This document shows, in pieces, positions 1 to 64,000 of a stretch of 64,000 nucleotides of DNA. The stretch comes from Trypanosoma brucei (Eukaryota). Both the position numbers and the translations under genes were made by a program. Position 1 is the stretch's first letter, and every line of letters starts with the position of its first letter. Location: positions 2,304,001 through 2,368,000 of the forward strand of contig CM000208.1 in NCBI GenBank assembly GCA_000002445.1. The letters are read 5' to 3'. The notes beneath the pieces are model-generated. The model had not been told where the DNA came from. It made no database searches and saw only the letters and a program-made list of their open reading frames with translations.

Positions 1-731
1 CTAGCACGCCTGAAAAGTTCAATGAAACAGAAATCATACAGGGAGCTATGACACCTCCAATGCTCTTCACGGCAGAGGTGTATTGCGCTATGCCACAGAT
101 TGATATAATGGTAAAGCATCCAAGGAATACACCGCCTGGGAAGTGCAGGAGGTTCTACGAGCGAGCATTTGAGGCGTCCACCCGAACAGGGACAAGGGCG
201 ATTCTGAGGGCAAATGAATCTGGAAGGTCGTATCTCAATGGCGGAGGAGTAATTGCAAGAGTATGGGCTCTGAGAGAGGCTCTGGAGGCATTCTTCCGCT
301 TAAAAAAGCAAAGTTTTTTTTGGGGCTGTGATCAAACTATGTGGGCATTTGTGTTTTTGTGGAGTGTAACTAGACCAAGTAACGTGAAACCGAAGTTGTT
401 TCTGAGAAGGGGAATTATGAGCCTTGACTACGAAACTCGGTATTTTCATTATCCTTATGGAAAGGTGATCAAAAGGGGTGCCATACTACATTTTGCGGGG
501 TCGAGTAACGTGTGGAAGGAGACAATACCCAGGTACCTCAGCGAGATGAGTTGGTTCAAAGCTCTAAAAAATTCTTTCACAGAACGAGAGGCTTACAGGC
601 GGCTGCTAGAAACAACTTCCGTTGAAATACACTCTGCAAGGGGTGCCTTTAGGTATGTAAAGCTCGGTACTGTGTGCCCCATCTCTAACGTTTCAAACCC
701 AAATTGGTTATCTGGGGAGTTGAGAAAGTAA
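1..731 (+). CDS. Copy A of a type-II membrane GT-A-fold (GT8-like) putative glycosyltransferase. It is 5'-truncated by the window edge; codon phase starts at position 3.
   Basis: In frame with listed ORF 48..731, with no stops from position 3. About 98% identical to the C-terminal two-thirds of copy B. Carries the LNGGGVIARVW motif and a C-terminal ILHFAGSSNVW motif (GT8-like HxxGxxKPW region). Confidence 0.75.
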   Translation, partial: STPEKFNETEIIQGAMTPPMLFTAEVYCAMPQIDIMVKHPRNTPPGKCRRFYERAFEASTRTGTRAILRANESGRSYLNGGGVIARVWALREALEAFFRLKKQSFFWGCDQTMWAFVFLWSVTRPSNVKPKLFLRRGIMSLDYETRYFHYPYGKVIKRGAILHFAGSSNVWKETIPRYLSEMSWFKALKNSFTEREAYRRLLETTSVEIHSARGAFRYVKLGTVCPISNVSNPNWLSGELRK

Positions 732-821
732 TGCATACGGTCAATCTGCATTGAAGATTACACCCGTAATCCGCGGCACATCGCATCGCACTCTCTTATC
801 CCTTACATACTCATTGCAGAA

Positions 822-846
822 ACTGACGTTTTATTTTTGTTTTCAG
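822..846 (+). promoter_or_regulatory. Polypyrimidine tract plus AG, a candidate spliced-leader trans-splice acceptor. Equivalent sites recur at 2113-2137 and 3421-3438.
   Basis: gacgttttatttttgttttcag lies immediately 5' of the first plausible in-frame ATG of each array copy. Kinetoplastid mRNA processing uses a polyY tract followed by AG for SL addition. Confidence 0.5.
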
Positions 847-849
847 GAA

Positions 850-2022
850 ATGTTGAGGAGGATCAAGGGTATTTCAACTCGTAAAAAGGGAGGGAGATTA
901 TATTTAATAGTGATTGCGCTGCTGATAGTGGTCGGGGTTATGGCGACAATGGATATAAGAAGTAGTCATACGGAAACCGGTCACGGGTTGAGAAAAGAAA
1001 ATTTCCACAGTAGTTATGCACCAAGGATTAGTTATGTTGTGGTGCAAAACAGACCCTCCCCAGGGTGGTGTAGAATGCTCTTAAGCTCTATACTCACCAA
1101 TGTGTCGGTGGTTACGTTGGGTATGGGAGGATGGTATGGTAACGTAAGAAGATGGACCTGGATATATAATTATGTATGGCGGGGAGAAGCGCGTGAGAGC
1201 GATGTGATTGTGATATTCGATGGGGGAGACACTTTTTTCACAGAAACACATTTAAGAGAAGATGCCATGAAGTATTTTCTGGCAACAACGCCTAGCACGC
1301 CTGAAAAGTTCAATGAAACAGAAATCATACAGGGAGCTATGACACCTCCAATGCTCTTCACGGCAGAGGTGTATTGCGCTATGCCAGATATTGATATAAT
1401 GGTAAAGCATCCAAGGAATACACCGCCTGGGAAGTGCAGGAGGTTCTACGAGCGAGCATTTGAGGCGTCCACCCGAACAGGGACAAGGGCGATTCTGAGG
1501 ATGAATGAATCCGGCAGGTCGTATCTCAATGGCGGAGGAGTAATTGCAAGAGTGTGGGCTCTGAGAGAGGCTCTGGAGGCATTCTTCCGCTTAAAAAAGC
1601 AGTGGTTTATATGGCGTTGTGATCAAACTATGTGGGCATTTGTGTTTTTGTGGAGTGTAACTAGACCAAGTAACGTGAAACCGAAGTTGTTTCTGAGAAG
1701 GGGAATTATGAGCCTTGACTACGAAACTCGGTATTTTCATTATCCTTATGGAAAGGTGATCAAAAGGGGTGCCATACTACATTTTGCGGGGTCGAGTAAC
1801 GTGTGGAAGGAGACAATACCCAGGTACCTCAGCGAGATGAGTTGGTTCAAAGCTCTAAAAAATTCTTTCACAGAACGAGAGGCTTACAGGCGGCTGCTAG
1901 AAACAACTTCCGTTGAAATACACTCTGCAAGGGGTGCCTTTAGGTATGTAAAGCTCGGTACTGTGTGCCCCATCTCTAACGTTTCAAACCCAAATTGGTT
2001 ATCTGGGGAGTTGAGAAAGTAA
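850..2022 (+). CDS. Copy B of the type-II membrane GT-A-fold putative glycosyltransferase (390 aa). The start is reassigned to the ATG at 850, just downstream of a polypyrimidine-AG tract.
   Basis: ORF 751..2022 in frame 1. The motif ttttatttttgttttcagGAAATG at 827-852 suggests 751-849 is intergenic. The N-terminus has a basic tail (RKKGGR) followed by a hydrophobic anchor LYLIVIALLIVVGVMA, giving Golgi type-II topology. Motifs present: DxD-like DVIVIFDGGDTFF, LNGGGVI, ILHFAG...W. Confidence 0.75.
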   Translation: MLRRIKGISTRKKGGRLYLIVIALLIVVGVMATMDIRSSHTETGHGLRKENFHSSYAPRISYVVVQNRPSPGWCRMLLSSILTNVSVVTLGMGGWYGNVRRWTWIYNYVWRGEARESDVIVIFDGGDTFFTETHLREDAMKYFLATTPSTPEKFNETEIIQGAMTPPMLFTAEVYCAMPDIDIMVKHPRNTPPGKCRRFYERAFEASTRTGTRAILRMNESGRSYLNGGGVIARVWALREALEAFFRLKKQWFIWRCDQTMWAFVFLWSVTRPSNVKPKLFLRRGIMSLDYETRYFHYPYGKVIKRGAILHFAGSSNVWKETIPRYLSEMSWFKALKNSFTEREAYRRLLETTSVEIHSARGAFRYVKLGTVCPISNVSNPNWLSGELRK

Positions 2023-2140
2023 TGCATACGGTCAATCTGCATTGAAGATTACACCCGTAATCCGCGGCACATCGCATCGCACTCTCTTATCCCTTACATA
2101 CTCATTGCAGAAACTGACGTTTTATTTTTGTTTTCAGGAA

Positions 2141-3319
2141 ATGGCGAAGGGAGGGAAAAGGGTAGTTGCTCGTAAAAAGGGAGGGAGATTATATTTAATA
2201 GTGATTGCGCTGCTGATAGTGGTCGGGGTTATGGCGACAATGGATATAAGAAGTAGCCATACGGAAACCGGTCACGGGTTGAGAAAAGAAAATTTCCACA
2301 GTAATTATGCACCAAGGGTTAGTTATGTTGTGGTGCAAACGAGACGCTCCCCAGGGTGGTGTAGAATGCTCTTAAGCTCTATACTCACCAACGTAAGCGT
2401 CACAACAGTTGGAATGGGCGCAGTGTACATTCATGCGTGGAGATGGACCTGGATATATAATTATATGCTACGGGAGAGGATGCATGAAGACGATGTGATT
2501 GTGATATTCGATGGGGGAGACACTTTTTTCACAGAAACACATTTAAGAGAAGATGCCATGAAGTATTTTCTGGCAACAACGCCTAGCACGCCTGAAAAGT
2601 TCAATGAAACAGAAATCTTACAGGGAGCTATGACACCTCCAATGCTCTTCACGGCAGAAAAAGGCTGCTACGCGCCGCAAATGTATATCATGACGGGTGT
2701 CGATCCCAGTAAAATACCTCAACGGGAAAGATGTTTAAATGTGTATGAAGAGGCATTTGAGGCGTCTACTCTGGCAGGGACGCAGGCTATTTTGCGGAAG
2801 CACGAATCTGGAAGGTGGCATCTCAATGGCGGAGGAGTAATTGCAAGAGTGTGGGCTCTGAGAGAGGCCCTAGATGTTTTCTTCGCGCTCAAAAGGCAGA
2901 GTTACAAATGGTGGTGTGATCAAAGTATGTGGTCATTGATTTTAGCGTGGAGTGTCAGCAGACCAAAGCACGTGAAACCGGTGTTGCTTCTGAGAAGGGG
3001 AATTATGAGCCTTGACTACGAAACTCGGTATTTTCATTATCCTCATACAACGCCGATTAGGACAGGAGTGATCCTACATTTTCCAATGCCGATCGTTTTG
3101 TGGAAAAACAAAATGGCAAAATACGTTGGTGAGACGACATGGTTTAGGGCTTTGCGAGATTCCGAAGGAAGACAGAAGACAGTGGCAGATTACTTAAAGA
3201 CCGTTTATGTGGATATTCGCTTCGTCTTTGGGTTCAAAAAGTGGAGGAAGTTTAGCAGCGTGTGCAGCATAAGCGATGTTGTGAACCCAAACTGGCTAAG
3301 TGGTGTGTTGAGAAAGTAA
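2141..3319 (+). CDS. Copy C of the type-II membrane GT-A-fold putative glycosyltransferase (392 aa). Its N-terminal half is near-identical to copy B, and its C-terminal half is a mosaic of conserved and diverged blocks.
   Basis: ORF 2042..3319. The ATG at 2141 follows ttttatttttgttttcag. It has the same TM anchor, the DVIVIFDGGDTFF motif, LNGGGVIARVWALREAL, the shared LRRGIMSLDYETRYFHYP block, and ILHFPMP. Confidence 0.75.
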   Translation: MAKGGKRVVARKKGGRLYLIVIALLIVVGVMATMDIRSSHTETGHGLRKENFHSNYAPRVSYVVVQTRRSPGWCRMLLSSILTNVSVTTVGMGAVYIHAWRWTWIYNYMLRERMHEDDVIVIFDGGDTFFTETHLREDAMKYFLATTPSTPEKFNETEILQGAMTPPMLFTAEKGCYAPQMYIMTGVDPSKIPQRERCLNVYEEAFEASTLAGTQAILRKHESGRWHLNGGGVIARVWALREALDVFFALKRQSYKWWCDQSMWSLILAWSVSRPKHVKPVLLLRRGIMSLDYETRYFHYPHTTPIRTGVILHFPMPIVLWKNKMAKYVGETTWFRALRDSEGRQKTVADYLKTVYVDIRFVFGFKKWRKFSSVCSISDVVNPNWLSGVLRK

Positions 3320-3443
3320 CACCAGCGCTTGACCTGTACCATAATATCATGCCCCCTATACGCTGCGTGTCGGCACGCCATTCACCAGGATGTATGAATA
3401 CACTGTGTGTGGAAATCCGTGTTTTATTTCATTTTTAGAAAAG

Positions 3444-4625
3444 ATGAAAGGAACTAAGAAATTTTATGGTAAAAGAAGGAAGAGAACGTGTGTAATAGGT
3501 GCGGCACTTCTGCTTATCTTTTTACTTTGTCGCATGCTGTTTATCCGGACGGAAGAAGTGGAAGACACCACGTTTGAGGAGGGTTGTTGGGAGCGTGAGA
3601 TGCGCAGCGAAGGAGTGGGAGATGTAAAGGTGCGTTACGTCGTGATACAGACGAAGCCCTCCCCAGGTTGGTGTAGAATGCTTGTAAGCTCTCTCGTTGT
3701 TGGTATTGATGTAATTACAATAGGACTCGATGGCGTGTACCATCACACCTCGAGGCCACATTGGTTGCTGAACTACATAGAAAGTGCGGGGTTAAGTGAT
3801 GACGATGTGATTGTGACATTTGATGGTGCGGACACAGTATTTGTGAACAAGCATAACCTCCAGTGCGCTATTAGCAAGTTCATATCAACGACACCGAGCA
3901 AACCAGAAAATTTCGATGAGGAAAAAATACTGAAAGGCGTCCAAAAGTCTCCACTCCTGTTTACTGCTGAAAGGGGGTGTTTTGCCTCTCAACTAAGCGT
4001 TTTGTTTTCAATAAGAGGCAGAAAACACGAAAAGAGGTGTGAGCGGTTCTATAGGGGGGAGATTTCAAAGGCCAAAGCAACCGGCGCGGAACGGGTGATG
4101 CGGATGCCAAAGAGTGGGCGGGCGTATCTTAATGCTGGTGGGGTGATCGGGAGGGTGTGGGCATTTAAGGAAGCAATAGGAGGATTTTCAAAACTTAGAG
4201 AAAAGAGTGACAGATGGTGGTGTGATCAGACAATTTGGACCATTCTCTTTGCCTGGAGCGTCAATCAACAGGACACTGGGGGTAAAGCAGTGCACTTGAG
4301 AAAGGGTCTGATTTCTCTAGACTACGATGCGAGGTATTTTCTCATTCCTTCGTACACTTCCCCAATTCGAAGCATGATATTGCATTTTTCCGGGCTTATT
4401 AGAGACTGGAAGTGGTGGTTTCCAGGTGTTGTGAGGAGGTTGGTATGGATACAGAGAATGAGAGATGATGTGTATCAGAGAGACAGTAGGAGTTTGCTAA
4501 CTAAGACCAGCTTAACGATCTACGGCGCTAAAGGAGAAAAATATATTCGTAAGTTTGCCGATGTTTGCAACGTTGATGAGGCCGTGGACTACACGTGGCT
4601 GTCGACGGTCCGAAGTAAGCATTAG
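3444..4625 (+). CDS. Copy D, a divergent paralogue (~35-40% identity to copy B) of the same type-II membrane GT-like family (393 aa).
   Basis: ORF 3390..4625. The ATG at 3444 follows gttttatttcatttttag. It has a basic tail and TM anchor (RTCVIGAALLLIFLLC). Conserved motifs: KPSPGWCRML, DVIVTFDGADTVF, YLNAGGVIGRVWAFKEA, WWCDQTIW, ISLDYDARYF, ILHFSG. Confidence 0.7.
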   Translation: MKGTKKFYGKRRKRTCVIGAALLLIFLLCRMLFIRTEEVEDTTFEEGCWEREMRSEGVGDVKVRYVVIQTKPSPGWCRMLVSSLVVGIDVITIGLDGVYHHTSRPHWLLNYIESAGLSDDDVIVTFDGADTVFVNKHNLQCAISKFISTTPSKPENFDEEKILKGVQKSPLLFTAERGCFASQLSVLFSIRGRKHEKRCERFYRGEISKAKATGAERVMRMPKSGRAYLNAGGVIGRVWAFKEAIGGFSKLREKSDRWWCDQTIWTILFAWSVNQQDTGGKAVHLRKGLISLDYDARYFLIPSYTSPIRSMILHFSGLIRDWKWWFPGVVRRLVWIQRMRDDVYQRDSRSLLTKTSLTIYGAKGEKYIRKFADVCNVDEAVDYTWLSTVRSKH

Positions 4626-7625
4626 ATACTACAGGTCAGCGTGAGACCGGCTGTTTCTACGGATGTGTGTACACAGGATTTTATACGTTGTGGGTTGCCG
4701 TCCACTCCGCGGCAAATCACCTTAGGTGCCACTGTTGACATCAAAAGGTTTTTCGAAGACAGTCTTTAAAAATTTATGTAAATTCGCTCCCTGCAATCGC
4801 GAGTTGGCGTTGTTTTGTAAACACGTGGATCCGCGTAAACGAAAAAAAAACAGCGATCCCAGTGTCGTTGGGATCTTCTACTGATGCCTGCAACGATGTG
4901 GCCACCGAAAAATAAAGGTAACCGTTTTTTTTTTTTAGCACCGTACTCGTTCGCTATTTACGGATGAAAATGAGGGGGAGTAGTGGGTATGTAGATTTCG
5001 AATGCCGTATCGTGGTGTTATTGGTGACTTTCTGTAAAACAAGCAGTTCAAAGGGGGAGTGTGATTATTATCGTCAAACTTTTAGATGAGAGCTTGCATT
5101 CAAGGCGCGTGTTGTGGCAGAAAACACGGGCTGCTCCCTGAGGTAGTGCAAGCCGTGTGCTCGTATAACGCCATCCGGTGCAGTGGTGGTTGGTGTGGTG
5201 GTGTTCCGCGACACCGACATGTCGGGAGGTGTCTGTGAGATTGAGGGGTTTATGTGGGAATATGATATCGTAGCAATGTTTTATGGCGCAGACACGTCTT
5301 TAGCGCAGGCCGAGTTTGTGGAGGAAGAGACACACCTTTGCGAATAGCTCACCAAAAATTAAAATGACAAACACATGGCGAGAGTCATTTTGCTTGGAAC
5401 AATGTTCCCCTCAATAATTTTCCGATCGAGAGGGGATGTTACCTCCTACGGATGTATGTCATGCTAGTGGTGTAGAACAAAAGTTCACAGTGGTACGAAA
5501 GTGTGTGAATATACGAGACTGGATGAGTGGGAAGGAGCTTATGGAGGGCTCGTCACGGTTGGGCTGCAGAATGCATGCCCAAACGGCATCGGTAAAAGTG
5601 GAAGAGTTTAAACGCTCAGAGAACCCTTTAAATCACTTTGTCAACGCCAGGATGGAGAACTTCAACTGATGGTGCGGCTACTATATAAGCGCTGGCGTTT
5701 CCGTACAATGTGACAGAGTACGTATTCGGGGAGGCGTTTACTCCCTCTCTACGGGGACCCATGTCCCTTAACTACAACTTCCAATGGTTTGGCAACGCCA
5801 CACTCAAAACAAACCTCACTTCCACTATTGCCCATTCGGGGTGAGATAATTGGGAGGGTGAGCTTGCCGATGACTGGGAGACTGTCATTGTGGTACCGAC
5901 AACTTGAACCACCGGAGAGGTGACAGTGAACGAAGGAGCATTCACTTTCGGAGCCTTTAGTGGCACAACGTAAGGAGAGAAAGTGCCTTCGAACAACCTC
6001 GGTGACGTGCGTCGAATCAATAGGACGGTGAAATATAAATGGCTAATGAGACCATTTAAGTGAAGTTAGCTGACGCCAGCACCATGTGTTTGCATTTATT
6101 TCACCGTGGCGTGCCTCGTATTTCTCCGCAATGAAGTTGGGTAGACATCTTCACCATTGTTGAGGACGTGGTATGCATCTATTGAATAGTGGATCTTGTC
6201 CCTAAAAACTGCCGAAACGTGGACGAAGAGCTCTCATAAAAAGGATTTCGATTTTACGCTGCTGTGCGTGAGTCAGGATAAAGAGGTGGCGTGATTTTAA
6301 TTGGTTCCATTGGAAATGCCTGTGATTTAGAGGAGTTCTTAGTGAAATCTCGAGCGCGCACAATAGTGATAAAACGAAAAAGAGGGATGTGAGGGGGAGG
6401 GCGTGCCGGTCATATAAAGGATATTCCAAACTATGAGCTTCATGGGAAAGACGCTTGTTTTGTGCGCGCTATTTTTCCGAACAAGTAGCAGGGGTACAAT
6501 CTCGCTTCAGGTTGCGCTGCAGCAGATTGATGTCCATGATATAACTACCTCTCCCGTGGATAAGAGCCGTTCCATTACTCGAAAATTAGGTAGGGTAGAG
6601 AGCGCGGGGTGGCGACCAGAAGTTTTGATTCGGAAGAAATTATTGTAGATTATGTTTGTCGCCGTGTGTTTTCCTCTTACCTTATCAGTTTTCAACTACA
6701 GTGATGGCATTCCATCGGGAGTGGTCCGACTAATCTTGGAACCACCCTCGGGAGCGAGTCGCTCTGTGGGCAATTTGGGAGAAGACAGGACTTGTGATAC
6801 CGAGATGTTAAAATAAATTTAAAGTAGTTGTATAACGTCTAAGAATTCAAAGGTGTATACAGTTGAATGTTTAATCCTGGGCGTGCTCATGAAGTAAATT
6901 GGTTACTTGGGGGTTATGGAAGCGAAATTAGTATGTTTTTTGTGGGCTTGTTGTATTCATGATCATCTAGAGAAAAGCATTGACGTACGAAAAGCTGATT
7001 ACAGTGGATTGAGGGAACGGAAGGCCAGTTGCCCATTTGAGAGGGAACGCCAGCGGGAGTCTTCCAAGAGACGGTTAGCTCTCACTATATGCCAGTTTGT
7101 TGCCGATTGTCTGTGAAATTTATAATTCAAGTGGAAGACATCACTCTTCTCAGATCATATCTGAGTTTAAAAGAATTGGGATACCCCTGTTGCTCAAATA
7201 TTCCACCATAAAAAACGAAAGATCTTCACTTGGTAGCGTCGGATTAACTGTGCGTCCGGTTTCTCATATTCAGAACATCAATTGGAACTCCCACTCTATA
7301 GTGTGCCACGTCAGTGTTCTTCAATTTCCAAAGAGAGGGAGATTTTGTGACGGCAGCTTCATACCGCAGCGGGGGTCTTGGTGTGTATGCAGAGATTGCT
7401 TACTTGATGTGCACCACTCAGTTGCAACATCCTTGGCGTAGTTAACGGACAAAATTTAAAAATTTTATTGCTTTGAAAAAAAAATGAATTTGTGTTAAAT
7501 GATATCTTAACATTTAAATGCTTTTCTTAGCAAATGATTGCAAATAACTTTGCGTTAAATGGAATGATCTTGTTTTTCATGCTGTCTTGTGAAGGGACGT
7601 TAAATTTGCAACAGCTAGGATAATA

Positions 7626-8228
7626 ATGAGAACGAATAGTCTCAACATCGGAGCAGTTTTGGGGGTGATGTTGGTAGTGGTTGACATTGAAGCACAGGGA
7701 ACAGGTGCCGTGTCCGCGTCGCATTGCACTTTCAACCAGCGCTCCGGTGTTTCTAAGAAGGAAGAGCTAGGGGACGCTATGAAGGTAGATAATGTCTTTC
7801 CAGGAGGCCCTAAAAAAGACGTTTTGGTGTCGTGTGCCAATAAGAGTCGTCAGACAGCGGCAGGGATTTTCGTTCACTGGTGCTGCAGGTGTGAATCAGA
7901 AACCAGTGGCGACAGGGGCAATGTTTGCGAATTTTTTGGAGATTGTGAATGTGATGATATCTATTCAACCTCAAACGTCCCTAAATGCGTTAAAGGAGAC
8001 CACATGTGGAGGGACTCTTCTACTGCGCTGCGGGCGGTTCTTCAGGATGTCAAGGGGAGAGACGCTTGTAACATCTCAACACCTAATGGAAAAGAGATAT
8101 TGATGAAGCTTACGAGAGAAGAGCTCACATCTAATATAGCACCTCAGGATTCGTCCTCCAAAATATTCTTGTTTCTGCTGGCTGCGCTGCTCATGCAGGA
8201 CGAATCTGTGGCACAAACCTCCAATTAG
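7626..8228 (+). CDS. Possible small (200 aa) cysteine-rich type-I membrane or secreted protein.
   Basis: The N-terminus has a signal-peptide-like hydrophobic stretch (IGAVLGVMLVVV). There are 10 Cys, some in clusters (HWCCRCESE, CEFFGDCECDD). There are N-glycosylation sites NKS and NIS. A C-terminal hydrophobic stretch IFLFLLAALLM is followed by a 10-aa polar tail. It is on the same strand as the cluster, with a polyY...AG (gcttttcttag) upstream. No homology is recognised. Confidence 0.35.
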   Translation: MRTNSLNIGAVLGVMLVVVDIEAQGTGAVSASHCTFNQRSGVSKKEELGDAMKVDNVFPGGPKKDVLVSCANKSRQTAAGIFVHWCCRCESETSGDRGNVCEFFGDCECDDIYSTSNVPKCVKGDHMWRDSSTALRAVLQDVKGRDACNISTPNGKEILMKLTREELTSNIAPQDSSSKIFLFLLAALLMQDESVAQTSN

Positions 8229-11200
8229 CGAGAATGATAACTCGTCCGTCACACATTTTAGTGGAAAATAGGGGGTATTAAACAAAAAGGGCCCTCACAA
8301 ACACGTGCATCCAAAATATAAATAAATACATATACATGCATATTTCCTCTTCTCCTCATGGCGTCTCCTAGAGGTTGCTGGCTTCTCTTAGGCACATCCT
8401 CTGTCCACGTATTACTCACACTTGCACGTATGATTTACTATGGCCCAAGCTGCTTTGATATTTGACGTTTCCAATGAGCACACACTTTTGATACTTTCCC
8501 AACTTTTTGTACATATTTCTGTTGCATTTTATGTTCAAAGAGCACCGTGCGGTGGTTGGGGGGAAAAACGTAGCACAGTGATAGGATGCCAATAAGAGAG
8601 GTTTGAAGGAACTACGGGAATACGATGGGCTACTTTGCTGAAGCAAGGAAAACCTCAATTAGTCCTGCGTGGCACTGAAAGAACACCATCTGGTGGCAGA
8701 GATGAATATGGCTAGCAAAAAAAAAAAAAAGACTTTCTCTTTGCAAAAACTCCCTGAGAGCTTTCCACAAACAGGGTGGCGTGTCTGAGGAAGCTTTTTC
8801 ACGGACTTTCCCTCAAAGGGTCTCACGCCAAGAAAACAGATTATGGCAGAGTGACAAATTTCACGGTTGCTTATAGATTCCTACCCCTTTTGGGCGGAGG
8901 AACATCACCCTCATGAATCTCACTCAAAAGAAGGGAGTGGTGACGGCGGTCGGCCTGTCAGCAAAATGCCGGTGTCCATTCCTCTGGGTGTATGTGCCGC
9001 GTGGCCCGCGTTGTGCAAGGTTTCGTTCATCTGAAGTTAAGCTTTTGTGGACGGTGGCTTTCCATTCAAGGTTTGCCAATGCGGCTGCAGCGTGGGGTTT
9101 GTATAAATGTGCTTAACATTCACTGGTATAGATTTGCTGCATGTTCATGGGATCGCTGATGCGCCGCGCGTGAAAAAAAAAATTATTCCATTTTCGTCAT
9201 TTGGACACCATTCTTCCGCCTTGCAGTCTACACTCCTCTGTGACCGAATGACAACGGTTAGTACAGGTGCAGCTCTGAGTAGGCTGACCACCGGGGCGTG
9301 CGGTAAGTCAATTCCCTTTGTGACTTACCCACAAAGATAAAGGGCGCGAACTATCGCTAATTTGGCACCGCAGTGGCAACGGTGCGCAGACAGGTCAATA
9401 TGCCGCAGTTTTGACTTACTTCACCCGTGTTATCGTCTGTTTCATTCTTCCTTTCGGCGATCCGGGCCGGTGTTTGGCTCGTTACTTCATCGTGCACGGA
9501 GAAACTACCCTTCTTTCGCAGTAAAAACACGCAAACTGTGAGCCATCAAATGTTCTTCGTCAGTGCGGTGCGTAGTGTTAACTGTGCTGGGTCGAAAGGC
9601 TTTTAAAACTGCAGTACCCATGCATCATTTGTTCCAGGGTGACGCAGCACTTGCTTTCGCTTCTGGATCCAACTGTGTGTGACCTCACACGGCCGGAGTT
9701 GTGACCACCATGACTGCAGCAGTCCAGTGCTTCCATACTATTGCCGTGACGTGGTCACAGTGGGATTTGTTAATGTTTTGAGCAAACCGCAAGAGTCATC
9801 GCGACTGTTGTCTCGCCATAGCTTAGGGGCTTGGCGTAGGGGTTCGCGCATAAGAAGGAGCACTAACCCGAGTTCCGCACCCCATTCCGGTGGACACAGC
9901 GCTCCATACCGAGGGGTGCTGTGTATGTGGTGTGCCTGTCTTATCGCATATCTTCAGGTGGCACGTGCCTCGCCCGCTCACCCCCAGCAGGGGCAAAGCG
10001 GCACCTCACGTCGCTCGCATACAATAGGGTGCGGGATGTGATTTTGAACAGACACTCCCTCATTCGGAGGGAAGTACCTTATTTTTGAAAGTACCCTGTC
10101 AATTCGAAACCCCTAACCCATGAGGGTGATCTCTCCCTGTGATACTGTGCTAGTGAACACGCTCTTACAGTTGGGTGTGCTTTTTTACATGCTGGGTCCT
10201 CGGCAATTTTCGATTTGTGCGTACCCTGCTTCATTTTTCTATGCTCGGGCTGGTTTTCCGCGGGGGCAACAGTGTGAAGAACCATATGGTCGACGGGGGT
10301 GCCAGCCTCTGCGCCCCAGACTTCATCCTTGTCCCAATCGTAGTGACCAGGCACTGACAGAGTGGAGATATGGGCAGTGCAGCGCTCTTCAACAAAACGG
10401 TGGGGCCCTTCGCCATAGTGGCATGTGCCGAAAAAAAAAAACAGTCCCGAGACACGTCCTGCACATGTCGCAGTGCAGCTTCACACCTTAGACAATTTAA
10501 AAGGAAGAGCACTTTGTCGGGTTTCTGCCCCAGCTTAAAATACAAAGTTATTCCAATTTAGGGCGGTAAATTATAACAAGAGGACGGCGACGAAAAGAGG
10601 AAGGGGTAAAGAACCGATTTTTTGTCTCGGCTTCGCGCCAACCGTCCGCGATTGCGCTTCGTTCCTAGCGCGGAAGTATGGAGAGCCTTGGAAGGAACCG
10701 TTCCAGCCTTGCTCAGGTTACAGCCGTTGCTCCACCGTGTCTCCAATACCTGCTTCTTCTTTTTTCCCCAAAGCTTTTTCGATATGGGGCATGTGGCCAA
10801 GTAGCCCGACGACCATTGGAATACCAACTCCAACTGGCTGCGGATTTCCTTCCCTTCCCGGTCGCACACCCAGTGGTGGGTTCCCGGTTGCACCAGCTTT
10901 CCTCGCTTACTGCTTAAAGCTCGGCTATTGCTGGTAGCGTTTCGCCGATATGGCCCAACTCCTTGTTATCGCATCCAGGGATGCCAGTGAGAACGGCGAC
11001 CCCAGCTTAATGCTGTGAGGTGTATCCCAACATCGTCTCCGTCACTCGCAATTTGACACAGCTCCTCCGTATCACGGGCTTTAATTTCGGAATGCTCGTA
11101 AGTGTTGCCTTTCTTTCCTCATCTTCACCCCGTTTTTTTCACTCCTTCCATTGGACCCTGCGAATCTCTTATCGGTTTCCGTCCTGATACATGGGCAGCC

Positions 11201-14200
11201 GTTCCCACCGCATATTTACGGCACGCCTTGGGCCCGTTAATGCCATCCCTGTGGTTAAGAAGATATCTAAATACATTTTCGGAAGCAGGGGGTTTGTTTT
11301 CCATCGGAACATCGCTGTGCCTGCGATGCGGCAAGCTTCCTTCAGATCTCCACGCGCCTTCATCGCCTTATTCTTCTCGGAGCGCTACCCATTTAAGTGG
11401 AGCAGTGTCTGTTTTCATTTGTGTGCTGCCATCGTTCTTTTCCAATGGCTTTCTTCTTGATTTTCCATGTGTACTTTGAGTCGCTCCTATATGTGTCCCA
11501 TCAAGGCCCTACTGAGCAAATATGCCGCTGTGCTCGGAACGTTTTCGGTCTGAATTGTTATTTGCCTTCCCCCGTCTGGTCTCTCCTTTTCCCATCTGTC
11601 TGGGCAAGTGATGGCATGTAAAGCTTTGCGATGGCCCGCGATGGTGTGAGGAAATATTTTACACTTGCCCACTTCTTTTATGCTGCTCCAAAAAAACAGA
11701 CCAAATCTTAGTTTATGACTACCCGCTCTCCTCCAATCAAATGGTCTACTGTGATCGACACTTTGTTGCCTCGTTCACAGTTATCCTCCGCTCCTGGTGT
11801 CACCGAGCCTCGCTTTCGTCGGCACTTTTACTCCCCTGTAGCAGGTAAACTATGGGTTTGGCGTGGCAAGTACTGTTGCTGCTTTGCCACCGAAACTTCT
11901 GTCTACCTTCACCACTTGTTCGACCAACTTTGGTCTTATTCCGATGATTTCTGTCGTAGGCGTTCCTTTGCTGCGTGGGCAGTCGTTGGTGTTTATGCGT
12001 TTCAACACGATATGACGCTTAGGCCGCGCAAGCGTTCGCTAACTCTTGTCCGGAAGTGACCCCCGAAATGCACGTTCACTATTATTTGTCCCCACCTCCC
12101 TCACCTTCGCCTCTGCTACTCCTTCCTCAGCGGTTTTTTTTCATTCGGACAACATCAGTTTGAACCAGGTGGTTGGTGGTTTTCTACCACTTAAATCACA
12201 CTTATTTTACTAACTTCCTGGGACGCTGCAGCTACTTCTGCGACAAACCTCCTCCAAAGTTGGTGTTCCTGATGCCGACCCCCTCCCCCTGCACGTGACA
12301 TTAAGAGTTCATCGGTCGCTAGACTCCGTCGCCGCCGCCGTTTCCCTCTTATCCGGAGGCCCTGTTGCCACGCATAACCTCAGCTTGGCTTACAGTTTGT
12401 TGGCTTTCGTGCATCATGGGAACTTCCAGGCACACTCCCCGACTATTCTTTCCCACGGTCTTTGTCTCTTCCTCGCCTTTCCTGGTATGGGAATCCCTTT
12501 ATATTTATCCACGTTTTTCTTTGAGCTCCACGCATTTTTTTAGAAGTGCCGCTGATGCTTAGGAGTCCGGGCGGAAGTCATGGTTATGAGAGGCTTTAAA
12601 GCATTTTTTCAGTTTTTCTTACTCTTCAGAAGTCACACACATATGTTTTACCACCGTGTTGTTTGTCGCTTTGCCCGGTTGTGACTGTAAAAAGGCATAC
12701 CCCGGGCATGCTATTAGTCTACGGGTTCTTTCTTACGCAACTTCACGGGGTGGGAACTCTCCTGCTGAACCGCTTGGGGATGTATCTAAGCTTTGTTTCT
12801 CCCATTACTCCTTTGATTCTGCTGGTTACAGCTGGAGCTGCACCCACAGCCGCATTTGTTGGAGGTTGTCCTCCTGTGAATCCATCTGGATCGCCAGAAG
12901 GTGAACCTTGAAGCGCCCTGGGACACTTTCCTCCACACAGGTGGGTTTTGTGTCCTTTGGGGAGGCAACGTGTCGGCGCCCATGGAAAGTGGAAGGTTTG
13001 CTTCCCCAGTATTCACACGTTTCTCACGGAAGAGCAAAGAAGTTGGTGCGCACCCACAGGCCATCGTCGCAAGGAACAAACCCTTCTCAGTTTGAGACGG
13101 CGCCCGCATTGCATTCCACATTGATGGGAAATGAAACCTTTTCCCCGTTGGCCCTACAGAAATATGGTGAAAGGGAGGAAAAGGCAGATAGCGCCAACTC
13201 ACGTTGCCCTTTAATGGCGCACGCTCTGAGAGTTCACTTTCCCTTTAATACCCCAATGTCGGTGCGCGCCCTTACTCTACTCGGCGCGCCCCAAACTTCA
13301 GCGTCGACTCGCCACACTGAGAAGGTTTTGCATATTGGCCTCCAACTTGGACGGTTTTGGGCCCTGAACCGTGGGAGGAGGTTGTGTGCTTTCCCCCTCA
13401 TACTCTTTGAGCTGCCCAACGACCCCTTCATAATCGCAAGGCGCCATTCCGCGGCTGAGGGACCCTCTTTTGTCTCACGCGAGCTGTGGTCACTTTAAAG
13501 GACGTGGTGTCATTAAGGTAAGTTACGAACAATGCATGTCTCGCTGCCCTCGCGTTTAACGGCACGAACAATTCTTGCTCCCGCGTAGCAACGGTGTACA
13601 GGTTTCGTCACTGTGGGTTTTTCGTCTCAAGTCACTCCGTTCTCCCCCGTGCGGCTGATAGTTCATTGGTGGAAAAACTGTCTCGCGGCCAGGGGACTGC
13701 GCTGAAACGATTTCTAAGGATACCCATGGAAATTATCAAACATAGAGGACACTTTTCATGGCCCGCCGCAACGTGCCTGGAAAATGGTGAAAAAATGACG
13801 TTCCACAGATGCCTGTGACACCAGCGCTGTGCGGTTTCGTAAACGCACCACAAAAGTGACCCCCGTATGAGAATTTCTGCCCAGCCCCAGCTCCACCCGA
13901 ACTTAGGGTTTACTTAAGTCTGGCATTACGTCAACACAGCTGGTGGTGGCGCGGAGAAATAGCAGGCCGGGTGCCCCCCAGCAGCACTTCCCTAGCGAGT
14001 TGCTGTTGATGAAAAAAATGCCTTCTTCCCCTCCCACCCCGGTGTGCTTGTGACTCGCGCGCCTCTGTATGGCAGTCCCTCCCACTTTCCCCTTAAACCA
14101 AATGGTTCCAACCAGCCAATCATCGAATTCCCCTCGAGCCCTCCTCTTCTATCTCGGCATCTTCAGCAAACTTGAGCCCGGCGCCTCGGAGTCAAGCAAA

Positions 14201-15872
14201 TTTCTACGGTGTTGGACCGGCCTGTAAAATACAGACGCCAGTTTCTCAACCGCAGAGCTCCACTGAAAACACGAGCTCCTTTAGCGAGGCAGACCCCAAC
14301 TATTCCGCTGCGATCCATGTGAAATTGGACTGGGGCTTCCCCGGCATCCTTGCTCAACGACAGCGGCTACGAGGGACAAGCAAAGAAGCAAACTTCCAAG
14401 GAAACGAAAAAGGCAAAAGAGCATTTGCTGTCGCAGGGTGGATTGATAACGTTACCGTGGCCCCTTGCCCCAGAAGACGGTGCTAGCAAGCCCTCCCAAA
14501 TTTCGTCAAAGTGGGATACACGCAAGAGATGGGAATCCCCTGCTTCAGAAAATAGCCACGCCCTGCCGCTGCGGCAACGTAGTTGGCATTGCCAATAATA
14601 TTCTTGCTTTTACCGACCCTCTGGAAAACGCGAGGCCACAACCACTCCTTGACGGACTTATCAACTACTACTGATTTTTTTTTTCGTCTCCTTCGCCTCT
14701 TCGTCATCCTGCAGCCACTTGTGACAGCAGGATTTCGTTTCACCTGACAGCTCCACAGTTTCGCATATAGTGATATTTGGCCCTCAAATCAGAAGAACTG
14801 ACACCTCGGCGTTGTCTAATCGGCCAAAAATCTCGCTTTCCACAACTCTTTCTGGTTCCCCTTTTTTTCAGTAGGCAGAGGAAAACAACCATCTCCAAAC
14901 TGAAAACTGTGTGCAGCCGCGCCCCAGCGGAAGCAACATGCTTGCGCAGCAAGGTTATGTCGGACGAGTGACCCACCTCCCTTTCGATAGGCCCTATTTG
15001 GTGCCATTCACCTTTGGCTGGGGTTCTCACCACTCGACACACCCTGTCCTTCGGTCCGAAATTTTCCTTTTCAGGAATTTGTGGCTTCCACCCTCCCTCC
15101 CGTACATCCTTTTGCCACGAGTGGGGCTTGGTATCCTCCTCGTTGTTTTTTCAGTGTTTTGGATGGCGGCTGTGTCGCAGCACCGCCCTTTTCCAGTTGC
15201 ACGGCACTCCGCGGTGCTCGATCCCAGCATCTTTTCACGCGTAACCGTTGCACCTTCATTTTCCTGGAGGGGGTGCGCCCCCCAAGGAACGATCTGGCCT
15301 CCCGATGGTGCGTTATTCTGGCATCAAAGGTCAATGGCGAAGTCGGTGTCCGAACTTCCGCTGCTTACGAATTGCCTTACGAACGGAGAATGGTTGTCAC
15401 TCTTTCGCTTTCACGGTTGTCTGCTCCCTCCCGCTCTGCGCGTTGGTCGATTTATCCGGCTACCCTTCCTAAAGTGAAACGAGGGGGTTTTACAGGTAAG
15501 GAGCTCCCGCATTGGCCCTGTCGCTTGGTACGTCTCCCCAGTTCGTCGAGGGTTTCGTGTTCCACCGGCTGATCAGGTAACTGCCGACGCTAACTTCTAC
15601 TGATCATAGGTTTCTTCTCCTCTTCGTCTTGGCGGTGCGCTCGCCTCAACCGCACCGGTGACCCGGTGAGCCTCCTACGCATTTCCTTGCAGTGCGGGCC
15701 TCCTGGCTCCCCGCGGTCGCCATTTTTCTTACTTGTGTGTACGGTGGTTGGCTGCCCCATTGCTGCTCTTTGTGTGTTTTTTTCTTTTTCTTTTTTCTCG
15801 GCGGGAGGGGATGTAGTTTCTCTCTTTTCTTTTGCTGAGGACAGGTTGGGGCGGCATGAGAAGTTCCTGAGG

Positions 15873-15913
15873 TGTGTCTGTGTGTGTGTGTGTTGGGGGG
15901 GGGGGGGGGGGGG
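15873..15913. repeat. (GT)n microsatellite immediately followed by a 19-nt G homopolymer.
   Basis: The sequence gtgtgtctgtgtgtgtgtgtgtt followed by 19 G lies at 15873-15913. A poly-T tract lies 50 bp downstream. It is about 460 bp upstream of the oxidoreductase gene. Confidence 0.9.
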
Positions 15914-16375
15914 TACGGCCTAGCGGCTGTTTCTGCTACCGAGGTGTGTGACGAAGGCGCCACCCTCCTAGCTTGCCGTGTTGCAGTTTTTTTTTTTTAC
16001 AGCTAGTTGTGGCGGTTCGCCCTCGAGTACCGAGAGACGCAGGTGCATCCCGTGAATATTCGGGTCGTTTAAACTGTTAGCGATCGGTGTCGGGATACGT
16101 GTGCTCCAGTCGGGTTTCGCTCTTTGCGCTTTCGCCCTTTCAGGGCAGCGGGTGCTTTGAGCTCCTGGTAAATGCCACTTTGTCTTTGCTAACATTTTTT
16201 TCGGGTTATCCACTTTATGACGCTTAAGGTTAGTCGTGCTACAGATGATGCCCGTATATGTGTACAATCGCCAATGTTCGCGTCCATGTAGGCGTTGGTG
16301 TTCTTATCTTCCTTACCGTTTATTTACAAGGAGGAGAAAGCAAAGTCTTTTTTTTAAAGCTGACAGCCCACTGGC

Positions 16376-17380
16376 ATGCAGAGGAAAATTGTAGCGAAGA
16401 GACTGTCCTCAAACTTCCGTGAAGCTACTGAGGTTCTGTCATCTCCTATCCCTTCCTATCTTAAGTCAACTGAGCTTCTGGTGAAAAACCGGTTTGTTGG
16501 CATTAACGCTAGCGATATCAACTTCACTTCAGGGAAATACTTGCCAGGGACTGTACCTCCCTTTGACTGTGGCTTCGAGGCCCTCGGTGAAGTCGTTGCA
16601 GTGGGTGATGGTATCAAACAGTTTTGTGCCGGTGATGTTGTAGTCACGCAAGCCTTCGGTGCTTTCTGTGAATATCAAGTGGTTCCTTCCAGATCTGCTA
16701 AGAAGGTCCCTTTACTGAAGTGTGAGTATCTGCCCCTTGATCTCAGTGGGACGACCGCATCTATTTCAATAGGTGAGATTTTGAAGCCGTTAAGGGGGGA
16801 ATTAGCGGTTGTTACGGCCGCTGGTGGAGGGACAGGACAATTCGCCGTGCAGATATTGAAGAAAGTCTACGACTGTACTGTTGTCGGAGTGACTTCCTCC
16901 TGCAGTAAGGAAAACATGCTGAAGGAACTAGGGTGTGATCATGTTATTGTTGGGGAACGTGAGTCAGTTGGTGAGGCAATGAAACAACTTATGCCAACGG
17001 GTGTAAATGTTGCCTACGAATCTGTGGGAGGTGACATGCTGGATGTCGTGGTAGATAACATTTCCCTCCGCGGCCGCGTACTCTCTATTGGGGGCATTTC
17101 TGGGTATAGTAACGGAGGTAGCTGGGACTATTCTGAGAAAGGTAAAGCACCATTGCCAATGCGTCTCTTGTCAAAAAGCGCGTCCCTCAACACTTTTTTT
17201 CTCCCACATTATATCAAATATGCGAAACTACACTTTTCACGGCTTTGTCAGATGTACGAACAAGGAACACTACAGAGCTGTATTGACCCTTCGAAGTTTA
17301 AAGGGTTGGAAGCTGTGGCTGATGCGGTGGAGTATATGTACGAAAGGCGGAATAAGGGAAAGGTCATCGTTGAGATTTGA
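16376..17380 (+). CDS. Medium-chain dehydrogenase/reductase (MDR) family oxidoreductase, ZADH2/PTGR3-like quinone oxidoreductase type.
   Basis: GINASDINFTSGKY is the ZADH2 signature region. AAGGGTGQFAVQILK is the Rossmann nucleotide-binding glycine motif. The length is 334 aa. A polyT/polyY tract lies upstream at 15975-15990. Confidence 0.85.
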   Translation: MQRKIVAKRLSSNFREATEVLSSPIPSYLKSTELLVKNRFVGINASDINFTSGKYLPGTVPPFDCGFEALGEVVAVGDGIKQFCAGDVVVTQAFGAFCEYQVVPSRSAKKVPLLKCEYLPLDLSGTTASISIGEILKPLRGELAVVTAAGGGTGQFAVQILKKVYDCTVVGVTSSCSKENMLKELGCDHVIVGERESVGEAMKQLMPTGVNVAYESVGGDMLDVVVDNISLRGRVLSIGGISGYSNGGSWDYSEKGKAPLPMRLLSKSASLNTFFLPHYIKYAKLHFSRLCQMYEQGTLQSCIDPSKFKGLEAVADAVEYMYERRNKGKVIVEI

Positions 17381-17780
17381 TTATCTTTCTATGTGCGTTT
17401 GGTTGTGATGCAGCCCTGCACTAACAAGGGAGAAGGTGAATGGATGGTGGTCCTCTGTTATTATTCTTATTATTGTCTCTGTGCGTGTGGCTCCAAAGAG
17501 TATATACATATATATATGACAGATCCTTTGTTTGAAATCTCACTTTGAACCGACTTTTCCCCATGTTCACCTTACAGGGACGTCTTTTGTATTTTACGGA
17601 GGAGGAGCCTGCGGTCCACGAAATAATACAAAACGAAATGGGTGTGCCGTTGTATGCGGCACTGCACGCCGCATTCATTGACCTGAGCTTGTTTTTCTTC
17701 TATTTTTTTAAAAAATTTTCATAGTAGGATAAAGAGAATTGTTGGTCGACTAAGGTGCGAAACAGAGAAAGAAAAGCAGA

Positions 17781-20700
17781 ATGGAGAAAACACAACCGTT
17801 CAACGACCTGATATGTCAGGTAGCAAGAGTAGGCGTGACGAATGTACAGTGGTGTGGAGAAAAAATGAATGACTCCCAGCTGGATACTCTAATTTCGGCG
17901 ATGGAATTGTCTCCTGTGCGGATTGAGAATATAAATCTTTCCAAAAATGAAATAACATCCGCAGGGGCATCGCTGCTGTGTACTTATATCAAGAAGAATT
18001 CGAATATCAAAGAAGTGTATCTTAACGAAAATCTGATAGATGACGCTGGTGCAAGAGAATTTATTTCCATATTCAACAACCAGGTTCATCCAACAATATT
18101 TGATGTTAGCGGAAACCAGTGTTCGTCAGCCGTTGTAAACAACTTGGCACTGCTGGCCAAACAGGACCAGCATTCCAAGGAAATACATCAATCTTTGTTG
18201 GCCGGTGAAGCCGAGGAGCTGGATATAAGTGGTATGAACATCAACAAGATTGACCCGCGTCTTCTCACTTTTTTCATACTTGATACCCATGCATTGAGGA
18301 GTCTGATCGTCTCTGGATGCGCTGCTGGGGATGCTGGAGCCACACTGATTGGTGATTTACTGAAGAACAGTGCTGTATCTCACGTTGACCTAAGTGACAA
18401 TGATATATCAGATGCAGGCGTCTCTCAGTTTATTGAGCGCGCCGACCTTTTGCATCACCCAACGATAACTTCAATATCTTTCAGTAAAAATATCCGTATC
18501 AGCAATTACGGAATGCAACAAATGTCAAAAACGTTGTTTAACACCAATGATGTAATTACCTCATTTGATGTCTCAGACACATCCGTTACCTCCAGCGTTC
18601 GTTCCACCATTGCACACGAGTGCGAACTCAACAAAGAGCCATCTTGCCTGAAAAGAGCCGTTGCTGCAATACGTACCAATGATCCATCATGTACAAGTGT
18701 TAACCTTCAGTGGGAAAGGCTTACGCAGACTGCGGCGCGCTTTGTGGCCCCAGTTTTGAAACTCAACACGATTATGTTGGAGCTTAACCTGGGTAACACT
18801 TCTGCGGGTGATAAGGGGGCGGAACTTCTGGCTGCGGCATTGCAACAAAACAAGACCCTTCGTATTCTTGGCCTTGCGAACAACAACATTACGTCCCGCG
18901 GTGCAAAGGTTCTTTTCCAGCGCCTCCACCAGCAAGGGGTACTGGAGGAATTAAATTTGGCGAATAACAGGATTGATGACGAAGCAGAAACCTCCATACT
19001 GAACACCTTGCAGCTGAATCCTACAATCAAAGTTCTTAATCTCGTCAACAACCTCCTGTCGGGGGACTGCATGAGCGAGATTGATGAATTGATTCTTCTT
19101 AACCAGGCACCAAAAACTGTTCAAACAATTGTAAGTGACATTGAAAACAGACCGGCTTCCGTAACTAAGGTGGCTCTTTCAGGGAAAACAGGTGAAGAGT
19201 ACTGTAACGACACCTCAGTTAGGATACTGTGCAATGCTTTGGTACTGAATAAGGTTGTAACCACTGTGGATTTGTCGAAGAATGTAGTTGGTGATATAGG
19301 GGTGACGTATTTATGCGAGATGTTAATGACGAACAGCACAATCGTGGAGCTGAATCTTGAGAGTAATTCGATCACCGACCGTGGTGCACAGCGTTTGGCC
19401 CACGCTCTTCGCACCAACGCTTCACTGCAACACCTTAACCTCTCAAACAACTCTATAACCGATGTTGGTGCTGGAGATTTTGTTGATACGTTGAGGTTTA
19501 ACTACGCGTTGACAAGCATTTTATTTGAGAAGACAACCGTTACTTCGGATCTGCGCACCAAAATTGCTGAAGCTGCTGACATGAACAAAGAACCAAGGGG
19601 GTTTAAGGACGTGATGTACATGCTGAGAGACGGAAGTATTAAAACACCTAAACTTGATTTGGCAAGAAAGAATTGTCCCCGGCCCATCACCGACGAATCG
19701 GTTAATACCCTGTGCGTGCAACTTCGTGGTATATCGGTTGTCAGGGAATTAATTTTGTCAGGTAACAGTGTTGGAACGGAGGGATGTAAAAGCATTGGCA
19801 AGCTTTTGGCTCATGAAGGCTCTGGTATTTGTCATATCGATCTCTCTCTCAACCCAGTCGACGACGAAGGTCTCGGTGAACTCGCAAAGGGACTTTTGTC
19901 GAAGAACTGCGTGCTTCAAATCCTCAATCTTCGTGGTACTGAAGTAACGTCGACGGGGATAATCAATTTGACAAATACTGTAAAGGCGAATGCAACGCTT
20001 CGGGAGGTGATCGTCCCAGAGAGAGTGTCTGCCGATGTATTTTGCAGGATGAACCAAGAACTAATGGTTAACGCACAACCGAAATCACTCAAACCCTTGT
20101 TAACGTCTATCAACGAAAACGAAGTAATACCGCTGCTGGTTTTCAAAGACCCGGTTTTACCTTTTACCGATGCAGCCTGCCATCTTCTCTGCGCGGCAAT
20201 CGTGAACAACGAACACATTACCTCCGTCGACATGTCTAACAATAAATTAACGAGTGATAGCGTTCCTTTTATTGCAGAAGCGTTATCCAGCTGTCCCAAG
20301 ATAACGTCTGTTAACCTGTCGCACAATGAGATAGATGAAACTGGTGGATATGAGCTTGTTAAGTGCCTCGCGGAAAACGATTACGTAACTACCTTGTCTC
20401 TCGAGGGAAATCCAATACCTGAGGAAGTGATTTTCAAATTAAACGAGCTTCTGCACCTTAACAGAGGCTCAATCGATTTGAAAAAGATCCTGCTGAAGCA
20501 TAGAAAGGGGAGACTTGCGGATAAAACGATCAATTTGAATTCTAAGGGGAAACAGTACAAACTAAACGATGAGGATGTCCGGTTATTGTGCGAAGTGATG
20601 GTCGAGTGCGGCTCCATACGTGCTGTTGACCTTGGGATGAATATGATAACGGATGTCGGGTGTGAGATGATTGCTGACGCACTTCTGCAGGCTCCTCGTA

Positions 20701-21029
20701 TTGAAGCAATATACTTGGACTATAACCCAATCGGTGAAATTGGGGGGGAAGCACTGTACAATGTGTTAAAGGTTAACCACCAGATCCATACGCTTTTGCT
20801 TGAGGGAACAAATGTACCTGAGGAAATTTGGGAGGAAATATTAAGTCTGCTGCGCGTTAATGAGACAGCAAATCACGAAAGAATCGACATGAGGGCTATT
20901 CGTCTTGAAGAAGTAAATGATGAGACTCAGTTTCGCAGTACTGATTACGCGATATCGCAAGAACAAAAAGTTGGGATTGACGCTTTTAAGGCTTACGAAA
21001 GTTCGGTTCGGGCTCTTGTGAAAGAGTAG
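17781..21029 (+). CDS. Leucine-rich repeat protein of the ribonuclease-inhibitor (RNI)-like type, 1082 aa.
   Basis: Many ~28-aa repeats of the form LxxLxLSxNxIxDxGAxxLAxAL (e.g. LNLESNSITDRGAQRLAHALRTN, LNLSNNSITDVGAGDFVDTL, VDLGMNMITDVGCEMIADALLQ). It is a single uninterrupted ORF. Confidence 0.85.
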   Translation: MEKTQPFNDLICQVARVGVTNVQWCGEKMNDSQLDTLISAMELSPVRIENINLSKNEITSAGASLLCTYIKKNSNIKEVYLNENLIDDAGAREFISIFNNQVHPTIFDVSGNQCSSAVVNNLALLAKQDQHSKEIHQSLLAGEAEELDISGMNINKIDPRLLTFFILDTHALRSLIVSGCAAGDAGATLIGDLLKNSAVSHVDLSDNDISDAGVSQFIERADLLHHPTITSISFSKNIRISNYGMQQMSKTLFNTNDVITSFDVSDTSVTSSVRSTIAHECELNKEPSCLKRAVAAIRTNDPSCTSVNLQWERLTQTAARFVAPVLKLNTIMLELNLGNTSAGDKGAELLAAALQQNKTLRILGLANNNITSRGAKVLFQRLHQQGVLEELNLANNRIDDEAETSILNTLQLNPTIKVLNLVNNLLSGDCMSEIDELILLNQAPKTVQTIVSDIENRPASVTKVALSGKTGEEYCNDTSVRILCNALVLNKVVTTVDLSKNVVGDIGVTYLCEMLMTNSTIVELNLESNSITDRGAQRLAHALRTNASLQHLNLSNNSITDVGAGDFVDTLRFNYALTSILFEKTTVTSDLRTKIAEAADMNKEPRGFKDVMYMLRDGSIKTPKLDLARKNCPRPITDESVNTLCVQLRGISVVRELILSGNSVGTEGCKSIGKLLAHEGSGICHIDLSLNPVDDEGLGELAKGLLSKNCVLQILNLRGTEVTSTGIINLTNTVKANATLREVIVPERVSADVFCRMNQELMVNAQPKSLKPLLTSINENEVIPLLVFKDPVLPFTDAACHLLCAAIVNNEHITSVDMSNNKLTSDSVPFIAEALSSCPKITSVNLSHNEIDETGGYELVKCLAENDYVTTLSLEGNPIPEEVIFKLNELLHLNRGSIDLKKILLKHRKGRLADKTINLNSKGKQYKLNDEDVRLLCEVMVECGSIRAVDLGMNMITDVGCEMIADALLQAPRIEAIYLDYNPIGEIGGEALYNVLKVNHQIHTLLLEGTNVPEEIWEEILSLLRVNETANHERIDMRAIRLEEVNDETQFRSTDYAISQEQKVGIDAFKAYESSVRALVKE

Positions 21030-22949
21030 CGTGAGCACGAACAGAAAACCCTTTCCTGATGTTTTCTAGAACACGAGTAGAAAGCAACCGAGCATATTTT
21101 GGAGAAAAATAAAACAGCGACAAGAAGGTATGTAAAAACAATAGCATGTATATCTCAATGAAAGGTAGTAAAAGCTGCTGCAAGCATTCAGAGGAAATGC
21201 AGAATTATGTACTGTTTTTTTTTTTTGAAATCAGAGTTCTACTCATTACAACTTACTCACACCTAGACCAATAATATGTCCTTGTGTACCGTGCAAACTA
21301 CAAAAAGTGAGAATGATCCCAAGTTAAATACCCTTTTGCCGCTTCAACGTATTGCTATTTTTCTTCATTTCTAATTTTCTGATACTTAGTTGAAAGCCGC
21401 GCACATGCTGCGGCCAAGGCACATTATTACCTCCACATATCCTCCTTGCCGTATCACTTCTGCGTTGAGTTGTTGTTGTCGTGTGTTTTCCCGATGAACC
21501 GGCCGCTGGTTTGTAAGCCACTTCTTCGTGTACAAAAGCTGAGTCTTGGGGCACGTGCAGATGTTTGGTGGTGCTGTATTTTGGTTTGTTTATGCCGGTT
21601 GCATCAAAAAGTTCCGTGAGAGATTGATAGTTCCTTGTTTAGTCGTTAAGACGGAAACTTGCCGTCCTTATTTTTTCGAATTGGTGTGTGTTCCAAGATA
21701 TAATCAGAGTAGTGCGCAGAATGAGCTGCAGCTCTTCATAGGCTACACGAGATACTCTTTGATTTTGTCACAAGGAGGTCACCCAGACGTACAAGGGATG
21801 AACTGTGCCCGAATCAATCGCTTCAACTCTGAGGCCGCAAATGAAGAAGGTTTTGTTGATGTTCTTGTGCACGAGGGGGTAAACCGCAAAACTTCTTCGA
21901 CAATATCATTCCCAAGGTATGCTGCACCTCCAAAAGAGACAGTCAGTAAGAGAAAAGTGCGGGGTTAGTGGGGTTGCGGGGTGTACTATGGTGCATATAC
22001 CTTTTTGATACTTGTATTTGTGTATCAAACTGAAAAGGATTCGGAATCAACTCGGCAAATGTTACTCGCTAATTTCCCTTTTGGTCTGCACGGCGACACT
22101 TGTTATGCCCACCGCGGCACGGTGCGGTCACTTGTGCTGTCGTTTTTTGAGTAATGGGTTTGTAGTTTACACCGAGCAATTTGCCCAACTGGTTGCAAAG
22201 TCTTTGTTCTTTTTTGGGGGCTTTTGCGGTTGGATTTCGCTGTTGTGGCTAGTGTCATGGTGTGACCAAACGGTGTGCCGTCCTTCGTTACCATTCACGC
22301 TGGTTGCTCCTTGGAGGCTATGAAAACTTCGGGTGCACTGGCTTTGCTGCCCCGCCTCGCACTTTTTGTTTGCACTCGCTGAGTGGTCGAACCGTATGTT
22401 ACGTGGAGGGCATGTTGCAGTTTTCGCCTGCGTTGTGGGTTCTTGATATGAAGATAGCAGTGTAGGGCGTTGAATTGGCGGGACATTTGGTTGCGACCGT
22501 GATGGTCGCTGGTTCAGTGTGCGAATGCAAGAATGGCAGTAGTTTAGTGTAAATGGCCGCCGTTTTTGTTTTTCCAGCGCAGTATGTGGTACCGTGAGTA
22601 GCGCAAAGCGAAAAAGTGTCTTCCCTTTCACTCGACACATCGTGAACGCCGTACGTCACATATGAATGGTAGTCGGAAGCAAACGACCCGTAGTACAAAG
22701 GCGTTGTTTGCGTTTCAACACCTTCTATAAGGATGTGGCTGCATGGATATGCTCTTTTCCCGCTACCCCCACAGGGACAAAGCGGAAGGTGCATGTAGTC
22801 GTTGTAACTCAGCAACTGCATCTCCGTATGCAGCCTCTGCTTTTCTTTTCTATTTTGTTTGCACCTCTCTACTGATATGGTTGCAGTTGGTTTGCATGCT
22901 CTTGGGCTGCGTGTAACGGTTTTCTCGTAGCGAAGGTGTACTGTTATTT

Positions 22950-24251
22950 ATGTCGTCGTCGCGGGCCCACCAACCCTTGTTCGTCCTGAAGCAGCATTGT
23001 AGTGCTGTTTCGACCTGCGCTCTGGACGGCCAGGGGGTGTTTGCCAACTTTTTGCTTAGTGGCGACGTCGACGGAATAGTTAGGTTGTGGGATTTGGAGC
23101 TGCGTGAGGCTCTGTTTTCGTTTCATCCGGTCCAAACCGTGAGAGGGAGCACGAAGATGGTAACGGAGGGGTCATTTTCTTCTTCGGCTGGGGATGGCGT
23201 GCTGCAGGTCGGGTTCCTTTCCTTTACAGAAGCGGTCGCTGACAGTGCAGAGACTACGGAGGTTTGGTTTTACACACAATGTCGAAATCAACAACTTTAT
23301 GTGTGGAAAATTCGCTTATGCGATTTTGATAGTGGATTTGGTGGTGAGGAATGCGGCTTGGAGACTGAGAAGTTTGTGGAGCTACTGCATACAATTGATG
23401 TACCGCAGCACGGGTTCTGCCCGGTGCCTTCTGTCTGTTCCTCCCCAACTAAGTTTCTACTCGCAGTTCCGCATGACAGCAATGGAATTGTTAGCCTATG
23501 GGATGTCTGTTTGATTTCTCGAACACCCCTGTCTTGTGAAGGGTTAAAAGTTAATTGTTCGCGGTCTTTCTCTGCTGCCGGTACCCTGGCGAAATGTGGT
23601 ACAATAATGTGTATTAGTTTTCGAGATTCGACCCACATCGCAGTTGCGTTTGAGAGCGGGAACGTTTCACTCAACAGTACGTGCGGCCTGCAGCTGGCGA
23701 TAATTCGTGCTTTTGCGGAAACAGCAGTTGCGTGTGTGTGGTCCGGTGCTGCGCTTCTCGTAACATCGGCTGAGGGCCGTCTTCAGTGCTATACAGTAGT
23801 CGAAAGCACTGCGGAGACTCGAGACGACGCTGGGAGTGCTACTGTTACGAATATCTCTCTCGTTTTGAGGTGGGAAGTCACCCTCTCAAAGGGTTTAGGG
23901 TGTGTGGCATTGCAGCGCCATCTAGTGGTCGTTGGCTCCTGGGATCACACACTGCGTCTGTTTGATGAAGGTTCGGGCCGGGTTATTTCCATTTTAACCT
24001 TTCACAATTCTACTGTTAACAGTGTTGCAATGCCACCAGATAATGTAGCGGGCTGCGCATTGTTTGGATATGACGTGCGGCGCCCCCGTTGGTGTGATGG
24101 TGGCACCGTTTCTTGCAGTGGCAAGCAAAGTACAAACGATCAAAAGGATAAAGACGTGTACCTTTTCGCATCCGCGGGTGGAGACTATGCTGTCGCTGTG
24201 TGGCGCGTGGACTTCAAAACACTTACCGCTCTTTCGCGTGACACGCTATAA
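22950..24251 (+). CDS. WD40-repeat protein (433 aa).
   Basis: WD-like units: GDVDGIVRLWDL, SNGIVSLWDV, SWDHTLRLFD...TFHNSTVNSVAMPP, SAGGDYAVAVWRV. Confidence 0.7.
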   Translation: MSSSRAHQPLFVLKQHCSAVSTCALDGQGVFANFLLSGDVDGIVRLWDLELREALFSFHPVQTVRGSTKMVTEGSFSSSAGDGVLQVGFLSFTEAVADSAETTEVWFYTQCRNQQLYVWKIRLCDFDSGFGGEECGLETEKFVELLHTIDVPQHGFCPVPSVCSSPTKFLLAVPHDSNGIVSLWDVCLISRTPLSCEGLKVNCSRSFSAAGTLAKCGTIMCISFRDSTHIAVAFESGNVSLNSTCGLQLAIIRAFAETAVACVWSGAALLVTSAEGRLQCYTVVESTAETRDDAGSATVTNISLVLRWEVTLSKGLGCVALQRHLVVVGSWDHTLRLFDEGSGRVISILTFHNSTVNSVAMPPDNVAGCALFGYDVRRPRWCDGGTVSCSGKQSTNDQKDKDVYLFASAGGDYAVAVWRVDFKTLTALSRDTL

Positions 24252-24603
24252 AGATGTACTTCGTTTCCCCCTGGGCTTGTTTGTGTTTCTACCGCGCCAT
24301 GAAGGTGTGGTGGTGGTATACAGCGCCGTAAGGTTTTAGTGCGCGCTTCAGTTACAGTTGGCCTCCGGCGTGAGAGGTCACGCCCGGAACTTTGTGGTTT
24401 GCTTTTGATGGCCGGTAGCGGCGCATAGAGAGGTTTGTGTTATGTCGTTCTCTTTCCTTTCCTTTCTTTTTTTTGGGGGGGGGGCTCTGGTTTGGTGAAC
24501 AGACGCTATTTCAGCGGCGTATTTCAAAATATCAACGGTTACGGGGTGCATCTATTGAGCCAGTCGTAGAACAAAAGAAAACAGCACTAATAAGGCGGAA
24601 TAA

Positions 24604-26247
24604 GTGACGGCAACTCGTGGCTTACTTCCCATGCTAGGTGACCGCTACGCCGTACTTAAGGCACTGGGAAAGGGCACCTATGGGCAAGTTTTACTCTGTC
24701 ACGACACAAAAACTGGGGCGCAAGTAGCCATCAAGGTTGCACGGGGTGACCCCGCGTACCGCCGCGCAGCTATGAATGAAATTGGAGTGCTGCGGGCCCT
24801 GGTAAACAACGGAGATACGTTGAACATGCTAGGATACTTTGAGCATCGTAAGTGTCTTTGTATTGTGACTGAGGTTCTCCAAATGAGCCTGTTGGACATT
24901 CTACAAGGGAGGGGATACCGTCCTTTGCCGTTGCGTGACGTGCACGTCATTGCAGGGCGTGTTCTTCGGGCGCTTGCAGCGCTCCATGATATTGGATACA
25001 TGCACTGCGACGTTAAGCCGGAAAATGTCATGCTTCGTCCTCCCACTGTGCACCACGACACAGAACAAGATTTCAAAGGAACCTGTCTTATTGATTTTGG
25101 AGCGGTGCGTCAGTTTCGTGATAACAGATACTACGACATCCAGTCACTTTGGTATCGTGCGCCCGAGGTTATGCTATGTGTTCCCTACACACATCGTATT
25201 GACTCATGGAGTGTAGGGTGTCTACTGTATGAGCTTTACACGGGAGAGCCGCTCTTTTATGGGGCGAACCCACAAGATTTACTGAGCCTGATATCCCACA
25301 CTGTTGGATTGCCGCGGCAAGAGAGGTCGATGTGCGGTGCGGATTATCCTGCTCAGAGTGTTGTGTGGAGGGGAAATGCGGTGGATGCGGAAACAAATAT
25401 ACGCCACCTCGTTCTCAAGCTACGTAGCAAAACTGCGGAAAACTGTAAGTCAGGTCAGCTACTAGCGGAGGAGGAAGCTTTTGTGAACTTGATTTCGAGG
25501 CTCCTTGAACCAGATGAGAGAAGAAGGTTATCTTGTTCTGACGCCCTAAGTCATCCCTTTTTTACGCAGCATTGTGTACATGGGGGTCACATCGAGCCTA
25601 CCGTATTTCGGGCGGGTAGCGATGAAGAAAGCAGCGTATGTGGATCGTCTCCCTCCGCTGACTTCGTTTCATCATCATGCAACGCAGCGTCTTCCGGTGT
25701 CAGTGTTGCTCGATGGGAGAAGCGACCTGGATTTGCCGCTCAGTCGCAGCGCCGACAGCAGCTTTCCTTTCCTCCAAGCGACTGTACTAGAATACCTCTT
25801 GTTGGGGTTGTTGGCCATCCTACTGGGGTCGTGATAACTTCTTCGCAACCGTCACTGGCCTCCAGCATACCCGGTTCGCCTTTACACCTGCTTCTTCCAC
25901 CTGTTGCGTACCCCAACACGGTAACCGCCCTCCATTCGGCACCTGCTCAAGTTCATCAACAGGTTCATGTACCACCGCTATTTGTAGGGGCGAGGACATG
26001 CACGGGGGCTCCCGCACCCCCGAACTACCCCAACAATGCAGCGGCTAGCGCTGGACGGAGTGGCATTGGCGCGCGCTTTGGAAATGATAGCCGCAACCGT
26101 GACAACAGAATGATGGCGGCTGACCCACCTGGACCTGCTTCATTACAAATGGTACGTGTCGCGCCGTGTGCTGCAGTTTCGTCAATGTACAAGGTTCTTG
26201 TGGGAAACCCCATGGGACCGGTGCTTTACGCCTCCTCAAAAGCCTGA
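24604..26247 (+). CDS. Ser/Thr protein kinase of the CMGC group (CLK/DYRK-like), with a C-terminal S/P/A-rich low-complexity tail.
   Basis: GKGTYGQV is the Gly loop, AIK is the VAIK lysine, HCDVKPEN is the catalytic loop, DFG is present, and the activation segment ends in YRAPEV followed by DSWSVGC, as in CLK/DYRK kinases. Confidence 0.85.
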   Translation: MTATRGLLPMLGDRYAVLKALGKGTYGQVLLCHDTKTGAQVAIKVARGDPAYRRAAMNEIGVLRALVNNGDTLNMLGYFEHRKCLCIVTEVLQMSLLDILQGRGYRPLPLRDVHVIAGRVLRALAALHDIGYMHCDVKPENVMLRPPTVHHDTEQDFKGTCLIDFGAVRQFRDNRYYDIQSLWYRAPEVMLCVPYTHRIDSWSVGCLLYELYTGEPLFYGANPQDLLSLISHTVGLPRQERSMCGADYPAQSVVWRGNAVDAETNIRHLVLKLRSKTAENCKSGQLLAEEEAFVNLISRLLEPDERRRLSCSDALSHPFFTQHCVHGGHIEPTVFRAGSDEESSVCGSSPSADFVSSSCNAASSGVSVARWEKRPGFAAQSQRRQQLSFPPSDCTRIPLVGVVGHPTGVVITSSQPSLASSIPGSPLHLLLPPVAYPNTVTALHSAPAQVHQQVHVPPLFVGARTCTGAPAPPNYPNNAAASAGRSGIGARFGNDSRNRDNRMMAADPPGPASLQMVRVAPCAAVSSMYKVLVGNPMGPVLYASSKA

Positions 26248-26249
26248 GA

Positions 26250-29200
26250 TGAAAGGGGAAAGGGGTCAGTTGATGCTACTTTCTTTTTTCTTTTGTCTTT
26301 GTAAACTCTCTTTTTCACTTTCCCCATCATTTTCTTTCTTTTCTTTCTCTTTACTACCTCTCCATACGCCCGTACAGAGGCATATGTTTGTTTCTTTGCG
26401 TTTGATCGCGTTCCTCCATTTCTCTTCCCATCCCACTCCATTATCGAACGTGGACGGGTGAGATGACCGCCGAATTTTCGTGTAGGTGGGGATGGTTGAC
26501 GAATACCACTTGAGGATATCTTAAGAGACAATTTTTTTTTTTTTTTTGGGGGGGGGAGGGTTTGCTGTTGTAACCGCGTGAAGGGGGAGAGGTGACATTT
26601 TTTTTTTCTTTTACAGTATGTTTAATCGTAAGTGCACACATCGGAAGGAGTGCTGTCGTACTAATATATATGTGTGAGCTGGTAATAACAAGAAATATGG
26701 AAGCTTCTGAGCAAAACGGCTGGCTACTTCCTTCCCTTTCTGCTCCATGTTTTGTTTCACCAGGTTGAGAAGCTGATTTCACCGAGTTTCTACTGCCGAT
26801 TATGGTTCTTGGCTGCATTTCATTTTTTACTTTATTTGCTCTACTTCATTTATGCGGCACCGAATGGGTGGTCACTTAGCTGGTGTGGCACCACTTTTTT
26901 TTATTGTTATTATTAAAGAGAAGGGAGAAAGAGAGAGAGGTGAGGAGAGACAGTAAATAATTAAGTAAAAGAACTAAAATGTAACAAGAGTAAAGGGGAA
27001 AACATTTTCTTCTTCCTCTCGTTTCTCCCCCAACCAACCAACCAACCGGCCAACTAAGGGCGCATTTCTCTATCTTTCGCAGTGAGGGTGGGATTAAAAG
27101 GTGTGTGTGTCTGTGTATGGTGGGGGGGGGAGAGCGGAAGGGTTTCAGGGTTACGGTTTTGTTTTTTTGTTGGTGTTGTTGTTTTATTTCACTAAAATTA
27201 ATTGTTATCTATTGCGTTGTTAGTTTTTTCTTCATGTTAGAACACAGATTATCCCGCACGCACACTCACGATGCAGGACGAAAGGGAAACAAGAGGGGAC
27301 CGTGTGCGTCTATGTAGAGGAAAGCATATGATTTCAGTGTACAGTTTCCATCCTTCTTACCACAGGCAAAAACACATGTGGATGAAAATTTCCCTCAGAG
27401 GAGAAGTTCAAGCTGAGCATCTTATTGTTTTCCTTTCGTACTGCATGTATGTGATACTGTGCTTACACTTTGTTCGCGCAACATTGCCCCCTTTCCGCTC
27501 CCTTTCTCCCCTTCCAGTTCGGTCCCACCACATGCTGCATATCTTTTTACCTTGCCGTACGCGTATGTGGTGGTGGCTGTGTGGGAAAGAAGAAGAAGGC
27601 GTCGCGGTAGGGCGTGTTATGTATATATATATATATATATATAACAAATATGCTACGCGTGCAGAAATTATTCCCTGCACATTTTGGTTTTGCTCGTTTG
27701 GTTCATTTTTTTGTTTTTACCTTTGCTCCTTGACTAGGCATAACACAGCACGACTTGCATTTAAATAGTTCCGTTTAGACACCCCTTTATATATTTACTT
27801 ACGGTGGGAATGAAAGAAGGAAGGACAGAAGGGAAGGAAAAGCGAAGAATTAAGTGATTGTAGCCCGGGGTGTATATTCATGCCCGTCAGTTTCTCTATT
27901 CCCCTCACTTTTTTTTTGGTTTTACAGAATTTTAAAAAGATGAAGTAAACAATGATCATTATTATTAACAGAAAGAAAAGTCAGGGAATTGTTCGATTTT
28001 TCTTTTGTCCCTGCTTCTGCTACTGTTGTTTCTGAAGCCATTTTGGTTTACTCCAGAGCACTCTACGTGAAGTATGGGTGACGGAACACAGGGAGAGGAG
28101 GTATGGGAGAAGAAGGCATAAAGAAAGAGAGAGAAAAAGGTAAAGCCGAGTGATGAGAAAGTAAGTAAGAGAAGAGAAAAATAAAGGGAAAAATAACATG
28201 ATAAACGTTGCGAGTAATGTGTTTGTGTGAGGAGGAGAAATATGGATGAATGCTACGTGTGTGTGTGTAGGGGAGGAAGGGAATAATAAGGCAAAGAAAA
28301 TAGTTATAAAAAGGAGTTGATGAGCCTGTCGTTGTCTCACACCGCCAACTCGAGTGACAAAAAAAAACGACAGTAATGGTTAGGCAAGGCGGCAACAATA
28401 AGGCCAATCTTTGTTGTTATCGTTGCCTTGTTCGCGCTATGTCCTCTTCTTTATTACCGTACACTATTTAGACCCTCGTTTATTACCCCTCATTGATTTA
28501 CATCGGTGCCCAATAAACGTACTGCCTTTTCCATTGCTGTACAAATCTTTTTTGTCCTTTTTTAGTGATTTTTTGTTTTTGTTTCTCCCCCTTCTATGGC
28601 TGTTTTTCCCCTTCTAGGGTTCACTTTTTTTCACATTCGTGTGGAATGCGGAGTAGTGGCAAGTGACGTATAGAAGAGAGGAAAGGGGAAAAAGAGGCGT
28701 AACACGGAAGCGAAACTCGTGTGTGTAGGGGGAGGGGGATGAGGAGAAAGGGAATCTGTCAGCTGATTTTTTTTTTCATAAATGAATTGTTCGCTTGCTG
28801 TTTTTGTTTGTCTGGTATATATGTGTTTATATATTTATGTATTTACGTATATGTGTGTGAAAACGAAGTAAAATGGTGGGTGGACAATGAGGGCGGCCGT
28901 GGGGGTTACCCAGAGGTCCTGATTGGTGGTGTGGTGCATCAATAAAAGATGGGGATGGGCGGCTGTAAGTCCGTTTCTTTTTTTTTTCCAAAAGAAAAGG
29001 AAAGGGGAAAGCGGGACGCTACGCACCATGCAAAGTGCAACAAACGCCCCTTGTCGCCGTAGCCTTATATCCATTCCCCTGATACTATAGAAAGCGGTGT
29101 AATATATATATATATATATATATGAACATGTTGCTGGTGTGAAGATCCATTCCCCTCCCGCTTACATACATCTGCATGTTTTTGCGTACGTGGTTGAATC

Positions 29201-30231
29201 CTTCTACGCTGCAGAATATTCAACTCCCACATTTGTCGGTAGTTGTTACGGCATTTTTTTTTTAAAAAAAAGGATTTGTGACTGCAGTGTGATTTTGTGT
29301 TCAACGGTTAACACATTATTGTTATTGCTATCACCGTCTATATATACAAGTTTTTTTTTGTGTGTGTGTATGTGTGCCGCTTATAGTAGTAAATTCTTTT
29401 ACCTTTTCTATTTATTTTCCAGACCCTTTCACATTTCTATTTCTGCATTTTCTTATTAAGAACAAAATAAAATTACTTTGGTGCTTGCTTTACATTCTTT
29501 TTTCTTTTTGTGGTGCTACATTTTGCCTTTGCGTGCGTGATTCTGTAAGGTAATTTCCAGAAATGGTCGGGGTTAAATTGAGCGAACTCGATCCCGAGGA
29601 AGACGGAGGTGAGGTGTTTTTTTTTTTTTTAATCGCAGACTTCATCTTTTGTGTGATGCTTTTGTTGTAGCCATGAAATGACGTCCCACATTACCATTCT
29701 TTTTTGTTTTCACATGATCGGTAGAAGAGGAGAAATCGTTCTTTTTTTTTCCTCTTTTTCACTAAACAGTTTAATTCGGTGGAGGACGAGAGGGTCATAT
29801 ATGTCTTTGTGTATGCGTGTTTTTTTTTTTGTTTCGGAAGGAAGCAAAATCAAAGTAATAAGAGGATAGAAACTTTTCATAGGCAAACAAAGGAATAATA
29901 ATAATAATAATGATAGTAAGAAGGTGAAGGAGCAAAGGGATGCCTTCACCTTCGTTTGTTTGCCGATTTTTCAGTATTCACTCATTCGTTCACTCATTCT
30001 TTTCTTTTTTTTTCTTTTTCGTACCCACACGCCGTTGTCTTTTGCACTGCCATCGTCATCCCTCCGGTGCCTTATTTTTATATTTTTGGCACGCTTCTCC
30101 TAATTGCCCGCTGGTCCATAACCCGTGTTCAACGCTTTATACTTTCAACTGACCTGTTGTTTGTTCTTTTTGTGTGTCATTTGGTTTTGTTTTACTTCTC
30201 TTTTTGTTTTTTTTCTTTTTCTTTGTTTTTT

Positions 30232-30266
<35 letters not shown>

Positions 30267-32785
30267 GAGCGGTAGCGTGGCCACGCGCGGATATGTTGCA
30301 CGGTTCGGTTGGAAATGAGCAGCTGTAATCACTCTGAGAGGTGTTTATTTTTAAAAGGTTCCGGTAAAGTGCGGGCGCCACATAAATGTGGACACTTTGC
30401 GTGGTGCATGTAATTTCTACGTTCCATAAGGGAGACAGGAGAACATGAGCAACGGCTGTGAAGACAGAAGGGAAATCAATAAGCAACAACAGTAGCAACT
30501 AAAAAGAAAGAAGAAAAAAGAAAAGAAAACAGTAGCAATAGAAAAAACAGTAATCCAACTGTGCAAACATTTGTGTGCACTACATTTTTTTTTTTTTGCA
30601 CACCTCGTTTTTTTTTTCTTTCGCGTCTCTTCTTCCATCTTTTTAGCGAATTTTTATTTTTGTTTGGTGAGGAGGGGGAGGGTGAAGTGGACGGGTTCAT
30701 ATGAAGTGGGTAGCAGGGGATGACATGAAGGATGTGGTATTTTTTTTTATATTTTTCATCTTTTCAGTTTAACCACACTTCTGTTTTACTTCTTTGCCTC
30801 CCCCGTTCCTCCCCTTCTTTTACCTTTTCATTTTTTTTAAAGTCTTAAAAAAAATAATCTTTCACTCGCGTGTAGAAGGGTACTGGCGCTTTTTTCTTTA
30901 TTATTGTGAGGGAAATTTTTGTTCTCTTTTCGTTATTTTCCCCTGTTTTTTTTTGTTTCTTTTTGTATCATTTAGATATACTTTTTCAGTGAGTGGTGCC
31001 CCTCTTGTCCTTTTTTTTAAAAAAATTTTGGCCTGCCGACGCACCCCTAAAAAATGTGCTGAATTTCTCCCTTTTTCACTTGAAGACGCACTTCAAAAGG
31101 GGGGAAAAGAAGTGACGGCACTTCGCCAGAGAGTCTCATCACTGAGTTGTGTGTCTATGTATATATTTATCTATTTATTTTCTGCTTGTTTATTAAATAA
31201 ATGAATAAATAAATAAATAAATATATATATATATATTGCGTGTGTTTGTGTGTGTGTGTGTGTGCGTCTACATTTCCTTTCCCTTTTCTCTCTGTATTTA
31301 CTGGTAACATTTCTCGTGCTTATTGCCGAGTTTCAGCCGACGATGCGGCTGCCGCATCCGAGCAATTCAACGTGGTATTGCCGCGTTCCCTTCTTTTTTT
31401 TTTTCCTTTTACCTTTTTTACTCCTTTCCATTTTTTCTTCCTTTTGCAAATTCATCTACGGGGGTTGCGATCCCTTATTTTTGTTCCTCTTCCTTCATTT
31501 TCTCTATTCTTTCCTCTCCGTTATGCTTTTCTTTTTCTTTTTTTTTTCGGTGGCCGCCAGTAGTACCCTTTCGTTTGATTGCCGTAACATTTGTACCGCA
31601 TCGCCCCTACAGTTCCCCGTTTTCTCCTTCACTTTTTTTCTTTTTTCTTTTTTTTTTTTGTTACCCCTCGTGTAACTGCGGGAACTGCTGCTGCATTCCG
31701 TAGTTCACATGTGTTTGGCTCATTTGTTGGCGGGAGCGGCGGCGATGTAACGGCTATCAGTGGGCGTGTGCGTGTGTTGTGTGATTGCGGGGAAAATATT
31801 TGGCTTCGCACATGCGGGGAAGAAATTATTTGACCCGTTATTACTTTAATACCGTCAAGTTGGTAATGGATGTGCAATCGAAGGGAATGAATGCTGATTG
31901 TGAGGGTGCGTGGGATGTGTGTGTGTGTTTTTTTTTTAATTATTGTTGTTGTTTATTTATTTATTTTTCCGAGCATATGTGCCTTTGTTGTATTTCATAC
32001 TTTAATGTTTCTTTAACCACAATCATATACACTTTGGTGTGGTTTTTATTTTCCTCTGTGACCTTGTGGGGCACCTTACCTCATTTTGTTACTCATTTTT
32101 TTCCTTTTCACCGTGCGATCATTTGTATTTACTGTCTGTTGACTTCGATTTTTTTTTCCTTTTTTTTCCTTTTCGTTGGTGGGGACGCACACCAATATCA
32201 TGGGATATTCCATTCATATGTTTTGGTTCCTGTATTAAATGTTTCACTCCTCATGTTTTTTCCTCCCCCCTTCTCGTCATACTTTGCTACGTGATTCCGC
32301 TCTATATATTTCTTGCACTCAATGGGAAGTACTCATTTTCTGTCTCGTATTTTCTTTTTTATTCTTTAAACACCTGTGGCTCTTTGGAAGGTAGTGTTTT
32401 TTTATAGGTGGGTAGGAAGTCCCAGTTGGACTTGTTAACGGTGGGGATTCCGTTTTTTTTTTCTTTTCTTCCCTTTTCTTTTCCCCTTTCATTAGTTAGG
32501 GGGAGAGCGATATATATATATATATATAAATAAATACATATATTTAACCAGAAACTACATATCACGCTTCTCCTTTGTTTTGATTTTAGACGTAGCCGTC
32601 AGTTTCTGAGGACGGGCCAAAAGAAAGGGGAAAAAAGGAAAGAGGGAAACAATCTCTCCTTCCGTACTCGCGCATTCATTTTTTTTCTTTTTTGGACAAT
32701 TGTTTGGTAGAGGCACTCGCTGTTATTACCATTATTATTGTCATTGCCGTTTCAATACCGCCATTCGGCTTGTGTGACTGTGTGA
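26250..32785. repeat. 6.5-kb low-complexity intergenic block that is strongly pyrimidine (T/C) rich on the + strand. It contains (TA)11 at 27622-27643, (AT)n at 29102-29123, (AAT)n at 29894-29913, (GT)15 at 30234-30263, (AAAT)n/(AT)n/(TG)n at 31195-31266, and (TA)n at 32510-32528.
   Basis: Read directly from the sequence. There are many overlapping low-complexity ORFs in all + frames (F/L/S/C-rich), which are not credible proteins. Confidence 0.8.
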
Positions 32786-33811
32786 ATGAGTGGAAACTCA
32801 CAAACTGCTAGAGCCCTTACGCGGGCTGCATCGGCTGATGGGTTTAATCCATCCAATACGGGCGCGTTTTCCCCCGATGTTGAGGATTTTGAAGCACTTG
32901 AAACTCAAGCCCGCGCAGCACTGGAGGATTTGGCAGCGAATGGAAGTCGCAATGAGGCCTTAACGGTGGAGTACATGTGCATTTTAAGAACGTATCGACA
33001 GGCCTGTGAAAGGCGTGCGCAATATGTTGAAGCAGACCTCGTGCAGCGGGTGTTGCGGTACATGCGGTTAGATGAGGAGACGCGCCACGTGTGTGGTTTG
33101 ACGGAGCTTCAAAGGCAGGAGCGGGATGCCATTGAAACTTTACACCGTGAAGAGGTTCAGGAGTTTCACCATGCGTGGAACATGCGAATAGATGAATTGG
33201 AGGAAGAGCAACTGCGGTTGGAAACAGCGCTTATTGAGCGCCAAAATGCAGAGCTGCAGTCCTTCTATGAGGAGGTCAACAGTTTAAACCCGCACGCAGC
33301 AAAGTGTAGCAGGGGGTTGTTGTACGCGCGCGCAGTAGAGCACATTCTCGCGTCCCAGCGGGAATACGTACGCGCCCACAAGAAAAAAAAAGAAGCCGAT
33401 ACTATCGAGGCAAGAGATGCCGAGAGGTTTGTCCAGGCGAAGGTGGAACTGCTTGAGCGACGTGAGGCGATGATGCGGCAGAAGCATGAACAAGAACGAC
33501 ACGTGCTTGAGGTAAAAGCTAAAAGGCGCAGAGCGGAGATGGAGGCGGCCCGAAAGAGGGAACTTTACATCTTGCTGAGGCGGTATTTGAATGCACAGCG
33601 TGAGTTGGAACTTCACCAGAACATTGTTCGGAGTAAAACGGGAACTATTCTTCTGAAACACGCCAGCAACACCAAGGGAAATACGAGCGGAACTGCTGTG
33701 CTGGTGGAGAGCGCAGAGTCCGGCGCATTTGGGATAAGGGCAAGGAAGCAACATTTAGACAATTTAGTCGATTCGTGCACATTACCAAAAATTGGGACAA
33801 AGCCGAAGTAA
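32786..33811 (+). CDS. Hypothetical coiled-coil protein (341 aa, E/R/Q/L-rich).
   Basis: Heptad-like charged composition (EEEQLRLETALIERQNAELQSFYEE..., AKRRRAEMEAARKRELYILLRRYLNAQRELE). It is a + strand ORF with pyrimidine-rich DNA upstream. Confidence 0.55.
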   Translation: MSGNSQTARALTRAASADGFNPSNTGAFSPDVEDFEALETQARAALEDLAANGSRNEALTVEYMCILRTYRQACERRAQYVEADLVQRVLRYMRLDEETRHVCGLTELQRQERDAIETLHREEVQEFHHAWNMRIDELEEEQLRLETALIERQNAELQSFYEEVNSLNPHAAKCSRGLLYARAVEHILASQREYVRAHKKKKEADTIEARDAERFVQAKVELLERREAMMRQKHEQERHVLEVKAKRRRAEMEAARKRELYILLRRYLNAQRELELHQNIVRSKTGTILLKHASNTKGNTSGTAVLVESAESGAFGIRARKQHLDNLVDSCTLPKIGTKPK

Positions 33812-35128
33812 ATGTAAATTCAGGCTCTGAGATGGTTTCTGGCGTACAATCCGGGACGGGGATGGAGTAATGATGGAAGGAAGAAATATAAGGAAGTGTG
33901 AAGAGAGGAAAAAGAAATTTGAAGTGATGGTGCGAACTTCCGCTAGGTGTTCAGGGCCGTTGACAAGGCTGTATATACTTCTGTTTAAAAGAGGAAACAA
34001 AAAGCCCGAAACATTTTATACTAGAGGGCCATCAAACTAAGCAGGTTGGGAAATCTGTGCTGCTCGGGCGTGTGTAACAGTGCTCAAGAATATCCCACCG
34101 TATCATGTAAATTAAGCACAAAAGCCTTCTTCTTTTGTTCGTGTCAATTTGTTCATTTTTGCTCGTCGGAGGCCTAGTCGATAATACGTACTTGCAAACA
34201 ATCGTGTGTACCTTCTCCCTTCCACATCACCAACACCACGTCCCAGCACTTTAAGAGCCTTTAAAAAAATAAAACAAAAATAGGTGAAATAAGGGTTGGA
34301 CCGCTGGTGGGGGAACATGCGAGTAGAAGGTCTGATTCGGTAACGTATGTGTGTATGTGTTTATGTTTTTTCTTTTCTTCTTTTTTTTTCTTGGTGGAGG
34401 AGGTGCGGTGTTGAGAGTGTTTTTCTTTGGGCAGTTGTTTAGGTATCAGACACAGGGACAGATAGAGCCCACCAAGGCGTCGCATTCTATTTCTTTCCTT
34501 GTGTATTTTCTTCTATGTCGTTACTATCTTGATGTATTTTTCTTTCACGGCAGGACTCCGCGAGAGGTTGATACCGTGTTGTTTTGGCCCATGCAAGAGC
34601 AAGTGGCCATGGATGGACCAATGGTTGGTTCCTGAAGTCTGTATCATATCCAGTACACTTGTTTTTTCTTTTGGTGCCTCTCCCGCCCTTTTGTTCCTTT
34701 GTTTCACTGTTATTGTTCCTCATGCGGGAAAATCAAGTAACTTTGTGGTGTCTGCTCGATGTTGTAACTGATGATTTGCTGCCGCCTCTTCTTTTTTTTC
34801 TTTGTTTGTCCCACGGTTACTTAGTACCCTCCCCGTATCTTCTTCCCGTTTTCACAATTTTTGTCACTCTACTGTTTGTGGGCGTGTTTGTGTTTGGGTT
34901 ATTCACACGTAGGGGAAAGGGCTCCCGAAGGAAGGGTGCATCCAAACGGTGAATTAAAAGCAGAAGGGAAAGATTTATACTCCTTACTTTTTTGTCGATT
35001 TCCGAGGGCTAACAGCGAATACATTTTTGACACATACCCTTTTTTTCTAGAGGACGGGTATTATATCTTGTGAAGGGTGCGAACACCGCCTCCGCACTCC
35101 GTTTCCTCTCTGCCATTACCTCAATATA

Positions 35129-38100
35129 ATGTTGAGCACCCTTTTCTTCGATGGTGCTGACGCTACCAGTGCACTTCACGTACGCACAACTCTTGAAGAT
35201 CGCTTGGGTGATGCACCTGCACGTACCGCAGCTGACAATGTTGTTTCATATCAGGCGATGGATTTCCCCAGTAGCGGGTCGATTCCGGTTCCATCACTGC
35301 GCGCCACACTTTTGTGGTGGTTGGATCGTGATGAGCCGCTGGTTCACATATTGCTAACGGGAAGCACAGTCGGAGATATGAGTTATTCTTCCCGTAAACT
35401 GTCAGTGGAGCTGGTATCACCGCGGCACACTATTATTGCCTGTGGTGTTACACACGTGCGAGATCAGGCGGTGTTTGCCGTGTCGTGGGTAACTTCTCTT
35501 CTCGAAGCAGGGGCTTTGCAAATTCAGCTGCAAAGGAGTAGTGATCATCACAGCCAATTGCTTATTGTTCCGGATGAACAAGCAGTACTAACATCGCGCT
35601 TCTCGGGTGTGGCGGCGGCGTTTGAGTATGATGCGTCAGTGGTTCAGGCGAAGTCAAATGGCAATGGAGGTAACGTCGATGACGAAGAGGGAAACGGGTC
35701 AGAACCCACATTGTGTGCCTCGGTTATTGCGAGCCTGCCGCAGGCCGCCGCCGCCGATGGGCTGCTTTCTGTCATTCTGTTAAGTAACGGCTGCAGGTTG
35801 TGGCGTGTGGAAATAGCCAGTGATGGTACCTTTGTTGAGCATGAGTTCAAAGATGCAAGTGGAACTAGTGATAGCGATGGGGAGTTTTTAGGCGGCAGTT
35901 TACTTCCGTCATGGCTCCTCACGTGGTCGCAAGATCATAGGGAAAAGAGCCACCGGCGGTACATCGCCGTGAGTTCCGTGCAGCTGACCCACTACTTTGC
36001 CATTCTTCGCTCTAATGGCTCAATAGGATTGTACGATGACTCCCTGTCCACCATTTCATCAGCGTCAGAGTGTGCCCTAACAAAGGATGAGATGGTTTTT
36101 AGTCACGCACTTCAGTGGTCCGCGCTTATCGGTAATGACGTGCATGTTGTCACCAGTTTTGGTAGGAAGGAAATTCGGCAGTGCTTGTGGGCTCGGATAC
36201 CCATCGCATCAACAAGCGGTGATGATCCCAAAACAGTCAAAATGACGATCCTCCCACCTTCGTCCACGAGCACCCTTTTGGGGTGTGTTGCCATAAACCC
36301 AACACGTCTTTCCCTTTTGTGGGGTATTGGGGCAGAGGAGGATGCATGTATTCGTTGTTCGCTTTCTGTTGGTTCACTCATGCATGCCAATGAGCAGGGC
36401 TTGTCAGGCATATTGCAAATCATTGATGCAGAGGAGGAGTTGGATGCAGATGGCGGTTCCATCAGTGGTTCTTGTGCTTATTCTTCACTCAGGGAGGCCC
36501 AGACTTTCTTCTGTCATTCTAAACCGCTGCATGCGCTTACGGCTGTGGGAGAAGAAATGGTACTGGTAGAAAAGGTTGATGAGAGCGTACGAGCTCATGT
36601 ACTCACCAGTGATATGAGTCCGCTCGAGGAGATGCTGGAATCTGCCTTTGCCGTTACGAGGCCGGTTGCGGCGACGACGCACTGCACACTACCACTTGCA
36701 TCCCTTCATCTGATTCCTACGGTGGTTAGAGAAAGCGGATGTGCGACGGCGGGAAAGCTTGAAGCATTTTATGAGGGCATAGAACTGGCTGCCTCATGTG
36801 CAGAGGCCGCGGATCACCTTTCGGCCCTTTTGATCAATGCAGTGCATTGTGTTCCAGTCGCATCCACCCTGGGTGGCTTTCAATTACTGCGCAGTGCCGC
36901 ACATTTACAGGGGTATACGCCCTCCGGATTTGTAAACGAGGACGCTATCAAGGCCGCCATCGAACACGCAACTATGTTTTTTGACGTTTCCACAAGGAAG
37001 GCATCGTTCTGTAGCTACTCGAGACACTTTATTCAACATACCATCGCACGGGATCTCTTGTTGCGCGTTGCTTACCTTACATGCTCTTTTATTGGTTGGA
37101 TGGGGTCGGACCCTGATTACCGAACGAGTCCTGAGATTGCCCGCGTCCGCGCTACTCTTGAACTTTTGTCCGCTGCGTACCATTCCGTAAGCGTCACAGG
37201 CCCTTCAACAGCAACCATCGTACCTGAAGTGCGTAAAACGGTCGTTGACGATGCCATTAGGTTGTTTTTACAATTTACGGTGGGCGAGGAAGCGGAGGGA
37301 AACGATGTGCTTTTTGCCGTCCGGGTGGCAAACAGGCTAAGGGCCTGCAATGAAGCTCGCGGTCCAAAAGCTTGTGCAACTTGGTGCAATCTACTTAGTC
37401 GTCGTTATCCGTGCTTGCAACACTTCCGAATTATTCGCTGCATCGAGGTAGGCCGGACGTCATGTCCCTCACAACTAGCTGCTATGTGCCTGGCGACCAC
37501 CTTTCACTTGGTGAACTGTCCTGTGCCAGTTGCCAAAGCGTTGTTGCTCGACTGTGGGTTGGCCATATACAACGACAGCACATTTCAAACTGCCTTCAAC
37601 GGTATAGACGTCAGAGAGTGGTGGGCGCTGCTAGACGATAGCGGTGACTCCAACGATGGAAAAATAAGTGCCGTCATCGCCTCTGTGTACCGTGTGGCGC
37701 TCCTTCGCTGCATTGTGCACCCCGGTACTTCACACCATGCGAGCGCTAGTGCATCGCTAGTTCGTGAGCTGTTTCTTGCGGAACTGATTCAACTCGGACA
37801 GCACCTTCAAGAGTCACGTCTTGACTGTCCTGGGATCCTTCGGGCACTCACAGAACTCCGCGTAGATACGCACATGTTTCTCGCGAGAGCGGCTCTCGAC
37901 GATCCCAACTTTGGGGATGCGTTCCGGTCGATTGCAGATGTGCAGCAGATCGCGGTGGGTCCTGATATAAAGACTGTGTGCATGGAGAAGATTGGGCTTT
38001 TGATTGGTGAGGTAGTCGAGATTGCGTCTTCATCCGATGAACTTACCGACTGCCTTGTCGACGTCACGCACTGTAGTGCTGAACTAGACACTCTTCTCAC

Positions 38101-39349
38101 GTCCAAGTGGTACTCGTTTATTGCACGACTAGCTGTCAGAAGCGGTTCAACAGAGGCAGAACAACTGCGATGGCGCGCAGCAATTGGCCTGTACCGTTAC
38201 CTTTGCAAGCGTCACGCATACGGGCAAGCCGGCCGGATGATGACAGACCTTACCACAGCCATACGTTGCTCATCGCTTCGTGCGAACGTTGTTGAAACAG
38301 TGGTGGAACTCACTTCACTGGCTGTGACCGCGGTGGAACTCATCTCTCCAATAGCTCCACTTCAGGTACAAGACAGCGAACCCTTGGATGGTGCTCAGGA
38401 ATCTTCCACATTTAGTGCGTGCAGTGGTACAGGGTGCTTTTTTACACCAGAGTACGCAGCTGTGAGGGAGCCGTTGGGTCGTGAGCACCTTCCATGGGTG
38501 CGGCGTCGCCATTATCAGGCATATTGTGAACAGCAACTCCTGAAGGCGAATCGACGTGTGGACTGCACGGATTTGTGGGTAGAAAATCCGCCACCAGCGG
38601 CGTACGCCGCTGCATTGAGACGCTTCGTGGAGGCACTCATGGAGGCGCGGCTATGGACTGAGGCTTTGCGGTTTGCAGCTATGGCAGGGGCTGATGTTGG
38701 TTTGGTGCTTCAAAATCACGCGCTGGACCTTATGAAACATACAAATTACACCTGCGACGAGGAGGCTCTTGAGGAGTGGGTTATGTTAGTGGCAAGTTGT
38801 GAAGAATTTTCCACACTTTCTAACAAGTATTCACCATTGCGTTCAACTGTTGTCACAGCACTTCTATGTGACTGCGAAAAGGTGTGCCCTGCGCTCCTAG
38901 ATTCTCTCCTAAAGGCCGACCGCTATGAAGCGCTACAAGCGCTTCTTGAGGTATTTGAAACGCTGCTTCGCAGAAATTCCTTCTCCGAAGGAGACGATAT
39001 GACCGACGGAGAGGACCGTAACCACGACTCCTTGACATCTGCCGCATGCAATGAGGAGGAAGGTGATGATAAAAGTGACGGTGCGTACAAACCATGGATG
39101 TTGCTGCTGAAGGCCCTTCAAATCGGTACCGCCGTTCTCATGGACTCGCTCTCGAATGAAGAAAAGTTTGAGCTAAACGAAGCACCGATGACGGCTGGTG
39201 TCTTTGATCCTATGGTGCGGAGGGCGAGTGAACTACTGAACTCACCGTTGTTGCTTCAACACCCTTCTCTTGTGAAAGCGGAGGGTACAGCAACGAACTT
39301 TTTGAAATTTGTTGGGTTGGTGAAGCAGAAGAAGTTAGCAGGGCTATAG
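35129..39349 (+). CDS. Large hypothetical protein (1406 aa) with no domain I can recognise. The C-terminal half looks alpha-helical/solenoid-like.
   Basis: A 4.2-kb uninterrupted + strand ORF. Composition and codon usage are consistent with neighbouring genes. Confidence 0.7.
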   Translation: MLSTLFFDGADATSALHVRTTLEDRLGDAPARTAADNVVSYQAMDFPSSGSIPVPSLRATLLWWLDRDEPLVHILLTGSTVGDMSYSSRKLSVELVSPRHTIIACGVTHVRDQAVFAVSWVTSLLEAGALQIQLQRSSDHHSQLLIVPDEQAVLTSRFSGVAAAFEYDASVVQAKSNGNGGNVDDEEGNGSEPTLCASVIASLPQAAAADGLLSVILLSNGCRLWRVEIASDGTFVEHEFKDASGTSDSDGEFLGGSLLPSWLLTWSQDHREKSHRRYIAVSSVQLTHYFAILRSNGSIGLYDDSLSTISSASECALTKDEMVFSHALQWSALIGNDVHVVTSFGRKEIRQCLWARIPIASTSGDDPKTVKMTILPPSSTSTLLGCVAINPTRLSLLWGIGAEEDACIRCSLSVGSLMHANEQGLSGILQIIDAEEELDADGGSISGSCAYSSLREAQTFFCHSKPLHALTAVGEEMVLVEKVDESVRAHVLTSDMSPLEEMLESAFAVTRPVAATTHCTLPLASLHLIPTVVRESGCATAGKLEAFYEGIELAASCAEAADHLSALLINAVHCVPVASTLGGFQLLRSAAHLQGYTPSGFVNEDAIKAAIEHATMFFDVSTRKASFCSYSRHFIQHTIARDLLLRVAYLTCSFIGWMGSDPDYRTSPEIARVRATLELLSAAYHSVSVTGPSTATIVPEVRKTVVDDAIRLFLQFTVGEEAEGNDVLFAVRVANRLRACNEARGPKACATWCNLLSRRYPCLQHFRIIRCIEVGRTSCPSQLAAMCLATTFHLVNCPVPVAKALLLDCGLAIYNDSTFQTAFNGIDVREWWALLDDSGDSNDGKISAVIASVYRVALLRCIVHPGTSHHASASASLVRELFLAELIQLGQHLQESRLDCPGILRALTELRVDTHMFLARAALDDPNFGDAFRSIADVQQIAVGPDIKTVCMEKIGLLIGEVVEIASSSDELTDCLVDVTHCSAELDTLLTSKWYSFIARLAVRSGSTEAEQLRWRAAIGLYRYLCKRHAYGQAGRMMTDLTTAIRCSSLRANVVETVVELTSLAVTAVELISPIAPLQVQDSEPLDGAQESSTFSACSGTGCFFTPEYAAVREPLGREHLPWVRRRHYQAYCEQQLLKANRRVDCTDLWVENPPPAAYAAALRRFVEALMEARLWTEALRFAAMAGADVGLVLQNHALDLMKHTNYTCDEEALEEWVMLVASCEEFSTLSNKYSPLRSTVVTALLCDCEKVCPALLDSLLKADRYEALQALLEVFETLLRRNSFSEGDDMTDGEDRNHDSLTSAACNEEEGDDKSDGAYKPWMLLLKALQIGTAVLMDSLSNEEKFELNEAPMTAGVFDPMVRRASELLNSPLLLQHPSLVKAEGTATNFLKFVGLVKQKKLAGL

Positions 39350-39818
39350 TTGCTCCCGAATAAGGAAAGGCCAGGTAGTGTGCGTCAAAATAGAGGAGTA
39401 ATTCTAAGGTAGGAGAAGAAGTGAAGCAAAAGTTGAAAACTTATATATATTATATTTTTCCTGGGGTGGCAACAAGAGTTGAGTCCAAGACATTTTTTGT
39501 CACCACAACTCTATCTGCGAACCATTTTGTTGGTTGGTTGTGGCGGCGGATCGTGAAGTTGCCAATGGGGGCGACAAAATTATCAAAAAAAGGCAATGAA
39601 AGGGGGATGTCACTCAAGCCCACCAAGGGGAGGGGAGGTGGTGAACGAATGGTTGGTAATCTCTTAAAAGGGAAACACTTTTTTTTGCCGCCGCGGCGTG
39701 CGGTTGAACTCTTGTGTGCGTGTGTGAAGGGGAGCCATGCCATTTTTCGCTACGTACACGCAGCTCTGTACTTAATTCTCACTTTTACCCTCGTAGGTGG
39801 ACACCTTAGGAGCACACC

Positions 39819-42149
39819 ATGAAGCGGAACCGTAACCACAACGACCAAATGGGTCCAGCGGCTGCAGCGTTGCGCCGCCGCTCTGTTTTTCGTGATGCTC
39901 GCGCTTCTTCTACACAGTTGACTGATGCCCAGTTAATCGCAGGGGCGCTAGAGATGCAGCGTAGCATTGGCCCCTCGAACACAAGTACAACTGTTGTTAT
40001 CAACAGCCCAGAGGAACTTGCTCTTTACAGACAAAAAACGCGTGCTGAACTGGAGGAGCGGGTGAAACGCGGCTACACATTCCTTGGAAATTGGGTGAAG
40101 TATGCGAGGTGGGAGGCACAACAGAAAGACTACGAGCGCATGCGCAGCATACTGGAACGCGCCGTCAAGTTTCATGGCGCAAATCCCGTTCTCTGGCGCG
40201 ATTATGCTGAGTTGGAGGAGGAGGGTGGTTTTATAAATCATGCACGAGCGGTGTGGGAGCGTGGTGTCACTGCACTACCATCCGCGACAGACCTCTGGCT
40301 AAAATATATTGTGCTCGAACAGGCAGCAGGGCAGGACGGTAAGGTGCGCGACTTATTTAACCGTTGGGTGTCAGGGCCGACGCCACCTGCGTGCGCATGG
40401 GAGTTATTTGCGCTGTTCGAGGCGCAACAGCGTCGCGCTGAAAACTGTCGGGATATTTTGCGGCGGTATGTGGAGGCTCACGGCACTGTGGAGTGTTGGA
40501 TTTTCTATGGTAGTGCCGAGTTGAATGTGCTGAAGAATGCGGACCGTGCCGCCATGGTTTACGCTTGTGCGATGGAATCGTTGCCTAACGAATATATAAA
40601 TGGTGAGAAAGATTGTCGAATACCGCTTGCGTGGGCTGACGCCCTTGCCGCCGCACTGAAATTTGATGAAGCACGCGAACTATATCATCGTCTTTTGAAG
40701 GAGTGTACATCTGTGAAGGCACTGGACGCCATTTTCACGGCTTACAAGCGCTTTGAACGACTATACGGAAGTGCTGAGAACCATGAGACTATGACCTCAG
40801 TCATCGCCAGAGCAATGTACCAGCATCGCATCGCCCACAACCCTCGTGATTTTGATGCTTACGTTGCGCAGTTTCTACTTTTTCGTGATGCGACCCAAGG
40901 AGATAATGCAAGTGTGTGTGCGGGCCATGCTGTTAATGTGGGCAGTAAGGGAGGAGCGTGGGAGGAGGCACTCCAGTGTTTAACGGCTGCTGCTGGGATC
41001 CGTATTGATGGGGAGAAAGATGCTGTGTTGGCGCAACACCACGCTGTTGTGGTGATGGCATATGCGCGTTTGGTGGAGGAGCGTGGTGATGTGGCCGCTG
41101 CACGCTCAGCATTAGCGAAGTGCATCCGCCATTTCCCCTTTAAGACGGCATGTTGCCCACGACTCTGGATAGAGGCTGCAGCGCTTGAAGAGCGACATGG
41201 TGAGTTTGTTCAAGCACAAAAACTTCTCGCTGCGTCACTTAATATCTCACCCTGCCCCGAAGTATTCGATGCTGCGCTTCGCTTGGAGTCTAATGCTTGC
41301 GCAGCTGGTGAAGTTAGCGCAGAAAGTTGCGTTCAGCGCAGTCGTGCCATCTATGAGAGTGCGATTAAGCAGTTCCCACAAAATTTCGCCTTGTGGGAGG
41401 GCTACGCGAAGTTGGAGGAGAAAGAACGACAATTTCACCGCTCTGACGCCCTGCGTGCTGCATGCATACGTTCCTTCTCCGCAGTTGCGCGGTCGGTGGT
41501 CTCGTTGTCTGAGCGTTATGAAGTACTGGAGAAGGTGGACCAAGCTTGGGCGCGCCGCCTCGCTCTGAAGCGACGTCTCCTTCGCTCTGCCCGCAAGAAA
41601 ACGTGTGGAGGGCTCTCGGAGAGTGCTGAGGTGGAGGAACTTAACTTTTCCCTTCGTCAGCTATACCAAGAGCTGTTGGATTCCGTGTGGGATGAATACA
41701 TATATGAAGCATTACGTTGGAGGGGTAAAAATGCCTCAACAGTTGGGGTTCTCTCCCCGCCCCCATTGCGGCTGCCGGAGGTTCTTACACCGGCGACGGC
41801 CAGATGGGCAGAGGCCGTTAGTGCGGTGACAAATTTTGTTGTCTCGTCGACGACGGCTGATGGTCGACCGGAGGACTCGTCTGTGGAGTGGATGCGCACA
41901 ACATTCCGTAAGCGGCTTGAGAGGTACCGCCCCAAGTTGCTGCAAGAGTTTGGGGGGCTGGACAATAACGCCAGTTTTGAGGCGATACAACAGTCGAAGC
42001 GGTGGGTAGAATTCCTTCTGTCTCCGAACGGAACGGAGTGGCGGCGGTTTGAAGCAGCTCATGGGACATCTGATACGTTGGAAGCGGCGAAGGAATGCAC
42101 GCAACCAACTGCACGTCGCACGCGGTTGTTTGTGAAGAAAAAGGCATGA
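39819..42149 (+). CDS. HAT (half-a-TPR) repeat pre-mRNA splicing factor, crooked-neck-like (CRN/Clf1/Syf3 family).
   Basis: The N-terminal region aligns by eye to Clf1/CRN. WVKYARWEAQQKDYERMRSILERAV matches WIKYAQWEE..ARSIYERAL. NHARAVWERGVTALP matches NHARNIWDRAITTLP. There are repeated W..Y...E and F..ARE.Y.R HAT units. Confidence 0.8.
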   Translation: MKRNRNHNDQMGPAAAALRRRSVFRDARASSTQLTDAQLIAGALEMQRSIGPSNTSTTVVINSPEELALYRQKTRAELEERVKRGYTFLGNWVKYARWEAQQKDYERMRSILERAVKFHGANPVLWRDYAELEEEGGFINHARAVWERGVTALPSATDLWLKYIVLEQAAGQDGKVRDLFNRWVSGPTPPACAWELFALFEAQQRRAENCRDILRRYVEAHGTVECWIFYGSAELNVLKNADRAAMVYACAMESLPNEYINGEKDCRIPLAWADALAAALKFDEARELYHRLLKECTSVKALDAIFTAYKRFERLYGSAENHETMTSVIARAMYQHRIAHNPRDFDAYVAQFLLFRDATQGDNASVCAGHAVNVGSKGGAWEEALQCLTAAAGIRIDGEKDAVLAQHHAVVVMAYARLVEERGDVAAARSALAKCIRHFPFKTACCPRLWIEAAALEERHGEFVQAQKLLAASLNISPCPEVFDAALRLESNACAAGEVSAESCVQRSRAIYESAIKQFPQNFALWEGYAKLEEKERQFHRSDALRAACIRSFSAVARSVVSLSERYEVLEKVDQAWARRLALKRRLLRSARKKTCGGLSESAEVEELNFSLRQLYQELLDSVWDEYIYEALRWRGKNASTVGVLSPPPLRLPEVLTPATARWAEAVSAVTNFVVSSTTADGRPEDSSVEWMRTTFRKRLERYRPKLLQEFGGLDNNASFEAIQQSKRWVEFLLSPNGTEWRRFEAAHGTSDTLEAAKECTQPTARRTRLFVKKKA

Positions 42150-42479
42150 AGAAGCAGGGTTAGTGAATGCACGAGGCTGAGGAGAGGTGTGGTAGTATCA
42201 GAGAGTGTGGAAGCTGTAAATTGCTGTCACTTGCCAAACAGAAAGGCCCGTTTATTGTATATCATTGTAATTCTCTATTGGTCGCTCCTGCCTCTCGTGT
42301 TTCTATTTTACATGCATCTTCTTCTTTGTCTCATGCGATCATAAGAGCTTTTCACCTTGCAGCGACAAGCCGCCTAAACGCTTTTTGATGCTATTCGGGG
42401 ACCCTAAGAAGTATCGTGCCTTCACACCGATTCTTCAACTTCTCGTAGGGCGTGTTTCACTCCAGATCGCCTTAAACTC

Positions 42480-45437
42480 TTGTTTCCCGGTCCACAGGTA
42501 AAAATGGAGCAGGCACAGCGGCCGCCGGACAATGTGATGGGTGTTATGCGTTGTGCTGTTGAGCGGGGTCGCAAGTCATTCGTTGCGTATAAGAAACGTT
42601 TTTGGGTTGTTGATGAGACACAAGGCCGTTTAGAGGTGTACAAAAATGATCAAGAGCCGGTACCGCTAGATAGGTTCTGCGCATCAGAGGTGCGTGGAGT
42701 CATTATATCTGGTGACAGACAGAACAAGTTTTATGGCCTTGTACTGCAACTTCGGCGTGGCCAAAACATCAAACTCCGACTTAGCTCTCTGGCGGAACGG
42801 GATAGGTGGTATGCCGCAATCACTCGTCTCATCGAACGATGCTCCACGTACAATCGTGACTATAATCTGTTGCGCGTCGCGCAACGGAGAACGCTGGTGG
42901 CAGGGCGTTTATTAGGGGTGAACATTACTTTGGCCGTTGCACGATTAAGTGATATCCCTGATGATCTTCTTCAGTACCTGGTGGAAGCCGTTGATGTTGC
43001 CATCGACACAATCTCCGCGGCGGTCCATGCATACGGTGGTGATGTGGAGGTGCCACGGCGGTACACGATCACAGTAGAAGCGGGCCAGGATCGTATTGAT
43101 ACGGGCCCACAGTATGACCCAACTACAGGTAGTCTCCTGCTAAACGTGTGGATTTCACGAGATGTAACAGGTAACGTTCGCTTCAATGTTGCGGATTCGG
43201 CGGAAGTGATGAAAATGACGCAGTCACACGTGTGGCGTGAACCGCGGATCGAGGGGTGGATCACAACAAATCCAAGTTGCGTTGCTGTTTGCCGTGAAAT
43301 TGGTGAAATGCTCGGAAGCAGGAACTTTTCATTTTCATTCCAGTGGGGCCAAAACTTACGGGATACGGAGAGGGTTGAACAATATTTGCATCAGTACGTT
43401 CATGAGGATTTTTTGCGTGCAATTCATCGGAATATCGTCGAGGTAGTGGAGGATTTCAGACGCTCTGATACAGACGCTGACGATTCGTGCTATCTCAAGT
43501 ACATTGGGGACTTTGTTTCTGGAATAGCTATTGTTCTGGATGAATCAACTGTAAATGCGGGGAAGCCACCTCTACTGCGTGTAACAACTACGGTTGAGTA
43601 CCAGCGGCGTTGCAGGCACGCAGTGGTGCTGAAGTCGAAATACTTTGAAGTGTACCGGACGCAGCGTGTGCTGACCAAGTCATTGAGGTTGCAACTTGTA
43701 GAAGTTATTCTCCTAGCAGACCTGAGCAAGCGGCTGAGTGACAGTAAAACTGCCCTAACTCAAGCCATTGGAGGCAACGAATGTGTGCGTATTATATGGG
43801 TTAACTTATTTCGCTCGTTTGCAAGCGTTGGCGCTCAGCTACCTCAATTTAAGTTATCTGATGTGGTCACTTCCATCACTAACACTTATTTGACCCGTCT
43901 AGAAAGCCTACAGCAGTTGGGGTCACTTGAGCTACCGTACGCTGGAGTGAAACCGCTTTACGCATCACTTTTTTCCAATGTCACCACTCTTGTCGTTGAT
44001 TTTGTGCCATTTAAGGAGGACGACGTTTCCCAACTGCCGGAGCCAAAGGTTCACGACGGTATATTGACGGATTACATTGTCTGCTGCACAGCCGCTCAAC
44101 AACGTGCTATGATGAATTTCATTTGTTCGCGAAGAGGTGTACCTCAGATTGATCGAGCCTATGTGCTGTTGAATGGTCTTTTTGCTTTTCCTTCGATGCC
44201 CGCAACTACCTTCAAGGAGTGGTGCGAGAAACAAGCATTTAATGGCGTGGAGGGATACAGTGGGGCGAATGACGATGATTCTAGCTCCCGCTCTTCTGGA
44301 GGAAGTGATGACTTGGGCGATGCTGTGGCGTTTGAGCGCAACGCGGAGGCACAAGTGCTCGATCTGCACCGTGTTGTGAGTACAATCTACGACTCGCAAG
44401 GTGCTGCCGTACACCTTAAGATCGGTGCGGATTCTATCCGTGATGCTATCGAAGCCCTCGAACAGGCATTTGACGGACGTCAGATTCGTAAGCACGATTT
44501 GGTGCGTGTACTTACAGCCAATCTACGTCGACTACGGGCTATTTATAGTCATGCTGTTGGAGGTGAAGTGATGACTCGTCTCGACTTAGATGCGGCAGGA
44601 CGGCTTCTTCGTTCTCTCTGTGAATACAAGGAAAGTGAACAAGGCCTTGATGAGTTGCTTCAGCGATGTGCCCAACAACGACAGCAGGCCGTGAGGCTGG
44701 GAAGCAGTGACTCGGTGCCCCAAGAAAGAAGATCGCTGTCCTGCAGCGCATCGGAAAGTATCTACGATTTTCAATGTGTATCGCAAGTGGCGCTAAACTA
44801 TGTTCTACCACGGGAGGTGAAGCTAGCCCGTAAAGCGTGGCGCGTCGGTCTTGTTGCGGGTCTTCAGGATGTTGGAAAAACGCTGATCCTCAACTCTCTT
44901 CACGGTGTCATACAACCGACATTTCCAACAATTGGACTTTCCCAGAGAGTAATCGCTTTTGAGGAGTGGGTGTTTGCGATGCACGAACTCGGTGGTCGAG
45001 AGAGTTTTCGTGAGAACTGGCGCTACTACGTTGAACGCATGGAGGAGGTCGATTTCTTGTTCTTTGTCGTAGACAGTATGAACAAACGCGCCTTCAAATA
45101 TGCCTCCAATTATCTGCGTGAGATTACCAATTATTTCGTGAATACTCCCCTTGTTGTGTTGTTCAACAATGTCCGTGTAGGCGTTAGAGGCGTTTCCTTG
45201 TTGGATCACTTGTCAGGTGCTGTTAAACTGGACAAAATAAAAAAACGGCAGCCAGAGAGATTCATCATCGTTGGGACATGTGATATTACTGTGGTGAGCT
45301 CGTCGCACCGCACAATTCCTCCGACACTTCTTGAAACTATGCAGCGTCTTGGGGAATATCTACGCCAAGTGTCACCACCGGAGCGAACGCCCAGCGAACC
45401 AAAGAAGGGATCTGGAGTTGAATACACAACGACATAG
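42480..45437 (+). CDS. Multidomain protein (985 aa) with an N-terminal PH-like domain and a C-terminal ARF/ARL-like small-GTPase domain that has substituted catalytic motifs.
   Basis: The PH-like region is RKSFVAYKKRFWVVDETQGRLEVYKND...RDRWYAAITRLI. The ARF-like region (~44830-45260) has the P-loop GLQDVGKT, PTIG (ARF PTIGFN), HELGGRE in place of WDVGGQ, WRYY (ARF WRHYF), FFVVDS, and VLFNNVR in place of NKxD. Confidence 0.8.
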   Translation: MFPGPQVKMEQAQRPPDNVMGVMRCAVERGRKSFVAYKKRFWVVDETQGRLEVYKNDQEPVPLDRFCASEVRGVIISGDRQNKFYGLVLQLRRGQNIKLRLSSLAERDRWYAAITRLIERCSTYNRDYNLLRVAQRRTLVAGRLLGVNITLAVARLSDIPDDLLQYLVEAVDVAIDTISAAVHAYGGDVEVPRRYTITVEAGQDRIDTGPQYDPTTGSLLLNVWISRDVTGNVRFNVADSAEVMKMTQSHVWREPRIEGWITTNPSCVAVCREIGEMLGSRNFSFSFQWGQNLRDTERVEQYLHQYVHEDFLRAIHRNIVEVVEDFRRSDTDADDSCYLKYIGDFVSGIAIVLDESTVNAGKPPLLRVTTTVEYQRRCRHAVVLKSKYFEVYRTQRVLTKSLRLQLVEVILLADLSKRLSDSKTALTQAIGGNECVRIIWVNLFRSFASVGAQLPQFKLSDVVTSITNTYLTRLESLQQLGSLELPYAGVKPLYASLFSNVTTLVVDFVPFKEDDVSQLPEPKVHDGILTDYIVCCTAAQQRAMMNFICSRRGVPQIDRAYVLLNGLFAFPSMPATTFKEWCEKQAFNGVEGYSGANDDDSSSRSSGGSDDLGDAVAFERNAEAQVLDLHRVVSTIYDSQGAAVHLKIGADSIRDAIEALEQAFDGRQIRKHDLVRVLTANLRRLRAIYSHAVGGEVMTRLDLDAAGRLLRSLCEYKESEQGLDELLQRCAQQRQQAVRLGSSDSVPQERRSLSCSASESIYDFQCVSQVALNYVLPREVKLARKAWRVGLVAGLQDVGKTLILNSLHGVIQPTFPTIGLSQRVIAFEEWVFAMHELGGRESFRENWRYYVERMEEVDFLFFVVDSMNKRAFKYASNYLREITNYFVNTPLVVLFNNVRVGVRGVSLLDHLSGAVKLDKIKKRQPERFIIVGTCDITVVSSSHRTIPPTLLETMQRLGEYLRQVSPPERTPSEPKKGSGVEYTTT

Positions 45438-46717
45438 CTCTTGATCTCGTTATGTTGCTGTGACTTGCACTATGTGGTCTCACGGCGTACTTGTTTGAAA
45501 CTCTCTTCGGAGATTCCCTCCCTTCTTTCCTCCCCCCCCCCACCGAGCGGCGCAGTCTTCAAACTTGGCACACGGGAATGGCCAGTAACTTATGCCTGTT
45601 TCATCATATCGTGCGCTTAATAACATTTCTGAAGGATTTACATGCGCCTTTTCCTTCGCTTTTGAGCACCTAGCGGCCGGTAGTTGCGGCAACCTTCGGT
45701 AGATCAATGTTCATTCGACTCACCTTCTTGAGTTAAATGTTGAATTTTAACGTATTCGTGGTTTTCAGTGATCTGCTAGTTGTGAACTCGTTCCTTCCTC
45801 CCCCCTCCTGCACTTCTTTTCGTTGAGTGGTAAGTCGTTGGTCGGCAGGTAGGTGTCATGTACTTCCATCCTCTCCATGTGGTTCCGTTGCTTGCTCCTG
45901 ATGTCTGTATCGGTCAGACCTTATTTGGCTCTTATTAGGTGGGAAGCTGATCACAAAGGAAGAGGTTGATGATATTTTTCACTTACACTTTTTGTTGATC
46001 ACTACACACCGAGGACTGTGTGGCAGTACAAAAGCAGTTGATGTGGGAAAGAAGAAGAGATGCCCCCCCCCCCCGTGGAGCGGAGCGGAGGTTTGCAGGG
46101 GGATGAGGGCTGATGATGGGACTCTTTGGCCCGCACGGTGCGCATGTTGGTGCCTTTTGTAAGGAATTGTGGTGTTGTTTAGGATGTTGCGTTCCCTCAC
46201 CGCCCACGTGAGGTGTTTACTTGCGACTGACAAAAGAAGGCTCCGGTGTGACGCAAGGGGAGGTCAGGTGTGTTCGTTTGAGTTCGAAAACGATGTTACC
46301 CATCAAACCGAATTCGTTTGCAGTGCCACAGCTGCTTAGCTCAATTATTACGTCATTGTTTTTCGTTATCATCGTCACCGGTTTATGTTAGCTTTCGTGG
46401 AGGGACTCTTCTTCGTAAGAGAGGAAAGCGAGTGGCGGATGTGGTGCGGTTGATATCACAACATGTTTCTTCCTGCTTTTTGTTTTTTTTTTGATCGTGA
46501 TCTGTCCAGGGATCAAACTCGCTTCGCGTCCTTTTCACTTGAAGTCACAATTGCTGCCGATTTTTTTCTGATTTGCTCCGTTTACAGCATACTTTGGAAC
46601 GAGGGAAAGCAAAGTAGGGGAGAAAGGAGGTGTATGCGTATTCTTCTGTTTCACTCTCTTTCTACATCCAGAAGGAGGATATTTTTTCCTCCTTTCACAC
46701 TCTAGCCTAGTTGTGAA

Positions 46718-48121
46718 ATGAGTGTTTGCCTTGGCACGGATCCGTCTCCGCAACTGTTTGCAAGTTGGGCTAAGAAACAGGGCATCTTTCTCCACCCCGA
46801 TGTAGCCTTTCTTGTTCCTACCAAAACAATGGGAGCAGGTGTGTTCGCTCGGAGGCAGCTTCCAAAGGAAACTGTTATAGTCAGCTGCCCATTCAGCAGT
46901 TCCATTTCGCCGTATGCGGGGCCTTCCACCGTTGAAGCTCCCTGTGTGAAAGCACTTAATGATACCCAAGTAAAAGATAATGTATTGTACGTGACACTGC
47001 GCTTTATGGCAGAAGTTCTGCGGCCTTCATCGCCTTGGGTACCGTGGCTTAAAACGTGCCCGCGCATGTTAGACCACCTTTTTGGCAATGTGATTGATGA
47101 TAAAGCGTTTTGCTCTGCTACATGTACCTCATTAGGTACTGTTTCGACACGGTGGACATGTCTTTCGCAACAACTGCTCGAGATGAATGTTTCCCAGCGG
47201 TGGGGTCTTGCAGAAGAGATTATGAAACGCTATCCCGAACACTGGCCGGAGGATCGCGCTACGTTTCCTCTTTTTTGTGAGTGTCTGGCCCTGGTGCTCT
47301 CACGTAATTTCCACCGGGAGAACGTTGAGGGCCGTGAAGGTCCTTACTTACTCCCTGGTCTTGACATGGTCAACCACTCCTTTGAGGCGAACGCAATCCT
47401 GGAAATCCGTGGGGGCGGACGCAAGCATAGTTTAACCTTTTGTCTGGTCGCCTCCAAAGAGTTACGTCGTGGAGAGCAGGTGCTTCTTTCCTATGGAAAG
47501 ATTGGCGCCGCACGGTTTGCCGTGGAGTTCCAGTTCGTCACGGATTCTGTTGTAGGGGAGGATATGCTTCGATTTTCCGTTGATGTAATAGTGGACATAG
47601 TTGCAGCTATTATGGCATCGGGTGAAAGCACAAACGACACAGAATCGAACGTAAGGATGTTGCGGCAGCGCGTGGAGCGACTACAGCGCCTTGGGTTTCT
47701 CTTCGATGAGGGTCTTTACATCTCACGATTACCACGCACCTCAATCAACCGTGACTTAGATGCTGTCGGTAGTTCGTGTTCTGCCTCCACTTGGGGTGCC
47801 GAGATCGCACCTGCAACCGTTAAAGATGTTCAGCGGTTCTTTAATGTTTTCCATCTTATGACGGTAAGCACTGGTGAGTTTGACCATCTAATTCACACCA
47901 TAAACCGGGATTGGCAGGTGAAGCGCACAGATGCCTTGATGACCCTAGCGTCCAGGGTGATAGCTATGCGAGCAGAAGCAGCTCATCTGCAGCTGAATTT
48001 GGTTCAAGAGCAGTTTTCAGGGGAGGAACACTCCTCTCGTCGTAGGCTCATGGAAACTGTTCTGAACTCTGAGCTGCAGATGCTGGATACACTTCAGGAG
48101 TACGTGAAAGGAATGTGTTAA
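46718..48121 (+). CDS. SET-domain protein lysine methyltransferase-like (467 aa), SETD6/LSMT-like class.
   Basis: LLPGLDMVNHSFEANA is the SET NH(S/C)xxPN-like motif. ELRRGEQVLLSYG is the SET GEELxxxYG-like motif. It has a long C-terminal helical region. Confidence 0.75.
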   Translation: MSVCLGTDPSPQLFASWAKKQGIFLHPDVAFLVPTKTMGAGVFARRQLPKETVIVSCPFSSSISPYAGPSTVEAPCVKALNDTQVKDNVLYVTLRFMAEVLRPSSPWVPWLKTCPRMLDHLFGNVIDDKAFCSATCTSLGTVSTRWTCLSQQLLEMNVSQRWGLAEEIMKRYPEHWPEDRATFPLFCECLALVLSRNFHRENVEGREGPYLLPGLDMVNHSFEANAILEIRGGGRKHSLTFCLVASKELRRGEQVLLSYGKIGAARFAVEFQFVTDSVVGEDMLRFSVDVIVDIVAAIMASGESTNDTESNVRMLRQRVERLQRLGFLFDEGLYISRLPRTSINRDLDAVGSSCSASTWGAEIAPATVKDVQRFFNVFHLMTVSTGEFDHLIHTINRDWQVKRTDALMTLASRVIAMRAEAAHLQLNLVQEQFSGEEHSSRRRLMETVLNSELQMLDTLQEYVKGMC

Positions 48122-48570
48122 GATTTTTTTCTTGTAGTCGCACAAGGGTTTCGGACGTACCGCTTGTAAATATATAGGGGGGGGGTGTCCAGTTCTTTTT
48201 TTTTTGAGGGTTCGGCGATTAAAGCTCTCAACGATCCCCTTCCTCCCATTTCGTCATTCGCTTTAATTATTTGGGGGCCGCTGGCTACTCTATAATTCCT
48301 GTTCCTGGTTGTTCTACTGTGGTACCATGACACTTCTTGTAGTGTTTACAGATGAGTCTCATCTATACGCACTGCCGCCATATTTTTCGATCTCTCCCAC
48401 TTTCCCTGTTTTCGCCCACCCTCAAGTCTCTCCTCTCCAAAGACGCATCTATATTTACTCTTCTGTATACGTGTGCACACAATTTTTTACACAACTGAGG
48501 TTAAGGTATTGTTGGATCATTGTGGTGAACAATCCTGACGCGTATCGTTGCGCGACGTGGGAAGAGGTCG

Positions 48571-48659
48571 TATATATATATATATATACTTGGTGAGTGG
48601 CTGTGTGTCTGTTCGTATACGTTTGCGTGGCGCAGCGTGGTACAAACATATATATATAT
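48571..48659. repeat. Two (TA)n microsatellites, at 48571-48588 and 48648-48659, flanking the first ATG of the 1860-aa gene.
   Basis: Read directly from the sequence. This suggests the annotated N-terminus (MAVCLFVYVCVAQRGTNIYIYAL) is probably 5' UTR. Confidence 0.7.
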
Positions 48660-51600
48660 GCGCTGATGAATAAGCTGCTTATCACGCTACATGGCTGTCA
48701 TATAATGCATTCCCCGGGTCTCTCGACCGTTTCCCCTCGCGTATTAATAGTGGTGGATGGTGTGTACGAGTTCGTGGCTCACGGGAAAGCTAGCACCTTC
48801 ACATCCTACTTCAACGAGCTTTTCACAGTTGGTTACATTGACCGCTTAACAGTAGTTGAAGTACTTGTATACAATTCGTCAACCACGGGATGTGGAGACT
48901 ACAACGAACAACAGTTGCTTGGGACATGTCGATTATCCACCGTGTGGTTGTTCCAGGGGAAGACACCTAAGCGGCGACGCCATGTTTTGGCGAACGATGC
49001 CGGCATAGCCGGGACAGTTGAGCTCACTTTGATGCTTGACACCTCTAGGGAAGGTAAAGGCAGCTTTGAAGAAGAGACGAACGAGTGGTGTGCCTCGCGT
49101 TTGGTTCGTTTTCTGATGCACAATGATAAGGGCCGTTTGAGGGATGTAGACCTTTTGCTTTCCACAATGGAGACTGATGGAGCACCACTGAGGCCTCTAG
49201 CATCACCCCCAAAATGCGCAGCTGCTTCCTCTGAGAGTTCGCGAAGCTCTTGCGCGGCTTTTGAAGAATTAATGAGGAACCTGTGCGAGGAGTATCACTG
49301 TGAAGAACCTCCGCAGTGTCGGGTCCGGGTTGCTTTGGAAGGTTGTACCTCTCTTGAAGAAAGTGACAAGCACCACTCATCAAATGTAATTGTGGTGTTT
49401 CGGAGTACAGCCGAGGAGTTCGTGTCGCCGTCAAGGCCGTACACGTCTAACCCTGTCTGGGGATCAACGTTGGGTACGGCCACTTTCGACGTCTGTAACC
49501 CGGAGGACTTTGTGCTTGATGTTATTGTGTACCGCATCACTTCGTCATCGGGTTATGTTGAAGTTGGCCGGGCGCGAATACGTGTTTACATGCTCACAAC
49601 GGAATACTCTTCCAAAAGACAATATTTTATTTTCCGCCATGATAGTTACATAACGCCATGTGTTACAGGCGCCGTCCATATCACAATAAAACCGTTGGGG
49701 TTCGGACTGTCACCGAAAGATGCGGGTGGAACCGCCGACTTGTTCCATGCTCGGTTGAATCGTTTTTTTTACCGCTACGATCGTCGGCGACTGCAAGAGG
49801 TGGATATTATTCTCTACTCTCGCAGGAATAAACTGGATGAATTGATGGACGAATTGGAAGTTTACTACGGTCGTGAACCTGGCACGGCAGTACTGTGTTT
49901 GACTGTGGAGGAGGTGCAATCGTTATTGCATGTTGCATCTACGGACCTCGATGGTGAGGATGTAGTAGTTGTGGTCACAATGGGTAGCCAATCGAACCGT
50001 ACAGACGCTAAGCGAGTGACTGCGAACTCTCGAATAGTTTTTGGCAATGCTTTTCAGATTGACGTTGTTCGAGAAACTGATATGATACGGTTTGAAGTAG
50101 TGAAAGCAGGATGTGAGGACGTTGTGTACGGAAGCGTGGATTTTACTTGCCTCAGAATTCAGAAAGGTGTTGAGAATACCCGGACGCTGTATTTGGTAGG
50201 AGCTGCGGGCACAGAGAAGGCATTTCTAAGTGGAACAATAACAGTTACTTTTTTCAGTGAAAATTTGGGCCAGTCGTACACTGCTGATACAGAATCAGAG
50301 TGCATGTATGCAGGGCGTCTGCGTCGCTATGCGTGTCAGCACGCACCAGAAAAACTGCATCTTGTGGACGTGGCGGTTGCTACTGTTTTCGATACTGAGG
50401 GATTCATGAAGGAAATGAGTCGAGATTATGGCGAAGAGAATCCAACTTATGTGCTGTACATGACAGTATTGGGGTGTCGAAAGCTGAGGAAGCGTTTTGG
50501 GTTTACAATGAGTGCGTACGTTGTCGCTCGTATGGGCGTGGACCGCTACGAGACACGTGTAGTGAGAAATAGTACGAAGCCGGACTACTTTGAATTCTTT
50601 GAGTTTTTTATAGATCAGTTCGCGCACACGGAACTCACCCTAGTAGTTATGGATCAGTACGACATGGGTACCGACAAAGAGGTTGGCCGGACTGTCATTC
50701 CCTTGGAAAATGCAATCCCCGAGCATCAGTACAACCTCTGGTTGCCTCTCATGAAGGATGGGTGCTCCAACTGTGGGTTTGTGGGTGTGAAGTTTGTGGT
50801 AAAGGATCTTCAACTTCGCGACTCGTTGTGTGACCACGTCAAAGCAGGAACCTTCTCAGAGCGTTGCGGCCCTAGACAAGAGGAGCTTACATCGCCAAAT
50901 GAGTCACGACGGGCAACAGGTGTTACCAATTTTTCCAACGCGTTATACCACTTGTTTGGTGGGTGGGGCAAGAGAATATTCCGTGCGCCTCGGTGGCAGC
51001 CGTGGCGGGACGAGTCCAGCAAGGGGTTCTCCAAGCTCAAGGTATCTGAAGGGGTTTCGGGCTGTGAGCATGGATCAGATCACCCAGTGCTTGCGAACAT
51101 CATTGACGACGGCATCTACTCTGCAAGTGAGTTCTTGCGACCCAGAACAGCGAGAACGGCACCCAAGTTATTATCAAATCTTCTTGTTAAACAGCGTGCT
51201 CGTCACACCCTCGTCCCGCAAACACCTAACTCTACCACAGGAAGGCGGTTTTTACATGTACACCTCCACTACTGTGACGACTTGGAAGAGAGGCGTTTAG
51301 TTCCTCCAAGCCCATGTGTGATGCTCGCAACGCTCAGGACAACATACATTTCGAGAACAGCGTTCGAAACTTGTTCACCCCGATATGACGATGTGTTTCA
51401 TTTTCCCATCACTTGCCCAGATGAGGACTTTCTTACCATAACAGTCATGACAGACACGCCGTACGGTAGAAAAACTCTTGGGTTCTGTATGCTCTCCATA
51501 AAAAATGTTTGCTATGGCATGCCTCAAACGCGTTACGTAGCGCTGGTGGTCGCCCCTCATGGATCTGTGGCGCAACAACGTGGTGTGGTGTGTCTCTCCC

Positions 51601-54179
51601 TCCTTAGTGAGAATTTCGGTGTTGCCGTACCGCCACCCCTGGGGAGAGAGTGCAGCTTTCGGCAATGGTTGCAAAGCATCCTCGTGAAGTATGCGCCGAC
51701 GGAGCTGCATCGGCTCGAATGGTACGTAGGCGAGTATTCTGTCAAAGACAACAGAGAGGTGGAAGGCTTCTTCGTTACGAACACATACAAGAGGAGGGGG
51801 AAGGAGGAAGTCAATGTCCATATTTCCGTGGAAACGGTATCAAACTTGCATTGCGATGGTTTGGTCGTTGCCTCTGGTTCGTGTTCGATGACGGCGGAGT
51901 TAGGGGGAAGGACGGTCTGCCGTATCCCCGCTGTGGAGGGAAGCAACGGCTTCTTCAACATTTCAGGGGAATTCGATGTTGTCATCCCTCAACCACTAAC
52001 GCAGACACTGCGCCTTCTTGTGAGCGTCAAGGCAGGCTCAAAACGTAGCCACGGAGAATGTGTCATATCATTCGCGGATGTGCACCGCAAGGCAGCTCGT
52101 GGGCAAGCTCACTACATTGTGGAAGGCCCAGGACTCCCGTCGGCCTCCCCCATTGGTTACGTAACCGTCTCAATGTCCTGTGACCGTTGCGGCAGAGTGG
52201 GGACGCCATCAGATTATGCAGATAGGAGTCTATATACGAGGATGCGTGATTACTATTACTATTACATTCGTGAACGACTTCACGTGGTGAACGTCACTTA
52301 CAGCAAGAAAGTTGATGTGGACAACCATCTGAGAAAGCTGGTGGAGGTGTATGGCCCAGAACCCAGCACCCGTCAACTCCATCTAGAAATTGTGCAGTGT
52401 AATTTTCCAGGCATTGCCGACGGTACTCCCTATTTTGCTCTCGAAGTCGGACTCCTGCAGTATAGGACAGTACCTGTCGCCGACAACCCTGACTCCCATT
52501 TCAAAGGGTCATTTGACATTCATCTTGGATTACCCGAAAAGGATGAACTAAACCTGATAGTGTTTATGAGTCGTGCGTGTGAGTTGCTTGATGTGGAGGT
52601 TGGACGAACCTTGATACCCCTCAGGAACGTCGTGTGCGGGAAGAAAATGCTTTTCCGTCTCCCACTCGTGCGACAGGCTCAGACAAAATATGCTAAAATC
52701 CATGGCTCCGTTGAAGTTTTGCTTTACACCAATGATTTTGGTCTCCCGTCCGAGCAGCAGAGGCACGCTCTGCATCACAGCCTTTGCGATCGAGTACAGT
52801 GGGAGGTTTCTCATTCCAACCCAAAGGACATTCATCGGATCCCCAATTTTCTCGCGGGAATACAGGTGCAAAGCGGGTGGGTTAGCGGTCAAATGGAATG
52901 TAGATCGTTACCTCGGCCTGGCTCAGCGTCAGATAACGCAATCCGTGTTCTCTTTCTTGGGTTTCAATGCCTTCCTGAAAAAGGTGTCTACATAAAAGTG
53001 AAGTTGGATGGCTGTAAGAAGCTTCTACGCACAGGCGACCTGTCGGGGAAGCGGCTTGCTTGCGTCAATGAAGAATTCACCATTGAAGGTTCTGCTGTAC
53101 TGAAAAACACAGTTTTTACGTTGAAGTTAGCAGAAAGTAAGACAAATGAATCGCGCGCGTTATGTTACTGCGACTTCACTCTAGCAGATTGTCCCCCTGG
53201 ATGTGTGTCTAGAAAGTGGCTGCGTCTCTTCGACGACAGGGGCAGGTCTATGGGCCAACTAGGCATTCAGGTGGACGCACCAGCTTCCTCAAGCTCATTT
53301 TTCTCTCGCAGCAGCAGCAACCGGTCCCATCACGACGTGGAGCGAGTCACGGATGATGTCGTGTCACTTCTACAAAAGTACTTGCCGCAAGGGCTGCGGC
53401 GACTCGACCTGATAATTAACCATTCCGATAATGTGAGTGCCGTTCATCGTGTGCTTCGCAAGGAACTGGCACCCAAAGTGCAAGCGACAATATACTGCCA
53501 GGTTCAGCAAATCAGATTGCGAACTCCAGCAAGGATATACCCCCGAGTCGAGTTTTCTTCAGCTGACGAGGTTCAATACGTAACGGAGCGCACATACGGG
53601 GAGTGTATGGTGGACTCAAATACGCCATCCCGAAAGAGAGGGGCCGTTTACCTCCACTTTTCTTCAGTCCGTTTGGATGTGAACGGGGCAGATGCGCTGC
53701 GGATTTCTGTTCATGATGGTGAGGCGAGAGAGGGGTGTGAGAAGTTAGGGAGTGTGGTGCTTTCGTTGCGAGCACTTCTAACCCCGACACTGTACGGCAC
53801 AAATGAGATATTGAGGGCGCCGCTTGTCAAACTGTGGCGTACCGGGATTAAAACACGGGCAGTCGTGGCTGGAACCATAACCTTCCACCTTAGTATCCCT
53901 ATTTTTGAGCGGTACCCAGCGGCGCTATGCCTCTCCGAGATCTTTCCGTGCGCTGTGGACCGAGATGTGATACGATGTTATTTCAACAAAATATCTTCAG
54001 TGCTGCGGTGCCACGATACGGGTTCACTCGTGGACATCCACCGCAAGGTGTTTGAGGAGCTTGTCGTGAAACCAAATGGGTCGGTTGAGCTGCGCAACTT
54101 CCTCCACCAATTAGCGGAACGGTGGGGCGTGGACGTGAGTTCTCTTGACGCCACTTCCCCCGACTGGTCGTTTTGTTGA
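48597..54179 (+). CDS. Giant multi-C2-domain protein (about 1838-1860 aa) built from repeated C2 + ~55-aa helical-linker modules. The first ATG at 48597 lies next to a (TA)n microsatellite. The true start may be the ATG at 48666 or one further downstream.
   Basis: Several C2-like beta-sandwich signatures are present (e.g. YVVARMGVDRYETRVVRNSTKPDYFEFFEFFIDQ...LTLVVMDQYDMGTDKEVGRTVIPLEN and VVVVVTMGSQSNRTDAKRVT...). Recurring linker motifs are DFGLPSEQQR, ELHRLEWYVGEY and YGPEP. It is paralogous to the next gene. Confidence 0.85.
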   Translation: MAVCLFVYVCVAQRGTNIYIYALMNKLLITLHGCHIMHSPGLSTVSPRVLIVVDGVYEFVAHGKASTFTSYFNELFTVGYIDRLTVVEVLVYNSSTTGCGDYNEQQLLGTCRLSTVWLFQGKTPKRRRHVLANDAGIAGTVELTLMLDTSREGKGSFEEETNEWCASRLVRFLMHNDKGRLRDVDLLLSTMETDGAPLRPLASPPKCAAASSESSRSSCAAFEELMRNLCEEYHCEEPPQCRVRVALEGCTSLEESDKHHSSNVIVVFRSTAEEFVSPSRPYTSNPVWGSTLGTATFDVCNPEDFVLDVIVYRITSSSGYVEVGRARIRVYMLTTEYSSKRQYFIFRHDSYITPCVTGAVHITIKPLGFGLSPKDAGGTADLFHARLNRFFYRYDRRRLQEVDIILYSRRNKLDELMDELEVYYGREPGTAVLCLTVEEVQSLLHVASTDLDGEDVVVVVTMGSQSNRTDAKRVTANSRIVFGNAFQIDVVRETDMIRFEVVKAGCEDVVYGSVDFTCLRIQKGVENTRTLYLVGAAGTEKAFLSGTITVTFFSENLGQSYTADTESECMYAGRLRRYACQHAPEKLHLVDVAVATVFDTEGFMKEMSRDYGEENPTYVLYMTVLGCRKLRKRFGFTMSAYVVARMGVDRYETRVVRNSTKPDYFEFFEFFIDQFAHTELTLVVMDQYDMGTDKEVGRTVIPLENAIPEHQYNLWLPLMKDGCSNCGFVGVKFVVKDLQLRDSLCDHVKAGTFSERCGPRQEELTSPNESRRATGVTNFSNALYHLFGGWGKRIFRAPRWQPWRDESSKGFSKLKVSEGVSGCEHGSDHPVLANIIDDGIYSASEFLRPRTARTAPKLLSNLLVKQRARHTLVPQTPNSTTGRRFLHVHLHYCDDLEERRLVPPSPCVMLATLRTTYISRTAFETCSPRYDDVFHFPITCPDEDFLTITVMTDTPYGRKTLGFCMLSIKNVCYGMPQTRYVALVVAPHGSVAQQRGVVCLSLLSENFGVAVPPPLGRECSFRQWLQSILVKYAPTELHRLEWYVGEYSVKDNREVEGFFVTNTYKRRGKEEVNVHISVETVSNLHCDGLVVASGSCSMTAELGGRTVCRIPAVEGSNGFFNISGEFDVVIPQPLTQTLRLLVSVKAGSKRSHGECVISFADVHRKAARGQAHYIVEGPGLPSASPIGYVTVSMSCDRCGRVGTPSDYADRSLYTRMRDYYYYYIRERLHVVNVTYSKKVDVDNHLRKLVEVYGPEPSTRQLHLEIVQCNFPGIADGTPYFALEVGLLQYRTVPVADNPDSHFKGSFDIHLGLPEKDELNLIVFMSRACELLDVEVGRTLIPLRNVVCGKKMLFRLPLVRQAQTKYAKIHGSVEVLLYTNDFGLPSEQQRHALHHSLCDRVQWEVSHSNPKDIHRIPNFLAGIQVQSGWVSGQMECRSLPRPGSASDNAIRVLFLGFQCLPEKGVYIKVKLDGCKKLLRTGDLSGKRLACVNEEFTIEGSAVLKNTVFTLKLAESKTNESRALCYCDFTLADCPPGCVSRKWLRLFDDRGRSMGQLGIQVDAPASSSSFFSRSSSNRSHHDVERVTDDVVSLLQKYLPQGLRRLDLIINHSDNVSAVHRVLRKELAPKVQATIYCQVQQIRLRTPARIYPRVEFSSADEVQYVTERTYGECMVDSNTPSRKRGAVYLHFSSVRLDVNGADALRISVHDGEAREGCEKLGSVVLSLRALLTPTLYGTNEILRAPLVKLWRTGIKTRAVVAGTITFHLSIPIFERYPAALCLSEIFPCAVDRDVIRCYFNKISSVLRCHDTGSLVDIHRKVFEELVVKPNGSVELRNFLHQLAERWGVDVSSLDATSPDWSFC

Positions 54180-55656
54180 TGGCGCCGCGCTTTACTGTGA
54201 AAGACTGTTAAGTACATATGTATGTTTATATTGTTTGCAGGGCTCGTGGAACGGTTCGGATGTAAGTGTTTGTGATGTGGTAGTCGTTCGTTTCTGTCAT
54301 GATGTTTAGTAGCGTAAAATAAAGTATTCGTTTATTTATTTGTTGTCCCTTTTTTTAAAAAAAAAATTGTGTAATACCCCTTCTCGCAAAAGTAACGGAA
54401 GAACGGGGCGGTTCTTCCTGAAAGACTGTGAAAATAAAAACAGTACGATACACCGCTGGTGTACAGGGGGAAAGGGGGAAAAAAGGAAAGTCAAGTATGG
54501 TATAGTATTTATTTGTTTGTAGTCTGCTGGCCCCGTGTATTATATGGCAAAACTGAATATAGTGGAACCGTACGTACGGCACTTCGTTCGGTGCCTTTTT
54601 TTTTTTGCGCTGTTTCGTTTATTTGATGCCCTTCATGACTTCTCTTTCCCCCACTGAATCTTACGGTTTTGGCATTACTTACTCGATGGTGGTAACGGGT
54701 TCCGTCATCTTGTCTTTTTATATTTTAAACCTCTTGTTAGCCCGGTTTTCGTTTTTTTCTTTTCTTAAAAAAAAAAAATAATCTAACTCCTGTTTGTGTT
54801 TTTTGGAACAGATCGATGTATGTGGTTGAGGTGTAGAGAGGACAACAGGCACAACAACTTGTGCGATATTACGTGTCGCATGTTAGTTTCCTACCCTTTT
54901 TGTTGCTGTTGTTGTCCTTCACTTCTGTCAGCGGCTTACTTGTTCGTAAAAGTGTCATGGGAGAGGAGAGAGTTCGATTGGAACACTTCCTGATGTGGAA
55001 AACGATTAAGTCTTTTTTCCCCCTTCTGTTCGCTGTGGCTTATTGGTAGACCCCTCATGTGAGCACTTTTATTCTGCTCCCCCTTTGTACTGTTTTCCGT
55101 CTGTGCGAAAACCACTCGTGCCTCTTCTTGTATACTTCGTCATGATACCTTCTTTCTATTTTCTCCTTCTCATTCTTATCATCAATTTACCGTTTCCTTT
55201 CCCCCCTTTTTTTTCGCACTGCCCCCAAAGTGTTCATTTAAACCCCCACTATCACAGTGGTTGTGAACTGAGTGTGTAGAGTGCAGGAGGCGGATAACAA
55301 CAAAAGGGCTCCATCACTGACACTACGCTACCCGCCACCTGTGTTTTGAACGGTACGCACACACATAAGCACACAAGCAGAAAAAGAAAACGAAAAAAGA
55401 AAGGGAGACATTAGGGGTTTCAAAAGGGAGAGTAATTCGAAGAGCAGAGAAGGAAGGGGAACATCACGGCACATATTCCTAGAAGGGCGATTGTTAATAA
55501 TTTGCTCGGACGAGGGAGGGCTACGAGAGGAAGTGAGTGAGACGAACAGAAGTCACATTCTCACTGATAGTGTTGTGCGAGGGTTTTTGTGTTTCAAGAC
55601 AACGAGAATATTGTCCATTTAAGCAGGGTAACACTTCGTCACCCTCGTAGAAATAT

Positions 55657-58600
55657 TTGCAAGTAACCATGAAGGACAGTTATCGCGATCCCAACAGGGC
55701 AAAGAGCTACGCGTCGTCCGCCGATGCCTTTTCTTCTAGTGCGCAACGTTCATGTGCTGTCGGTAGTGCCACCTGGAACGGCTCGCCCTGCGATAATTCG
55801 CCCAGTAGCACATTTATAAGTAGCACCGGAAGAAACACTGGGAAGTTGCATAAGGTGGGGTTTCGGAAAAGAGAAACGACTGCCCCACGTGGTGAAACGC
55901 ATCCGCCGAGGGTCCCAAGAAAGCAGACGCCACCGACTGCGAGGAGCAGGCCGGTGCCCCCTTTGGCGTTGACGCAAACAGGTGCAAGAACAGAACGCGG
56001 TCACAGAATGGATTTGAGGGTACGTGTCGAGGGCGTCAAAAAATTGCTTCCCCCTAATAGCGCATCGAAAGCCCTACCCTCAACCTTCATTATGGTTCAA
56101 ACAGCAACAGGGCGTGGCAAAACGCCGGTAATTTTCAACAACGCTAATCCTCCTTTTAACGACGAGTTCGTGTTTACCGTTAGAGATCCCAAATTAGATG
56201 AAATTACGGTTGTATTAGTCTCGCACACACCATCTGGAAACAAAAAATTGGGACAGTGCGTTCTTTCTCCTGGAAATCTTGTGTGTGGCGAAGAGAAGAG
56301 GCGATGGGTTTCTATTGTCCGCCATCCTGGAACAGATCAAGCTCGCGACTACGCTCCCATGCTACTTAGTATGTATACTGAAGACTTCGGCCTTCGGTGT
56401 GGACCATCAGAAGCGAAAGAAAGTGAATTCCGCGAAAAGCTTCGTGCGCTTCTTAAAAACAACGCACCACGGGAGCTCCACCGTCTCGAGTGGTATGTGG
56501 GAAGTTGCGTAGGTGACTATGATGGTGCTTTTTCTCAGCTGTGCTCAAAGTATCGCAAGTCAAAGGGCACACCTGCGGCGTTTCAGCTTGTCATTAACGC
56601 AGTCTCTGACTTGACCGATGGTAATGGATCACCAAGCGCTTGTGAGACGTGCTGCGTGAAAATTTACGCGGGTCGGGTGAAACGGGTCACCCCAATGGCC
56701 TTGTATCGATCCTCGGCAGTATTTAACGAAGTCTTCAACCTGTCATTAGATGACCCCTTGTCGTCTGGAATAACTCTCTGCGTCTGTTCGCCACGCGGTA
56801 AGATTGGTGAATGCGTTGTCTCTCTGAGAGGGATCCAGAAGGGCGTCGCGAAGGAGCGCACAAATTCTCTTGTTTATGCTGCTGGGACCGGGGATGCAAG
56901 TCTCTGTGGAACCATTTCCTTTACCCTTTACTCACAGACGTTCGGAGTGGAAAATCCCATTGAAGAGGCAGAAGAGAACGCCAGGCGTACTCGGCTGCAG
57001 AACTATCTGTGGAATTATCTCCGAGATGACCTACATCGTCTAGACCCCATTCTATACTCCATCACTGACGTGGATTCCTTCATGAGTGTGTGGACGCGCA
57101 CGTACGGTCCGGAGCCCCGACAACACCTTCTACGGCTCCGAATTAAAAATTTGAGGCTCCTGACCAAACTGAAGAGTCCCGAAGAGTTTACGGTCGTATT
57201 ACGTACAGGACCAAATGCATATCGAACTTCCTGTGTTCGCTACTCACAAGACTTCAGATTCTGTGATGAATTGGTGGTCAGTGTGTGCACTCCATCCGCC
57301 GCCGAGTTCACTTTTATTGTGGTGAAAACATCGGACGTACACGAGGTAGAGATGGGTCGGGCCACCGTGTCCTTTGCAGATATTCCGCAGAGCTCTGTAT
57401 TCAAACGTGATATAATCATCTATGAGGACGCCTTACAGGTCGGCTCCAAAGACTTTGGTACGCTTTTTATTGAGGGGATTACGAACGACTTTGGTCTGCC
57501 GTCGGAAACCTTAACTCCTGAAAGGAGAGAATACTACAGACGACGTGTCGCATCGATTTTGTCCCGCTACAAACCGACTGAGGTATACCGTTGTGACTAC
57601 CTTCTTGGCACCCACTCGGGAATGGAGGAGCAGCTTGTGAGGCGTTTATCAGAGGAGTACGGCCCCGAAACCGGTAACGCGCACGTCAATATCCAAATTT
57701 TGGCAATTAATGACTTCATGCTCTCCTCTCCCTGCTACGTTAAGGTATACGTGGATGACGTTCAGGTACTTAGAACAAAGAGCCACCGCACAGCCCTGAA
57801 TATGCAGTTTGATATATCCCTGAACAACTCCGCAACGCTGCAGATAGAGAATCCCCTCCGCTCGCTACTGAGGTTTGAGTTGATGGAGCCTCGGAGGTTT
57901 CTGCGATCCCGGGTTGTGGGCGTGGCAGAGTTAAGCCTGGTCAAGATGGTACCGAATGAGAAGAATGTGTACCGGCTTCCAGTGTTTAACGCTGAGCGAA
58001 ACGGAGAGGTTGGAACTCTGAGTGTGGAAATAGAATCACCAAGTCTGAGGCACGACGTGTCAGCCATTTTCGACACTCCCCGCGAAGAAGATGACGCCGA
58101 GCTATTCGAAAATGTAATGAAAGATGTAACAACTCTGGTAAGCAAGTACTGCCCTCAGAACTTGCCCCATGTCCAGCCGATGGTGGCCAAGGCAGCGTCA
58201 TTGAGGGATGTCCACCGCGAGCTTAGGGACAAGTTCACACCAAAGCGGGTTGCTTTCACTTTTTACGTACATATTGACAAGCTGGACCTATCGAACCGCG
58301 AGGACATTGAGGCGTATGACGAGGGTCTTATTTCTGTCGAGGCTTACTTCATGAACGAGCGTGTTGTGCAGCCAATGAAGGTAAGTGATGTAAGCAAAGC
58401 AAGGGCGAGTAAGTTGTTTCCCGAAATTCGTTTCGATATCGTTCACCCACACTCATCAGAGCCTGACTGTAGCTTGCCCATACTTGAGATCGTGATGCAC
58501 AAAAAGAACTATAGTACCTTCAAACCCCTTCTAGCTGTTACGAGGCATGGCACTGCTGCTGCAGCGAAACCTCTGAACGTACAAACAACAGAAATGGGCC

Positions 58601-59214
58601 GTGTGGTTCTCTCGGCGCGGGCCCTTCTAACAGAGTGCATGTACTCCCTTGGAGAACCGGTTACTGTAGGTCTTGTCTCTTCAGGGGAACGCGCTCCACA
58701 GGGAGGTACCGTGTTTGGGGACATCGAAAGCTGTCAACGTGCCTACATTGGCGACCTAACGTTGCGCGTGACTGTTCCTTCATTTGAAACCATACCGCGA
58801 TGCTTACAGTTTAGCTCTCACGTCACACGAGATTTTCAACAGGATTACGTCCGTTATCACGCTGACCGAATCTTCAGTCTGTACCGAGCTCACGATCCAT
58901 GGAAGCTGCGTGAATTTTACTACTTGCTCTTCGAGAGGGATGTGGCTTTGGGCAAGTGGCCTCGATCACTACATAATTGGTTGGTAAATTGTATCAAACT
59001 GTATGGACCAGAGGCCCCTGGTACCTATGGACCGCCTCCCAAGCTTCGTTTGGGTTTGAAGGAGTGGGATCAGCAACGAGTCAATAGAACGACGGCGAGT
59101 ACTGCGTGCACATCAAGCGGGTATAACACAGCTCGAGGAAGCAGCTCCGCATTTCCTTCAAACGCATTCAGCGGCAGCGCCAGGCGTTCCCGGAACGGCG
59201 ATCATGGACAGTAG
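55657..59214 (+). CDS. Multi-C2-domain protein (1185 aa), a paralogue of the upstream 1860-aa gene. It has an N-terminal S/R/P-rich disordered region and at least 5 C2-like domains, each followed by a helical linker.
   Basis: The first C2 is MDLRVRVEGVKKL...TFIMVQTATGRGKTPVIFNNANPPFNDEFVFTV...ITVVLVSH. Shared motifs with the upstream gene: ELHRLEWYVGSC, TRTYGPEP, EEYGPETG, NDFGLPSE, TEDFGL. Confidence 0.85.
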   Translation: MQVTMKDSYRDPNRAKSYASSADAFSSSAQRSCAVGSATWNGSPCDNSPSSTFISSTGRNTGKLHKVGFRKRETTAPRGETHPPRVPRKQTPPTARSRPVPPLALTQTGARTERGHRMDLRVRVEGVKKLLPPNSASKALPSTFIMVQTATGRGKTPVIFNNANPPFNDEFVFTVRDPKLDEITVVLVSHTPSGNKKLGQCVLSPGNLVCGEEKRRWVSIVRHPGTDQARDYAPMLLSMYTEDFGLRCGPSEAKESEFREKLRALLKNNAPRELHRLEWYVGSCVGDYDGAFSQLCSKYRKSKGTPAAFQLVINAVSDLTDGNGSPSACETCCVKIYAGRVKRVTPMALYRSSAVFNEVFNLSLDDPLSSGITLCVCSPRGKIGECVVSLRGIQKGVAKERTNSLVYAAGTGDASLCGTISFTLYSQTFGVENPIEEAEENARRTRLQNYLWNYLRDDLHRLDPILYSITDVDSFMSVWTRTYGPEPRQHLLRLRIKNLRLLTKLKSPEEFTVVLRTGPNAYRTSCVRYSQDFRFCDELVVSVCTPSAAEFTFIVVKTSDVHEVEMGRATVSFADIPQSSVFKRDIIIYEDALQVGSKDFGTLFIEGITNDFGLPSETLTPERREYYRRRVASILSRYKPTEVYRCDYLLGTHSGMEEQLVRRLSEEYGPETGNAHVNIQILAINDFMLSSPCYVKVYVDDVQVLRTKSHRTALNMQFDISLNNSATLQIENPLRSLLRFELMEPRRFLRSRVVGVAELSLVKMVPNEKNVYRLPVFNAERNGEVGTLSVEIESPSLRHDVSAIFDTPREEDDAELFENVMKDVTTLVSKYCPQNLPHVQPMVAKAASLRDVHRELRDKFTPKRVAFTFYVHIDKLDLSNREDIEAYDEGLISVEAYFMNERVVQPMKVSDVSKARASKLFPEIRFDIVHPHSSEPDCSLPILEIVMHKKNYSTFKPLLAVTRHGTAAAAKPLNVQTTEMGRVVLSARALLTECMYSLGEPVTVGLVSSGERAPQGGTVFGDIESCQRAYIGDLTLRVTVPSFETIPRCLQFSSHVTRDFQQDYVRYHADRIFSLYRAHDPWKLREFYYLLFERDVALGKWPRSLHNWLVNCIKLYGPEAPGTYGPPPKLRLGLKEWDQQRVNRTTASTACTSSGYNTARGSSSAFPSNAFSGSARRSRNGDHGQ

Positions 59215-60846
59215 TTTGCCGGTTGGTTCCCACAGGAAATGGGCAGTTTTGGGGGGAGATTGTGGCTTATGAGTATGCCAGAACGGGTGCGCCACGATGG
59301 AGAAATAACATTAGAAAATCCTACGCCGTCATCCATATATGCGTATGAATGTATATATGTCTGTATAAAAAAAAAATGGGGTGGATGATGCTAGAAGATT
59401 GAATGAGAGATGTAAGACAGGCAGTGTAGGCGAAGCGAGGAGGGCAGGCGAGAGGGTGTGCTCGCACTGCACCCCTGTTTGTGTTCACACTTGTAGTGTA
59501 TGTATCTATATCTGCGACAAATGTACGAATTTTAAATTTCTGACTTTACAGTAGCGCCTTGATGCCTTTTTGGAGTGGAGTGCGCAGGTGAAAAAGAATG
59601 GGGAAGTTGAATGCGGTGGAAGTGCACTTGATGTGTGTGCCTGCGCATACATGTGCGGATGTGGATGTGCATGTGAGAGGTGGTGCGTGGCCGCAATCAG
59701 GATGCTGGAGCGTTTCCCGTTATTTTATCATCCTCTAGGGGAACTCTTTTTTTTTTTTTTTGCCATGCTTCGCATTCGCTATGTGGAATAAGACCGCCAG
59801 TTTACCTTCTCGGTATACTTCACTACCCTTTAGAGCATATGGGTAACCAGCTGAGGATGCACGGGCGAGCTCATGGTTTTGTCCATTTCCCTAAATTGAG
59901 GGTGGATGGGAAAACCAGTTGTCGAATCCAATCTCTCTTTTCTCCCCTCCCCCCCCCAAGTCAGTCCGCTGCGGCGGCACTCAAAATGCAAGTAGCATCA
60001 CGTATGACCTTCTGTTTTCTTCCTTTTTTTTCCTTCAGTTTTTTTTTCCTCCGCTATATGTTCACTTTTTTTTTGTGTGTGTGTGTGCACTGATTGACTC
60101 CGGTAGTGGTGGTTTCATTGAAGCATTTATTCCGTATTTCCTCCTCCTTTCGCTTTGTCAGATCCCTGGTCCTTCAGCGCAAGAACTAAACCGCACCATG
60201 TTTCCCGTTGCGCATTGTTTTTATTGTTTTGTCGCTTGCACTCTCCCTTGTATAGTTTTGTTTGTTTTTTTTTTTGTTTTGTCTCCTTCGCCGCTCCATG
60301 ACCCTTTTCCCCCTTTCTGAATGTGCTTTGCGACTATGGGAAACGAAAGTGTGGGAAATGTACAGCAAAATACGACAGAGTGGTACGTTTAGAAGGAAGG
60401 AAATGGAAAATGCAACCTGTGAGAAAAAGGGGGGAAATGTGCACGACAAGGAAGGAAGAAACCAAGGAGAAGTTGCCTTCATGATAGAAAACTGCTTGCT
60501 ACACGTTACGGATATCTTTTTTAATACTACAATGAGCTACCGAACATGTGTATAAGAGCATCATTTTTCTTCCTGTATTATCAGCTGTTGCGCATCTGAT
60601 GTGATTCTACCCTAACCTCCTTCATTATTTTCTTTTCTTTAGTCACTGATCCTACTTCCTCTGCATCGAGGTTGTTATTTCTGTCTTAACTAATCAACTG
60701 CTCGGGTACTGCGGCCACTCGGGCAGTGCAACACGTGTAAACGTACATAAGCAAATACATTCTTTCGTATATATATATATATATATTCGTATAGTTGTTG
60801 AAGCGGACCTCTTCCTATAGCTTTGTAGGCCAAGAAGGTAGCAAAA

Positions 60847-62559
60847 ATGTATCACTACGAGTACGATGACGACCACTCAACCAACCTCTCGCAAGCAATT
60901 AACGCCAAGTTGATTACGCGTAGGGGTATAACAACAGACAGCCCAGATCCCATTACTCCGGTTTTTTCGTCGACCGCGCCAACTCGCTCATCAACTGGAC
61001 TAACGACTGAATGGATACGACATCAAAAGCTTAGCGGAAGGGCTGTACCCCCGACCCTTGATACTCTAAAGGGGACAGGTAGTGGAAGGAAATACAAGAG
61101 TGTCACAAATTCCCAAGAAAACAATGTGGACCCAAACAGCATTAACCGCGGCACTTTGCTAGTTAACTCATCCTACTCGGCACCTTCACCAAGATATAAC
61201 CACGTCTCTTCAGTGGTAAAAAAGCTGATAGAAGGGAGAATAACGCCCCAAGAGGCGCGTCGTGCAAGTTCCTCTCGTCGTGGCAGCTCACGAACCACCC
61301 GACTGGTTGCCAGTAGCCGATTCGCTCCTGCCGATAGGCCATCAAGCGCCCCGAAACGTCTTCCGATGGGCAGCGGTAGGACTGGTGGGCTGCTGCCACG
61401 TCTAAGAATATCGTCAACACCACACATACCCGTCCGCACGCAGCAATGGATCCCTTCAAACTCAGCAAAACCAGCGACGGCGGAATGCCAAAAAAACATA
61501 TCGCCACGAGGTCCGGCAACCACGCAGTCATCGGGCAGCTCACGAAGGTTAAACATGTATCAAAGGGTGCCACTATCACGACAATGCGACTCTTTTCCGA
61601 GGAAACCAACAACTGTGGAGGAAAAACCGAAGCCCCCTCAGCCATTGTTCAGTCGGGTTCCGAGATGTGCGGCGGATATTCCAGATCATCGGAAGCCCTC
61701 TCCACGACACGATGTACAGTCAAGAAGGCCGTACGTGCCGCAGTCAGGACGTGAGGTACCGAAAGCGCATAAGACACCACTCTCCAGGGCATCCAGTTCG
61801 CCGAAATACAACAGTGCCCGGAGGAGGTACGTGCAGGACAAACAAACCAACGAAACATCTACTATCAGCGGAAGGCAACGAGTTCCTGTGAGTGCAGTAG
61901 ATGTAGGAAGCAGGGAGAAGGCTAACGTCAGCGAAAGGCAACGAGTTCCTGTAAGTGCAGTAGATGTAGGAAGCAGGGAGAAGGCTAACGTCACTGAAAG
62001 GCAACGAGTTCCTGTGAGTGCAGTAGATGTAGGAAGCAGGGAGAAGGCTAACGTCACTGAAAGGCAACGAGTTCCTGTAAGTGCAGTAGATGTAGGAAGC
62101 AGGGAGAAGGCTAACGTCACTGAAAGGCAACGAGTTCCTGTGAGTGCAGTAGATGTAGGAAGCAGGGAGAAGGCTAACGTCAGCGAAAGGCAACGAGTTC
62201 CTGTAAGTGCAGTAGATGTAGGAAGCAGGGAGAAGGCTAACGTCACTGAAAGGCAACGAGTTCCTGTGAGTGCAGTAGATGTAGGAAGTAAGGAGCAAGA
62301 AGACGGACGAGTCACCGCAATTTCTTCGGACTCGAGAGGCGCATTAAGTCAGACAAAGGCGATGGAGACACAAAAAGTCGTCGATCCGTTGTCAACAAAA
62401 GATATAATTTCCCACGACGCGGCTGGTCGTCCCAAACATAAATCTCTTAATGGTGGTTTAGTGATACCACAGGTGGAGGGGATTAAGTCATTACTGCTTT
62501 TTGATATCAAACCACCGAAACTGAGCGAGACTGGCGCTGTTGCCGCCACTGTCGGTTGA
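60847..62559 (+). CDS. S/R/P-rich low-complexity protein (570 aa) containing 6.5 copies of a 21-aa tandem repeat ERQRVPVSAVDVGSREKANV(T/S).
   Basis: It is a + strand ORF whose reading frame is maintained perfectly through the 63-bp repeats. The composition resembles trypanosomatid repetitive proteins. Confidence 0.65.
   Translation: MYHYEYDDDHSTNLSQAINAKLITRRGITTDSPDPITPVFSSTAPTRSSTGLTTEWIRHQKLSGRAVPPTLDTLKGTGSGRKYKSVTNSQENNVDPNSINRGTLLVNSSYSAPSPRYNHVSSVVKKLIEGRITPQEARRASSSRRGSSRTTRLVASSRFAPADRPSSAPKRLPMGSGRTGGLLPRLRISSTPHIPVRTQQWIPSNSAKPATAECQKNISPRGPATTQSSGSSRRLNMYQRVPLSRQCDSFPRKPTTVEEKPKPPQPLFSRVPRCAADIPDHRKPSPRHDVQSRRPYVPQSGREVPKAHKTPLSRASSSPKYNSARRRYVQDKQTNETSTISGRQRVPVSAVDVGSREKANVSERQRVPVSAVDVGSREKANVTERQRVPVSAVDVGSREKANVTERQRVPVSAVDVGSREKANVTERQRVPVSAVDVGSREKANVSERQRVPVSAVDVGSREKANVTERQRVPVSAVDVGSKEQEDGRVTAISSDSRGALSQTKAMETQKVVDPLSTKDIISHDAAGRPKHKSLNGGLVIPQVEGIKSLLLFDIKPPKLSETGAVAATVG
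61870..62295 (+). repeat. Near-perfect 63-bp tandem repeat of about 6.7 units with a strict two-unit (126-bp) higher-order alternation of gtg and gta.
   Basis: The units gaaaggcaacgagttcctgt(g/a)agtgcagtagatgtaggaagcagggagaaggctaacgtca(gc/ct) were read directly from the sequence. The third-position g/a alternates in every unit 1 to 7. Confidence 0.95.
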
Positions 62560-63121
62560 GAGCGTATGTGTTCCATTACATCTTGGTACGTGTCTTCCAA
62601 GTGTAGCGTTTGTGTGTAAACTTTGCATTCAGTTTGGCGCAGAGCAGTTCAGTTCTTCCTCACCAAGGCAATTAATTTTGGTGACAGTTGGCAGTGAGTC
62701 TGGAAAGGGGGGAGGAGTGATGGAAAATCTCGTGGAACCTCCCACGATAGTACCAAATGAGAAGTTGAAATTTATTTTTTGGATACGGTGGGCAGTCCTT
62801 CCGCCGCTTCAACGCATGTGTGCGTCATCATGTATATGTGTATATATGTATTTTATTCGTACGGCTCTCCTTACTCACCTACACGTTTTTTCCCCTTACC
62901 GCCATATTTTGTTTCACTGGCACTTAGGGATTTCGTTTCCCCCCTCAACTCGAGTGTAGGGGGCTGTTGTTATTTTTTCCGGTGTTGTCTATTTTTAATT
63001 TTTCTATATTTATTCTTTTTACACCCTTTTGTTTCCCTTCACTTTCCCTTTGAAGTATGGTTTCTTTGAGTTTGTTTAAACTGCTAAAGTTGAGGAACCA
63101 GTGCCCACTCTACCAAAGTGA

Positions 63122-64000
63122 ATGTGGCGTCCAGCTGAAGTGAACGCTAATATCGGCACCCCACCGCATAAAGTATCTTCAATACCCGGTTTGGACGCGG
63201 GATTGGCTCCACTATGTGCAACAATGTGGGCCGGTGGTTTGTGTCCAACAAGGGACGTGACATTGTGGGGATTCGGTGATGGTGATGGTGTGGGTGGGGA
63301 ACAGCAGTTGCGTAACGTACAGCAGCACAGCGGTCCTTCTCCCTGTGCTGTAAAGGAAGGAGACGAAGTGTTGATGTATGCTCGTCCGCTTCCTTCAACT
63401 GCGAATGAAGAAGAGGATGAAGATGGTGCCGTAAGATTCGCTCAGTGGTGCACTCCCATAGAGCGGAAACACGCCTCTGATGCCGGAGACTCCAGTCAGT
63501 GTAGCATGACCGGTCATAAGGCACGTGCAGCGCTGGCGATGAAACGACACCACGGCGACCCCGGTGCTCCGACAAAATTACCCGAAAGTAGGGCATGTAT
63601 TTTTAGTGATGCTGATGAACTTACTGTTCCGTTTGCTAAGCGGTATCGGTCTTTTCAGTTGCAGGGTGTGGATGATGGTGACTCTAACAAGGTGAACGGC
63701 AGTAGCGTGCTAACTCCCTGTGATTCGTCTAATCTATCCCACATTACGCCACTGGATGAGGGTGGAGAGTCGATTGACCTTGCGAACCACATGTCAGGTC
63801 TCATATTAGCGGCATCCCCAACCCCAAAGAAACTGGATTTTGTCACTCCTCTTGAAGATGGTGAAGTGCACACGGGGGACAATGGCACATTTAATGCTCA
63901 GGATGGGGAAAATAGGCCACTCAGCGCATGTAGCAGCACCCATCGCCCCCTTCGGGGGAAGAGATTTCTTGACGATTTGGACCCGAACGTGGGAGTTGCA
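63122..64000 (+). CDS. Partial CDS that is open at the window's 3' end (at least 293 aa), encoding a hypothetical protein. It is absent from the supplied ORF track because no stop codon is reached.
   Basis: I translated frame 2 by hand from the ATG at 63122, just after the TGA at 63119-63121, to position 64000 and found no stop. The translation reads MWRPAEVNANIGTPPHKVSS...FLDDLDPNVGVA. It is on the same strand as the cluster. Confidence 0.45.
   Translation, partial: MWRPAEVNANIGTPPHKVSSIPGLDAGLAPLCATMWAGGLCPTRDVTLWGFGDGDGVGGEQQLRNVQQHSGPSPCAVKEGDEVLMYARPLPSTANEEEDEDGAVRFAQWCTPIERKHASDAGDSSQCSMTGHKARAALAMKRHHGDPGAPTKLPESRACIFSDADELTVPFAKRYRSFQLQGVDDGDSNKVNGSSVLTPCDSSNLSHITPLDEGGESIDLANHMSGLILAASPTPKKLDFVTPLEDGEVHTGDNGTFNAQDGENRPLSACSSTHRPLRGKRFLDDLDPNVGVA

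What the first reader, a model, noticed from the sequence alone, without database searches (positions are those of the whole stretch)
1..4625. Tandem array of type-II GT-A-like glycosyltransferase genes with a gene-conversion mosaic and one old divergent member
There are four head-to-tail copies. Copies A and B are about 98% identical. Copy C has an N-terminal half identical to B, up to LFTAE, and a C-terminal half made of alternating identical and diverged blocks. The identical blocks include LRRGIMSLDYETRYFHYP and LNGGGVIARVWALREAL. Copy D is only about 35-40% identical but keeps every motif. This mosaic is what segmental gene conversion within an array produces.

The catalytic-site motifs form a GT8/nucleotide-diphospho-sugar-transferase-like trio: a DxD region, LNGGGVI, and ILHFxG...W. 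The DxD region is unusual, reading FDGGD or FDGAD where GT8 has LDADT. The window starts inside copy A, so the array probably extends upstream and copy number is unknown.
Basis: partly seen in the sequence, partly recalled or inferred. Interest (0 to 1): 0.6.

Follow-up and report, generated by a model that had tools for sequence, protein, structure and literature searches.

The report
Trypanosome ESAG3-like glycosyltransferase gene array
This is the annotated cluster of ESAG3-related (GRESAG3) genes on Trypanosoma brucei chromosome 10, which encode membrane-anchored sugar-transferring enzymes resembling the collagen glucosyltransferase LH3; the neighbouring copies have been patch-wise overwritten by recombination, which is real but ordinary for this parasite.

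Summary
Window 1-4625 carries four head-to-tail genes: A (partial), B, C and D. A and B are 98% identical. B versus C is a sharp mosaic. D is 36-38% identical.

The window is T. brucei brucei TREU927 chromosome 10. The genes are annotated "ESAG3-like" (Fam53/GRESAG3).

The GT-A reading is correct, but the nearest relatives are the human LH3/PLOD3 glucosyltransferase domain and bloodstream ESAG3, not GT8. A 2026 preprint shows ESAG3 is a Mn-dependent UDP-glucose O-glucosyltransferase of VSG. The "unusual" FDGGD is the LH3/ESAG3 DxxD metal motif.

Recombination is strongly supported. Synonymous divergence between B and C is about 0 in some blocks and saturated in others. T. equiperdum's copy-C orthologue carries B-type patches.

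A and B are missing from the T. b. gambiense, T. equiperdum and T. evansi genomes. The breakpoint sits at the most conserved 56-nt block.

The array does not appear to continue upstream as intact genes. A fifth, decayed copy lies downstream at about 5162-6063.

A and B have lost the Trp equivalent to ESAG3 W242.

Verdict: an already annotated family, now well explained, with acceptors still unknown. Interest is modest.

The parts
1..731 (+). Copy A, 3' 62% of the CDS (residues about 148-390; frame 3-731, stop 729-731). The full gene is EAN78342/P0008, 390 aa, inferred to be Tb927.10.9470.
732..849 (+). 118-nt intergenic spacer A-B. It ends in a polypyrimidine tract and an AG 3 nt before the ATG (putative trans-splice acceptor, inferred).
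   Evidence: identical to 2023-2140
850..2022 (+). Copy B (390 aa, EAN78343), an ESAG3-like type-II GT-A protein. DxxD is D124/D127, the GG loop is G229/G230, D258/Q259 and H311 are present. Position 256 is Arg, where ESAG3 has W242.
1691..1746 (+). 56-nt block (LRRGIMSLDYETRYFHYP) that is 100% identical in A (400-455), B and C (2988-3043). It coincides with the breakpoint where the gambiense and equiperdum loci stop being collinear with copy B.
2023..2140 (+). 118-nt intergenic spacer B-C, identical to the A-B spacer.
2141..3319 (+). Copy C (392 aa, EAN78344, 'ESAG3-like protein'). It is a mosaic relative to B and has the full ESAG3-type catalytic set, including W256. Orthologues at 98-99% exist in T. 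b. gambiense and T. equiperdum.
3320..3443 (+). Intergenic spacer C-D, unrelated in sequence to the other two. It also ends in a polypyrimidine tract and an AG 2 nt before ATG 3444. The database model (411 aa) starts at 3390, upstream of that tract.
3444..4625 (+). Copy D (393 aa from ATG 3444; EAN78345 annotated as 411 aa). It is the old divergent member, 36-38% identical to A-C, with all catalytic residues kept. Its closest paralogue is on chromosome 9.
5162..6063 (+). Decayed fifth copy (pseudogene psi-E). Collinear fragments lie in three frames with stops: ..FYGADT.., ..PIERGCY.., RGPMSLNYN.., LWYRQLE.., KWLMRPFK*. It is most like the chromosome 2 paralogue P0007.
   Evidence: the two best hits in 59 kb x 6 frames; tblastn E 1.3e-7 and 1.5e-6

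Best explanation
The region is the chromosome-internal GRESAG3 (ESAG3-like, Fam53) array of Trypanosoma brucei brucei TREU927 chromosome 10.

What the genes encode. Each intact gene encodes a type-II membrane protein. Its lumenal domain is a retaining-type GT-A glycosyltransferase of the LH3/PLOD3-ESAG3 kind. A DxxD pair (D124/D127) and a C-terminal His (H311) would hold Mn2+ and the UDP-sugar. A Gly-Gly loop (G229/G230) and an acidic-polar pair (D258/Q259) complete the site. By analogy with bloodstream ESAG3, the enzymes would transfer a hexose, most likely from a UDP-hexose, onto secretory-pathway glycoproteins in the ER or Golgi. The acceptors are unknown. One published hypothesis is extension of the O-glucose that ESAG3 puts on VSG.

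How the array evolves. It changes by homologous recombination between members. Unequal crossing-over or deletion at the most conserved 56-nt block changes copy number: A and B are present in TREU927 and absent from three related genomes. Short-tract gene conversion homogenises some blocks of old paralogues. Other blocks stay anciently diverged, including the loops that carry the cavity-lining residues. D and the decayed psi-E are older lineages parked in the same array.

Shown here: identity, fold, conserved catalytic residues, the recombination mosaic and the copy-number difference. Inferred: donor sugar, activity, localisation and splice sites.
For: Identity.
- Exact matches to T. brucei TREU927 'ESAG / ESAG3-like' proteins EAN78342-78345 on a 4,054,025-bp contig.
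- All ORFs of 200 aa or more but one are on the + strand, as in a trypanosomatid polycistron.

Fold.
- AF2 pLDDT 81.7.
- Foldseek top 10 hits are all LH3/PLOD3, followed by mimivirus R699.
- The family profile matches LH3 in PDB at E 2.8e-12 across all motifs.
- A distant homologue on a polycistron-like contig passes Pfam GT_PLOD.

Catalytic residues. The equivalents of ESAG3 D110, D113, G215, G216, E244, Q245 and H297 are conserved in A-D at a constant offset of 14.

ESAG3 biochemistry (preprint 10.64898/2026.01.27.701950). It reports Mn dependence, UDP-Glc specificity, an alpha-O-Glc product, loss of activity in D110N and W242A, and the GRESAG3 relay hypothesis.

Topology. A basic tail plus a 19-residue hydrophobic segment with mean Kyte-Doolittle score 2.5-2.7.

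Recombination.
- Identical runs of up to 127 nt.
- Synonymous runs test: 45 observed against 80.6 +/- 4.9.
- Block-wise pS for B-C is 0.00-0.07 in residues 11-85, 119-173 and 280-298. It is 0.69-0.80 in residues 1-10, 86-118, 174-222 and 299-390. The same blocks against D are uniformly 0.65-0.98.
- The T. equiperdum C orthologue is identical to TREU927 B, not C, across 852-911, and closer to B across 1092-1151.

Copy number.
- gambiense and equiperdum have only a decayed N-terminal relic joined to a B-type 3' third. Collinearity with the window starts at 1704, inside the conserved block.
- T. evansi was reported to lack Tb927.10.9460 and Tb927.10.9470.

Phylogeny. A/B/C group with the chromosome 11, second chromosome 10 and chromosome 2 paralogues at 100% support. 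D groups with the chromosome 9 paralogue at 75%.
Against: - No enzymatic, localisation or expression data for these four genes were obtained here. Activity and donor sugar rest on homology at 28% identity to BES ESAG3.
- Copies A and B carry Gly and Arg where ESAG3 has W242, and W242A abolished ESAG3 activity. B also has Asn for H84, and A and B have Ala for Y163. A and B may therefore be inactive or have changed specificity.
- The ESAG3 ring-interface residues H54 and W345 are not conserved, so the quaternary structure may differ.
- No Pfam model reaches threshold on the copies themselves.
- Donors for the B-type diverged blocks were not found.
- TREU927 DNA upstream of the window could not be fetched.
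- The direction of the A/B event, gain or loss, is unresolved.
Confidence: 0.85

Rival explanations
1. The mosaic is not recombination. It reflects uneven purifying selection: catalytic blocks stay identical and surface blocks drift.
For: The identical or near-identical blocks contain the DxxD and LDY motifs. The diverged blocks contain the cavity-lining loops and the C-terminal subdomain.
Against: - Identity extends to synonymous sites. B-C pS is 0.00-0.07 in blocks where B-D and C-D pS is 0.65-0.87.
- The non-coding 118-nt spacer is also identical.
- Clustering of synonymous differences exceeds all 20,000 shuffles.
- B-type patches appear inside the C orthologue of T. equiperdum.
Confidence: 0.03
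2. Copies A and B are not two tandem genes. They are an assembly duplication or two alleles laid out in tandem in the TREU927 reference.
For: - A and B are 98% identical with identical spacers.
- Three related genomes lack intact A/B-type genes at this locus.
- No long reads were available here.
Against: - The 15 differences are not random errors. Eleven sit in five codons with 2-3 changed bases each (180, 218, 252, 254, 256), and five more amino-acid changes cluster at residues 88-98. Two distinct sequences therefore exist.
- Both are separate GenBank gene models.
- The T. evansi study reports these genes as lacking in T. evansi in a read-depth comparison against TREU927. This supports B-type sequence being specific to TREU927, but it does not separate one copy from two.
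- An allelic origin cannot be excluded with the tools here.
Confidence: 0.08
3. The B/C pattern is mainly one unequal crossover that made a hybrid gene (C-like 5' two-thirds plus B-type 3' third) at the conserved 56-nt block. Under this reading it is not many conversion tracts.
For: - The gambiense and equiperdum loci break collinearity with B exactly at 1704, within the block 1691-1746.
- The region 3' of that block is uniformly diverged between B and C, with 129 differences in 277 nt.
- The spacers on both sides of B are identical.
Against: - Within the 5' two-thirds there are still four strongly diverged patches: 852-911, 1092-1211, 1332-1505 and 1566-1685. Their pS is saturated.
- Two of these patches segregate independently between subspecies.
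- A single crossover is therefore not sufficient, and several short tracts are also needed. The two mechanisms are complementary.
Confidence: 0.25
4. A and B are catalytically dead or re-purposed pseudo-enzymes on their way to becoming pseudogenes. Only C and D would be working transferases.
For: - The W242 equivalent is Gly in A and Arg in B. In B the H84 equivalent is Asn. In A and B the Y163 equivalent is Ala.
- W242A abolished ESAG3 activity.
- A and B are dispensable in three related genomes.
- The array already contains decayed copies.
Against: - Both ORFs are intact, with all metal, UDP and acid-base residues kept.
- The neighbouring W255 (equivalent to W241) is invariant.
- Many distant family members have Trp at only one of the two positions.
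- The chromosome 11 paralogues share Leu or Gly at this site yet are intact.
Confidence: 0.2
5. The proteins are members of CAZy family GT8 (glycogenin or LPS glycosyltransferase type).
For: GT8 enzymes are also retaining GT-A enzymes. Glycogenin, XXYLT1 and LARGE1 appear among weak structural matches.
Against: - There is no Pfam Glyco_transf_8 hit, or any other Pfam hit at E of 1 or below.
- GT8 structures score E about 1e-2 and TM 0.28-0.35, against E 1e-8 for LH3.
- The metal motif is DxxD, not DxD.
- The family profile finds only LH3 in PDB.
Confidence: 0.03

Closest known systems
T. brucei ESAG3 sensu stricto (bloodstream expression-site copy; Zhong et al. 2026 preprint, doi 10.64898/2026.01.27.701950)
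   Same: - Same protein family, Fam53. The profile built from the window copies hits a 368-aa ESAG3-type protein (P0026) at E 6e-80.
- The paper's residue numbers map onto P0026.
- Same GT-A fold class and same catalytic set: DxxD, GG loop, acidic-Gln pair and C-terminal His, at a constant 14-residue offset.
   Different: - About 28% identity.
- Chromosome-internal Pol II polycistron, not a telomeric expression site.
- N-terminal type-II signal anchor instead of a signal-peptide-like N-terminus.
- Asp instead of Glu at the acidic position.
- Ring-interface residues H54 and W345 are not conserved.
- A and B lack the W242 equivalent.
- Activity, donor and acceptor are untested.
Human LH3/PLOD3 N-terminal glucosyltransferase domain (PDB 6FXR, 6WFV; Pfam PF25342 GT_PLOD)
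   Same: - Best structural match: E 3.5e-8, and TM 0.66 normalised to the 233-residue domain.
- Best sequence-profile match: E 2.8e-12.
- Shared DxxD, LNxGG, DQ and His motifs.
- Retaining UDP-Glc chemistry is known for LH3 and reported for ESAG3.
   Different: - 16-17% identity.
- The window proteins are single-domain type-II membrane proteins, with no accessory or lysyl-hydroxylase domains.
- They carry about 90 extra C-terminal residues.
- They do not reach the Pfam threshold.
- The acceptor is certainly not collagen Gal-Hyl.
Mimivirus R699 (PDB 9DYT, 9E92)
   Same: Second tier of structural matches (E 2e-5 to 3e-4, TM 0.40-0.43), GT-A of the PLOD-like kind.
   Different: 12-13% identity. 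It was not examined further.
GT8 retaining GT-A enzymes (glycogenin, XXYLT1, LARGE1)
   Same: General GT-A Rossmann-like fold and retaining mechanism. They give weak Foldseek matches.
   Different: They have DxD rather than DxxD. There is no Pfam hit, and the structural scores are six orders of magnitude weaker than for LH3.
Recombining tandem or dispersed multigene families of trypanosomes
   Same: Head-to-tail copies in one polycistron, identical spacers, conversion tracts and strain-variable copy number. The cell-surface phylome paper notes very frequent recombination among ES copies and among non-ES copies of ESAG-related families.
   Different: Here the exchanged tracts are short (about 50-130 nt). 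They leave specific loops unhomogenised, and the array mixes two anciently separated sublineages plus decayed copies.

Membership tests
Fam53 / ESAG3-GRESAG3 family of trypanosomatids | Significant full-length sequence homology to ESAG3 and ESAG3-like proteins | tested here: met
   There are exact and near matches to proteins named ESAG/ESAG3-like. The ESAG3-type P0026 scores E 6e-80 against the profile.
Fam53 / ESAG3-GRESAG3 family of trypanosomatids | Conserved catalytic residues identified in ESAG3 (D110, D113, G215, G216, E244/Q245, H297) | tested here: met
   All are conserved in A-D, with Asp for Glu at position 244. W242 is kept only in C and D.
ESAG3 sensu stricto (expression-site copies) | Located in a telomeric VSG expression site or subtelomere, and branching within the ESAG3 clade | tested here: not met
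   The array is flanked by housekeeping genes: oxidoreductase, PFR component and WD protein downstream, and NDH2 and an ISG65-like gene upstream in gambiense. In the NJ tree, ESAG3-type P0026 lies outside the clades that hold A-D. These are therefore GRESAG3 genes, as defined in PMC6152948.
ESAG3 sensu stricto (expression-site copies) | Octadecameric ring assembly through the H54/W345 interface | tested here: inconclusive
   The equivalent residues are Arg/Lys and Arg/Lys/Tyr, which argues against the same interface. The oligomeric state itself is not testable here.
ESAG3-type enzymology | Mn2+-dependent, UDP-glucose-specific alpha-O-glucosylation of Ser/Thr | not testable with these tools
   Known only from the preprint, for BES ESAG3.
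PLOD/LH3-type GT domain (Pfam PF25342 GT_PLOD) | Score above the Pfam gathering threshold | tested here: not met
   no hit for B, C or D at E of 1 or below. ESAG3-type P0026 scores 16.5 bits against a cut-off of 27. Distant homologue P0045 scores 28.4 bits, and P0041 has a precomputed GT_PLOD hit.
PLOD/LH3-type GT domain (Pfam PF25342 GT_PLOD) | GT-A fold with DxxD metal motif, Gly-rich loop, Asp-Gln pair and C-terminal His, superposable on LH3 | tested here: met
CAZy GT8 (Pfam Glyco_transf_8) | Pfam or sequence match and a DxD motif | tested here: not met
   There is no Pfam hit. The motif is D-G-G/A-D. GT8 structures match only at E about 1e-2.
Type-II (signal-anchor) Golgi/ER glycosyltransferase topology | Short basic cytoplasmic tail, single N-terminal hydrophobic span and lumenal catalytic domain | tested here: met
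   tails are rich in Arg/Lys and the 19-mers have mean KD 2.5-2.7. N-glycosylation sequons occur in the lumenal part of B and C. This rests on sequence only; localisation is not tested.

The most novel reading that the evidence does not exclude
Copies A and B may be a strain-specific pair of neofunctionalised transferases. They are present in TREU927 and absent from the T. b. gambiense, T. equiperdum and T. evansi genomes.

Nearly all of their mutual differences are multi-base codon replacements. These sit next to the residues that line the ESAG3 substrate cavity:
- residues 88-98, around the Y82 and H84 equivalents;
- residue 180, near the Y163 equivalent;
- residues 252-256, including the W242 equivalent, which is Gly in A and Arg in B.

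Under this reading, recombination homogenises the catalytic core while selection keeps or imports variant cavity loops. Different T. brucei strains would then have different glycan-extension capacities on surface glycoproteins. An example would be extending the ESAG3-installed O-glucose on VSG, which would add a strain-variable layer to epitope diversity.
Probability: 0.15. Interest if true: 0.6.

Novelty: already known. Interest (0 to 1): 0.3.

Why it matters
ESAG3 has just been reported as the enzyme that O-glucosylates VSG and reshapes antibody epitopes. The same preprint names the roughly 50 GRESAG3 paralogues as candidates for extending that glycan and calls for their biochemical testing.

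This array offers a compact natural panel for that test:
- two canonical but anciently diverged enzymes (C and D);
- two near-identical strain-specific copies (A and B) that differ almost only in cavity-lining loops;
- orthologous loci in sister subspecies that lack A and B.

It also illustrates how short-tract conversion and unequal crossover at one ultra-conserved block shape a core-chromosome gene family. The genes, the family and the A/B presence-absence polymorphism are already in the literature and annotation. The value is therefore confirmatory and organisational, not a discovery.

Tried and rejected
- Single-sequence search of PDB: only a chance hit at E 0.7.
- First AlphaFold2 run with 8 close paralogues: unusable, pLDDT 38.7. 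Adding T. grayi, T. conorhini, chromosome 9 and one distant homologue, and trimming the anchor, fixed it.
- Word-indexed homologue search with a 46-sequence alignment and with copy D: only 8 and 6 hits.
- Exact-protein look-ups for TREU927 proteins A/B, C and P0004: not on record. The DNA upstream of the window in TREU927 itself, and the chromosome 11 paralogues, could therefore not be read.
- The T. equiperdum contig carrying the oxidoreductase starts too close to it to reach the array.
- Plain tblastn with B, C and D did not significantly detect the fifth copy. A family HMM and the chromosome 2 paralogue did.
- Donors for the B-type diverged blocks: block-wise comparison with the chromosome 11, second chromosome 10 and chromosome 2 paralogues found none close enough.
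- Rfam (gathering threshold), tRNA scan, TRF (period limit 500) and Pfam on ten ORFs between 7 and 16 kb all returned nothing.
- I considered treating the loss of the W242 equivalent in A and B as proof of inactivity. I rejected this because many distant family members keep only one of the two Trp residues.

Full report
**What is in the sequence**

Window 1-4625 holds four collinear + strand ORFs:
- copy A, 3-731, cut by the window edge;
- copy B, 850-2022;
- copy C, 2141-3319;
- copy D, 3444-4625.

Direct-repeat analysis puts the copies in register at spacings of 1291, 1297 and 1306 nt. A and B differ at 15 of 849 shared nucleotides. The 118-nt spacers A-B and B-C are identical. D is 36-38% identical to the others at protein level.

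Three corrections apply:
- The N-terminal half of C is not uniformly identical to B. Residues 1-10 and 86-118 are strongly diverged.
- A is a complete annotated 390-aa gene and appears to be the first intact copy.
- A fifth, decayed copy lies just downstream, at about 5162-6063.

**Source and identity**

The proteins match Trypanosoma brucei brucei TREU927 entries EAN78342 to EAN78345 exactly. [quoted passage not shown] Downstream ORFs match the TREU927 oxidoreductase, a paraflagellar rod component and a WD protein. All but one of the 18 ORFs of 200 aa or more in the window are on the + strand, as expected for a trypanosomatid polycistron.

The literature places such core-chromosome copies in Fam53 as 'GRESAG3'. 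This is the ancestral lineage from which expression-site ESAG3 expanded (PMC6152948; PMC3605285).

A supplementary table of the T. evansi genome paper lists Tb927.10.9470 as a putative ESAG3 protein. It gives 1173 nt at Tb927_10_v5:2342115-2343287(+), preceded 2.5 kb upstream only by a 195-nt 'hypothetical, unlikely' model. The same length as A and B, and the orthologue table (9490 and 9500 have T. evansi orthologues; 9460-9480 do not), suggest a mapping. I infer A = 9470, B = 9480, C = 9490 and D = 9500. This mapping is inference.

**Protein family and fold**

Pfam gives no hit for B, C or D at E of 1 or below. A single-sequence PDB search gives nothing.

An exhaustive profile search found 80 cluster representatives, 62 of them at E of 1e-10 or below. 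A profile of 46 of them hits the glucosyltransferase domain of human LH3/PLOD3 in PDB at E 2.8e-12. The alignment pairs the family's flDGsDtlF with LH3 FVDSYDV, LNaGG with LNSGG, CDQS with DDQ and ilHfnG with VVHGNG.

A first AlphaFold2 run on a shallow alignment failed, with pLDDT 38.7. A second run on the lumenal domain of C with 14 more diverse sequences gave pLDDT 81.7 and pTM 0.85. Foldseek against PDB gave these tiers:
- LH3/PLOD3 in the first ten places, with best E 3.5e-8, probability 1.0 and TM 0.66 on the isolated domain 6wfv;
- mimivirus R699 next;
- generic GT-A enzymes, including GT8 members glycogenin, XXYLT1 and LARGE1, only at E about 1e-2.

A 2026 preprint (doi 10.64898/2026.01.27.701950) reports the following for expression-site ESAG3:
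- It is a Mn2+-dependent, UDP-glucose-specific, retaining O-glucosyltransferase of VSG3 with a GT-A fold closest to LH3.
- Its key residues are D110/D113 (DxxD), G215/G216, W242, E244/Q245 and H297.
- D110N and W242A abolish activity.

A 368-aa ESAG3-type protein from the search (P0026) carries exactly those residues at those numbers. They map onto the window copies at a constant offset of 14, giving D124, D127, G229, G230, D258, Q259 and H311. All are conserved in A-D.

The GT-A call is right and the GT8 affinity is not. The N-termini are a basic tail followed by one hydrophobic 19-mer with mean KD 2.5-2.7. This supports a type-II anchor, unlike the signal-peptide-like N-terminus of P0026.

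**Differences from ESAG3 that may matter**

- The W242 equivalent (position 256) is Trp in C and D, but Gly in A and Arg in B.
- The H84 equivalent is Asn in B.
- The Y163 equivalent is Ala in A and B.
- The ring-interface residues H54 and W345 are replaced in all copies.

Across 46 family members, Trp is usual at position 256 in the closer relatives. Many distant members keep only the neighbouring Trp (W255 here), which is invariant in A-D. I therefore treat loss of the W242 equivalent as a flag for altered or lost activity in A and B, not as proof.

The A-B differences are peculiar. In the window, 11 of the 15 changed bases fall in five codons with 2-3 changes each (codons 180, 218, 252, 254, 256), and only 4 are isolated synonymous changes. 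The five further amino-acid differences upstream cluster at residues 88-98. Nearly all differences therefore lie within a few residues of the cavity-lining positions named in the preprint.

**The mosaic is recombination, not constraint**

B and C differ at 303 of 1297 aligned positions. Exact runs of 127, 121, 88, 56 and 49 nt alternate with stretches of 26-38 differences per 60 nt.

Among codons with the same amino acid, synonymous differences are clustered into 45 runs. Shuffles give 80.6 +/- 4.9, and none of 20,000 shuffles was as low.

Block-wise Nei-Gojobori proportions are bimodal:

| Residue blocks | B-C pS |
|---|---|
| 11-85, 119-173, 280-298 | 0.00-0.07 |
| 223-279 | about 0.25 |
| 1-10, 86-118, 174-222, 299-390 | 0.69-0.80 |

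The same blocks compared with D are uniformly 0.65-0.98. B and C are therefore old paralogues that have been homogenised in patches, with an identical non-coding spacer as well.

A cross-subspecies comparison makes this concrete. The T. equiperdum orthologue of C is identical to TREU927 B, and 17 differences from TREU927 C, over 852-911. It is closer to B over 1092-1151, with 9 differences against 21. The gambiense orthologue follows TREU927 C over 1092-1151, with no differences. Over 852-911 it matches neither copy, with 9 differences from C and 26 from B. Conversion tracts of roughly 60-120 nt are thus polymorphic within the T. brucei group.

**Copy number and extent of the array**

The syntenic loci of T. 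b. gambiense DAL972 (L003, L005) and T. equiperdum (L004) run in this order:
- NDH2 (seen in the gambiense locus L003 only);
- an ISG65-family gene;
- a frame-shifted, about 31%-identical relic of the N-terminal part of a family member;
- a 3' third that is 96-97% identical to copy B;
- the 118-nt spacer;
- the C orthologue;
- the D orthologue.

Nucleotide collinearity with the window begins at 1704. That lies inside the 56-nt block 1691-1746, which is 100% identical in A, B and C. The T. evansi paper independently reports lack of Tb927.10.9460 and Tb927.10.9470 in strain STIB805.

Intact A and B are therefore a TREU927 feature among the genomes examined, and the rearrangement junction is the family's most conserved block. 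That is the expected signature of unequal crossover or deletion between array members. I could not polarise the event.

No further copy more than 90% identical to A/B exists in the protein collection. The annotation shows no ESAG3-like gene immediately upstream. Extension of the array upstream as intact genes is therefore unlikely, although a relic like the gambiense one may be there.

**The fifth copy**

A family HMM run over all six frames of the remaining 59 kb gave its two best hits at 5252-5431 and 5752-5856. Both are on the + strand, collinear, at the right spacing and in different frames. Every other hit in the window scored far lower.

Translation shows a chain of recognisable fragments interrupted by stops and frameshifts: MWEYDIVAMFYGADT, PIERGCY, RGPMSLNYN, STIAHSG*DNWE, LWYRQLE and KWLMRPFK*. 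tblastn with the chromosome 2 paralogue P0007 gives E 1.3e-7 and 1.5e-6. This is a decayed P0007-type member.

**Phylogeny**

In a neighbour-joining tree, A/B/C form a 100%-supported clade with the chromosome 11, second chromosome 10 and chromosome 2 paralogues. D groups with a chromosome 9 paralogue at 75%. The array thus mixes at least two, and with psi-E three, old sublineages. This confirms 'one old divergent member'.

**Mechanism proposed**

Shown:
- membership of the ESAG3/GRESAG3 family;
- a GT-A fold of LH3 type;
- a complete metal, UDP and acid-base residue set;
- a type-II anchor sequence;
- the recombination mosaic;
- the copy-number polymorphism with its junction at the conserved block.

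Inferred:
- The genes are trans-spliced at AG dinucleotides 2-3 nt upstream of the ATGs, after polypyrimidine tracts.
- The proteins sit in the ER or Golgi and use Mn2+ and a UDP-hexose with retention of configuration.
- The unhomogenised loops tune acceptor or donor choice.

The preprint's own hypothesis is that GRESAG3 enzymes extend the O-glucose that ESAG3 places on VSG. It remains untested.

**Novelty and score**

The genes are annotated. The family is described. The enzymology of its founding member is reported. The absence of A and B from T. evansi was published in 2015. What this analysis adds:
- a verified fold for a GRESAG3;
- a residue-level comparison with ESAG3;
- quantitative proof and cross-subspecies evidence of conversion;
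- the breakpoint at the conserved block;
- the decayed fifth copy.

That is useful but not surprising to a specialist, so interest is 0.3 and novelty is 'already known'.

Noticed in passing
window 5162-6063 (+): Decayed fifth ESAG3-like copy (psi-E) just downstream of copy D. It has stops and frameshifts, and is most similar to the chromosome 2 paralogue P0007 (tblastn E 1.3e-7). It lies outside the coordinates of the finding.
   Followed up: yes
window 732-849, 2023-2140, 3320-3443: Very short intergenic spacers of 118-124 nt. Each ends in a polypyrimidine tract and an AG only 2-3 nt before the ATG. This implies near-zero 5' UTRs and 3' UTRs under 100 nt, which is unusually compact for T. brucei. 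The database model of copy D (411 aa, start 3390) begins upstream of that tract and is probably 18 codons too long.
   Followed up: partly
window 7626-8228 (+): 200-aa ORF with a hydrophobic N-terminus, many Cys residues and a hydrophobic C-terminal tail (signal peptide plus GPI or TM-like). It is called as a 200-aa gene at the syntenic position in the T. b. gambiense and T. equiperdum loci (L003 15495-16097, L004 14244-14846). It has no Pfam hit. An ISG65-family gene lies upstream of the array in those genomes.
   Followed up: partly
window about 8300-16300: About 8 kb without any ORF of 200 aa or more. It has only short overlapping ORFs on both strands. G+C is 50-54%, and GC and AT skew are negative, meaning the + strand is pyrimidine-rich. 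Rfam, tRNA, tandem-repeat and Pfam searches all returned nothing. It is 98.9% conserved with T. b. gambiense as far as that locus reaches (window 13316). Its nature is unknown; it could be a long UTR or non-coding stretch, or a degenerate element.
   Followed up: partly
L004 8754-9927 (T. equiperdum orthologue of copy C): tblastn splits the orthologue between two frames around residues 93-110, and no gene is called there. It is either a pseudogene in T. equiperdum or an indel error of that assembly. Its N-terminal 93 residues are 91% identical to TREU927 B but only 82% identical to TREU927 C.
   Followed up: partly
L003 8805-9879 / L004 7720-8632: In gambiense and equiperdum, a chimeric remnant sits upstream of copy C. 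Its N-terminal part is frame-shifted and about 31% identical. It is fused, at the conserved LRRGIMSLDY block, to a 3' third that is 96-97% identical to TREU927 copy B.
   Followed up: yes
proteins P0036-P0097; L006 10001-11239: Dozens of distant homologues of 400-720 aa come from unnamed Logan, ENA and JGI assemblies, and 62 representatives score E of 1e-10 or below. One of them, P0041, lies on a 27-kb contig with all genes intronless on one strand (kinetoplastid-like) and passes Pfam GT_PLOD. Another, P0080 (1239 aa), is fused to a PF11397 GlcNAc-transferase domain. The source organisms were not identified.
   Followed up: partly
L001 (T. equiperdum chr10, 1.12-1.15 Mb): A second GRESAG3 locus on chromosome 10 carries P0005, the paralogue whose segment types most resemble copy C. 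It is preceded by two short uncharacterised ORFs (163 and 242 aa) that might be further family fragments.
   Followed up: no

What the first reader, a model, noticed from the sequence alone, without database searches (positions are those of the whole stretch)
4626..16375. 11.7-kb gene-free segment inside a co-directional cluster: candidate internal transcription boundary or decayed element
This gap is unusually long for a kinetoplastid intergenic region. It separates into three parts: a mixed-composition unique stretch with frequent stops (5000-9000); a GC-rich stretch with multi-frame overlapping ORFs, meaning few stops on either strand (9700-13500); and a pyrimidine-rich, stop-poor stretch (14900-15950) ending in (GT)n-G19.

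A 14-nt poly(A) at 8718-8731 could be the tail of a retroposed element. No RT or RHS/DGF-like coding remnant is recognisable by eye. In trypanosomes, such long gaps between same-strand genes often coincide with head-to-tail PTU boundaries (termination plus re-initiation, marked by base J, H3.V and H2A.Z) or with degenerate retroelements (DIRE).
Basis: inference. Interest (0 to 1): 0.5.

Follow-up and report, generated by a model that had tools for sequence, protein, structure and literature searches.

The report
Known internal transcription-unit boundary, T. brucei

Summary
The window is T. brucei TREU927 chromosome 10 (Tb927_10_v4 2,304,001-2,368,000). The interval 4626-16375 lies between the last ESAG3-like gene (Tb927.10.9500) and the oxidoreductase Tb927.10.9560.

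It is not gene-free. It holds Tb927.10.9510 (7626-8228), a Trypanozoon-only 200-aa orphan. It also holds four annotated ORFs that give no detectable transcript. The truly empty part is about 8.1 kb (8229-16375).

Kolev et al. 2010, Table S14, ends one + strand transcription unit at Tb10.6k15.0880 (=9510). It starts the next at Tb10.6k15.0820 (=9560) from an "Internal" initiation site. ORFs 9530 (- strand) and 9550 (+ strand) are silent and are de-repressed when the termination factor PNUTS is depleted.

A (GT)7-G19 tract on the coding strand (15880-15913) matches the 10-mers most enriched at the 5' edge of T. brucei start regions. It sits 462 nt before the oxidoreductase ATG.

I found no reverse transcriptase, RHS or other Pfam domain, no tRNA or Rfam RNA, and no repeats, so the "decayed element" idea has no support. 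The low stop density is largely a base-composition effect.

T. rangeli has only 379 bp at the same junction, so the T. brucei spacer is probably lineage-specific material.

Verdict: a real head-to-tail boundary, already known.

The parts
48..4625 (+). Context: tandem array of ESAG3-like genes (last copy 3390-4625, by position about Tb927.10.9500), in the distal part of the upstream transcription unit.
   Evidence: ORFs and translations. Named 'expression site-associated gene (ESAG) protein, putative / ESAG3'. Tb927.10.9460-9480 are called ESAG3 in PMC4288722 and PMC3957582.
7626..8228 (+). Tb927.10.9510 (Tb10.6k15.0880): a 200-aa Trypanozoon-only orphan. It has an N-terminal hydrophobic signal-like segment, about ten Cys and a C-terminal hydrophobic segment. 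It is the last annotated ORF of the upstream transcription unit.
   Evidence: Exact matches in TREU927, DAL972 and T. equiperdum. No other homologue among 1.84 billion representatives. No Pfam hit. Kolev 2010 Table S14 lists the unit 'Tb10.6k15.2130..Tb10.6k15.0880 +'.
8717..8730 (+). A14 run, 489 nt after the 9510 stop codon. It is probably just a homopolymer in the 3' region of 9510. No retroposon body was found upstream of it.
   Evidence: six-frame Pfam negative.
8229..15879 (.). Spacer with no transcribed gene, about 7.6 kb. From about 9000 onward GC is 0.49-0.56 and the + strand is C/T-rich. Inferred termination zone of the upstream unit, and territory of antisense transcripts from the downstream start site.
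   Evidence: Composition. No Pfam domain in six frames. No tRNA or Rfam hit. No repeats. Its ORFs are not transcribed but are de-repressed on PNUTS RNAi.
10120..10491 (+). Tb10.6k15.0870 (by position about Tb927.10.9520), annotated 'hypothetical protein, unlikely'. Probably not a gene.
   Evidence: Listed among ORFs with no detectable transcript, coordinates 2314120-2314491.
12786..13121 (-). Tb10.6k15.0850 / Tb927.10.9530, a minus-strand ORF. No transcript normally. Log2 fold change 4.47 on PNUTS RNAi, read here as a marker of antisense transcription.
13124..13498 (+). Tb10.6k15.0840 (by position about Tb927.10.9540), annotated 'unlikely'. No transcript.
14938..15477 (+). Tb10.6k15.0830 / Tb927.10.9550. 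It has rpkm 0.6 in bloodstream forms. It rises 8.4-fold on CTR9 RNAi and by log2 2.70 on PNUTS RNAi. It also rises on bromodomain inhibition and during differentiation.
15880..15913 (+). (GT)7 followed by G19 on the coding strand. Inferred 5' edge or promoter-type element of the internal transcription start region.
   Evidence: Sequence. Longest G/C run in the window. G10 and GTGTGTGTGG-type 10-mers top the list of words enriched on the coding strand in the first fifth of 199 start regions (Wedel 2017 Dataset EV1). Length varies between strains: G15 in T. equiperdum IVM-t1.
15987..16002 (+). T12 tract followed by ACAG: the first strong polypyrimidine/AG candidate trans-splice acceptor downstream of the G run (inferred).
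   Evidence: Sequence only; not verified against splice-site data.
16376..17380 (+). Oxidoreductase Tb927.10.9560 (Tb10.6k15.0820), the first ORF of the 'Internal' transcription unit.
   Evidence: Pfam ADH_N / ADH_zinc_N. ID confirmed in PMC11537032. Table S14 row 'Tb10.6k15.0820..Tb10.6k15.0080 + Internal'.

Best explanation
The interval is a head-to-tail boundary between two RNA polymerase II polycistronic transcription units on the + strand of T. brucei chromosome 10.

Pol II that started at the divergent start region near Tb10.6k15.2130 reads through NDH2, the ESAG3-like array and the orphan gene Tb927.10.9510. It then stops somewhere in the roughly 7-kb GC-rich, pyrimidine-rich spacer (8.2-15 kb). 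A new unit initiates just upstream of the oxidoreductase Tb927.10.9560, most likely around the coding-strand (GT)7-G19 tract at 15880-15913.

Initiation there is bidirectional. Antisense transcripts running back over 9530, and read-through from upstream over 9550, are normally cut short by the PNUTS-JBP3-Wdr82 termination machinery. That leaves the spacer transcriptionally silent.

Shown by published experiments: the internal start between 0880 and 0820; the absence of transcripts from the four spacer ORFs; and their de-repression on PNUTS or CTR9 depletion.

Inferred: the exact start position at the G run; the position of termination; and the presence of H2A.Z, H3.V or base J.
For: - Exact protein look-ups identify the window as TREU927 chr10, carrying genes EAN78345-78352. 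IDs are tied to Tb927.10.9560. Coordinates are fixed by Kolev Table S2.
- Kolev 2010 Table S14 lists 'Tb10.6k15.2130-Tb10.6k15.0880 + Divergent' followed by 'Tb10.6k15.0820-Tb10.6k15.0080 + Internal'. The paper states that internal sites show sense and antisense 5'-triphosphate reads.
- Table S2 lists 0870, 0850, 0840 and 0830 as giving no detectable transcript.
- Kieft 2020 S4 Table has Tb927.10.9530 at log2FC 4.47 and Tb927.10.9550 at log2FC 2.70 (padj 1e-53) on PNUTS RNAi. The authors state that such core-chromosome genes flank transcription units.
- Ouna 2012 reports 9550 at rpkm 0.6 (median 30.6), rising 8.4-fold on CTR9 RNAi and listed near a stop area.
- 9550 also rises on bromodomain inhibition.
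- The (GT)7-G19 tract on the coding strand matches the top 10-mers of the 5' fifth of start regions.
- Genes on both sides are on the same strand.
Against: - I saw no histone-variant, base-J or run-on data for this locus.
- The genes are not among those up-regulated in H3.V knock-out or DMOG-treated cells. There were no Tb427.10.94-96 or Tb927.10.95 entries in the supplements held for Reynolds 2016. H3.V/J dependence of termination here is therefore unproven.
- Table S14 defines units by first and last annotated ORF and does not give the start coordinate.
- The Wedel 10-mer signal in the gap comes almost entirely from the one G/GT tract. A second gap at 26-32.5 kb scores higher yet is not a boundary. 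The motif alone is therefore weak evidence.
- Low rpkm of the spacer ORFs would also be expected for ordinary intergenic DNA inside a unit.
Confidence: 0.85

Rival explanations
1. It is an exceptionally long but ordinary intergenic or UTR region inside one continuous transcription unit. Pol II reads straight through and the spacer RNA is simply discarded after processing.
For: - The spacer has no feature other than composition and one G/GT tract.
- A comparable 6.5-kb gap at 26-32.8 kb in the same window is not a boundary.
- T. rangeli has the two flanking conserved genes only 379 bp apart on one strand, so the ancestral junction need not have been a boundary.
Against: - Kolev 2010 assigns an Internal start unit beginning at Tb10.6k15.0820 and ends the previous unit at 0880.
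- A minus-strand ORF (9530) and a plus-strand ORF (9550) inside the spacer are both de-repressed on PNUTS depletion. The authors link that behaviour to unit flanks.
Confidence: 0.08
2. It is a decayed mobile element or pseudogene (DIRE, ingi, RIME, SIRE, RHS, DGF-1, or a dead copy of a neighbouring gene), with the A14 run as a retroposon tail.
For: - The A14 run at 8717-8730.
- GC content closer to coding than to intergenic DNA in 9-16 kb.
- The junction has lost a tyrosine-phosphatase gene that stercorarian trypanosomes keep there.
Against: - Six-frame translations of 4626-16375, with stops masked, give no Pfam family at E<=0.1.
- There is no tblastn remnant of any window gene.
- There is no tblastx match to the T. 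cruzi, T. vivax or T. theileri upstream genes, including the phosphatase. The best hit has E 0.006 over 31 aa.
- The annotated spacer ORFs occur on only 1-4 contigs each, so they are single-copy.
- There are no internal repeats.
- No trypanosomatid repeat library was available, so very short or non-coding elements such as RIME or SIRE cannot be fully excluded.
Confidence: 0.04
3. It is an unannotated non-coding RNA locus (a snoRNA cluster or long non-coding RNA) occupying the spacer.
For: - Transcripts mapping to 9550 change in several perturbations and during differentiation.
- Kolev 2010 reports more than 1,000 novel transcripts genome-wide.
Against: - ARAGORN found nothing.
- Rfam found nothing at gathering thresholds or at E<=1.
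- The region has no tandem or dispersed repeats of the kind that snoRNA clusters show.
- The four ORFs gave no detectable transcript in procyclic cells.
Confidence: 0.03

Closest known systems
Non-divergent ('internal', head-to-tail) RNA polymerase II transcription start regions of Trypanosoma brucei (Siegel 2009; Kolev 2010; Wedel 2017)
   Same: - Genes on both sides are on the same strand.
- It is listed as an 'Internal' unit start in Kolev 2010 Table S14.
- It has a coding-strand G run plus GT repeat of the kind enriched at the 5' edge of start regions.
- Silent ORFs just upstream are de-repressed on loss of termination factors.
   Different: Nothing found here sets it apart. There is no tRNA or snRNA gene at the boundary, so it belongs to the 'Internal' class rather than 'next to tRNA'. 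The spacer is long: about 8 kb without a transcribed gene.
PTU-internal or premature termination sites marked by base J and H3.V, which silence the last genes of a unit (Reynolds 2014/2016; Kieft 2020)
   Same: Silent, lineage-specific ORFs sit at the distal end of a unit and are de-repressed when PNUTS is depleted.
   Different: The ORFs here were not found among genes up-regulated in the H3.V knock-out or DMOG data sets held. J/H3.V dependence is therefore not shown. The ESAG3-like genes and 9510 just upstream are not in the part of the PNUTS up-regulated list that I saw.
Synthetic GT-rich promoters of Wedel et al. 2017
   Same: They share the same word classes (GTGTGTGTGG, G8-10 runs, T runs) in the same orientation relative to the downstream genes.
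   Different: The natural element here is a single 34-nt tract, not 210-416 nt of concatenated words. Its activity has not been tested.

Membership tests
Head-to-tail (internal) Pol II transcription-unit boundary of T. brucei | Primary (5'-triphosphate) transcripts map to the site, and a new unit is defined from it | tested here: met
   Literature look-up, not my own data. Kolev 2010 Table S14 has the row 'Tb10.6k15.0820 - Tb10.6k15.0080, +, Internal', and the preceding unit ends at Tb10.6k15.0880.
Head-to-tail (internal) Pol II transcription-unit boundary of T. brucei | Flanking genes are on the same strand, with no strand switch | tested here: met
   All real genes from 48 to 62559 are on the + strand. 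Minus-strand ORFs 12786-13121 and 22167-22640 give no transcript.
Head-to-tail (internal) Pol II transcription-unit boundary of T. brucei | H2A.Z/H2B.V/H4K10ac peak over the start region | not testable with these tools
   No ChIP-seq tracks were available. Kolev 2010 states that enrichment was seen at all sites predicted from histone marks, but I saw no locus-level data.
Head-to-tail (internal) Pol II transcription-unit boundary of T. brucei | H3.V/H4.V/base J upstream, marking termination of the preceding unit | not testable with these tools
   No tracks were available. There is only indirect evidence. PNUTS RNAi de-represses 9530 and 9550. There is no entry in the held H3.V-KO/DMOG supplements.
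Head-to-tail (internal) Pol II transcription-unit boundary of T. brucei | Coding-strand G-run / GT-rich words at the 5' edge of the start region | tested here: met
   (GT)7-G19 lies at 15880-15913 on the + strand. G10 occurs 132 times on the coding strand against 17 on the non-coding strand in region 1 of 199 start regions. Caveat: the word list also scores highly in a non-boundary gap.
Degenerate non-LTR or other retroelement (ingi/RIME/DIRE, SLACS, VIPER/SIRE) | Recognisable reverse transcriptase, endonuclease or RNase H remnants in some frame | tested here: not met
   Six-frame, stop-masked hmmscan of 4626-16375 against Pfam gave 0 families at E<=0.1.
Degenerate non-LTR or other retroelement (ingi/RIME/DIRE, SLACS, VIPER/SIRE) | Multi-copy sequence in the genome | tested here: inconclusive
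   The annotated spacer ORFs occur on 1-4 contigs only, and there is no similarity elsewhere in the 64-kb window. I could not search the whole T. brucei genome or a repeat library.
Degenerate non-LTR or other retroelement (ingi/RIME/DIRE, SLACS, VIPER/SIRE) | 3' poly(A) tail with flanking target-site duplication | tested here: inconclusive
   A14 is present, but no element body or duplication could be defined. There are ten A runs of 9 nt or more in the window.
RHS / DGF-1 / ESAG pseudogene remnant | Protein-level similarity to the family | tested here: not met
   There is no tblastn match to the ESAG3-like or other window proteins and no Pfam family.
Structural RNA gene cluster at a unit boundary (tRNA, snRNA, snoRNA) | Detectable tRNA or Rfam family | tested here: not met
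   ARAGORN found 0. Rfam found 0 at gathering thresholds and 0 at E<=1. Kolev classes the site as 'Internal', not 'next to tRNA/snRNA'.

The most novel reading that the evidence does not exclude
The boundary is evolutionarily young. The junction may have been an ordinary tight intergenic one between a tyrosine-phosphatase gene and the oxidoreductase gene, as it still is in T. rangeli (379 bp), with NDH2 further upstream. The polarity of the change is inferred, not tested.

In the T. brucei lineage the phosphatase was lost. More than 16 kb of lineage-specific DNA came in: the ESAG3-like array, an orphan surface-type gene, and about 7 kb of GC-rich DNA of unknown origin. A new termination and re-initiation site arose there.

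On this reading the locus would be a datable example of how a polycistronic unit is split in two. It would also be a place where orphan ORFs (9510-9550) are kept under transcription-termination control rather than post-transcriptional control. T. cruzi has independently acquired a 4.7-kb GC-rich spacer at the same junction.
Probability: 0.3. Interest if true: 0.35.

Novelty: already known. Interest (0 to 1): 0.15.

Why it matters
For the scan, this shows that a reader working from sequence alone can pick out a real internal Pol II boundary in a trypanosome. The clues were gap length, a composition shift and a coding-strand (GT)n-G run. The boundary itself has been in the literature since 2010, so it adds nothing new about T. 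brucei transcription.

Two modest points may be useful:
- The published start-region 10-mer list is not specific on its own. A non-boundary gap in the same window scores higher.
- Comparison with T. rangeli and T. cruzi suggests this boundary sits in lineage-specific inserted DNA. That could make the locus a convenient case for asking how transcription-unit boundaries arise.

Tried and rejected
- tRNA and Rfam scans of the window and of the gap at E<=1 found nothing.
- blastn of the gap against the window, and tblastn of all window proteins against the gap, gave only chance hits.
- Repeat and tandem-repeat finders in the gap gave only short chance matches.
- Pfam on the long ORFs and on all six stop-masked frames of 4626-16375 found nothing.
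- Homologue searches for the 200-aa ORF found Trypanozoon only.
- blastn and tblastx of the gap against the upstream regions of the orthologous locus in T. vivax, T. cruzi and T. theileri showed no conservation.
- My early idea that a long gap upstream of the oxidoreductase is conserved across Trypanosoma was rejected. T. rangeli has 379 bp there, and the T. theileri 'gap' is partly assembly Ns.
- Leishmania oxidoreductase homologues sit in different contexts and were not informative.
- The Wedel 2017 supplements hold no start-region coordinates for this locus.
- The held H3.V/J supplements (Reynolds 2016, Kim 2021) have no entry for these genes.
- Searches by UniProt accession and by 'PFC14 + Tb927.10' found nothing.
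- Siegel 2009 is not held.
- No general promoter motif exists to scan for; Staneva 2022 says promoters appear heterogeneous.
Full report
**Identity of the window.** Exact-sequence look-ups of the window's proteins return consecutive GenBank entries EAN78345-EAN78352 from a 4,054,025-bp record of Trypanosoma brucei brucei TREU927. Near-identical loci occur in T. equiperdum OVI and IVM-t1 and in T. b. gambiense. Kolev et al. 2010 give coordinates for four ORFs of the interval; for example, Tb10.6k15.0870 is at 2,314,120-2,314,491, which is window 10120-10491. Window base 1 is therefore Tb927_10_v4 position 2,304,001.

The old and new gene names can be tied together. The oxidoreductase at 16376-17380 is Tb927.10.9560 (PMC11537032). 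PFC14 at 17781-21029 is Tb10.6k15.0810 (PMC2813431). Tb927.10.9460-9480 are ESAG3 genes. NDH2 is Tb927.10.9440.

**The observation.** The interval between the last ESAG3-like gene (ends 4625) and the oxidoreductase ATG (16376) is real. It contains no ORF of 150 aa or more except 7626-8228.

| Segment | GC | Pyrimidine (+ strand) | Stops per 100 codons |
|---|---|---|---|
| 5000-9000 | 0.45 | not notable | 4.4 |
| 9700-13500 | 0.51 | 0.57 | 3.1 |
| 14900-15950 | 0.56 | 0.58 | 2.2 |

The low stop density is close to what the base composition predicts. Against first-order Markov resampling, z is -2.5 for 9700-13500 and -1.0 for 14900-15950. No frame is open, so nothing suggests a hidden long gene.

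(GT)7 at 15880-15893 and G19 at 15895-15913 are as described, and G19 is the longest G or C run in the 64 kb. The A run is at 8717-8730.

"Gene-free" is not correct. ORF 7626-8228 is the annotated gene Tb10.6k15.0880 / Tb927.10.9510, a "T. brucei spp.-specific protein". Four more ORFs are annotated as "unlikely" or species-specific: 10120-10491, 12786-13121 on the minus strand, 13124-13498 and 14938-15477. The stretch without any transcribed gene is therefore 8229-16375, about 8.1 kb. That is still the longest gap in the window. The other gaps between real genes are 0.3-1.9 kb, apart from a second gap of 6.5 kb at 26248-32785.

**What is not there.**
- ARAGORN finds no tRNA.
- Rfam finds nothing at gathering thresholds in the window, and nothing at E<=1 in the gap.
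- The gap has no similarity to the rest of the window, no protein-level remnant of any window gene including the ESAG3-like genes, and only chance-level direct, inverted or tandem repeats.
- Stop-masked translations of all six frames of 4626-16375 hit no Pfam family at E<=0.1. No reverse transcriptase, endonuclease, RNase H, RHS or other domain is recognisable.
- The annotated spacer ORFs occur on one to four contigs each, so they are single-copy.
- The 200-aa protein has no homologue outside Trypanozoon, either in the indexed search or in a full HMMER pass over 1.84 billion representatives.

The "decayed element" reading therefore has no support. A trypanosomatid repeat library was not available, so short non-coding elements cannot be formally excluded.

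**What is there: published functional data.**

*Kolev et al. 2010 (PMC2936537).* This study mapped putative Pol II initiation sites with libraries enriched for 5'-triphosphate RNA. It found them at divergent regions, next to tRNA genes, and at internal sites, always with sense and antisense reads. [quoted passage not shown] For chromosome 10 it has "Tb10.6k15.2130 - Tb10.6k15.0880, +, Divergent", followed directly by "Tb10.6k15.0820 - Tb10.6k15.0080, +, Internal". The upstream unit therefore ends at the 200-aa gene at 7626-8228, and a new unit starts at the oxidoreductase at 16376. Table S2 of the same paper lists Tb10.6k15.0870, 0850, 0840 and 0830, the four spacer ORFs, among annotated ORFs with no detectable transcript.

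*Kieft et al. 2020 (PMC7055916).* The S4 Table lists mRNAs up at least three-fold after PNUTS RNAi. It contains Tb927.10.9530 (log2FC 4.47) and Tb927.10.9550 (log2FC 2.70, padj 1e-53). The authors state that up-regulated genes in chromosome cores lie at the flanks of transcription units. They interpret this as failed termination at 3' ends and failed early termination of antisense transcription at 5' ends. Here a minus-strand ORF (9530) and a plus-strand ORF (9550) respond together, which fits both effects acting at one head-to-tail site.

*Ouna et al. 2012 (PMC3332058).* Tb927.10.9550 has rpkm 0.6 in bloodstream forms against a median of 30.6. It rises 8.4-fold on CTR9 RNAi and is annotated as lying near a transcription stop area.

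*Bromodomain-inhibition study (PMC10269879).* The same ORF rises on bromodomain inhibition in both life-cycle forms and during differentiation.

**Sequence evidence for the start site.** Wedel et al. 2017 list 10-mers enriched at least six-fold on the coding strand of 199 start regions. The top entries are in the 5'-most fifth. They are GGGGGGGGGG (132 coding against 17 non-coding), GTGTGTGTGG, GGTGTGTGTG, TGTGTGTGGG and GTGTGTGGGG. Synthetic promoters built from such words drive directional transcription and H2A.Z deposition.

The tract at 15880-15913 is of exactly this kind and is on the coding strand. It lies 462 nt before the oxidoreductase ATG and about 75 nt before a T12-ACAG candidate splice acceptor. 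I therefore place the 5' edge of the start region there, as an inference.

The caveat matters. When the whole word list is scanned over the window, the gap scores only at this one tract. The second gap at 26-32.5 kb scores 10-20 hits per kb on the + strand, yet Kolev's unit runs straight through it. Word density alone is not diagnostic.

**Comparative context.** The block oxidoreductase-PFC14-(...)-WD40-kinase is conserved and co-directional in T. vivax, T. cruzi and T. theileri.
- Upstream of the oxidoreductase, T. cruzi has NDH2, a tyrosine phosphatase, and then a 4.7-kb ORF-poor stretch. That stretch has GC 0.54-0.59, against 0.34-0.45 downstream.
- T. vivax has a 3.9-kb gap with different upstream genes.
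- The T. theileri gap is partly assembly Ns.
- T. rangeli has NDH2-phosphatase-oxidoreductase with only 379 bp between the last two.
- The phosphatase has no salivarian trypanosome among its best 120 homologues.
- There is no DNA or translated similarity between the T. brucei spacer and any of these upstream regions.

In T. brucei, NDH2 (9440) is followed by the ESAG3 array, 9510 and the spacer before the oxidoreductase (9560). The simplest reading is that a tight junction has been filled, in the T. brucei lineage, with lineage-specific DNA, and that the boundary lies in this material. This evolutionary reading is an inference and is the only part of the story that may be new.

Within Trypanozoon the whole interval is collinear and 99.1-99.9% identical, with no large insertions or deletions. 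The G run varies in length, being G15 in IVM-t1.

**Mechanism proposed.** Pol II from the divergent start near Tb10.6k15.2130 transcribes through the ESAG3-like array and 9510. That this is one unit is shown at list level by Kolev. Pol II then terminates within roughly 8.3-14.9 kb. This is inferred from three things: the absence of transcripts, the silence of 9550, and its de-repression on PNUTS loss.

A new, intrinsically bidirectional initiation event occurs near the (GT)7-G19 tract. The existence of an internal start is shown; its position is inferred. The sense product starts the unit Tb10.6k15.0820-0080. The antisense product is terminated early by the PNUTS complex, an inference from the behaviour of 9530.

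Whether H3.V, H4.V and base J mark the spacer could not be tested. The genes are absent from the held H3.V-KO/DMOG lists.

**Verdict.** The interpretation as a head-to-tail boundary is supported, by data that already exist in the literature. The retroelement alternative is not supported. The finding is real, correctly read in its main alternative, and already known. Interest is low.

Noticed in passing
window 26248-32785: A second ORF-poor gap of 6.5 kb (GC 0.395) with a T-rich + strand, many T runs, (GT)15 at 30234-30263 and a GT repeat at 31240-31264. It has the densest + strand matches to the Wedel 2017 start-region 10-mers in the window (10-20 per kb). Even so, Kolev 2010 places no unit boundary here, and its annotated ORFs (Tb10.6k15.0750, 0730, 0720) give no transcript. 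It is probably a very long UTR or intergenic region. It shows that the 10-mer list is not specific on its own.
   Followed up: partly
window 48-4625: A tandem array of ESAG3-like genes with a unit of about 1.29 kb. The spacing is extremely tight: the mechanical ORFs of successive copies begin 20-70 nt after the previous stop, with no stop codons between. Copies are 90-99% identical. Copy number differs between strains: T. evansi STIB805 lacks Tb927.10.9460 and 9470 (PMC4288722).
   Followed up: partly
window 7626-8228: Tb927.10.9510 is a 200-aa orphan with a signal-peptide-like N terminus, about ten cysteines, and a C-terminal hydrophobic stretch followed by ten polar residues. That looks more like a membrane anchor than a GPI signal. 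It has no homologue outside Trypanozoon in two very large searches. It could be a young surface-protein gene at the very end of a transcription unit.
   Followed up: partly
L006 3251-5257 (T. cruzi); L009 7769-9622 (T. rangeli): A tyrosine-phosphatase gene lies between NDH2 and the oxidoreductase in stercorarian trypanosomes. It has no T. brucei, T. congolense or T. vivax protein among its best 120 homologues. It seems to have been lost in salivarian trypanosomes at the junction where T. brucei now has the ESAG3 array and spacer.
   Followed up: partly
L006 5258-10000 (T. cruzi): T. cruzi has its own 4.7-kb ORF-poor, GC-rich stretch (GC 0.54-0.59 against 0.34-0.45 in the genes downstream) directly upstream of the oxidoreductase. 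It shares no sequence with the T. brucei spacer. One assembly's gene caller also placed small ORFs in it.
   Followed up: no
window 21030-22949, with minus-strand ORF 22167-22640: A 1.9-kb gap between PFC14 and the WD40 gene holds only a 157-aa minus-strand ORF (Tb10.6k15.0790), which gives no transcript. T. cruzi and T. theileri carry a gene of about 800 aa at this position that T. brucei and T. vivax lack.
   Followed up: no
window about 10824-11148 and about 15909-15931: The T. equiperdum OVI assembly breaks into separate contigs within the spacer, and its alignment breaks at the G run. These stretches appear to be hard to assemble.
   Followed up: no

What the first reader, a model, noticed from the sequence alone, without database searches (positions are those of the whole stretch)
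42480..45437. PH-domain protein carrying a C-terminal ARF-like GTPase domain with substituted catalytic and guanine-specificity motifs (possible pseudo-GTPase)
The C-terminal ~140 aa align clearly with ARF/ARL proteins (P-loop GLQDVGKT, PTIG, WRYY, FVVDS). However, switch II reads MHELGGRE instead of WDVGGQ, so the conserved Asp and the catalytic Gln are replaced by His and Arg. The G4 motif NKxD is replaced by NNVR. This predicts either loss of GTP hydrolysis and guanine specificity, or an atypical nucleotide cycle.

The domain is fused to an N-terminal PH-like module and an ~600-aa helical middle region. As far as I can recall, this architecture is not standard for ARLs.
Basis: partly seen in the sequence, partly recalled or inferred. 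Interest (0 to 1): 0.65.

Follow-up and report, generated by a model that had tools for sequence, protein, structure and literature searches.

The report
Trypanosome PH-Arf: atypical Arf-like GTPase
This is the Trypanosoma brucei "PH-Arf" gene, already catalogued in 2021, and its Arf-like domain has substitutions at the catalytic and guanine-reading positions that are conserved across kinetoplastids and diplonemids, so it is probably not a normal GTP/GDP switch, although nobody has tested this.

Summary

- **Motifs.** Aligned to human ARF1 without gaps from switch I to switch II, WDVGGQ reads HELGGR and NKQD reads NNVR. No canonical DxxGQ or [NT]KxD occurs anywhere in the protein.
- **Conservation in 26 homologues (Trypanosoma, Leishmania, Phytomonas, Bodo, diplonemids).** The P-loop GK[ST], the switch-I Thr/Ser and the switch-II GG are invariant. 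D67→E occurs in 26/26, Q71→R in 23/26 and K127→N in 25/26. D129 is unconstrained.
- **Reading.** This is a remodelled pocket under selection, not a decayed one. I infer that it binds nucleotide phosphates, lacks canonical hydrolysis and has lost NKxD guanine reading. This is untested.

The exact protein is already published as "TbrPH-Arf" (XP_823190.1; Vargová et al. 2021), so the architecture is not new.

New here:
- the motif conservation analysis;
- the extension of the family to diplonemids;
- a ~630-aa α/β middle region, not all-helical, with no detectable relative in the PDB;
- evidence that the choanoflagellate PH+Arf fusion is independent.

Interest is modest.

The parts
42504..45437 (+). 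Complete CDS of T. brucei PH-Arf (977 aa plus stop).
   Evidence: P0001, 977 aa, 100% identical; identical over the ~430 aa shown to published TbrPH-Arf, XP_823190.1.
42528..42842 (+). PH domain (aa 9-113): seven strands plus a C-terminal helix. The basic YKKRFWVV motif lies at the start of beta2 (42588-42611).
   Evidence: Pfam PH: 23.2 bits in T. brucei; 26-35 bits, above the cut-off, in 6 of 9 homologues. AF2 secondary structure E11-93 + H96-113. Foldseek hits to AKT1, SKAP55 and pleckstrin PH domains, TMt 0.63-0.70. K30, K31 and R32 are invariant.
42843..44243 (+). Conserved alpha/beta middle region (aa 114-580), family-specific, with no known relative.
44244..44318 (+). Acidic, Ser-rich disordered linker (aa 581-605; DDDSSSRSSGGSDD).
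   Evidence: pLDDT <50. Low identity between orthologues, 16-44% outside the closest orthologue (72% to T. congolense).
44319..44708 (+). Highly conserved helical region (aa 606-735; ...ERxAExQVL...YDSQG...KHDL.R.L..L.RLR...CEY).
   Evidence: Invariant columns. Helices in the AF2 model. The EF-hand idea was tested and not supported: hhalign probability 5%, and only sub-threshold Pfam EF-hand hits in one diplonemid.
44763..44843 (+). Conserved helix preceding the G domain (aa 754-780, YDFQCVSQVALNYVLPREVKLARKAWR). It aligns with the N-terminal amphipathic helix of ARF1.
   Evidence: alignment. 70-93% identity between Trypanosoma species. AF2 helix H756-778.
44844..45371 (+). ARF-family G domain (aa 781-956).
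   Evidence: Pfam Arf E=5.5e-16. PDB phmmer hits are all ARF/ARL. Foldseek hits PfARF1, Sar1, Arl1, Arl2 and Arl13B, TMt 0.55-0.69. The family HMM scores Bodo Arf1a highest, 93 bits.
44859..44882 (+). G1 / P-loop GLQDVGKT, intact GxxxxGK[ST].
   Evidence: G24, G29 and K30 are 26/26; T31 is T or S in 26/26.
44925..44936 (+). Switch I PTIG, with the Mg2+-coordinating Thr (ARF1 T48) retained.
   Evidence: T in 22 and S in 4 of 26.
44982..45002 (+). G3 / switch II HELGGRE in place of WDVGGQD: D67→E and Q71→R, with G69 and G70 kept.
   Evidence: E 26/26; GG 26/26; R in 23, S in 2 and G in 1 of 26.
45162..45176 (+). G4 FNNVR in place of ANKQD: N126 kept, K127→N, D129→R.
   Evidence: N126 26/26; N at the K127 position 25/26; the D129 position is variable (R16, P5, G2, Q, A, D).
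45276..45290 (+). G5 TCDIT in place of TCATS (A160→D), followed by an insertion of ~9 aa (VVSSSHRTI).
   Evidence: C 23/26; D at the A160 position 21/26.
45390..45407 (+). C-terminal short motif PSEPKK, matching a conserved P-x-x-P-K about 20 aa after the last helix of the G domain.
   Evidence: Present in nearly all kinetoplastid members. Function unknown.

Best explanation
**What it is.** This is the T. brucei orthologue of 'PH-Arf'. It is probably Tb927.10.9670, an ID inferred only from its neighbours NUP152 (Tb927.10.9650) and SYF3 (Tb927.10.9660). PH-Arf is a ~1000-aa protein specific to kinetoplastids and diplonemids.

**Architecture (shown).** The order is PH domain, ~470-aa orphan alpha/beta region, acidic linker, conserved helical region, helix, then an ARF-fold G domain.

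**Mechanism (inferred).**
- The PH domain, with its invariant K-K-R at beta2, places the protein on a phosphoinositide-containing membrane. In ordinary Arfs the myristoylated N-terminal helix does this job.
- The G domain keeps everything that grips the phosphates and Mg2+: the P-loop GK[ST], the switch-I Thr and the switch-II GG.
- It has fixed Glu for the DxxG Asp, Arg for the catalytic Gln, Asn for the NKxD Lys and a new Asp in G5. It has lost the guanine-reading Asp of NKxD.
- It therefore most likely binds a nucleoside triphosphate with weakened or altered base specificity and cannot hydrolyse it by the canonical Gln mechanism.
- That would make it a non-cycling or very slowly cycling, GAP-insensitive module. 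In pseudoGTPase terms this is the 'binds but does not hydrolyse' class.
- It would serve as a built-in interaction surface or conformational latch for the rest of the protein rather than as a GEF/GAP-timed switch.
- The conserved helix in front of the G domain occupies the position of the Arf N-terminal helix. It may couple the G-domain state to the upstream domains.
For: **Identity**
- 100% identical to P0001.
- Identical over the ~430 aa shown to TbrPH-Arf, XP_823190.1.
- The neighbouring ORFs match NUP152 and SYF3 in size and order.

**Domains:**

**Register and substitutions:**

**Selective constraint**
- 26/26 for G24, G29, K30, G69, G70 and N126, and for Glu at the D67 position.
- T31 and T48 are kept as T or S in 26/26.
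- Arg at the Q71 position in 23/26, Asn at K127 in 25/26, Asp at A160 in 21/26, and D129 free to vary.
- The G domain is as conserved as the rest of the protein: 65% T. brucei to T. cruzi, 85% to T. congolense.
- No gap between T48 and G70, so the interswitch hairpin keeps its length.

**Established knowledge (not tested here)**
- In Ras/Arf GTPases the P-loop Lys and Ser/Thr and the switch-I Thr bind the beta/gamma-phosphates and Mg2+.
- The DxxG Gly binds the gamma-phosphate.
- The following Gln positions the attacking water.
- The NKxD Asp makes the guanine-specific hydrogen bonds.
- Ras Q61R is hydrolysis-dead, and Ras D119N and K117N weaken or alter guanine binding.
Against: - There is no biochemical, localisation or knock-down evidence for this protein in the searchable literature.
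- AF2 modelled the switch I, interswitch and switch II stretch (aa 787-837) with pLDDT <50 and as helices, from the shallow 9-sequence alignment. The fold of that segment is therefore supported by sequence alignment only.
- Loss of both the NKxD Lys and Asp could lower affinity enough that the domain is nucleotide-free in vivo.
- An Arg at the Gln position, or a partner protein, could support non-canonical catalysis.
- Phosphoinositide binding by the PH domain is inferred from a sequence motif only.
Confidence: 0.55

Rival explanations
1. The domain is an active but non-canonical NTPase or switch. It still cycles, using Arg832 in cis or residues supplied by a partner for catalysis, as RapGAP supplies an Asn for Gln-less Rap. 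It may have changed base specificity (ATP, XTP or promiscuous), read by the new conserved G5 Asp.
For: - All phosphate- and Mg2+-binding residues are invariant.
- The replacement residues E, R, N and D are themselves conserved rather than drifting, which is what a re-engineered active site would look like.
- From general knowledge: P-loop NTPases of the G-domain class with altered G4 motifs, such as YchF/OLA1, use ATP.
Against: - Diplonemid members have Ser or Gly instead of Arg at the Gln position, so Arg is not a family-wide catalytic residue.
- The D129 position is unconstrained.
- Arg at the equivalent Ras position (Q61R) blocks hydrolysis (general knowledge).
- No assay exists.
Confidence: 0.25
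2. The domain is a nucleotide-free structural pseudoGTPase (class I). It no longer binds any nucleotide and persists only as a protein-protein interaction fold, as proposed for microsporidian ArlEM.
For: - Two of the three base-contacting elements are lost: the NKxD Lys and Asp, and the G5 Ala.
- AF2 gave low confidence for the switch regions.
- There is precedent in the ARF family (PMC13393502; ARL14 and ARL15 purified in the apo state, PMC12722892).
Against: Strict invariance of GxxxxGK[ST], the switch-I Thr/Ser and the switch-II GG over the kinetoplastid-diplonemid divergence is hard to explain if no phosphate is bound. Class I pseudoGTPases typically lose the P-loop (general knowledge).
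Confidence: 0.15
3. Artefact: mis-registered motifs, a pseudogene, or a chance ORF.
For: None found.
Against: - Pfam E=5.5e-16.
- Gap-free alignment to ARF1 across the switches.
- No canonical motifs elsewhere in the protein.
- Intact full-length orthologues in at least 8 Trypanosoma species, Leishmania, Phytomonas, Bodo and diplonemids.
Confidence: 0.01

Closest known systems
PH-Arf of kinetoplastids (TbrPH-Arf XP_823190.1, TcrPH-ARF, LmaPH-Arf, BsaPH-ARF; Vargová et al. 2021, Genome Biol Evol, PMC8358228)
   Same: It is this protein: identical over the ~430 aa shown. The paper describes an N-terminal PH domain joined by a long linker to an ARF-family GTPase domain, and lists the protein as a divergent, 'unannotated' lineage-specific ARF family member.
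   Different: Nothing differs in the object. The paper's main text does not discuss the G-motif substitutions or a pseudoGTPase reading; in my term search 'pseudo' occurred twice, and the one passage shown concerns pseudogenes. It treats the middle as a 'linker' and groups the protein with the choanoflagellate proteins. Here I find that the middle is a conserved folded region, that the family reaches diplonemids, and that Monosiga MbrArlX shows no homology in the N-terminal and middle parts.
Canonical ARF1 / ARL GTPases (Pfam PF00025)
   Same: G-domain fold, P-loop, switch-I Thr, interswitch length, the switch-II W/Y pattern (RxxWxxY), the FVVDS strand, and a helix N-terminal to the domain. 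Among Bodo ARF-family proteins, Arf1a scores highest against the family profile, followed by Arl5, Arl18, Arf1b, Arl1 and Arl8.
   Different: WDxGGQ becomes xELGGR, NKxD becomes NNxx, and CAT becomes CD[IV]T. There is no N-terminal Gly or myristoylation site because the domain sits at the C-terminus of a ~1000-aa protein.
ARL13B
   Same: An ARF-family member that lacks the catalytic Gln (Gly instead; the T. brucei protein reads FDLGGG), carries extra domains and does not act as a classical switch. The model also hits Arl13B by fold (5di3_B).
   Different: ARL13 keeps DxxG and NKxD (LANKKD in T. brucei), and its extra domains are different. The family profile scores Bodo Arl13 below Arf1 and Arl5.
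ARL16
   Same: Kinetoplastid Arl16 also reads ELGG in G3, and the Bodo protein even reads ELGGR. It has a degenerate G4 (NKAA, QKCA, NRCG).
   Different: They are not related beyond the family level. The PH-Arf G-domain HMM scores Arl16 at only 8-11 bits, against 93 for Arf1a. The shared ELGG is therefore convergent.
PseudoGTPases that bind but do not hydrolyse GTP (Rnd1-3, RhoH; 'class II' in the numbering of PMC12722892, which cites Stiegler & Boggon 2020)
   Same: Intact phosphate-binding elements combined with substitution of the catalytic Gln. The predicted consequence is a constitutive nucleotide-bound state regulated by expression or localisation rather than by a GTPase cycle.
   Different: Rnd and RhoH are Rho-family, single-domain proteins that keep NKxD and guanine specificity. 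In PH-Arf the state is only inferred.
TRIM23/ARD1 and other multidomain ARF proteins; choanoflagellate MbrArlX and SroArlX (PH-like + Arf)
   Same: An ARF-family domain at the C-terminus of a large multidomain protein. The choanoflagellate proteins also begin with a PH-like domain.
   Different: The partner domains are different. The N-terminal 399 aa of MbrArlX has no detectable similarity to the kinetoplastid N-terminal and middle profile (hhalign probability 0.4%). The exhaustive profile search also found no full-length member that I could place outside Euglenozoa; only 10 hits were checked for a source name, 3 carried an organism name, and one PH-only hit looked fungal by eye.

Membership tests
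ARF family (Pfam PF00025) | Significant match to the family profile above the curated cut-off | tested here: met
   59 bits against a cut-off of 22.3, E=5.5e-16. Homologues score 47-79 bits.
ARF family (Pfam PF00025) | P-loop GxxxxGK[ST] and switch-I Thr | tested here: met
   GLQDVGKT and PTIG. The P-loop and the switch-I T/S are invariant in 26/26.
ARF family (Pfam PF00025) | Interswitch hairpin of ARF length between switch I and switch II | tested here: met
   No gap between ARF1 T48 and G70 in the MAFFT alignment. The structural model of this stretch has low confidence.
ARF family (Pfam PF00025) | G3 motif WDxGGQ (Asp and catalytic Gln) | tested here: not met
   HELGGR. E in 26/26; R, S or G at the Gln position. 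No DxxGQ anywhere in the protein.
ARF family (Pfam PF00025) | G4 motif NKxD (guanine specificity) | tested here: not met
   NNVR. Asn at the Lys position in 25/26, and the Asp position is variable. No [NT]KxD anywhere in the protein.
ARF family (Pfam PF00025) | N-terminal amphipathic helix, usually myristoylated at Gly2 | tested here: not met
   The domain is C-terminal. A conserved internal helix aligns with the ARF1 helix, but no N-terminal Gly is possible. Vargová et al. also list the protein as not myristoylated.
ARF family (Pfam PF00025) | GTP binding and GAP-stimulated hydrolysis | not testable with these tools
   Needs a biochemical assay.
PH domain (Pfam PF00169) | Profile match above the gathering score | tested here: inconclusive
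   T. brucei scores 23.2 bits against 25.1. Six of nine homologues pass, at 25.9-34.8 bits.
PH domain (Pfam PF00169) | Seven-stranded beta sandwich capped by a C-terminal helix | tested here: met
   AF2 gives strands 11-93 and helix 96-113. Foldseek hits AKT1 PH (1unr, E=9e-4, TMt 0.64) and SKAP55 PH (TMt 0.70).
PH domain (Pfam PF00169) | Phosphoinositide binding through the basic beta1-beta2 motif | not testable with these tools
   K30, K31 and R32 are invariant. Lipid binding has not been assayed.
PH-Arf (Vargová et al. 2021) | Sequence identity or orthology to TbrPH-Arf, XP_823190.1 | tested here: met
   Identical over the ~430 aa printed in the supplement. 100% identical to the NCBI 977-aa protein P0001.
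PseudoGTPase (Stiegler & Boggon 2020 definition) | G-domain fold with G-motif changes predicted to impair binding or hydrolysis | tested here: met
PseudoGTPase (Stiegler & Boggon 2020 definition) | Demonstrated lack of nucleotide binding and/or hydrolysis | not testable with these tools
   No experimental data found.
EF-hand pair (considered for aa ~606-710) | Profile similarity to EF-hand domains | tested here: not met

The most novel reading that the evidence does not exclude
The PH-Arf G domain is not a decayed GTPase. It is a re-engineered nucleotide sensor of the Arf fold, with a conserved E/R/N/D replacement set (E828, R832, N889, D927). It binds nucleotide without guanine specificity, possibly ATP, and does not cycle through GEFs and GAPs. 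The 470-aa middle region, which has no structural relative in the PDB, would be a new fold acting as its built-in effector or regulator. Together they would form a self-contained membrane module specific to kinetoplastids and diplonemids.
Probability: 0.2. Interest if true: 0.55.

Novelty: already known. Interest (0 to 1): 0.3.

Why it matters
- **If the inference holds.** PH-Arf would be a clear, anciently fixed example of an ARF-fold protein that has left the GTP/GDP switch paradigm while keeping a phosphate-binding pocket. That bears on the current debate over how many ARLs are really pseudoGTPases (PMC12722892).
- **For parasitology.** The protein is conserved in all trypanosomatids examined and in free-living Bodo and diplonemids. 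No homologue of its N-terminal and middle regions turned up outside that group, and it contains a large orphan domain. That makes it a lineage-specific candidate for study, although there is no evidence yet that it is essential.
- **For annotation.** Orthologues are currently mis-named 'ARL2', 'SAR1' and even 'L-rhamnose mutarotase'.
- **As a discovery it is limited.** The gene and its architecture were published in 2021, and atypical G motifs in ARLs are common.

Tried and rejected
1. **Mis-registration.** Rejected. The alignment to ARF1 is gap-free across the switches, and no canonical motif occurs elsewhere.
2. **Descent of the G domain from Arl16,** which shares ELGG and a degenerate G4. 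Rejected. The family HMM scores Arl16 at 8-11 bits, against 93 for Arf1a.
3. **EF-hand pair upstream of the G domain,** suggested by a canonical-looking DKNNSGAINAPD loop in Diplonema. Not supported: hhalign probability 5% and only sub-threshold Pfam hits.
4. **A known fold for the middle region.**
   - Foldseek against the PDB gives nothing at E<=1e-3. Folliculin/DENN chains appear only at E about 2.4, which is not significant.
   - A profile search against PDB sequences finds only a weak PH hit.
   - The afdb50 library was unavailable.
5. **Common origin with the choanoflagellate PH+Arf proteins.** No support.
6. **Literature on function.**
   - Searches for XP_823190, 'PH-Arf', Tb927.10.9670 and Tb927.10.9680, and guessed Leishmania IDs found nothing specific.
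   - The searches cover main text only, so supplementary tables (TrypTag, RIT-seq, proteomes) were not reached.
7. **A frameshift hiding the 'LSSSxAWR' C-terminal tail** seen in other Trypanosoma orthologues. No such tail occurs in any frame downstream.
8. **Functional linkage to neighbouring genes.** The neighbours (NUP152, SYF3, a SET-domain protein, C2-domain proteins) look functionally unrelated. From general knowledge, this is expected for a trypanosome polycistronic unit.
Full report
**1. The observation**

The + strand carries an uninterrupted ORF at 42480-45437. Its first listed codon is an in-frame TTG. The database protein that matches at 100% identity (P0001, 977 aa, labelled Trypanosoma equiperdum/brucei) begins at the ATG at 42504, MEQAQRPP.

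Pfam places an Arf domain at aa 780-934 of the 985-aa reading, with E=5.5e-16 and 59 bits against a cut-off of 22.3. It places a PH domain at aa 32-118 just below its cut-off, at 23.2 against 25.1 bits. phmmer against all PDB sequences returns only ARF, ARL and Sar-type chains, with E down to 3e-10.

- GLQDVGKT 44859-44882
- PTIG 44925-44936
- HELGGRE 44982-45002
- FNNVR 45162-45176

**2. Is the register right?**

Yes. I aligned 26 family members with human ARF1 using MAFFT.
- There is no gap between ARF1 T48 and G70.
- HELGGR lies on W66-D67-V-G-G70-Q71.
- NNVR lies on N126-K127-Q128-D129.
- TCDIT lies on T158-C159-A160-T161-S162.

The HMMER alignments to PDB ARFs show the same register. A pattern scan finds no DxxGQ and no [NT]KxD anywhere in the 977 residues, and only one P-loop.

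**3. What the gene is**

The window is Trypanosoma brucei-group chromosome 10.
- The two upstream ORFs match NUP152 (Tb927.10.9650, 1406 aa) and SYF3 (Tb927.10.9660, 87.6 kDa, 776 aa).
- The target is therefore probably Tb927.10.9670. This is inferred from gene order and was not verified.

The protein is already in the literature. Vargová et al. 2021 (PMC8358228) list it as 'TbrPH-Arf', XP_823190.1, with domain 'PH' and class 'unannotated'. They also list TcrPH-ARF, LmaPH-Arf and BsaPH-ARF. [quoted passage not shown] The supplement sequence is identical to the window translation over the ~430 aa shown.

**4. How far the family and the substitutions reach**

I ran a profile of the PH and middle regions only (aa 1-753, alignment A2) against 1.84 billion representative proteins.
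- It found just 32 hits at E<=1e-3.
- All 17 near-full-length hits I read (except the C-terminally truncated P0014 and P0031) end in an Arf-like domain.
- Source names place members in Phytomonas, Diplonema papillatum and the diplonemid Namystynia.
- Leishmania and Bodo sequences come from the paper.

The table gives residue counts at ARF1-equivalent positions in the 26 sequences.

| ARF1 position | Residue in the 26 family members |
|---|---|
| G24, G29, K30 | unchanged, 26/26 |
| T31 | T in 18, S in 8 |
| T48 | T in 22, S in 4 |
| D67 | E in 26/26 |
| G69, G70 | unchanged, 26/26 |
| Q71 | R in 23 (kinetoplastids); S in 2 and G in 1 (diplonemids) |
| N126 | unchanged, 26/26 |
| K127 | N in 25 |
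| D129 | R16, P5, G2, Q1, A1, D1 |
| C159 | C in 23 |
| A160 | D in 21 |

The G domain is at least as conserved as the rest of the protein. It is 85% identical to T. congolense, 65% to T. cruzi and 44% to the most distant of the four orthologues compared (P0010, an unnamed sequence 36% identical overall). The substitutions are therefore ancient and fixed. The phosphate- and Mg2+-contacting residues are under strict purifying selection, while the guanine-specific Asp position is free.

**5. Domain anatomy**

- **PH domain.** Six of nine homologues pass Pfam's PH cut-off. The full-length AF2 model (pLDDT 65.8, pTM 0.43) shows seven strands plus a C-terminal helix at aa 11-113. Its only Foldseek matches in the PDB are PH domains (AKT1, SKAP55, pleckstrin; TMt 0.63-0.70) and ARF-family GTPases (PfARF1, Sar1, Arl1, Arl2, Arl13B; TMt 0.55-0.69).
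- **Middle region.** A second model covers aa 115-745 and was built on a 24-sequence alignment that includes diplonemids. It reaches pLDDT 79 and pTM 0.70 and is clearly alpha/beta, not all-helical.
  - Foldseek gives nothing at E<=1e-3 and TM at or below 0.2.
  - A profile search of PDB sequences finds nothing in this region.
  - With these tools, the region has no detectable known relative.
- **Linker and helical region.** An acidic Ser-rich disordered linker (aa 581-605) separates the middle region from a very conserved helical region (aa 606-735).
- **Pre-G helix.** A 27-aa helix (YDFQCVSQVALNYVLPRE...) immediately precedes the G domain. It aligns with the ARF1 N-terminal amphipathic helix.
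- **C-terminal motif.** A short P-x-x-P-K motif follows the G domain in nearly all kinetoplastid members.

**6. Mechanism**

Shown:
- the architecture;
- the intact phosphate-binding set;
- the fixed replacements;
- conservation across kinetoplastids and diplonemids.

Inferred from established knowledge of Ras-superfamily chemistry (not tested here):
- Gln71 positions the hydrolytic water, and Arg at the equivalent Ras position (Q61R) blocks hydrolysis.
- The NKxD Asp provides guanine specificity, and the Lys stacks on the base.
- Mutating either one weakens or re-specifies binding.

The most economical reading follows from these points. The domain still holds a nucleoside triphosphate through its phosphates and Mg2+. 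It reads the base poorly or differently, and the newly conserved G5 Asp is a candidate contact. It does not hydrolyse by the canonical route. It would then be a non-cycling or slowly cycling module whose activity is set by where the PH domain puts the protein and by intramolecular contacts, not by GEFs and GAPs. I put this at about 0.55.

Rivals:
- An active but non-canonical NTPase or ATP-binding switch (0.25). The Ser or Gly at the 'Arg' position in diplonemids counts against it.
- A nucleotide-free structural pseudoGTPase (0.15). The invariance of the P-loop, T48 and GG counts against it.
- Artefact (about 0.01).

**7. Ideas tested and dropped**

- **Arl16 kinship.** Kinetoplastid Arl16 also reads ELGG and has a degenerate G4. 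The PH-Arf G-domain HMM nevertheless scores Bodo Arf1a at 93 bits, then Arl5, Arl18, Arf1b, Arl1 and Arl8, and scores Arl16 at only 8-11 bits. The resemblance is convergent.
- **EF-hand pair at aa ~606-710.** This was suggested by a canonical-looking loop in Diplonema. It gets 5% hhalign probability and only sub-threshold Pfam hits.
- **Choanoflagellate relatives.** The first 399 aa of Monosiga MbrArlX (PH-like + Arf) have no similarity to the kinetoplastid profile (probability 0.4%). That fusion looks independent.
- **Functional literature.** No functional paper on the gene was found. The searches do not reach supplementary tables.

**8. Comparison and novelty**

By sequence and fold the domain is an ARF-family member (membership by profile, P-loop, switch I and interswitch length). 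It fails three defining ARF features that I tested: WDxGGQ, NKxD and the N-terminal myristoylated helix.

In working terms it most resembles the pseudoGTPases that bind but do not hydrolyse (Rnd, RhoH). Within the ARF family it resembles Gln-less ARL13. Other putative ARF-family pseudoGTPases have recently been proposed, such as microsporidian ArlEM, and several mammalian ARLs are under suspicion.

The object is already known. What this analysis adds:
- the residue-level conservation argument;
- the extension of the family to diplonemids;
- the finding that the 'linker' is a large conserved alpha/beta region with no structural relative in the PDB;
- the likely independence of the choanoflagellate fusion.

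Interest is 0.3. A specialist would find it plausible rather than surprising. It opens a testable but narrow question.

Noticed in passing
window 48-4625 (+): A tandem array of at least three paralogous ORFs of ~420 aa (751-2022, 2042-3319, 3390-4625), with a partial copy at 48-731. The first two are 69% identical. They have a hydrophobic TM-like segment near the N-terminus (LYLIVIALLIVVGVMA) and no Pfam hit.
   Followed up: partly
window ~8230-16370: About 8 kb with no ORF of 200 aa or more on either strand. GC is relatively high (0.49-0.54), and GC skew and AT skew are negative over most of it, so the + strand is pyrimidine-rich from about 10 kb. This contrasts with the rest of the window. 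The short ORFs there have no Pfam hit. It could be a degenerate retroelement or a long intergenic or UTR stretch. Unexplained.
   Followed up: partly
window 61872-62295: A 63-bp tandem repeat, 6.7 copies at 96% identity (21-aa repeats), lies inside the 570-aa ORF 60847-62559. The only Pfam similarity is a weak, sub-threshold repeat hit.
   Followed up: no
window 45408-45437, and orthologues P0003-P0008: T. brucei and T. congolense PH-Arf end early (…GSGVEYTTT*). They lack the C-terminal 'LSSSxAWR[LVI]' tail shared by T. grayi, T. vivax, T. theileri, T. melophagium, T. cruzi and T. conorhini. No such tail is encoded in any frame downstream in the window.
   Followed up: yes
database records of homologues (P0003, P0004, P0006, P0008, P0022, P0035): Orthologues are mis-annotated in public databases. 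Several Trypanosoma entries are named 'ADP-ribosylation factor-like 2, arl2'. Diplonema papillatum KAJ9445037.1 is named 'Small COPII coat GTPase SAR1'. JGI metagenome members are named 'L-rhamnose mutarotase'.
   Followed up: no
window 46718-59214 (+): The downstream neighbours are a SET-domain protein (46718-48121) and two large C2-domain proteins (48597-54179, 1860 aa; 55657-59214, 1185 aa). Upstream are NUP152 (35129-39349) and SYF3 (39819-42149). All are on the + strand, consistent with one polycistronic unit.
   Followed up: partly
P0018, P0021, P0023, P0033 (homologues from EukProt and metagenome assemblies): Some family members are greatly expanded (1495-3157 aa) by low-complexity insertions in the middle region, but keep the PH domain, the conserved blocks and the xELGGRE / NN[YF]P G-domain motifs. 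Their organisms were not identified.
   Followed up: no

What the first reader, a model, noticed from the sequence alone, without database searches (positions are those of the whole stretch)
48597..59214. Adjacent paralogous giant proteins built from an iterated C2 + helical-linker module with conserved YGPEP and (D/E)(N/D)FGLPSE junction motifs
Both genes (1860 and 1185 aa) are concatenations of C2-like beta-sandwich domains. Each C2 is followed by a ~55-aa helical linker with the pattern R..L...L..Y.P..LHRL(E/D)W......(Y/K)YGPEP. Each C2 ends in a (D/E)(N/D)FG(L/V) motif. The 1185-aa protein has at least 5 such units.

The two genes are tandem duplicates that have diverged in length (1860 versus 1185 aa) while keeping junction motifs such as ELHRLEWYVG. 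I do not recognise this periodic linker as a described domain. It may be a lineage-specific module that rigidly spaces C2 domains, for example in a cytoskeletal, flagellar or membrane-contact scaffold. This is the most distinctive protein architecture in the window.
Basis: partly seen in the sequence, partly recalled or inferred. Interest (0 to 1): 0.7.

Follow-up and report, generated by a model that had tools for sequence, protein, structure and literature searches.

The report
Paired multi-C2 flagellum-attachment scaffold proteins
Two neighbouring Trypanosoma brucei genes encode long proteins built from repeated C2 domains, each followed by a small three-helix bundle; one is the known flagellum attachment zone protein FAZ22, and the helix bundle belongs to a large family with no match in the Pfam or PDB copies searched.

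Summary
The window is Trypanosoma brucei chromosome 10.

- **The two genes.** ORF 55657-59214 is Tb927.10.9700, called FAZ22. It has 1181 aa from its ATG, and TrypTag places it along the whole flagellum attachment zone (FAZ). ORF 48597-54179 is its uncharacterised neighbour, 1837 aa from its ATG. They are ancient paralogues, and the pair is adjacent in Leishmania too.
- **Architecture.** FAZ22 has 5 units of about 185 aa and its neighbour has 9. Each unit is a C2 beta-sandwich that lacks the Ca2+-binding aspartates. In 13 of the 14 units a three-helix module of about 50 aa follows. AlphaFold2 gives mean pLDDT 80.8 for the five FAZ22 units and 91 for the module alone.
- **The linker.** It is not a C2-specific spacer. 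A profile of it finds 703 protein clusters. Most carry it as tandem arrays without C2, up to 24 copies separated by Pro/Ala/Ser-rich spacers. It is therefore probably an autonomous domain. It has no Pfam model, no PDB sequence match and no specific fold match.
- **The motifs.** Exact YGPEP occurs once per protein.

Best reading: soluble, segmented scaffold proteins of the flagellum attachment zone. This is shown for FAZ22's location only; the mechanism is inferred.

The parts
48666..54179 (+). Gene for the 1837-aa multi-C2 protein (XP_823192.1 / Q38A06; presumably Tb927.10.9690). It has 9 C2 units and 8 three-helix modules. The ORF as listed starts at a GTG at 48597.
55669..59214 (+). Gene for the 1181-aa protein FAZ22 = Tb927.10.9700 (XP_823193.1 / Q38A05). 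It has a basic disordered N-terminus, 5 C2+module units and a basic tail. The ORF as listed starts at a TTG at 55657.
48666..49316 (+). Long protein, unit 0: C2 (aa 24-152) plus module L0 (aa 153-240). The module is split by a variable insert that is much longer in Leishmania.
49317..50822 (+). Long protein, block C1-L1-C2-L2-C3 (aa 241-742). It is an internal duplicate of block C4-L4-C5-L5-C6.
   Evidence: hhalign 99.9%, E 2.7e-31, 477 columns
50823..51245 (+). Long protein, 141-aa poorly conserved basic insert (aa 743-883). It replaces a module after C3 and holds one conserved short motif, ANIIDDGIYSASEF (nt 51093-51134).
51246..54176 (+). Long protein, C-terminal five units C4-L4 to C8-L8 (aa 884-1860). 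They are colinear with the five units of FAZ22.
55669..56007 (+). FAZ22 N-terminal region of 113 aa. It is rich in Ser/Pro/Thr/Ala/Gly, has net charge +13 and is poorly conserved.
56008..56574 (+). FAZ22 unit 1: C2 (aa 118-247, ends EDFGL) plus module L1 (aa 248-306, ELHRLEWYVG, YGPEP lost).
56575..57123 (+). FAZ22 unit 2: C2 (aa 307-432, ends QTFGV) plus module L2 (aa 433-489, LHRLD...YGPEP).
57124..57678 (+). FAZ22 unit 3: C2 (aa 490-615, ends NDFGL) plus module L3 (aa 616-674, YGPET). This module is the best match to the profile built only from free-standing modules (iE 3.5e-12).
57679..58251 (+). FAZ22 unit 4: divergent C2 (aa 675-796) plus divergent module L4 (aa 797-865).
58252..59022 (+). 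FAZ22 unit 5: enlarged beta-sandwich with low-confidence loops (aa 866-1046) plus an extended module L5 (aa 1047-1122, YGPEA).

Best explanation
These are two old paralogous genes of Trypanosoma brucei for soluble, elongated multi-C2 scaffold proteins.

**Shown**
- Each unit of about 185 aa is a C2 beta-sandwich. In 13 of the 14 units a three-helix module of about 50 aa follows.
- The short protein (FAZ22, Tb927.10.9700) has 5 units. Its neighbour has 9 C2 units and 8 modules. The neighbour grew by internal duplication of a three-unit block plus one extra N-terminal unit.
- The three-helix module is a diverged copy of a family that mostly occurs elsewhere as C2-free tandem arrays.
- FAZ22 lies along the whole flagellum attachment zone (from the literature).

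**Inferred from sequence**
- The C2 domains are probably Ca2+-independent. They have lost the aspartate cluster that binds Ca2+.
- The module probably folds on its own.

**Inferred mechanism (not shown)**
- The alternating sandwiches and helix bundles form a segmented rod. The connectors are short and partly conserved: an FG motif after C2, and YGPEP before the next C2.
- The rod's many C2 and module faces bind FAZ partners or the inner membrane leaflet.
- The strongly basic disordered ends of FAZ22 would add electrostatic attachment to acidic surfaces such as microtubules or acidic lipids.
For: **Identity**
- Both ORFs are 100% identical to the T. brucei TREU927 proteins.
- The Leishmania orthologue cluster carries GeneDB LmjF.36.4330.
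- LmxM.36.4330 is listed as the orthologue of Tb927.10.9700 / FAZ22, 132.58 kDa, 'C2 domain x3'. I computed 132.55 kDa for the 1181-aa product, and Pfam finds 3 C2 stretches.
- TrypTag lists Tb927.10.9700 under 'Whole FAZ'.

**Architecture**
- AF2 of aa 118-1130 gives mean pLDDT 80.8, with five repeats of an 8-strand sandwich plus three helices (two long helices in the first unit).
- The module alone gives pLDDT 91, with helices at 2-15, 17-29 and 34-44.
- Foldseek matches ferlins (E 6e-20), E-Syt2 and single C2 domains at target TM-score about 0.8.
- hhalign links the C2 units and the modules.
- The three-unit block duplication scores E 2.7e-31.

**No Ca2+ site**
- An alignment to Syt1 C2A shows the five Asp positions not retained in any unit.

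**Soluble**
- The maximum 19-residue hydropathy is 1.3-1.5, so there is no transmembrane helix. The termini carry +13 and +6.

**Module distribution**
- The module profile finds 703 clusters, mostly with 50-100 aa spacing in C2-free proteins.
- A profile built only from those free copies finds the window linkers again, with iE 3e-10 and 3.5e-12.

**Age**
- The gene order SET-long-short is conserved in Leishmania.
Against: - No coordinates or PAE were available, and pTM is only 0.46. Rigidity and the packing of module on C2 are untested.
- No binding partner, lipid binding or phenotype is known from the sources I could read. The primary FAZ22 paper (Zhou et al. 2018, JBC) is not held.
- The C2 domains are near neutral in charge, which does not favour strong electrostatic membrane binding.
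- The long paralogue has no localisation data in what I could search, so 'FAZ scaffold' may not apply to it.
Confidence: 0.6

Rival explanations
1. The three-helix modules are the working parts. They would be a multivalent binder of a repetitive lattice, such as the FAZ filament or the microtubule quartet. The degenerate C2 sandwiches would mainly space them out.
For: - In most family members the module occurs alone, in arrays of up to 22-24 copies joined by flexible Pro/Ala/Ser-rich spacers. That layout is typical of multivalent lattice binders.
- The three array proteins I inspected have C-terminal tails that look coiled-coil-like (rich in E/K/R/Q/L; an impression, not a prediction), and one also has a PH domain. 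Among 53 further members, 3 match PH and 1 matches Katanin con80.
- The C2 units have lost their Ca2+ ligands.
Against: - The modules inside the C2 proteins are much more diverged from the family consensus than the free copies: 8-35 bits against the free-copy profile. Several (L4, L6, L7) have lost the YGPEP or G-x-E features. That argues against a conserved shared ligand.
- No binding data exist.
Confidence: 0.25
2. These are Ca2+-triggered membrane tethering or fusion proteins of the ferlin, extended-synaptotagmin or MCTP type.
For: - The best structural matches of the five-unit model are otoferlin, dysferlin, myoferlin and E-Syt2 C2A-C2B.
- A distant relative, P0100, keeps canonical DPYV and MDYD..DD Ca2+-type motifs in alternate C2 units.
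Against: - There is no transmembrane segment.
- Pfam finds no SMP, FerI, FerA, FerB or DysF domain, only C2.
- The Ca2+-ligand aspartates are absent in all 14 units.
- The Foldseek whole-chain TM-scores are 0.1-0.19, so the similarity lies in the C2 domains only.
Confidence: 0.08
3. One reading: the linker is a module particular to these C2 proteins, evolved to hold successive C2 domains at a fixed spacing.
For: - The unit period is very regular: 183-190 aa in FAZ22 and 184-190 aa for most units of the long protein.
- Connector lengths are indel-free across orthologues for L1, L2, L5, and FAZ22 L2 and L4.
Against: - The same module is found in 703 clusters and mostly without C2.
- It is predicted to fold alone with pLDDT 91.
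- YGPEP is conserved even where a disordered spacer follows. It therefore belongs to the module and is not a C2 junction.
Confidence: 0.07

Closest known systems
FAZ22 / Tb927.10.9700 of Trypanosoma brucei (Zhou et al. 2018 JBC, as cited in PMC10953051; TrypTag 'Whole FAZ', PMC9981465)
   Same: It is this gene. The sequence is identical to the TREU927 protein, the orthologue mapping runs through LmjF/LmxM.36.4330, and the mass (132.55 vs 132.58 kDa) and the 'C2 x3' annotation match.
   Different: The literature I could read describes it only as a FAZ protein with three C2 domains. The five-unit architecture, the three-helix modules and the paralogous neighbour are not mentioned.
Ferlins (otoferlin, dysferlin, myoferlin)
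   Same: They have many C2 domains in one chain with helical elements between some of them. They are the best Foldseek matches (E 6e-20 to 4e-16).
   Different: The window proteins have no C-terminal transmembrane anchor, no FerI/FerA/FerB/DysF domains and no Ca2+ ligands. They have a regular three-helix module after nearly every C2. Whole-chain TM-score is only 0.1-0.19.
Extended synaptotagmins, tricalbins and MCTPs
   Same: They carry tandem C2 domains. E-Syt2 C2A-C2B matches at E 3e-12.
   Different: The window proteins have no SMP domain and no transmembrane hairpin or region.
CC2D (Tb927.4.2080), the coiled-coil and C2 domain protein of the T. brucei FAZ
   Same: It is a FAZ protein with a C2 domain, and TrypTag lists it in the same 'Whole FAZ' class.
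   Different: [quoted passage not shown]
Small three-helix bundles (CUE/UBA, protein A domain, MLLE)

Membership tests
C2 domain (Pfam PF00168) | Sequence match above Pfam's gathering score | tested here: met
   124.4 bits and 86 bits against a cut-off of 22; 4 and 3 stretches.
C2 domain (Pfam PF00168) | Eight-stranded antiparallel beta-sandwich fold | tested here: met
   The AF2 model has five sandwiches of about 8 strands. Target TM-score is 0.75-0.81 to solved single C2 domains. The units Pfam misses are linked to the others by hhalign.
Ca2+-binding C2 domains (synaptotagmin/PKC type) | Cluster of five aspartates in loops 1 and 3 (Syt1 D172, D178, D230, D232, D238) | tested here: not met
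   MAFFT alignment of the 14 units with Syt1 C2A: at most one or two of the five positions hold Asp in any unit. Loop alignment is uncertain and the Syt1 sequence is from memory.
Ferlin | C-terminal transmembrane anchor | tested here: not met
   Maximum 19-residue Kyte-Doolittle mean is 1.33 and 1.55, both inside beta strands.
Ferlin | FerI, FerA, FerB or DysF domains between C2 domains | tested here: not met
   The Pfam scan at E<=1 returns only C2, plus a sub-threshold C2_GDE1 hit.
Extended synaptotagmin / tricalbin | SMP lipid-transfer domain and N-terminal membrane hairpin | tested here: not met
   No SMP match and no hydrophobic segment.
Flagellum attachment zone proteins of T. brucei | Localisation to the FAZ by tagging | not testable with these tools
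   Taken from the literature for Tb927.10.9700 only. Nothing was found for the long paralogue.
Three-helix 'YGPEP' module family (defined here; no Pfam entry) | Match to a profile built only from free-standing copies in other proteins | tested here: met
   Profile A2 hits window linkers L1 (iE 3.1e-10), L2 (3.4e-5) and L5 (1.7e-5) of the long protein, and L3 (3.5e-12), L2 (1.1e-4) and L1 (1.2e-3) of FAZ22. L0, L4, L6, L7 and L8 of the long protein and L4 and L5 of FAZ22 (hits there have iE >= 0.17) are linked only through hhalign among the linkers.
Three-helix 'YGPEP' module family (defined here; no Pfam entry) | Three-helix fold predicted for the isolated segment | tested here: met
   AF2 gives pLDDT 91 and pTM 0.72, with three helices. 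The same helix pattern follows four of the five C2 sandwiches in the long model; the first linker is modelled as two long helices.
UBA / CUE domains | Significant sequence or fold match | tested here: not met

The most novel reading that the evidence does not exclude
The 'linker' would be an undescribed, autonomously folding three-helix domain family. Its consensus is R-x-R-L-x-R-F-Y-x-x-Y-x-P-x-K-L-x-x-V-D-x-x-L-x-x-Y-x-G-x-E-x-x-L-x-x-x-L-V-x-K-Y-G-P-E-P. It is seen in kinetoplastids and may span Euglenozoa. It is used in arrays of up to 24 copies as a multivalent binder of cytoskeletal lattices. The FAZ22 family would be a special case in which the module was interleaved with C2 domains to build a segmented FAZ scaffold.
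Probability: 0.3. Interest if true: 0.6.

Novelty: new variant of a known kind. Interest (0 to 1): 0.4.

Why it matters
The flagellum attachment zone determines trypanosome cell shape and division, and most of its roughly 100 listed proteins have no recognisable domains.

- FAZ22 turns out to be a five-unit C2 plus three-helix chain rather than 'three C2 domains'.
- It has an uncharacterised 9-unit paralogue next door, which gives a concrete structural hypothesis and an obvious second candidate gene to tag.
- The three-helix module deserves a family entry of its own. It has 703 clusters, up to 24 copies per protein, and no Pfam or PDB counterpart. Annotating it would label many 'hypothetical' kinetoplastid proteins.

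The genes themselves are already annotated, and nothing here overturns current understanding.

Tried and rejected
- **BLASTP self-comparison of each protein.** It gave no off-diagonal hits, because the repeats are too diverged for pairwise BLAST. Profile-profile comparison of orthologue alignments was needed.
- **The search for homologous proteins with the 95-copy module alignment.** It returned one hit from 73 candidates. The word index fails on a 51-aa profile, so I obtained no names or taxa for the 703 clusters.
- **The listing of cluster members on ten top hits.** Only two carried organism names, both prokinetoplastids. The rest are metagenomic. The taxonomic range beyond Kinetoplastea stays open.
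- **Foldseek afdb50.** The library was not installed.
- **Literature searches.** Searches for Q38A05/Q38A06, the YGPEP motif and Tb927.10.9700/9690 in main texts found nothing relevant. The primary FAZ22 paper PMC6200942 is not held.
- **Pfam hits on module arrays.** Myb_DNA-binding, PA28_N, UBA_6, Surp and others all have zero significant stretches. They are sums of many weak partial matches, and single modules give no hit, so I rejected them.
- **Ferlin or E-Syt membership.** Rejected on missing defining features.
- **N-myristoylation of the long protein.** Orthologues start MGK..., but the T. brucei protein starts MNK, so I dropped the idea.
Full report
**What is there**

The region holds two + strand ORFs, 48597-54179 (1860 codons, GTG start) and 55657-59214 (1185 codons, TTG start). 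Both are 100% identical to Trypanosoma brucei brucei TREU927 proteins that begin at internal ATGs:
- XP_823192.1 / Q38A06, 1837 aa, from nt 48666.
- XP_823193.1 / Q38A05, 1181 aa, from nt 55669.

The window is therefore T. brucei chromosome 10. All long ORFs lie on the + strand. They include a zinc-type alcohol dehydrogenase-family protein, an LRR protein, a WD40 protein, a protein kinase, a HAT/TPR protein, a PH-Arf protein and a SET-domain protein.

**Identity of the genes**

- The Leishmania orthologue clusters carry the GeneDB tags LmjF.36.4320 (long) and LmjF.36.4330 (short).
- Two papers name LmxM.36.4330 as the orthologue of T. brucei FAZ22.
[quoted passage not shown] I compute 132.55 kDa for the 1181-aa product, and Pfam gives three C2 stretches.
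- The TrypTag supplement lists Tb927.10.9700 under 'Whole FAZ'.
- The long protein is presumably Tb927.10.9690. I found no localisation or any mention of it.

**Paralogy and age**

- BLASTP of the two proteins gives 24% identity over about 1000 aa, E 8e-65. The short protein is colinear with aa 904-1844 of the long one.
- Both have orthologues in every trypanosomatid sampled.
- In Leishmania donovani the 2193-aa and 1625-aa orthologues are adjacent on the same strand. On a metagenomic contig carrying close homologues the order SET / 2213 aa / 1681 aa matches the window.
- The duplication therefore predates the Trypanosoma-Leishmania split.

**Unit structure**

I aligned each protein with eight orthologues and cut out putative units.
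- The C2 parts of units 0-6 of the long protein and 1-3 of the short one are mutually related at mostly 84-100% hhalign probability. The N-terminal unit C0 is tied in mainly through C1 (93%).
- The last two units of each protein pair with each other (95% and 99%) and only weakly with the rest (81-86%).
- AlphaFold2 on aa 118-1130 of the short protein (16-sequence alignment) gives mean pLDDT 80.8. It shows five repeats of an eight-strand sandwich followed by three helices (two long helices in the first unit). The fifth sandwich is enlarged by low-confidence loops.
- Foldseek against the PDB returns ferlins (E 6e-20), E-Syt2 C2A-C2B (3e-12) and single C2 domains at target TM-score 0.75-0.81.
- The period is 183-190 aa.
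- The long protein is C0 + [C1-C3] + 141-aa insert + [C4-C6] + C7 + C8. The two three-unit blocks align at 99.9%, E 2.7e-31 over 477 columns, so they are an internal block duplication.

**Ca2+ sites and membrane anchors**

- Aligned with synaptotagmin-1 C2A (sequence from memory), none of the 14 units keeps the five-aspartate Ca2+ site.
- A distant multi-C2+module relative, P0100, does keep DPYV and MDYD..DD motifs in alternate units. Loss in the trypanosomatid proteins looks secondary.
- Neither protein has a hydrophobic segment compatible with a transmembrane helix.
- The C2 units are near neutral in charge. FAZ22 has a disordered N-terminus of net charge +13 and a tail of +6.
- Pfam finds nothing but C2.

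**The linker**

- Thirteen linker segments fit one pattern, and profile-profile comparison joins them. Non-orthologous pairs reach 93-98%, with E down to 1e-12.
- A 42-sequence alignment of the five best-preserved linker types (A1) folds on its own in AlphaFold2 with pLDDT 91 as three helices.
- Searched against 1.84 billion representative proteins, this profile finds 703 proteins at E<=1e-3 and 80 at E<=1e-30. The best have 22-24 copies and score far above the T. brucei protein itself.
- In the 145 best hits I located 819 copies. Most are 50-100 aa apart, as tandem arrays separated by Pro/Ala/Ser-rich spacers. About ten proteins, besides orthologues of the window genes, have the spacing of about 185 aa seen in the C2+module architecture.
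- A second profile, built only from 95 diverse free copies (A2), finds the window linkers again. Scores are iE 3.1e-10 and 3.5e-12 for the two best, and 1e-3 to 1e-5 for four more. It finds nothing else in the window.
- The linker is therefore a diverged copy of a small domain that probably folds on its own. The conserved YGPEP is the C-terminal end of that domain, kept even when a disordered spacer follows. It is not a C2 junction.

**Is the module known?**

- Pfam-A (2025 copy) has no model. Arrays give only zero-stretch summed artefacts, and single modules give nothing.
- PDB sequences give no real match to either profile.
- A text search for the motif found nothing relevant.
- Of ten top clusters looked up, two carry organism names: Apiculatamorpha spiralis and Papus ankaliazontas, both Prokinetoplastina. 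The rest are metagenomic.
- The wider taxonomic range could not be established.

- Exact YGPEP occurs once per protein. Variants or loss are the rule.
- A literal (D/E)(N/D)FG(L/V) occurs once per protein. Looser xxFG(L/V) or LG variants end 3 of 5 C2 units in FAZ22 and 4 of 9 in the long protein; unit C5 reads CGR in T. brucei but NFG in the orthologues. A similar FG motif recurs in the relative P0100, so it is a family feature.
- ELHRLEWYVG marks one orthologous linker pair only.
- No module follows C3 of the long protein.

**Mechanism**

- Shown: the domain architecture, the paralogy, the loss of Ca2+ ligands, the absence of membrane anchors, and (from the literature) the whole-FAZ location of FAZ22.
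- Inferred: the alternating sandwiches and bundles, joined by short connectors that are indel-free across orthologues for most units, form a segmented rod. This rod would serve as a scaffold in the FAZ, with the basic tails aiding attachment.
- Main rival: the modules are the binding elements and the C2 units are the spacers. The array architecture of most family members favours this. The strong divergence of the C2-embedded copies counts against it.
- A ferlin- or E-Syt-like Ca2+-triggered membrane role is unlikely.
- Rigidity could not be tested, because no coordinates or PAE are returned and pTM is 0.46.

**Verdict**

One of them is already placed at the FAZ. The added value is threefold:
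- the full five- and nine-unit architecture;
- the uncharacterised paralogue;
- the recognition that the 'linker' belongs to a large family of three-helix modules with no match in Pfam or the PDB.

Interest is moderate.

Noticed in passing
window 1-4625: At least three and a half tandem copies of a 1291-nt unit (96-97% identical between the first copies). Each carries an ORF of about 390-425 aa for a protein with an N-terminal basic stretch and one hydrophobic helix, which looks like a type II membrane protein. There is no Pfam match. The gaps between ORFs are very short, and the fourth copy (3390-4625) is diverged.
   Followed up: partly
window 4626-16375 and 26248-32785: These two long stretches hold no ORF of 220 aa or more on either strand. 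GC skew turns negative at about 10-16 kb, and GC falls to 0.39 at 28-32 kb. No Rfam family matches anywhere in the window.
   Followed up: partly
window 61872-62295 (in ORF 60847-62559): A 63-bp tandem repeat of 6.7 copies at 96% identity. It encodes a 21-aa repeat, ERQRVPVSAVDVGSREKANVT, in a Ser/Pro/Arg-rich 570-aa protein with no real Pfam match.
   Followed up: no
window 51093-51134 (aa 833-846 of the long protein): A short motif, ANIIDDGIYSASEF, is conserved across trypanosomatids (LNLMDEGIHTVDEF, LNIIDESIHSIDEF, INLMDGGIGSVEEF). It sits inside an otherwise poorly conserved 141-aa basic insert and may be a linear binding motif.
   Followed up: no
window 59023-59070 (after the last module of FAZ22) and orthologues P0002-P0016: A conserved tail, (F/Y)GPPPKL(P)FDPEE, follows the last module. 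Orthologues of the long protein show a similar Pro-rich ending after their last module.
   Followed up: no
P0100 (1921 aa, from the representative search; organism unknown): A distant relative with seven C2+module units. Canonical Ca2+-type C2 domains (GLDPYIRV, VMDYD..DDD) alternate with degenerate ones. This suggests an ancestral two-unit repeat and secondary loss of Ca2+ sites in trypanosomatids.
   Followed up: partly
L001 1-24878 (Leishmania donovani LR812656.1) and alignments: Leishmania orthologues are 300-450 aa longer than the T. brucei proteins. The extra length sits at a few fixed sites: inside module L0, after C3, after C6 of the long protein, and inside the fifth sandwich of the short one. 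The unit cores are untouched.
   Followed up: no
PMC10295485 (literature): The Leishmania mexicana FAZ22 orthologue LmxM.36.4330 was one of six proteins specifically co-immunoprecipitated with the flagellar kinase Fused/STK36. The authors regard the interaction as unconfirmed.
   Followed up: no
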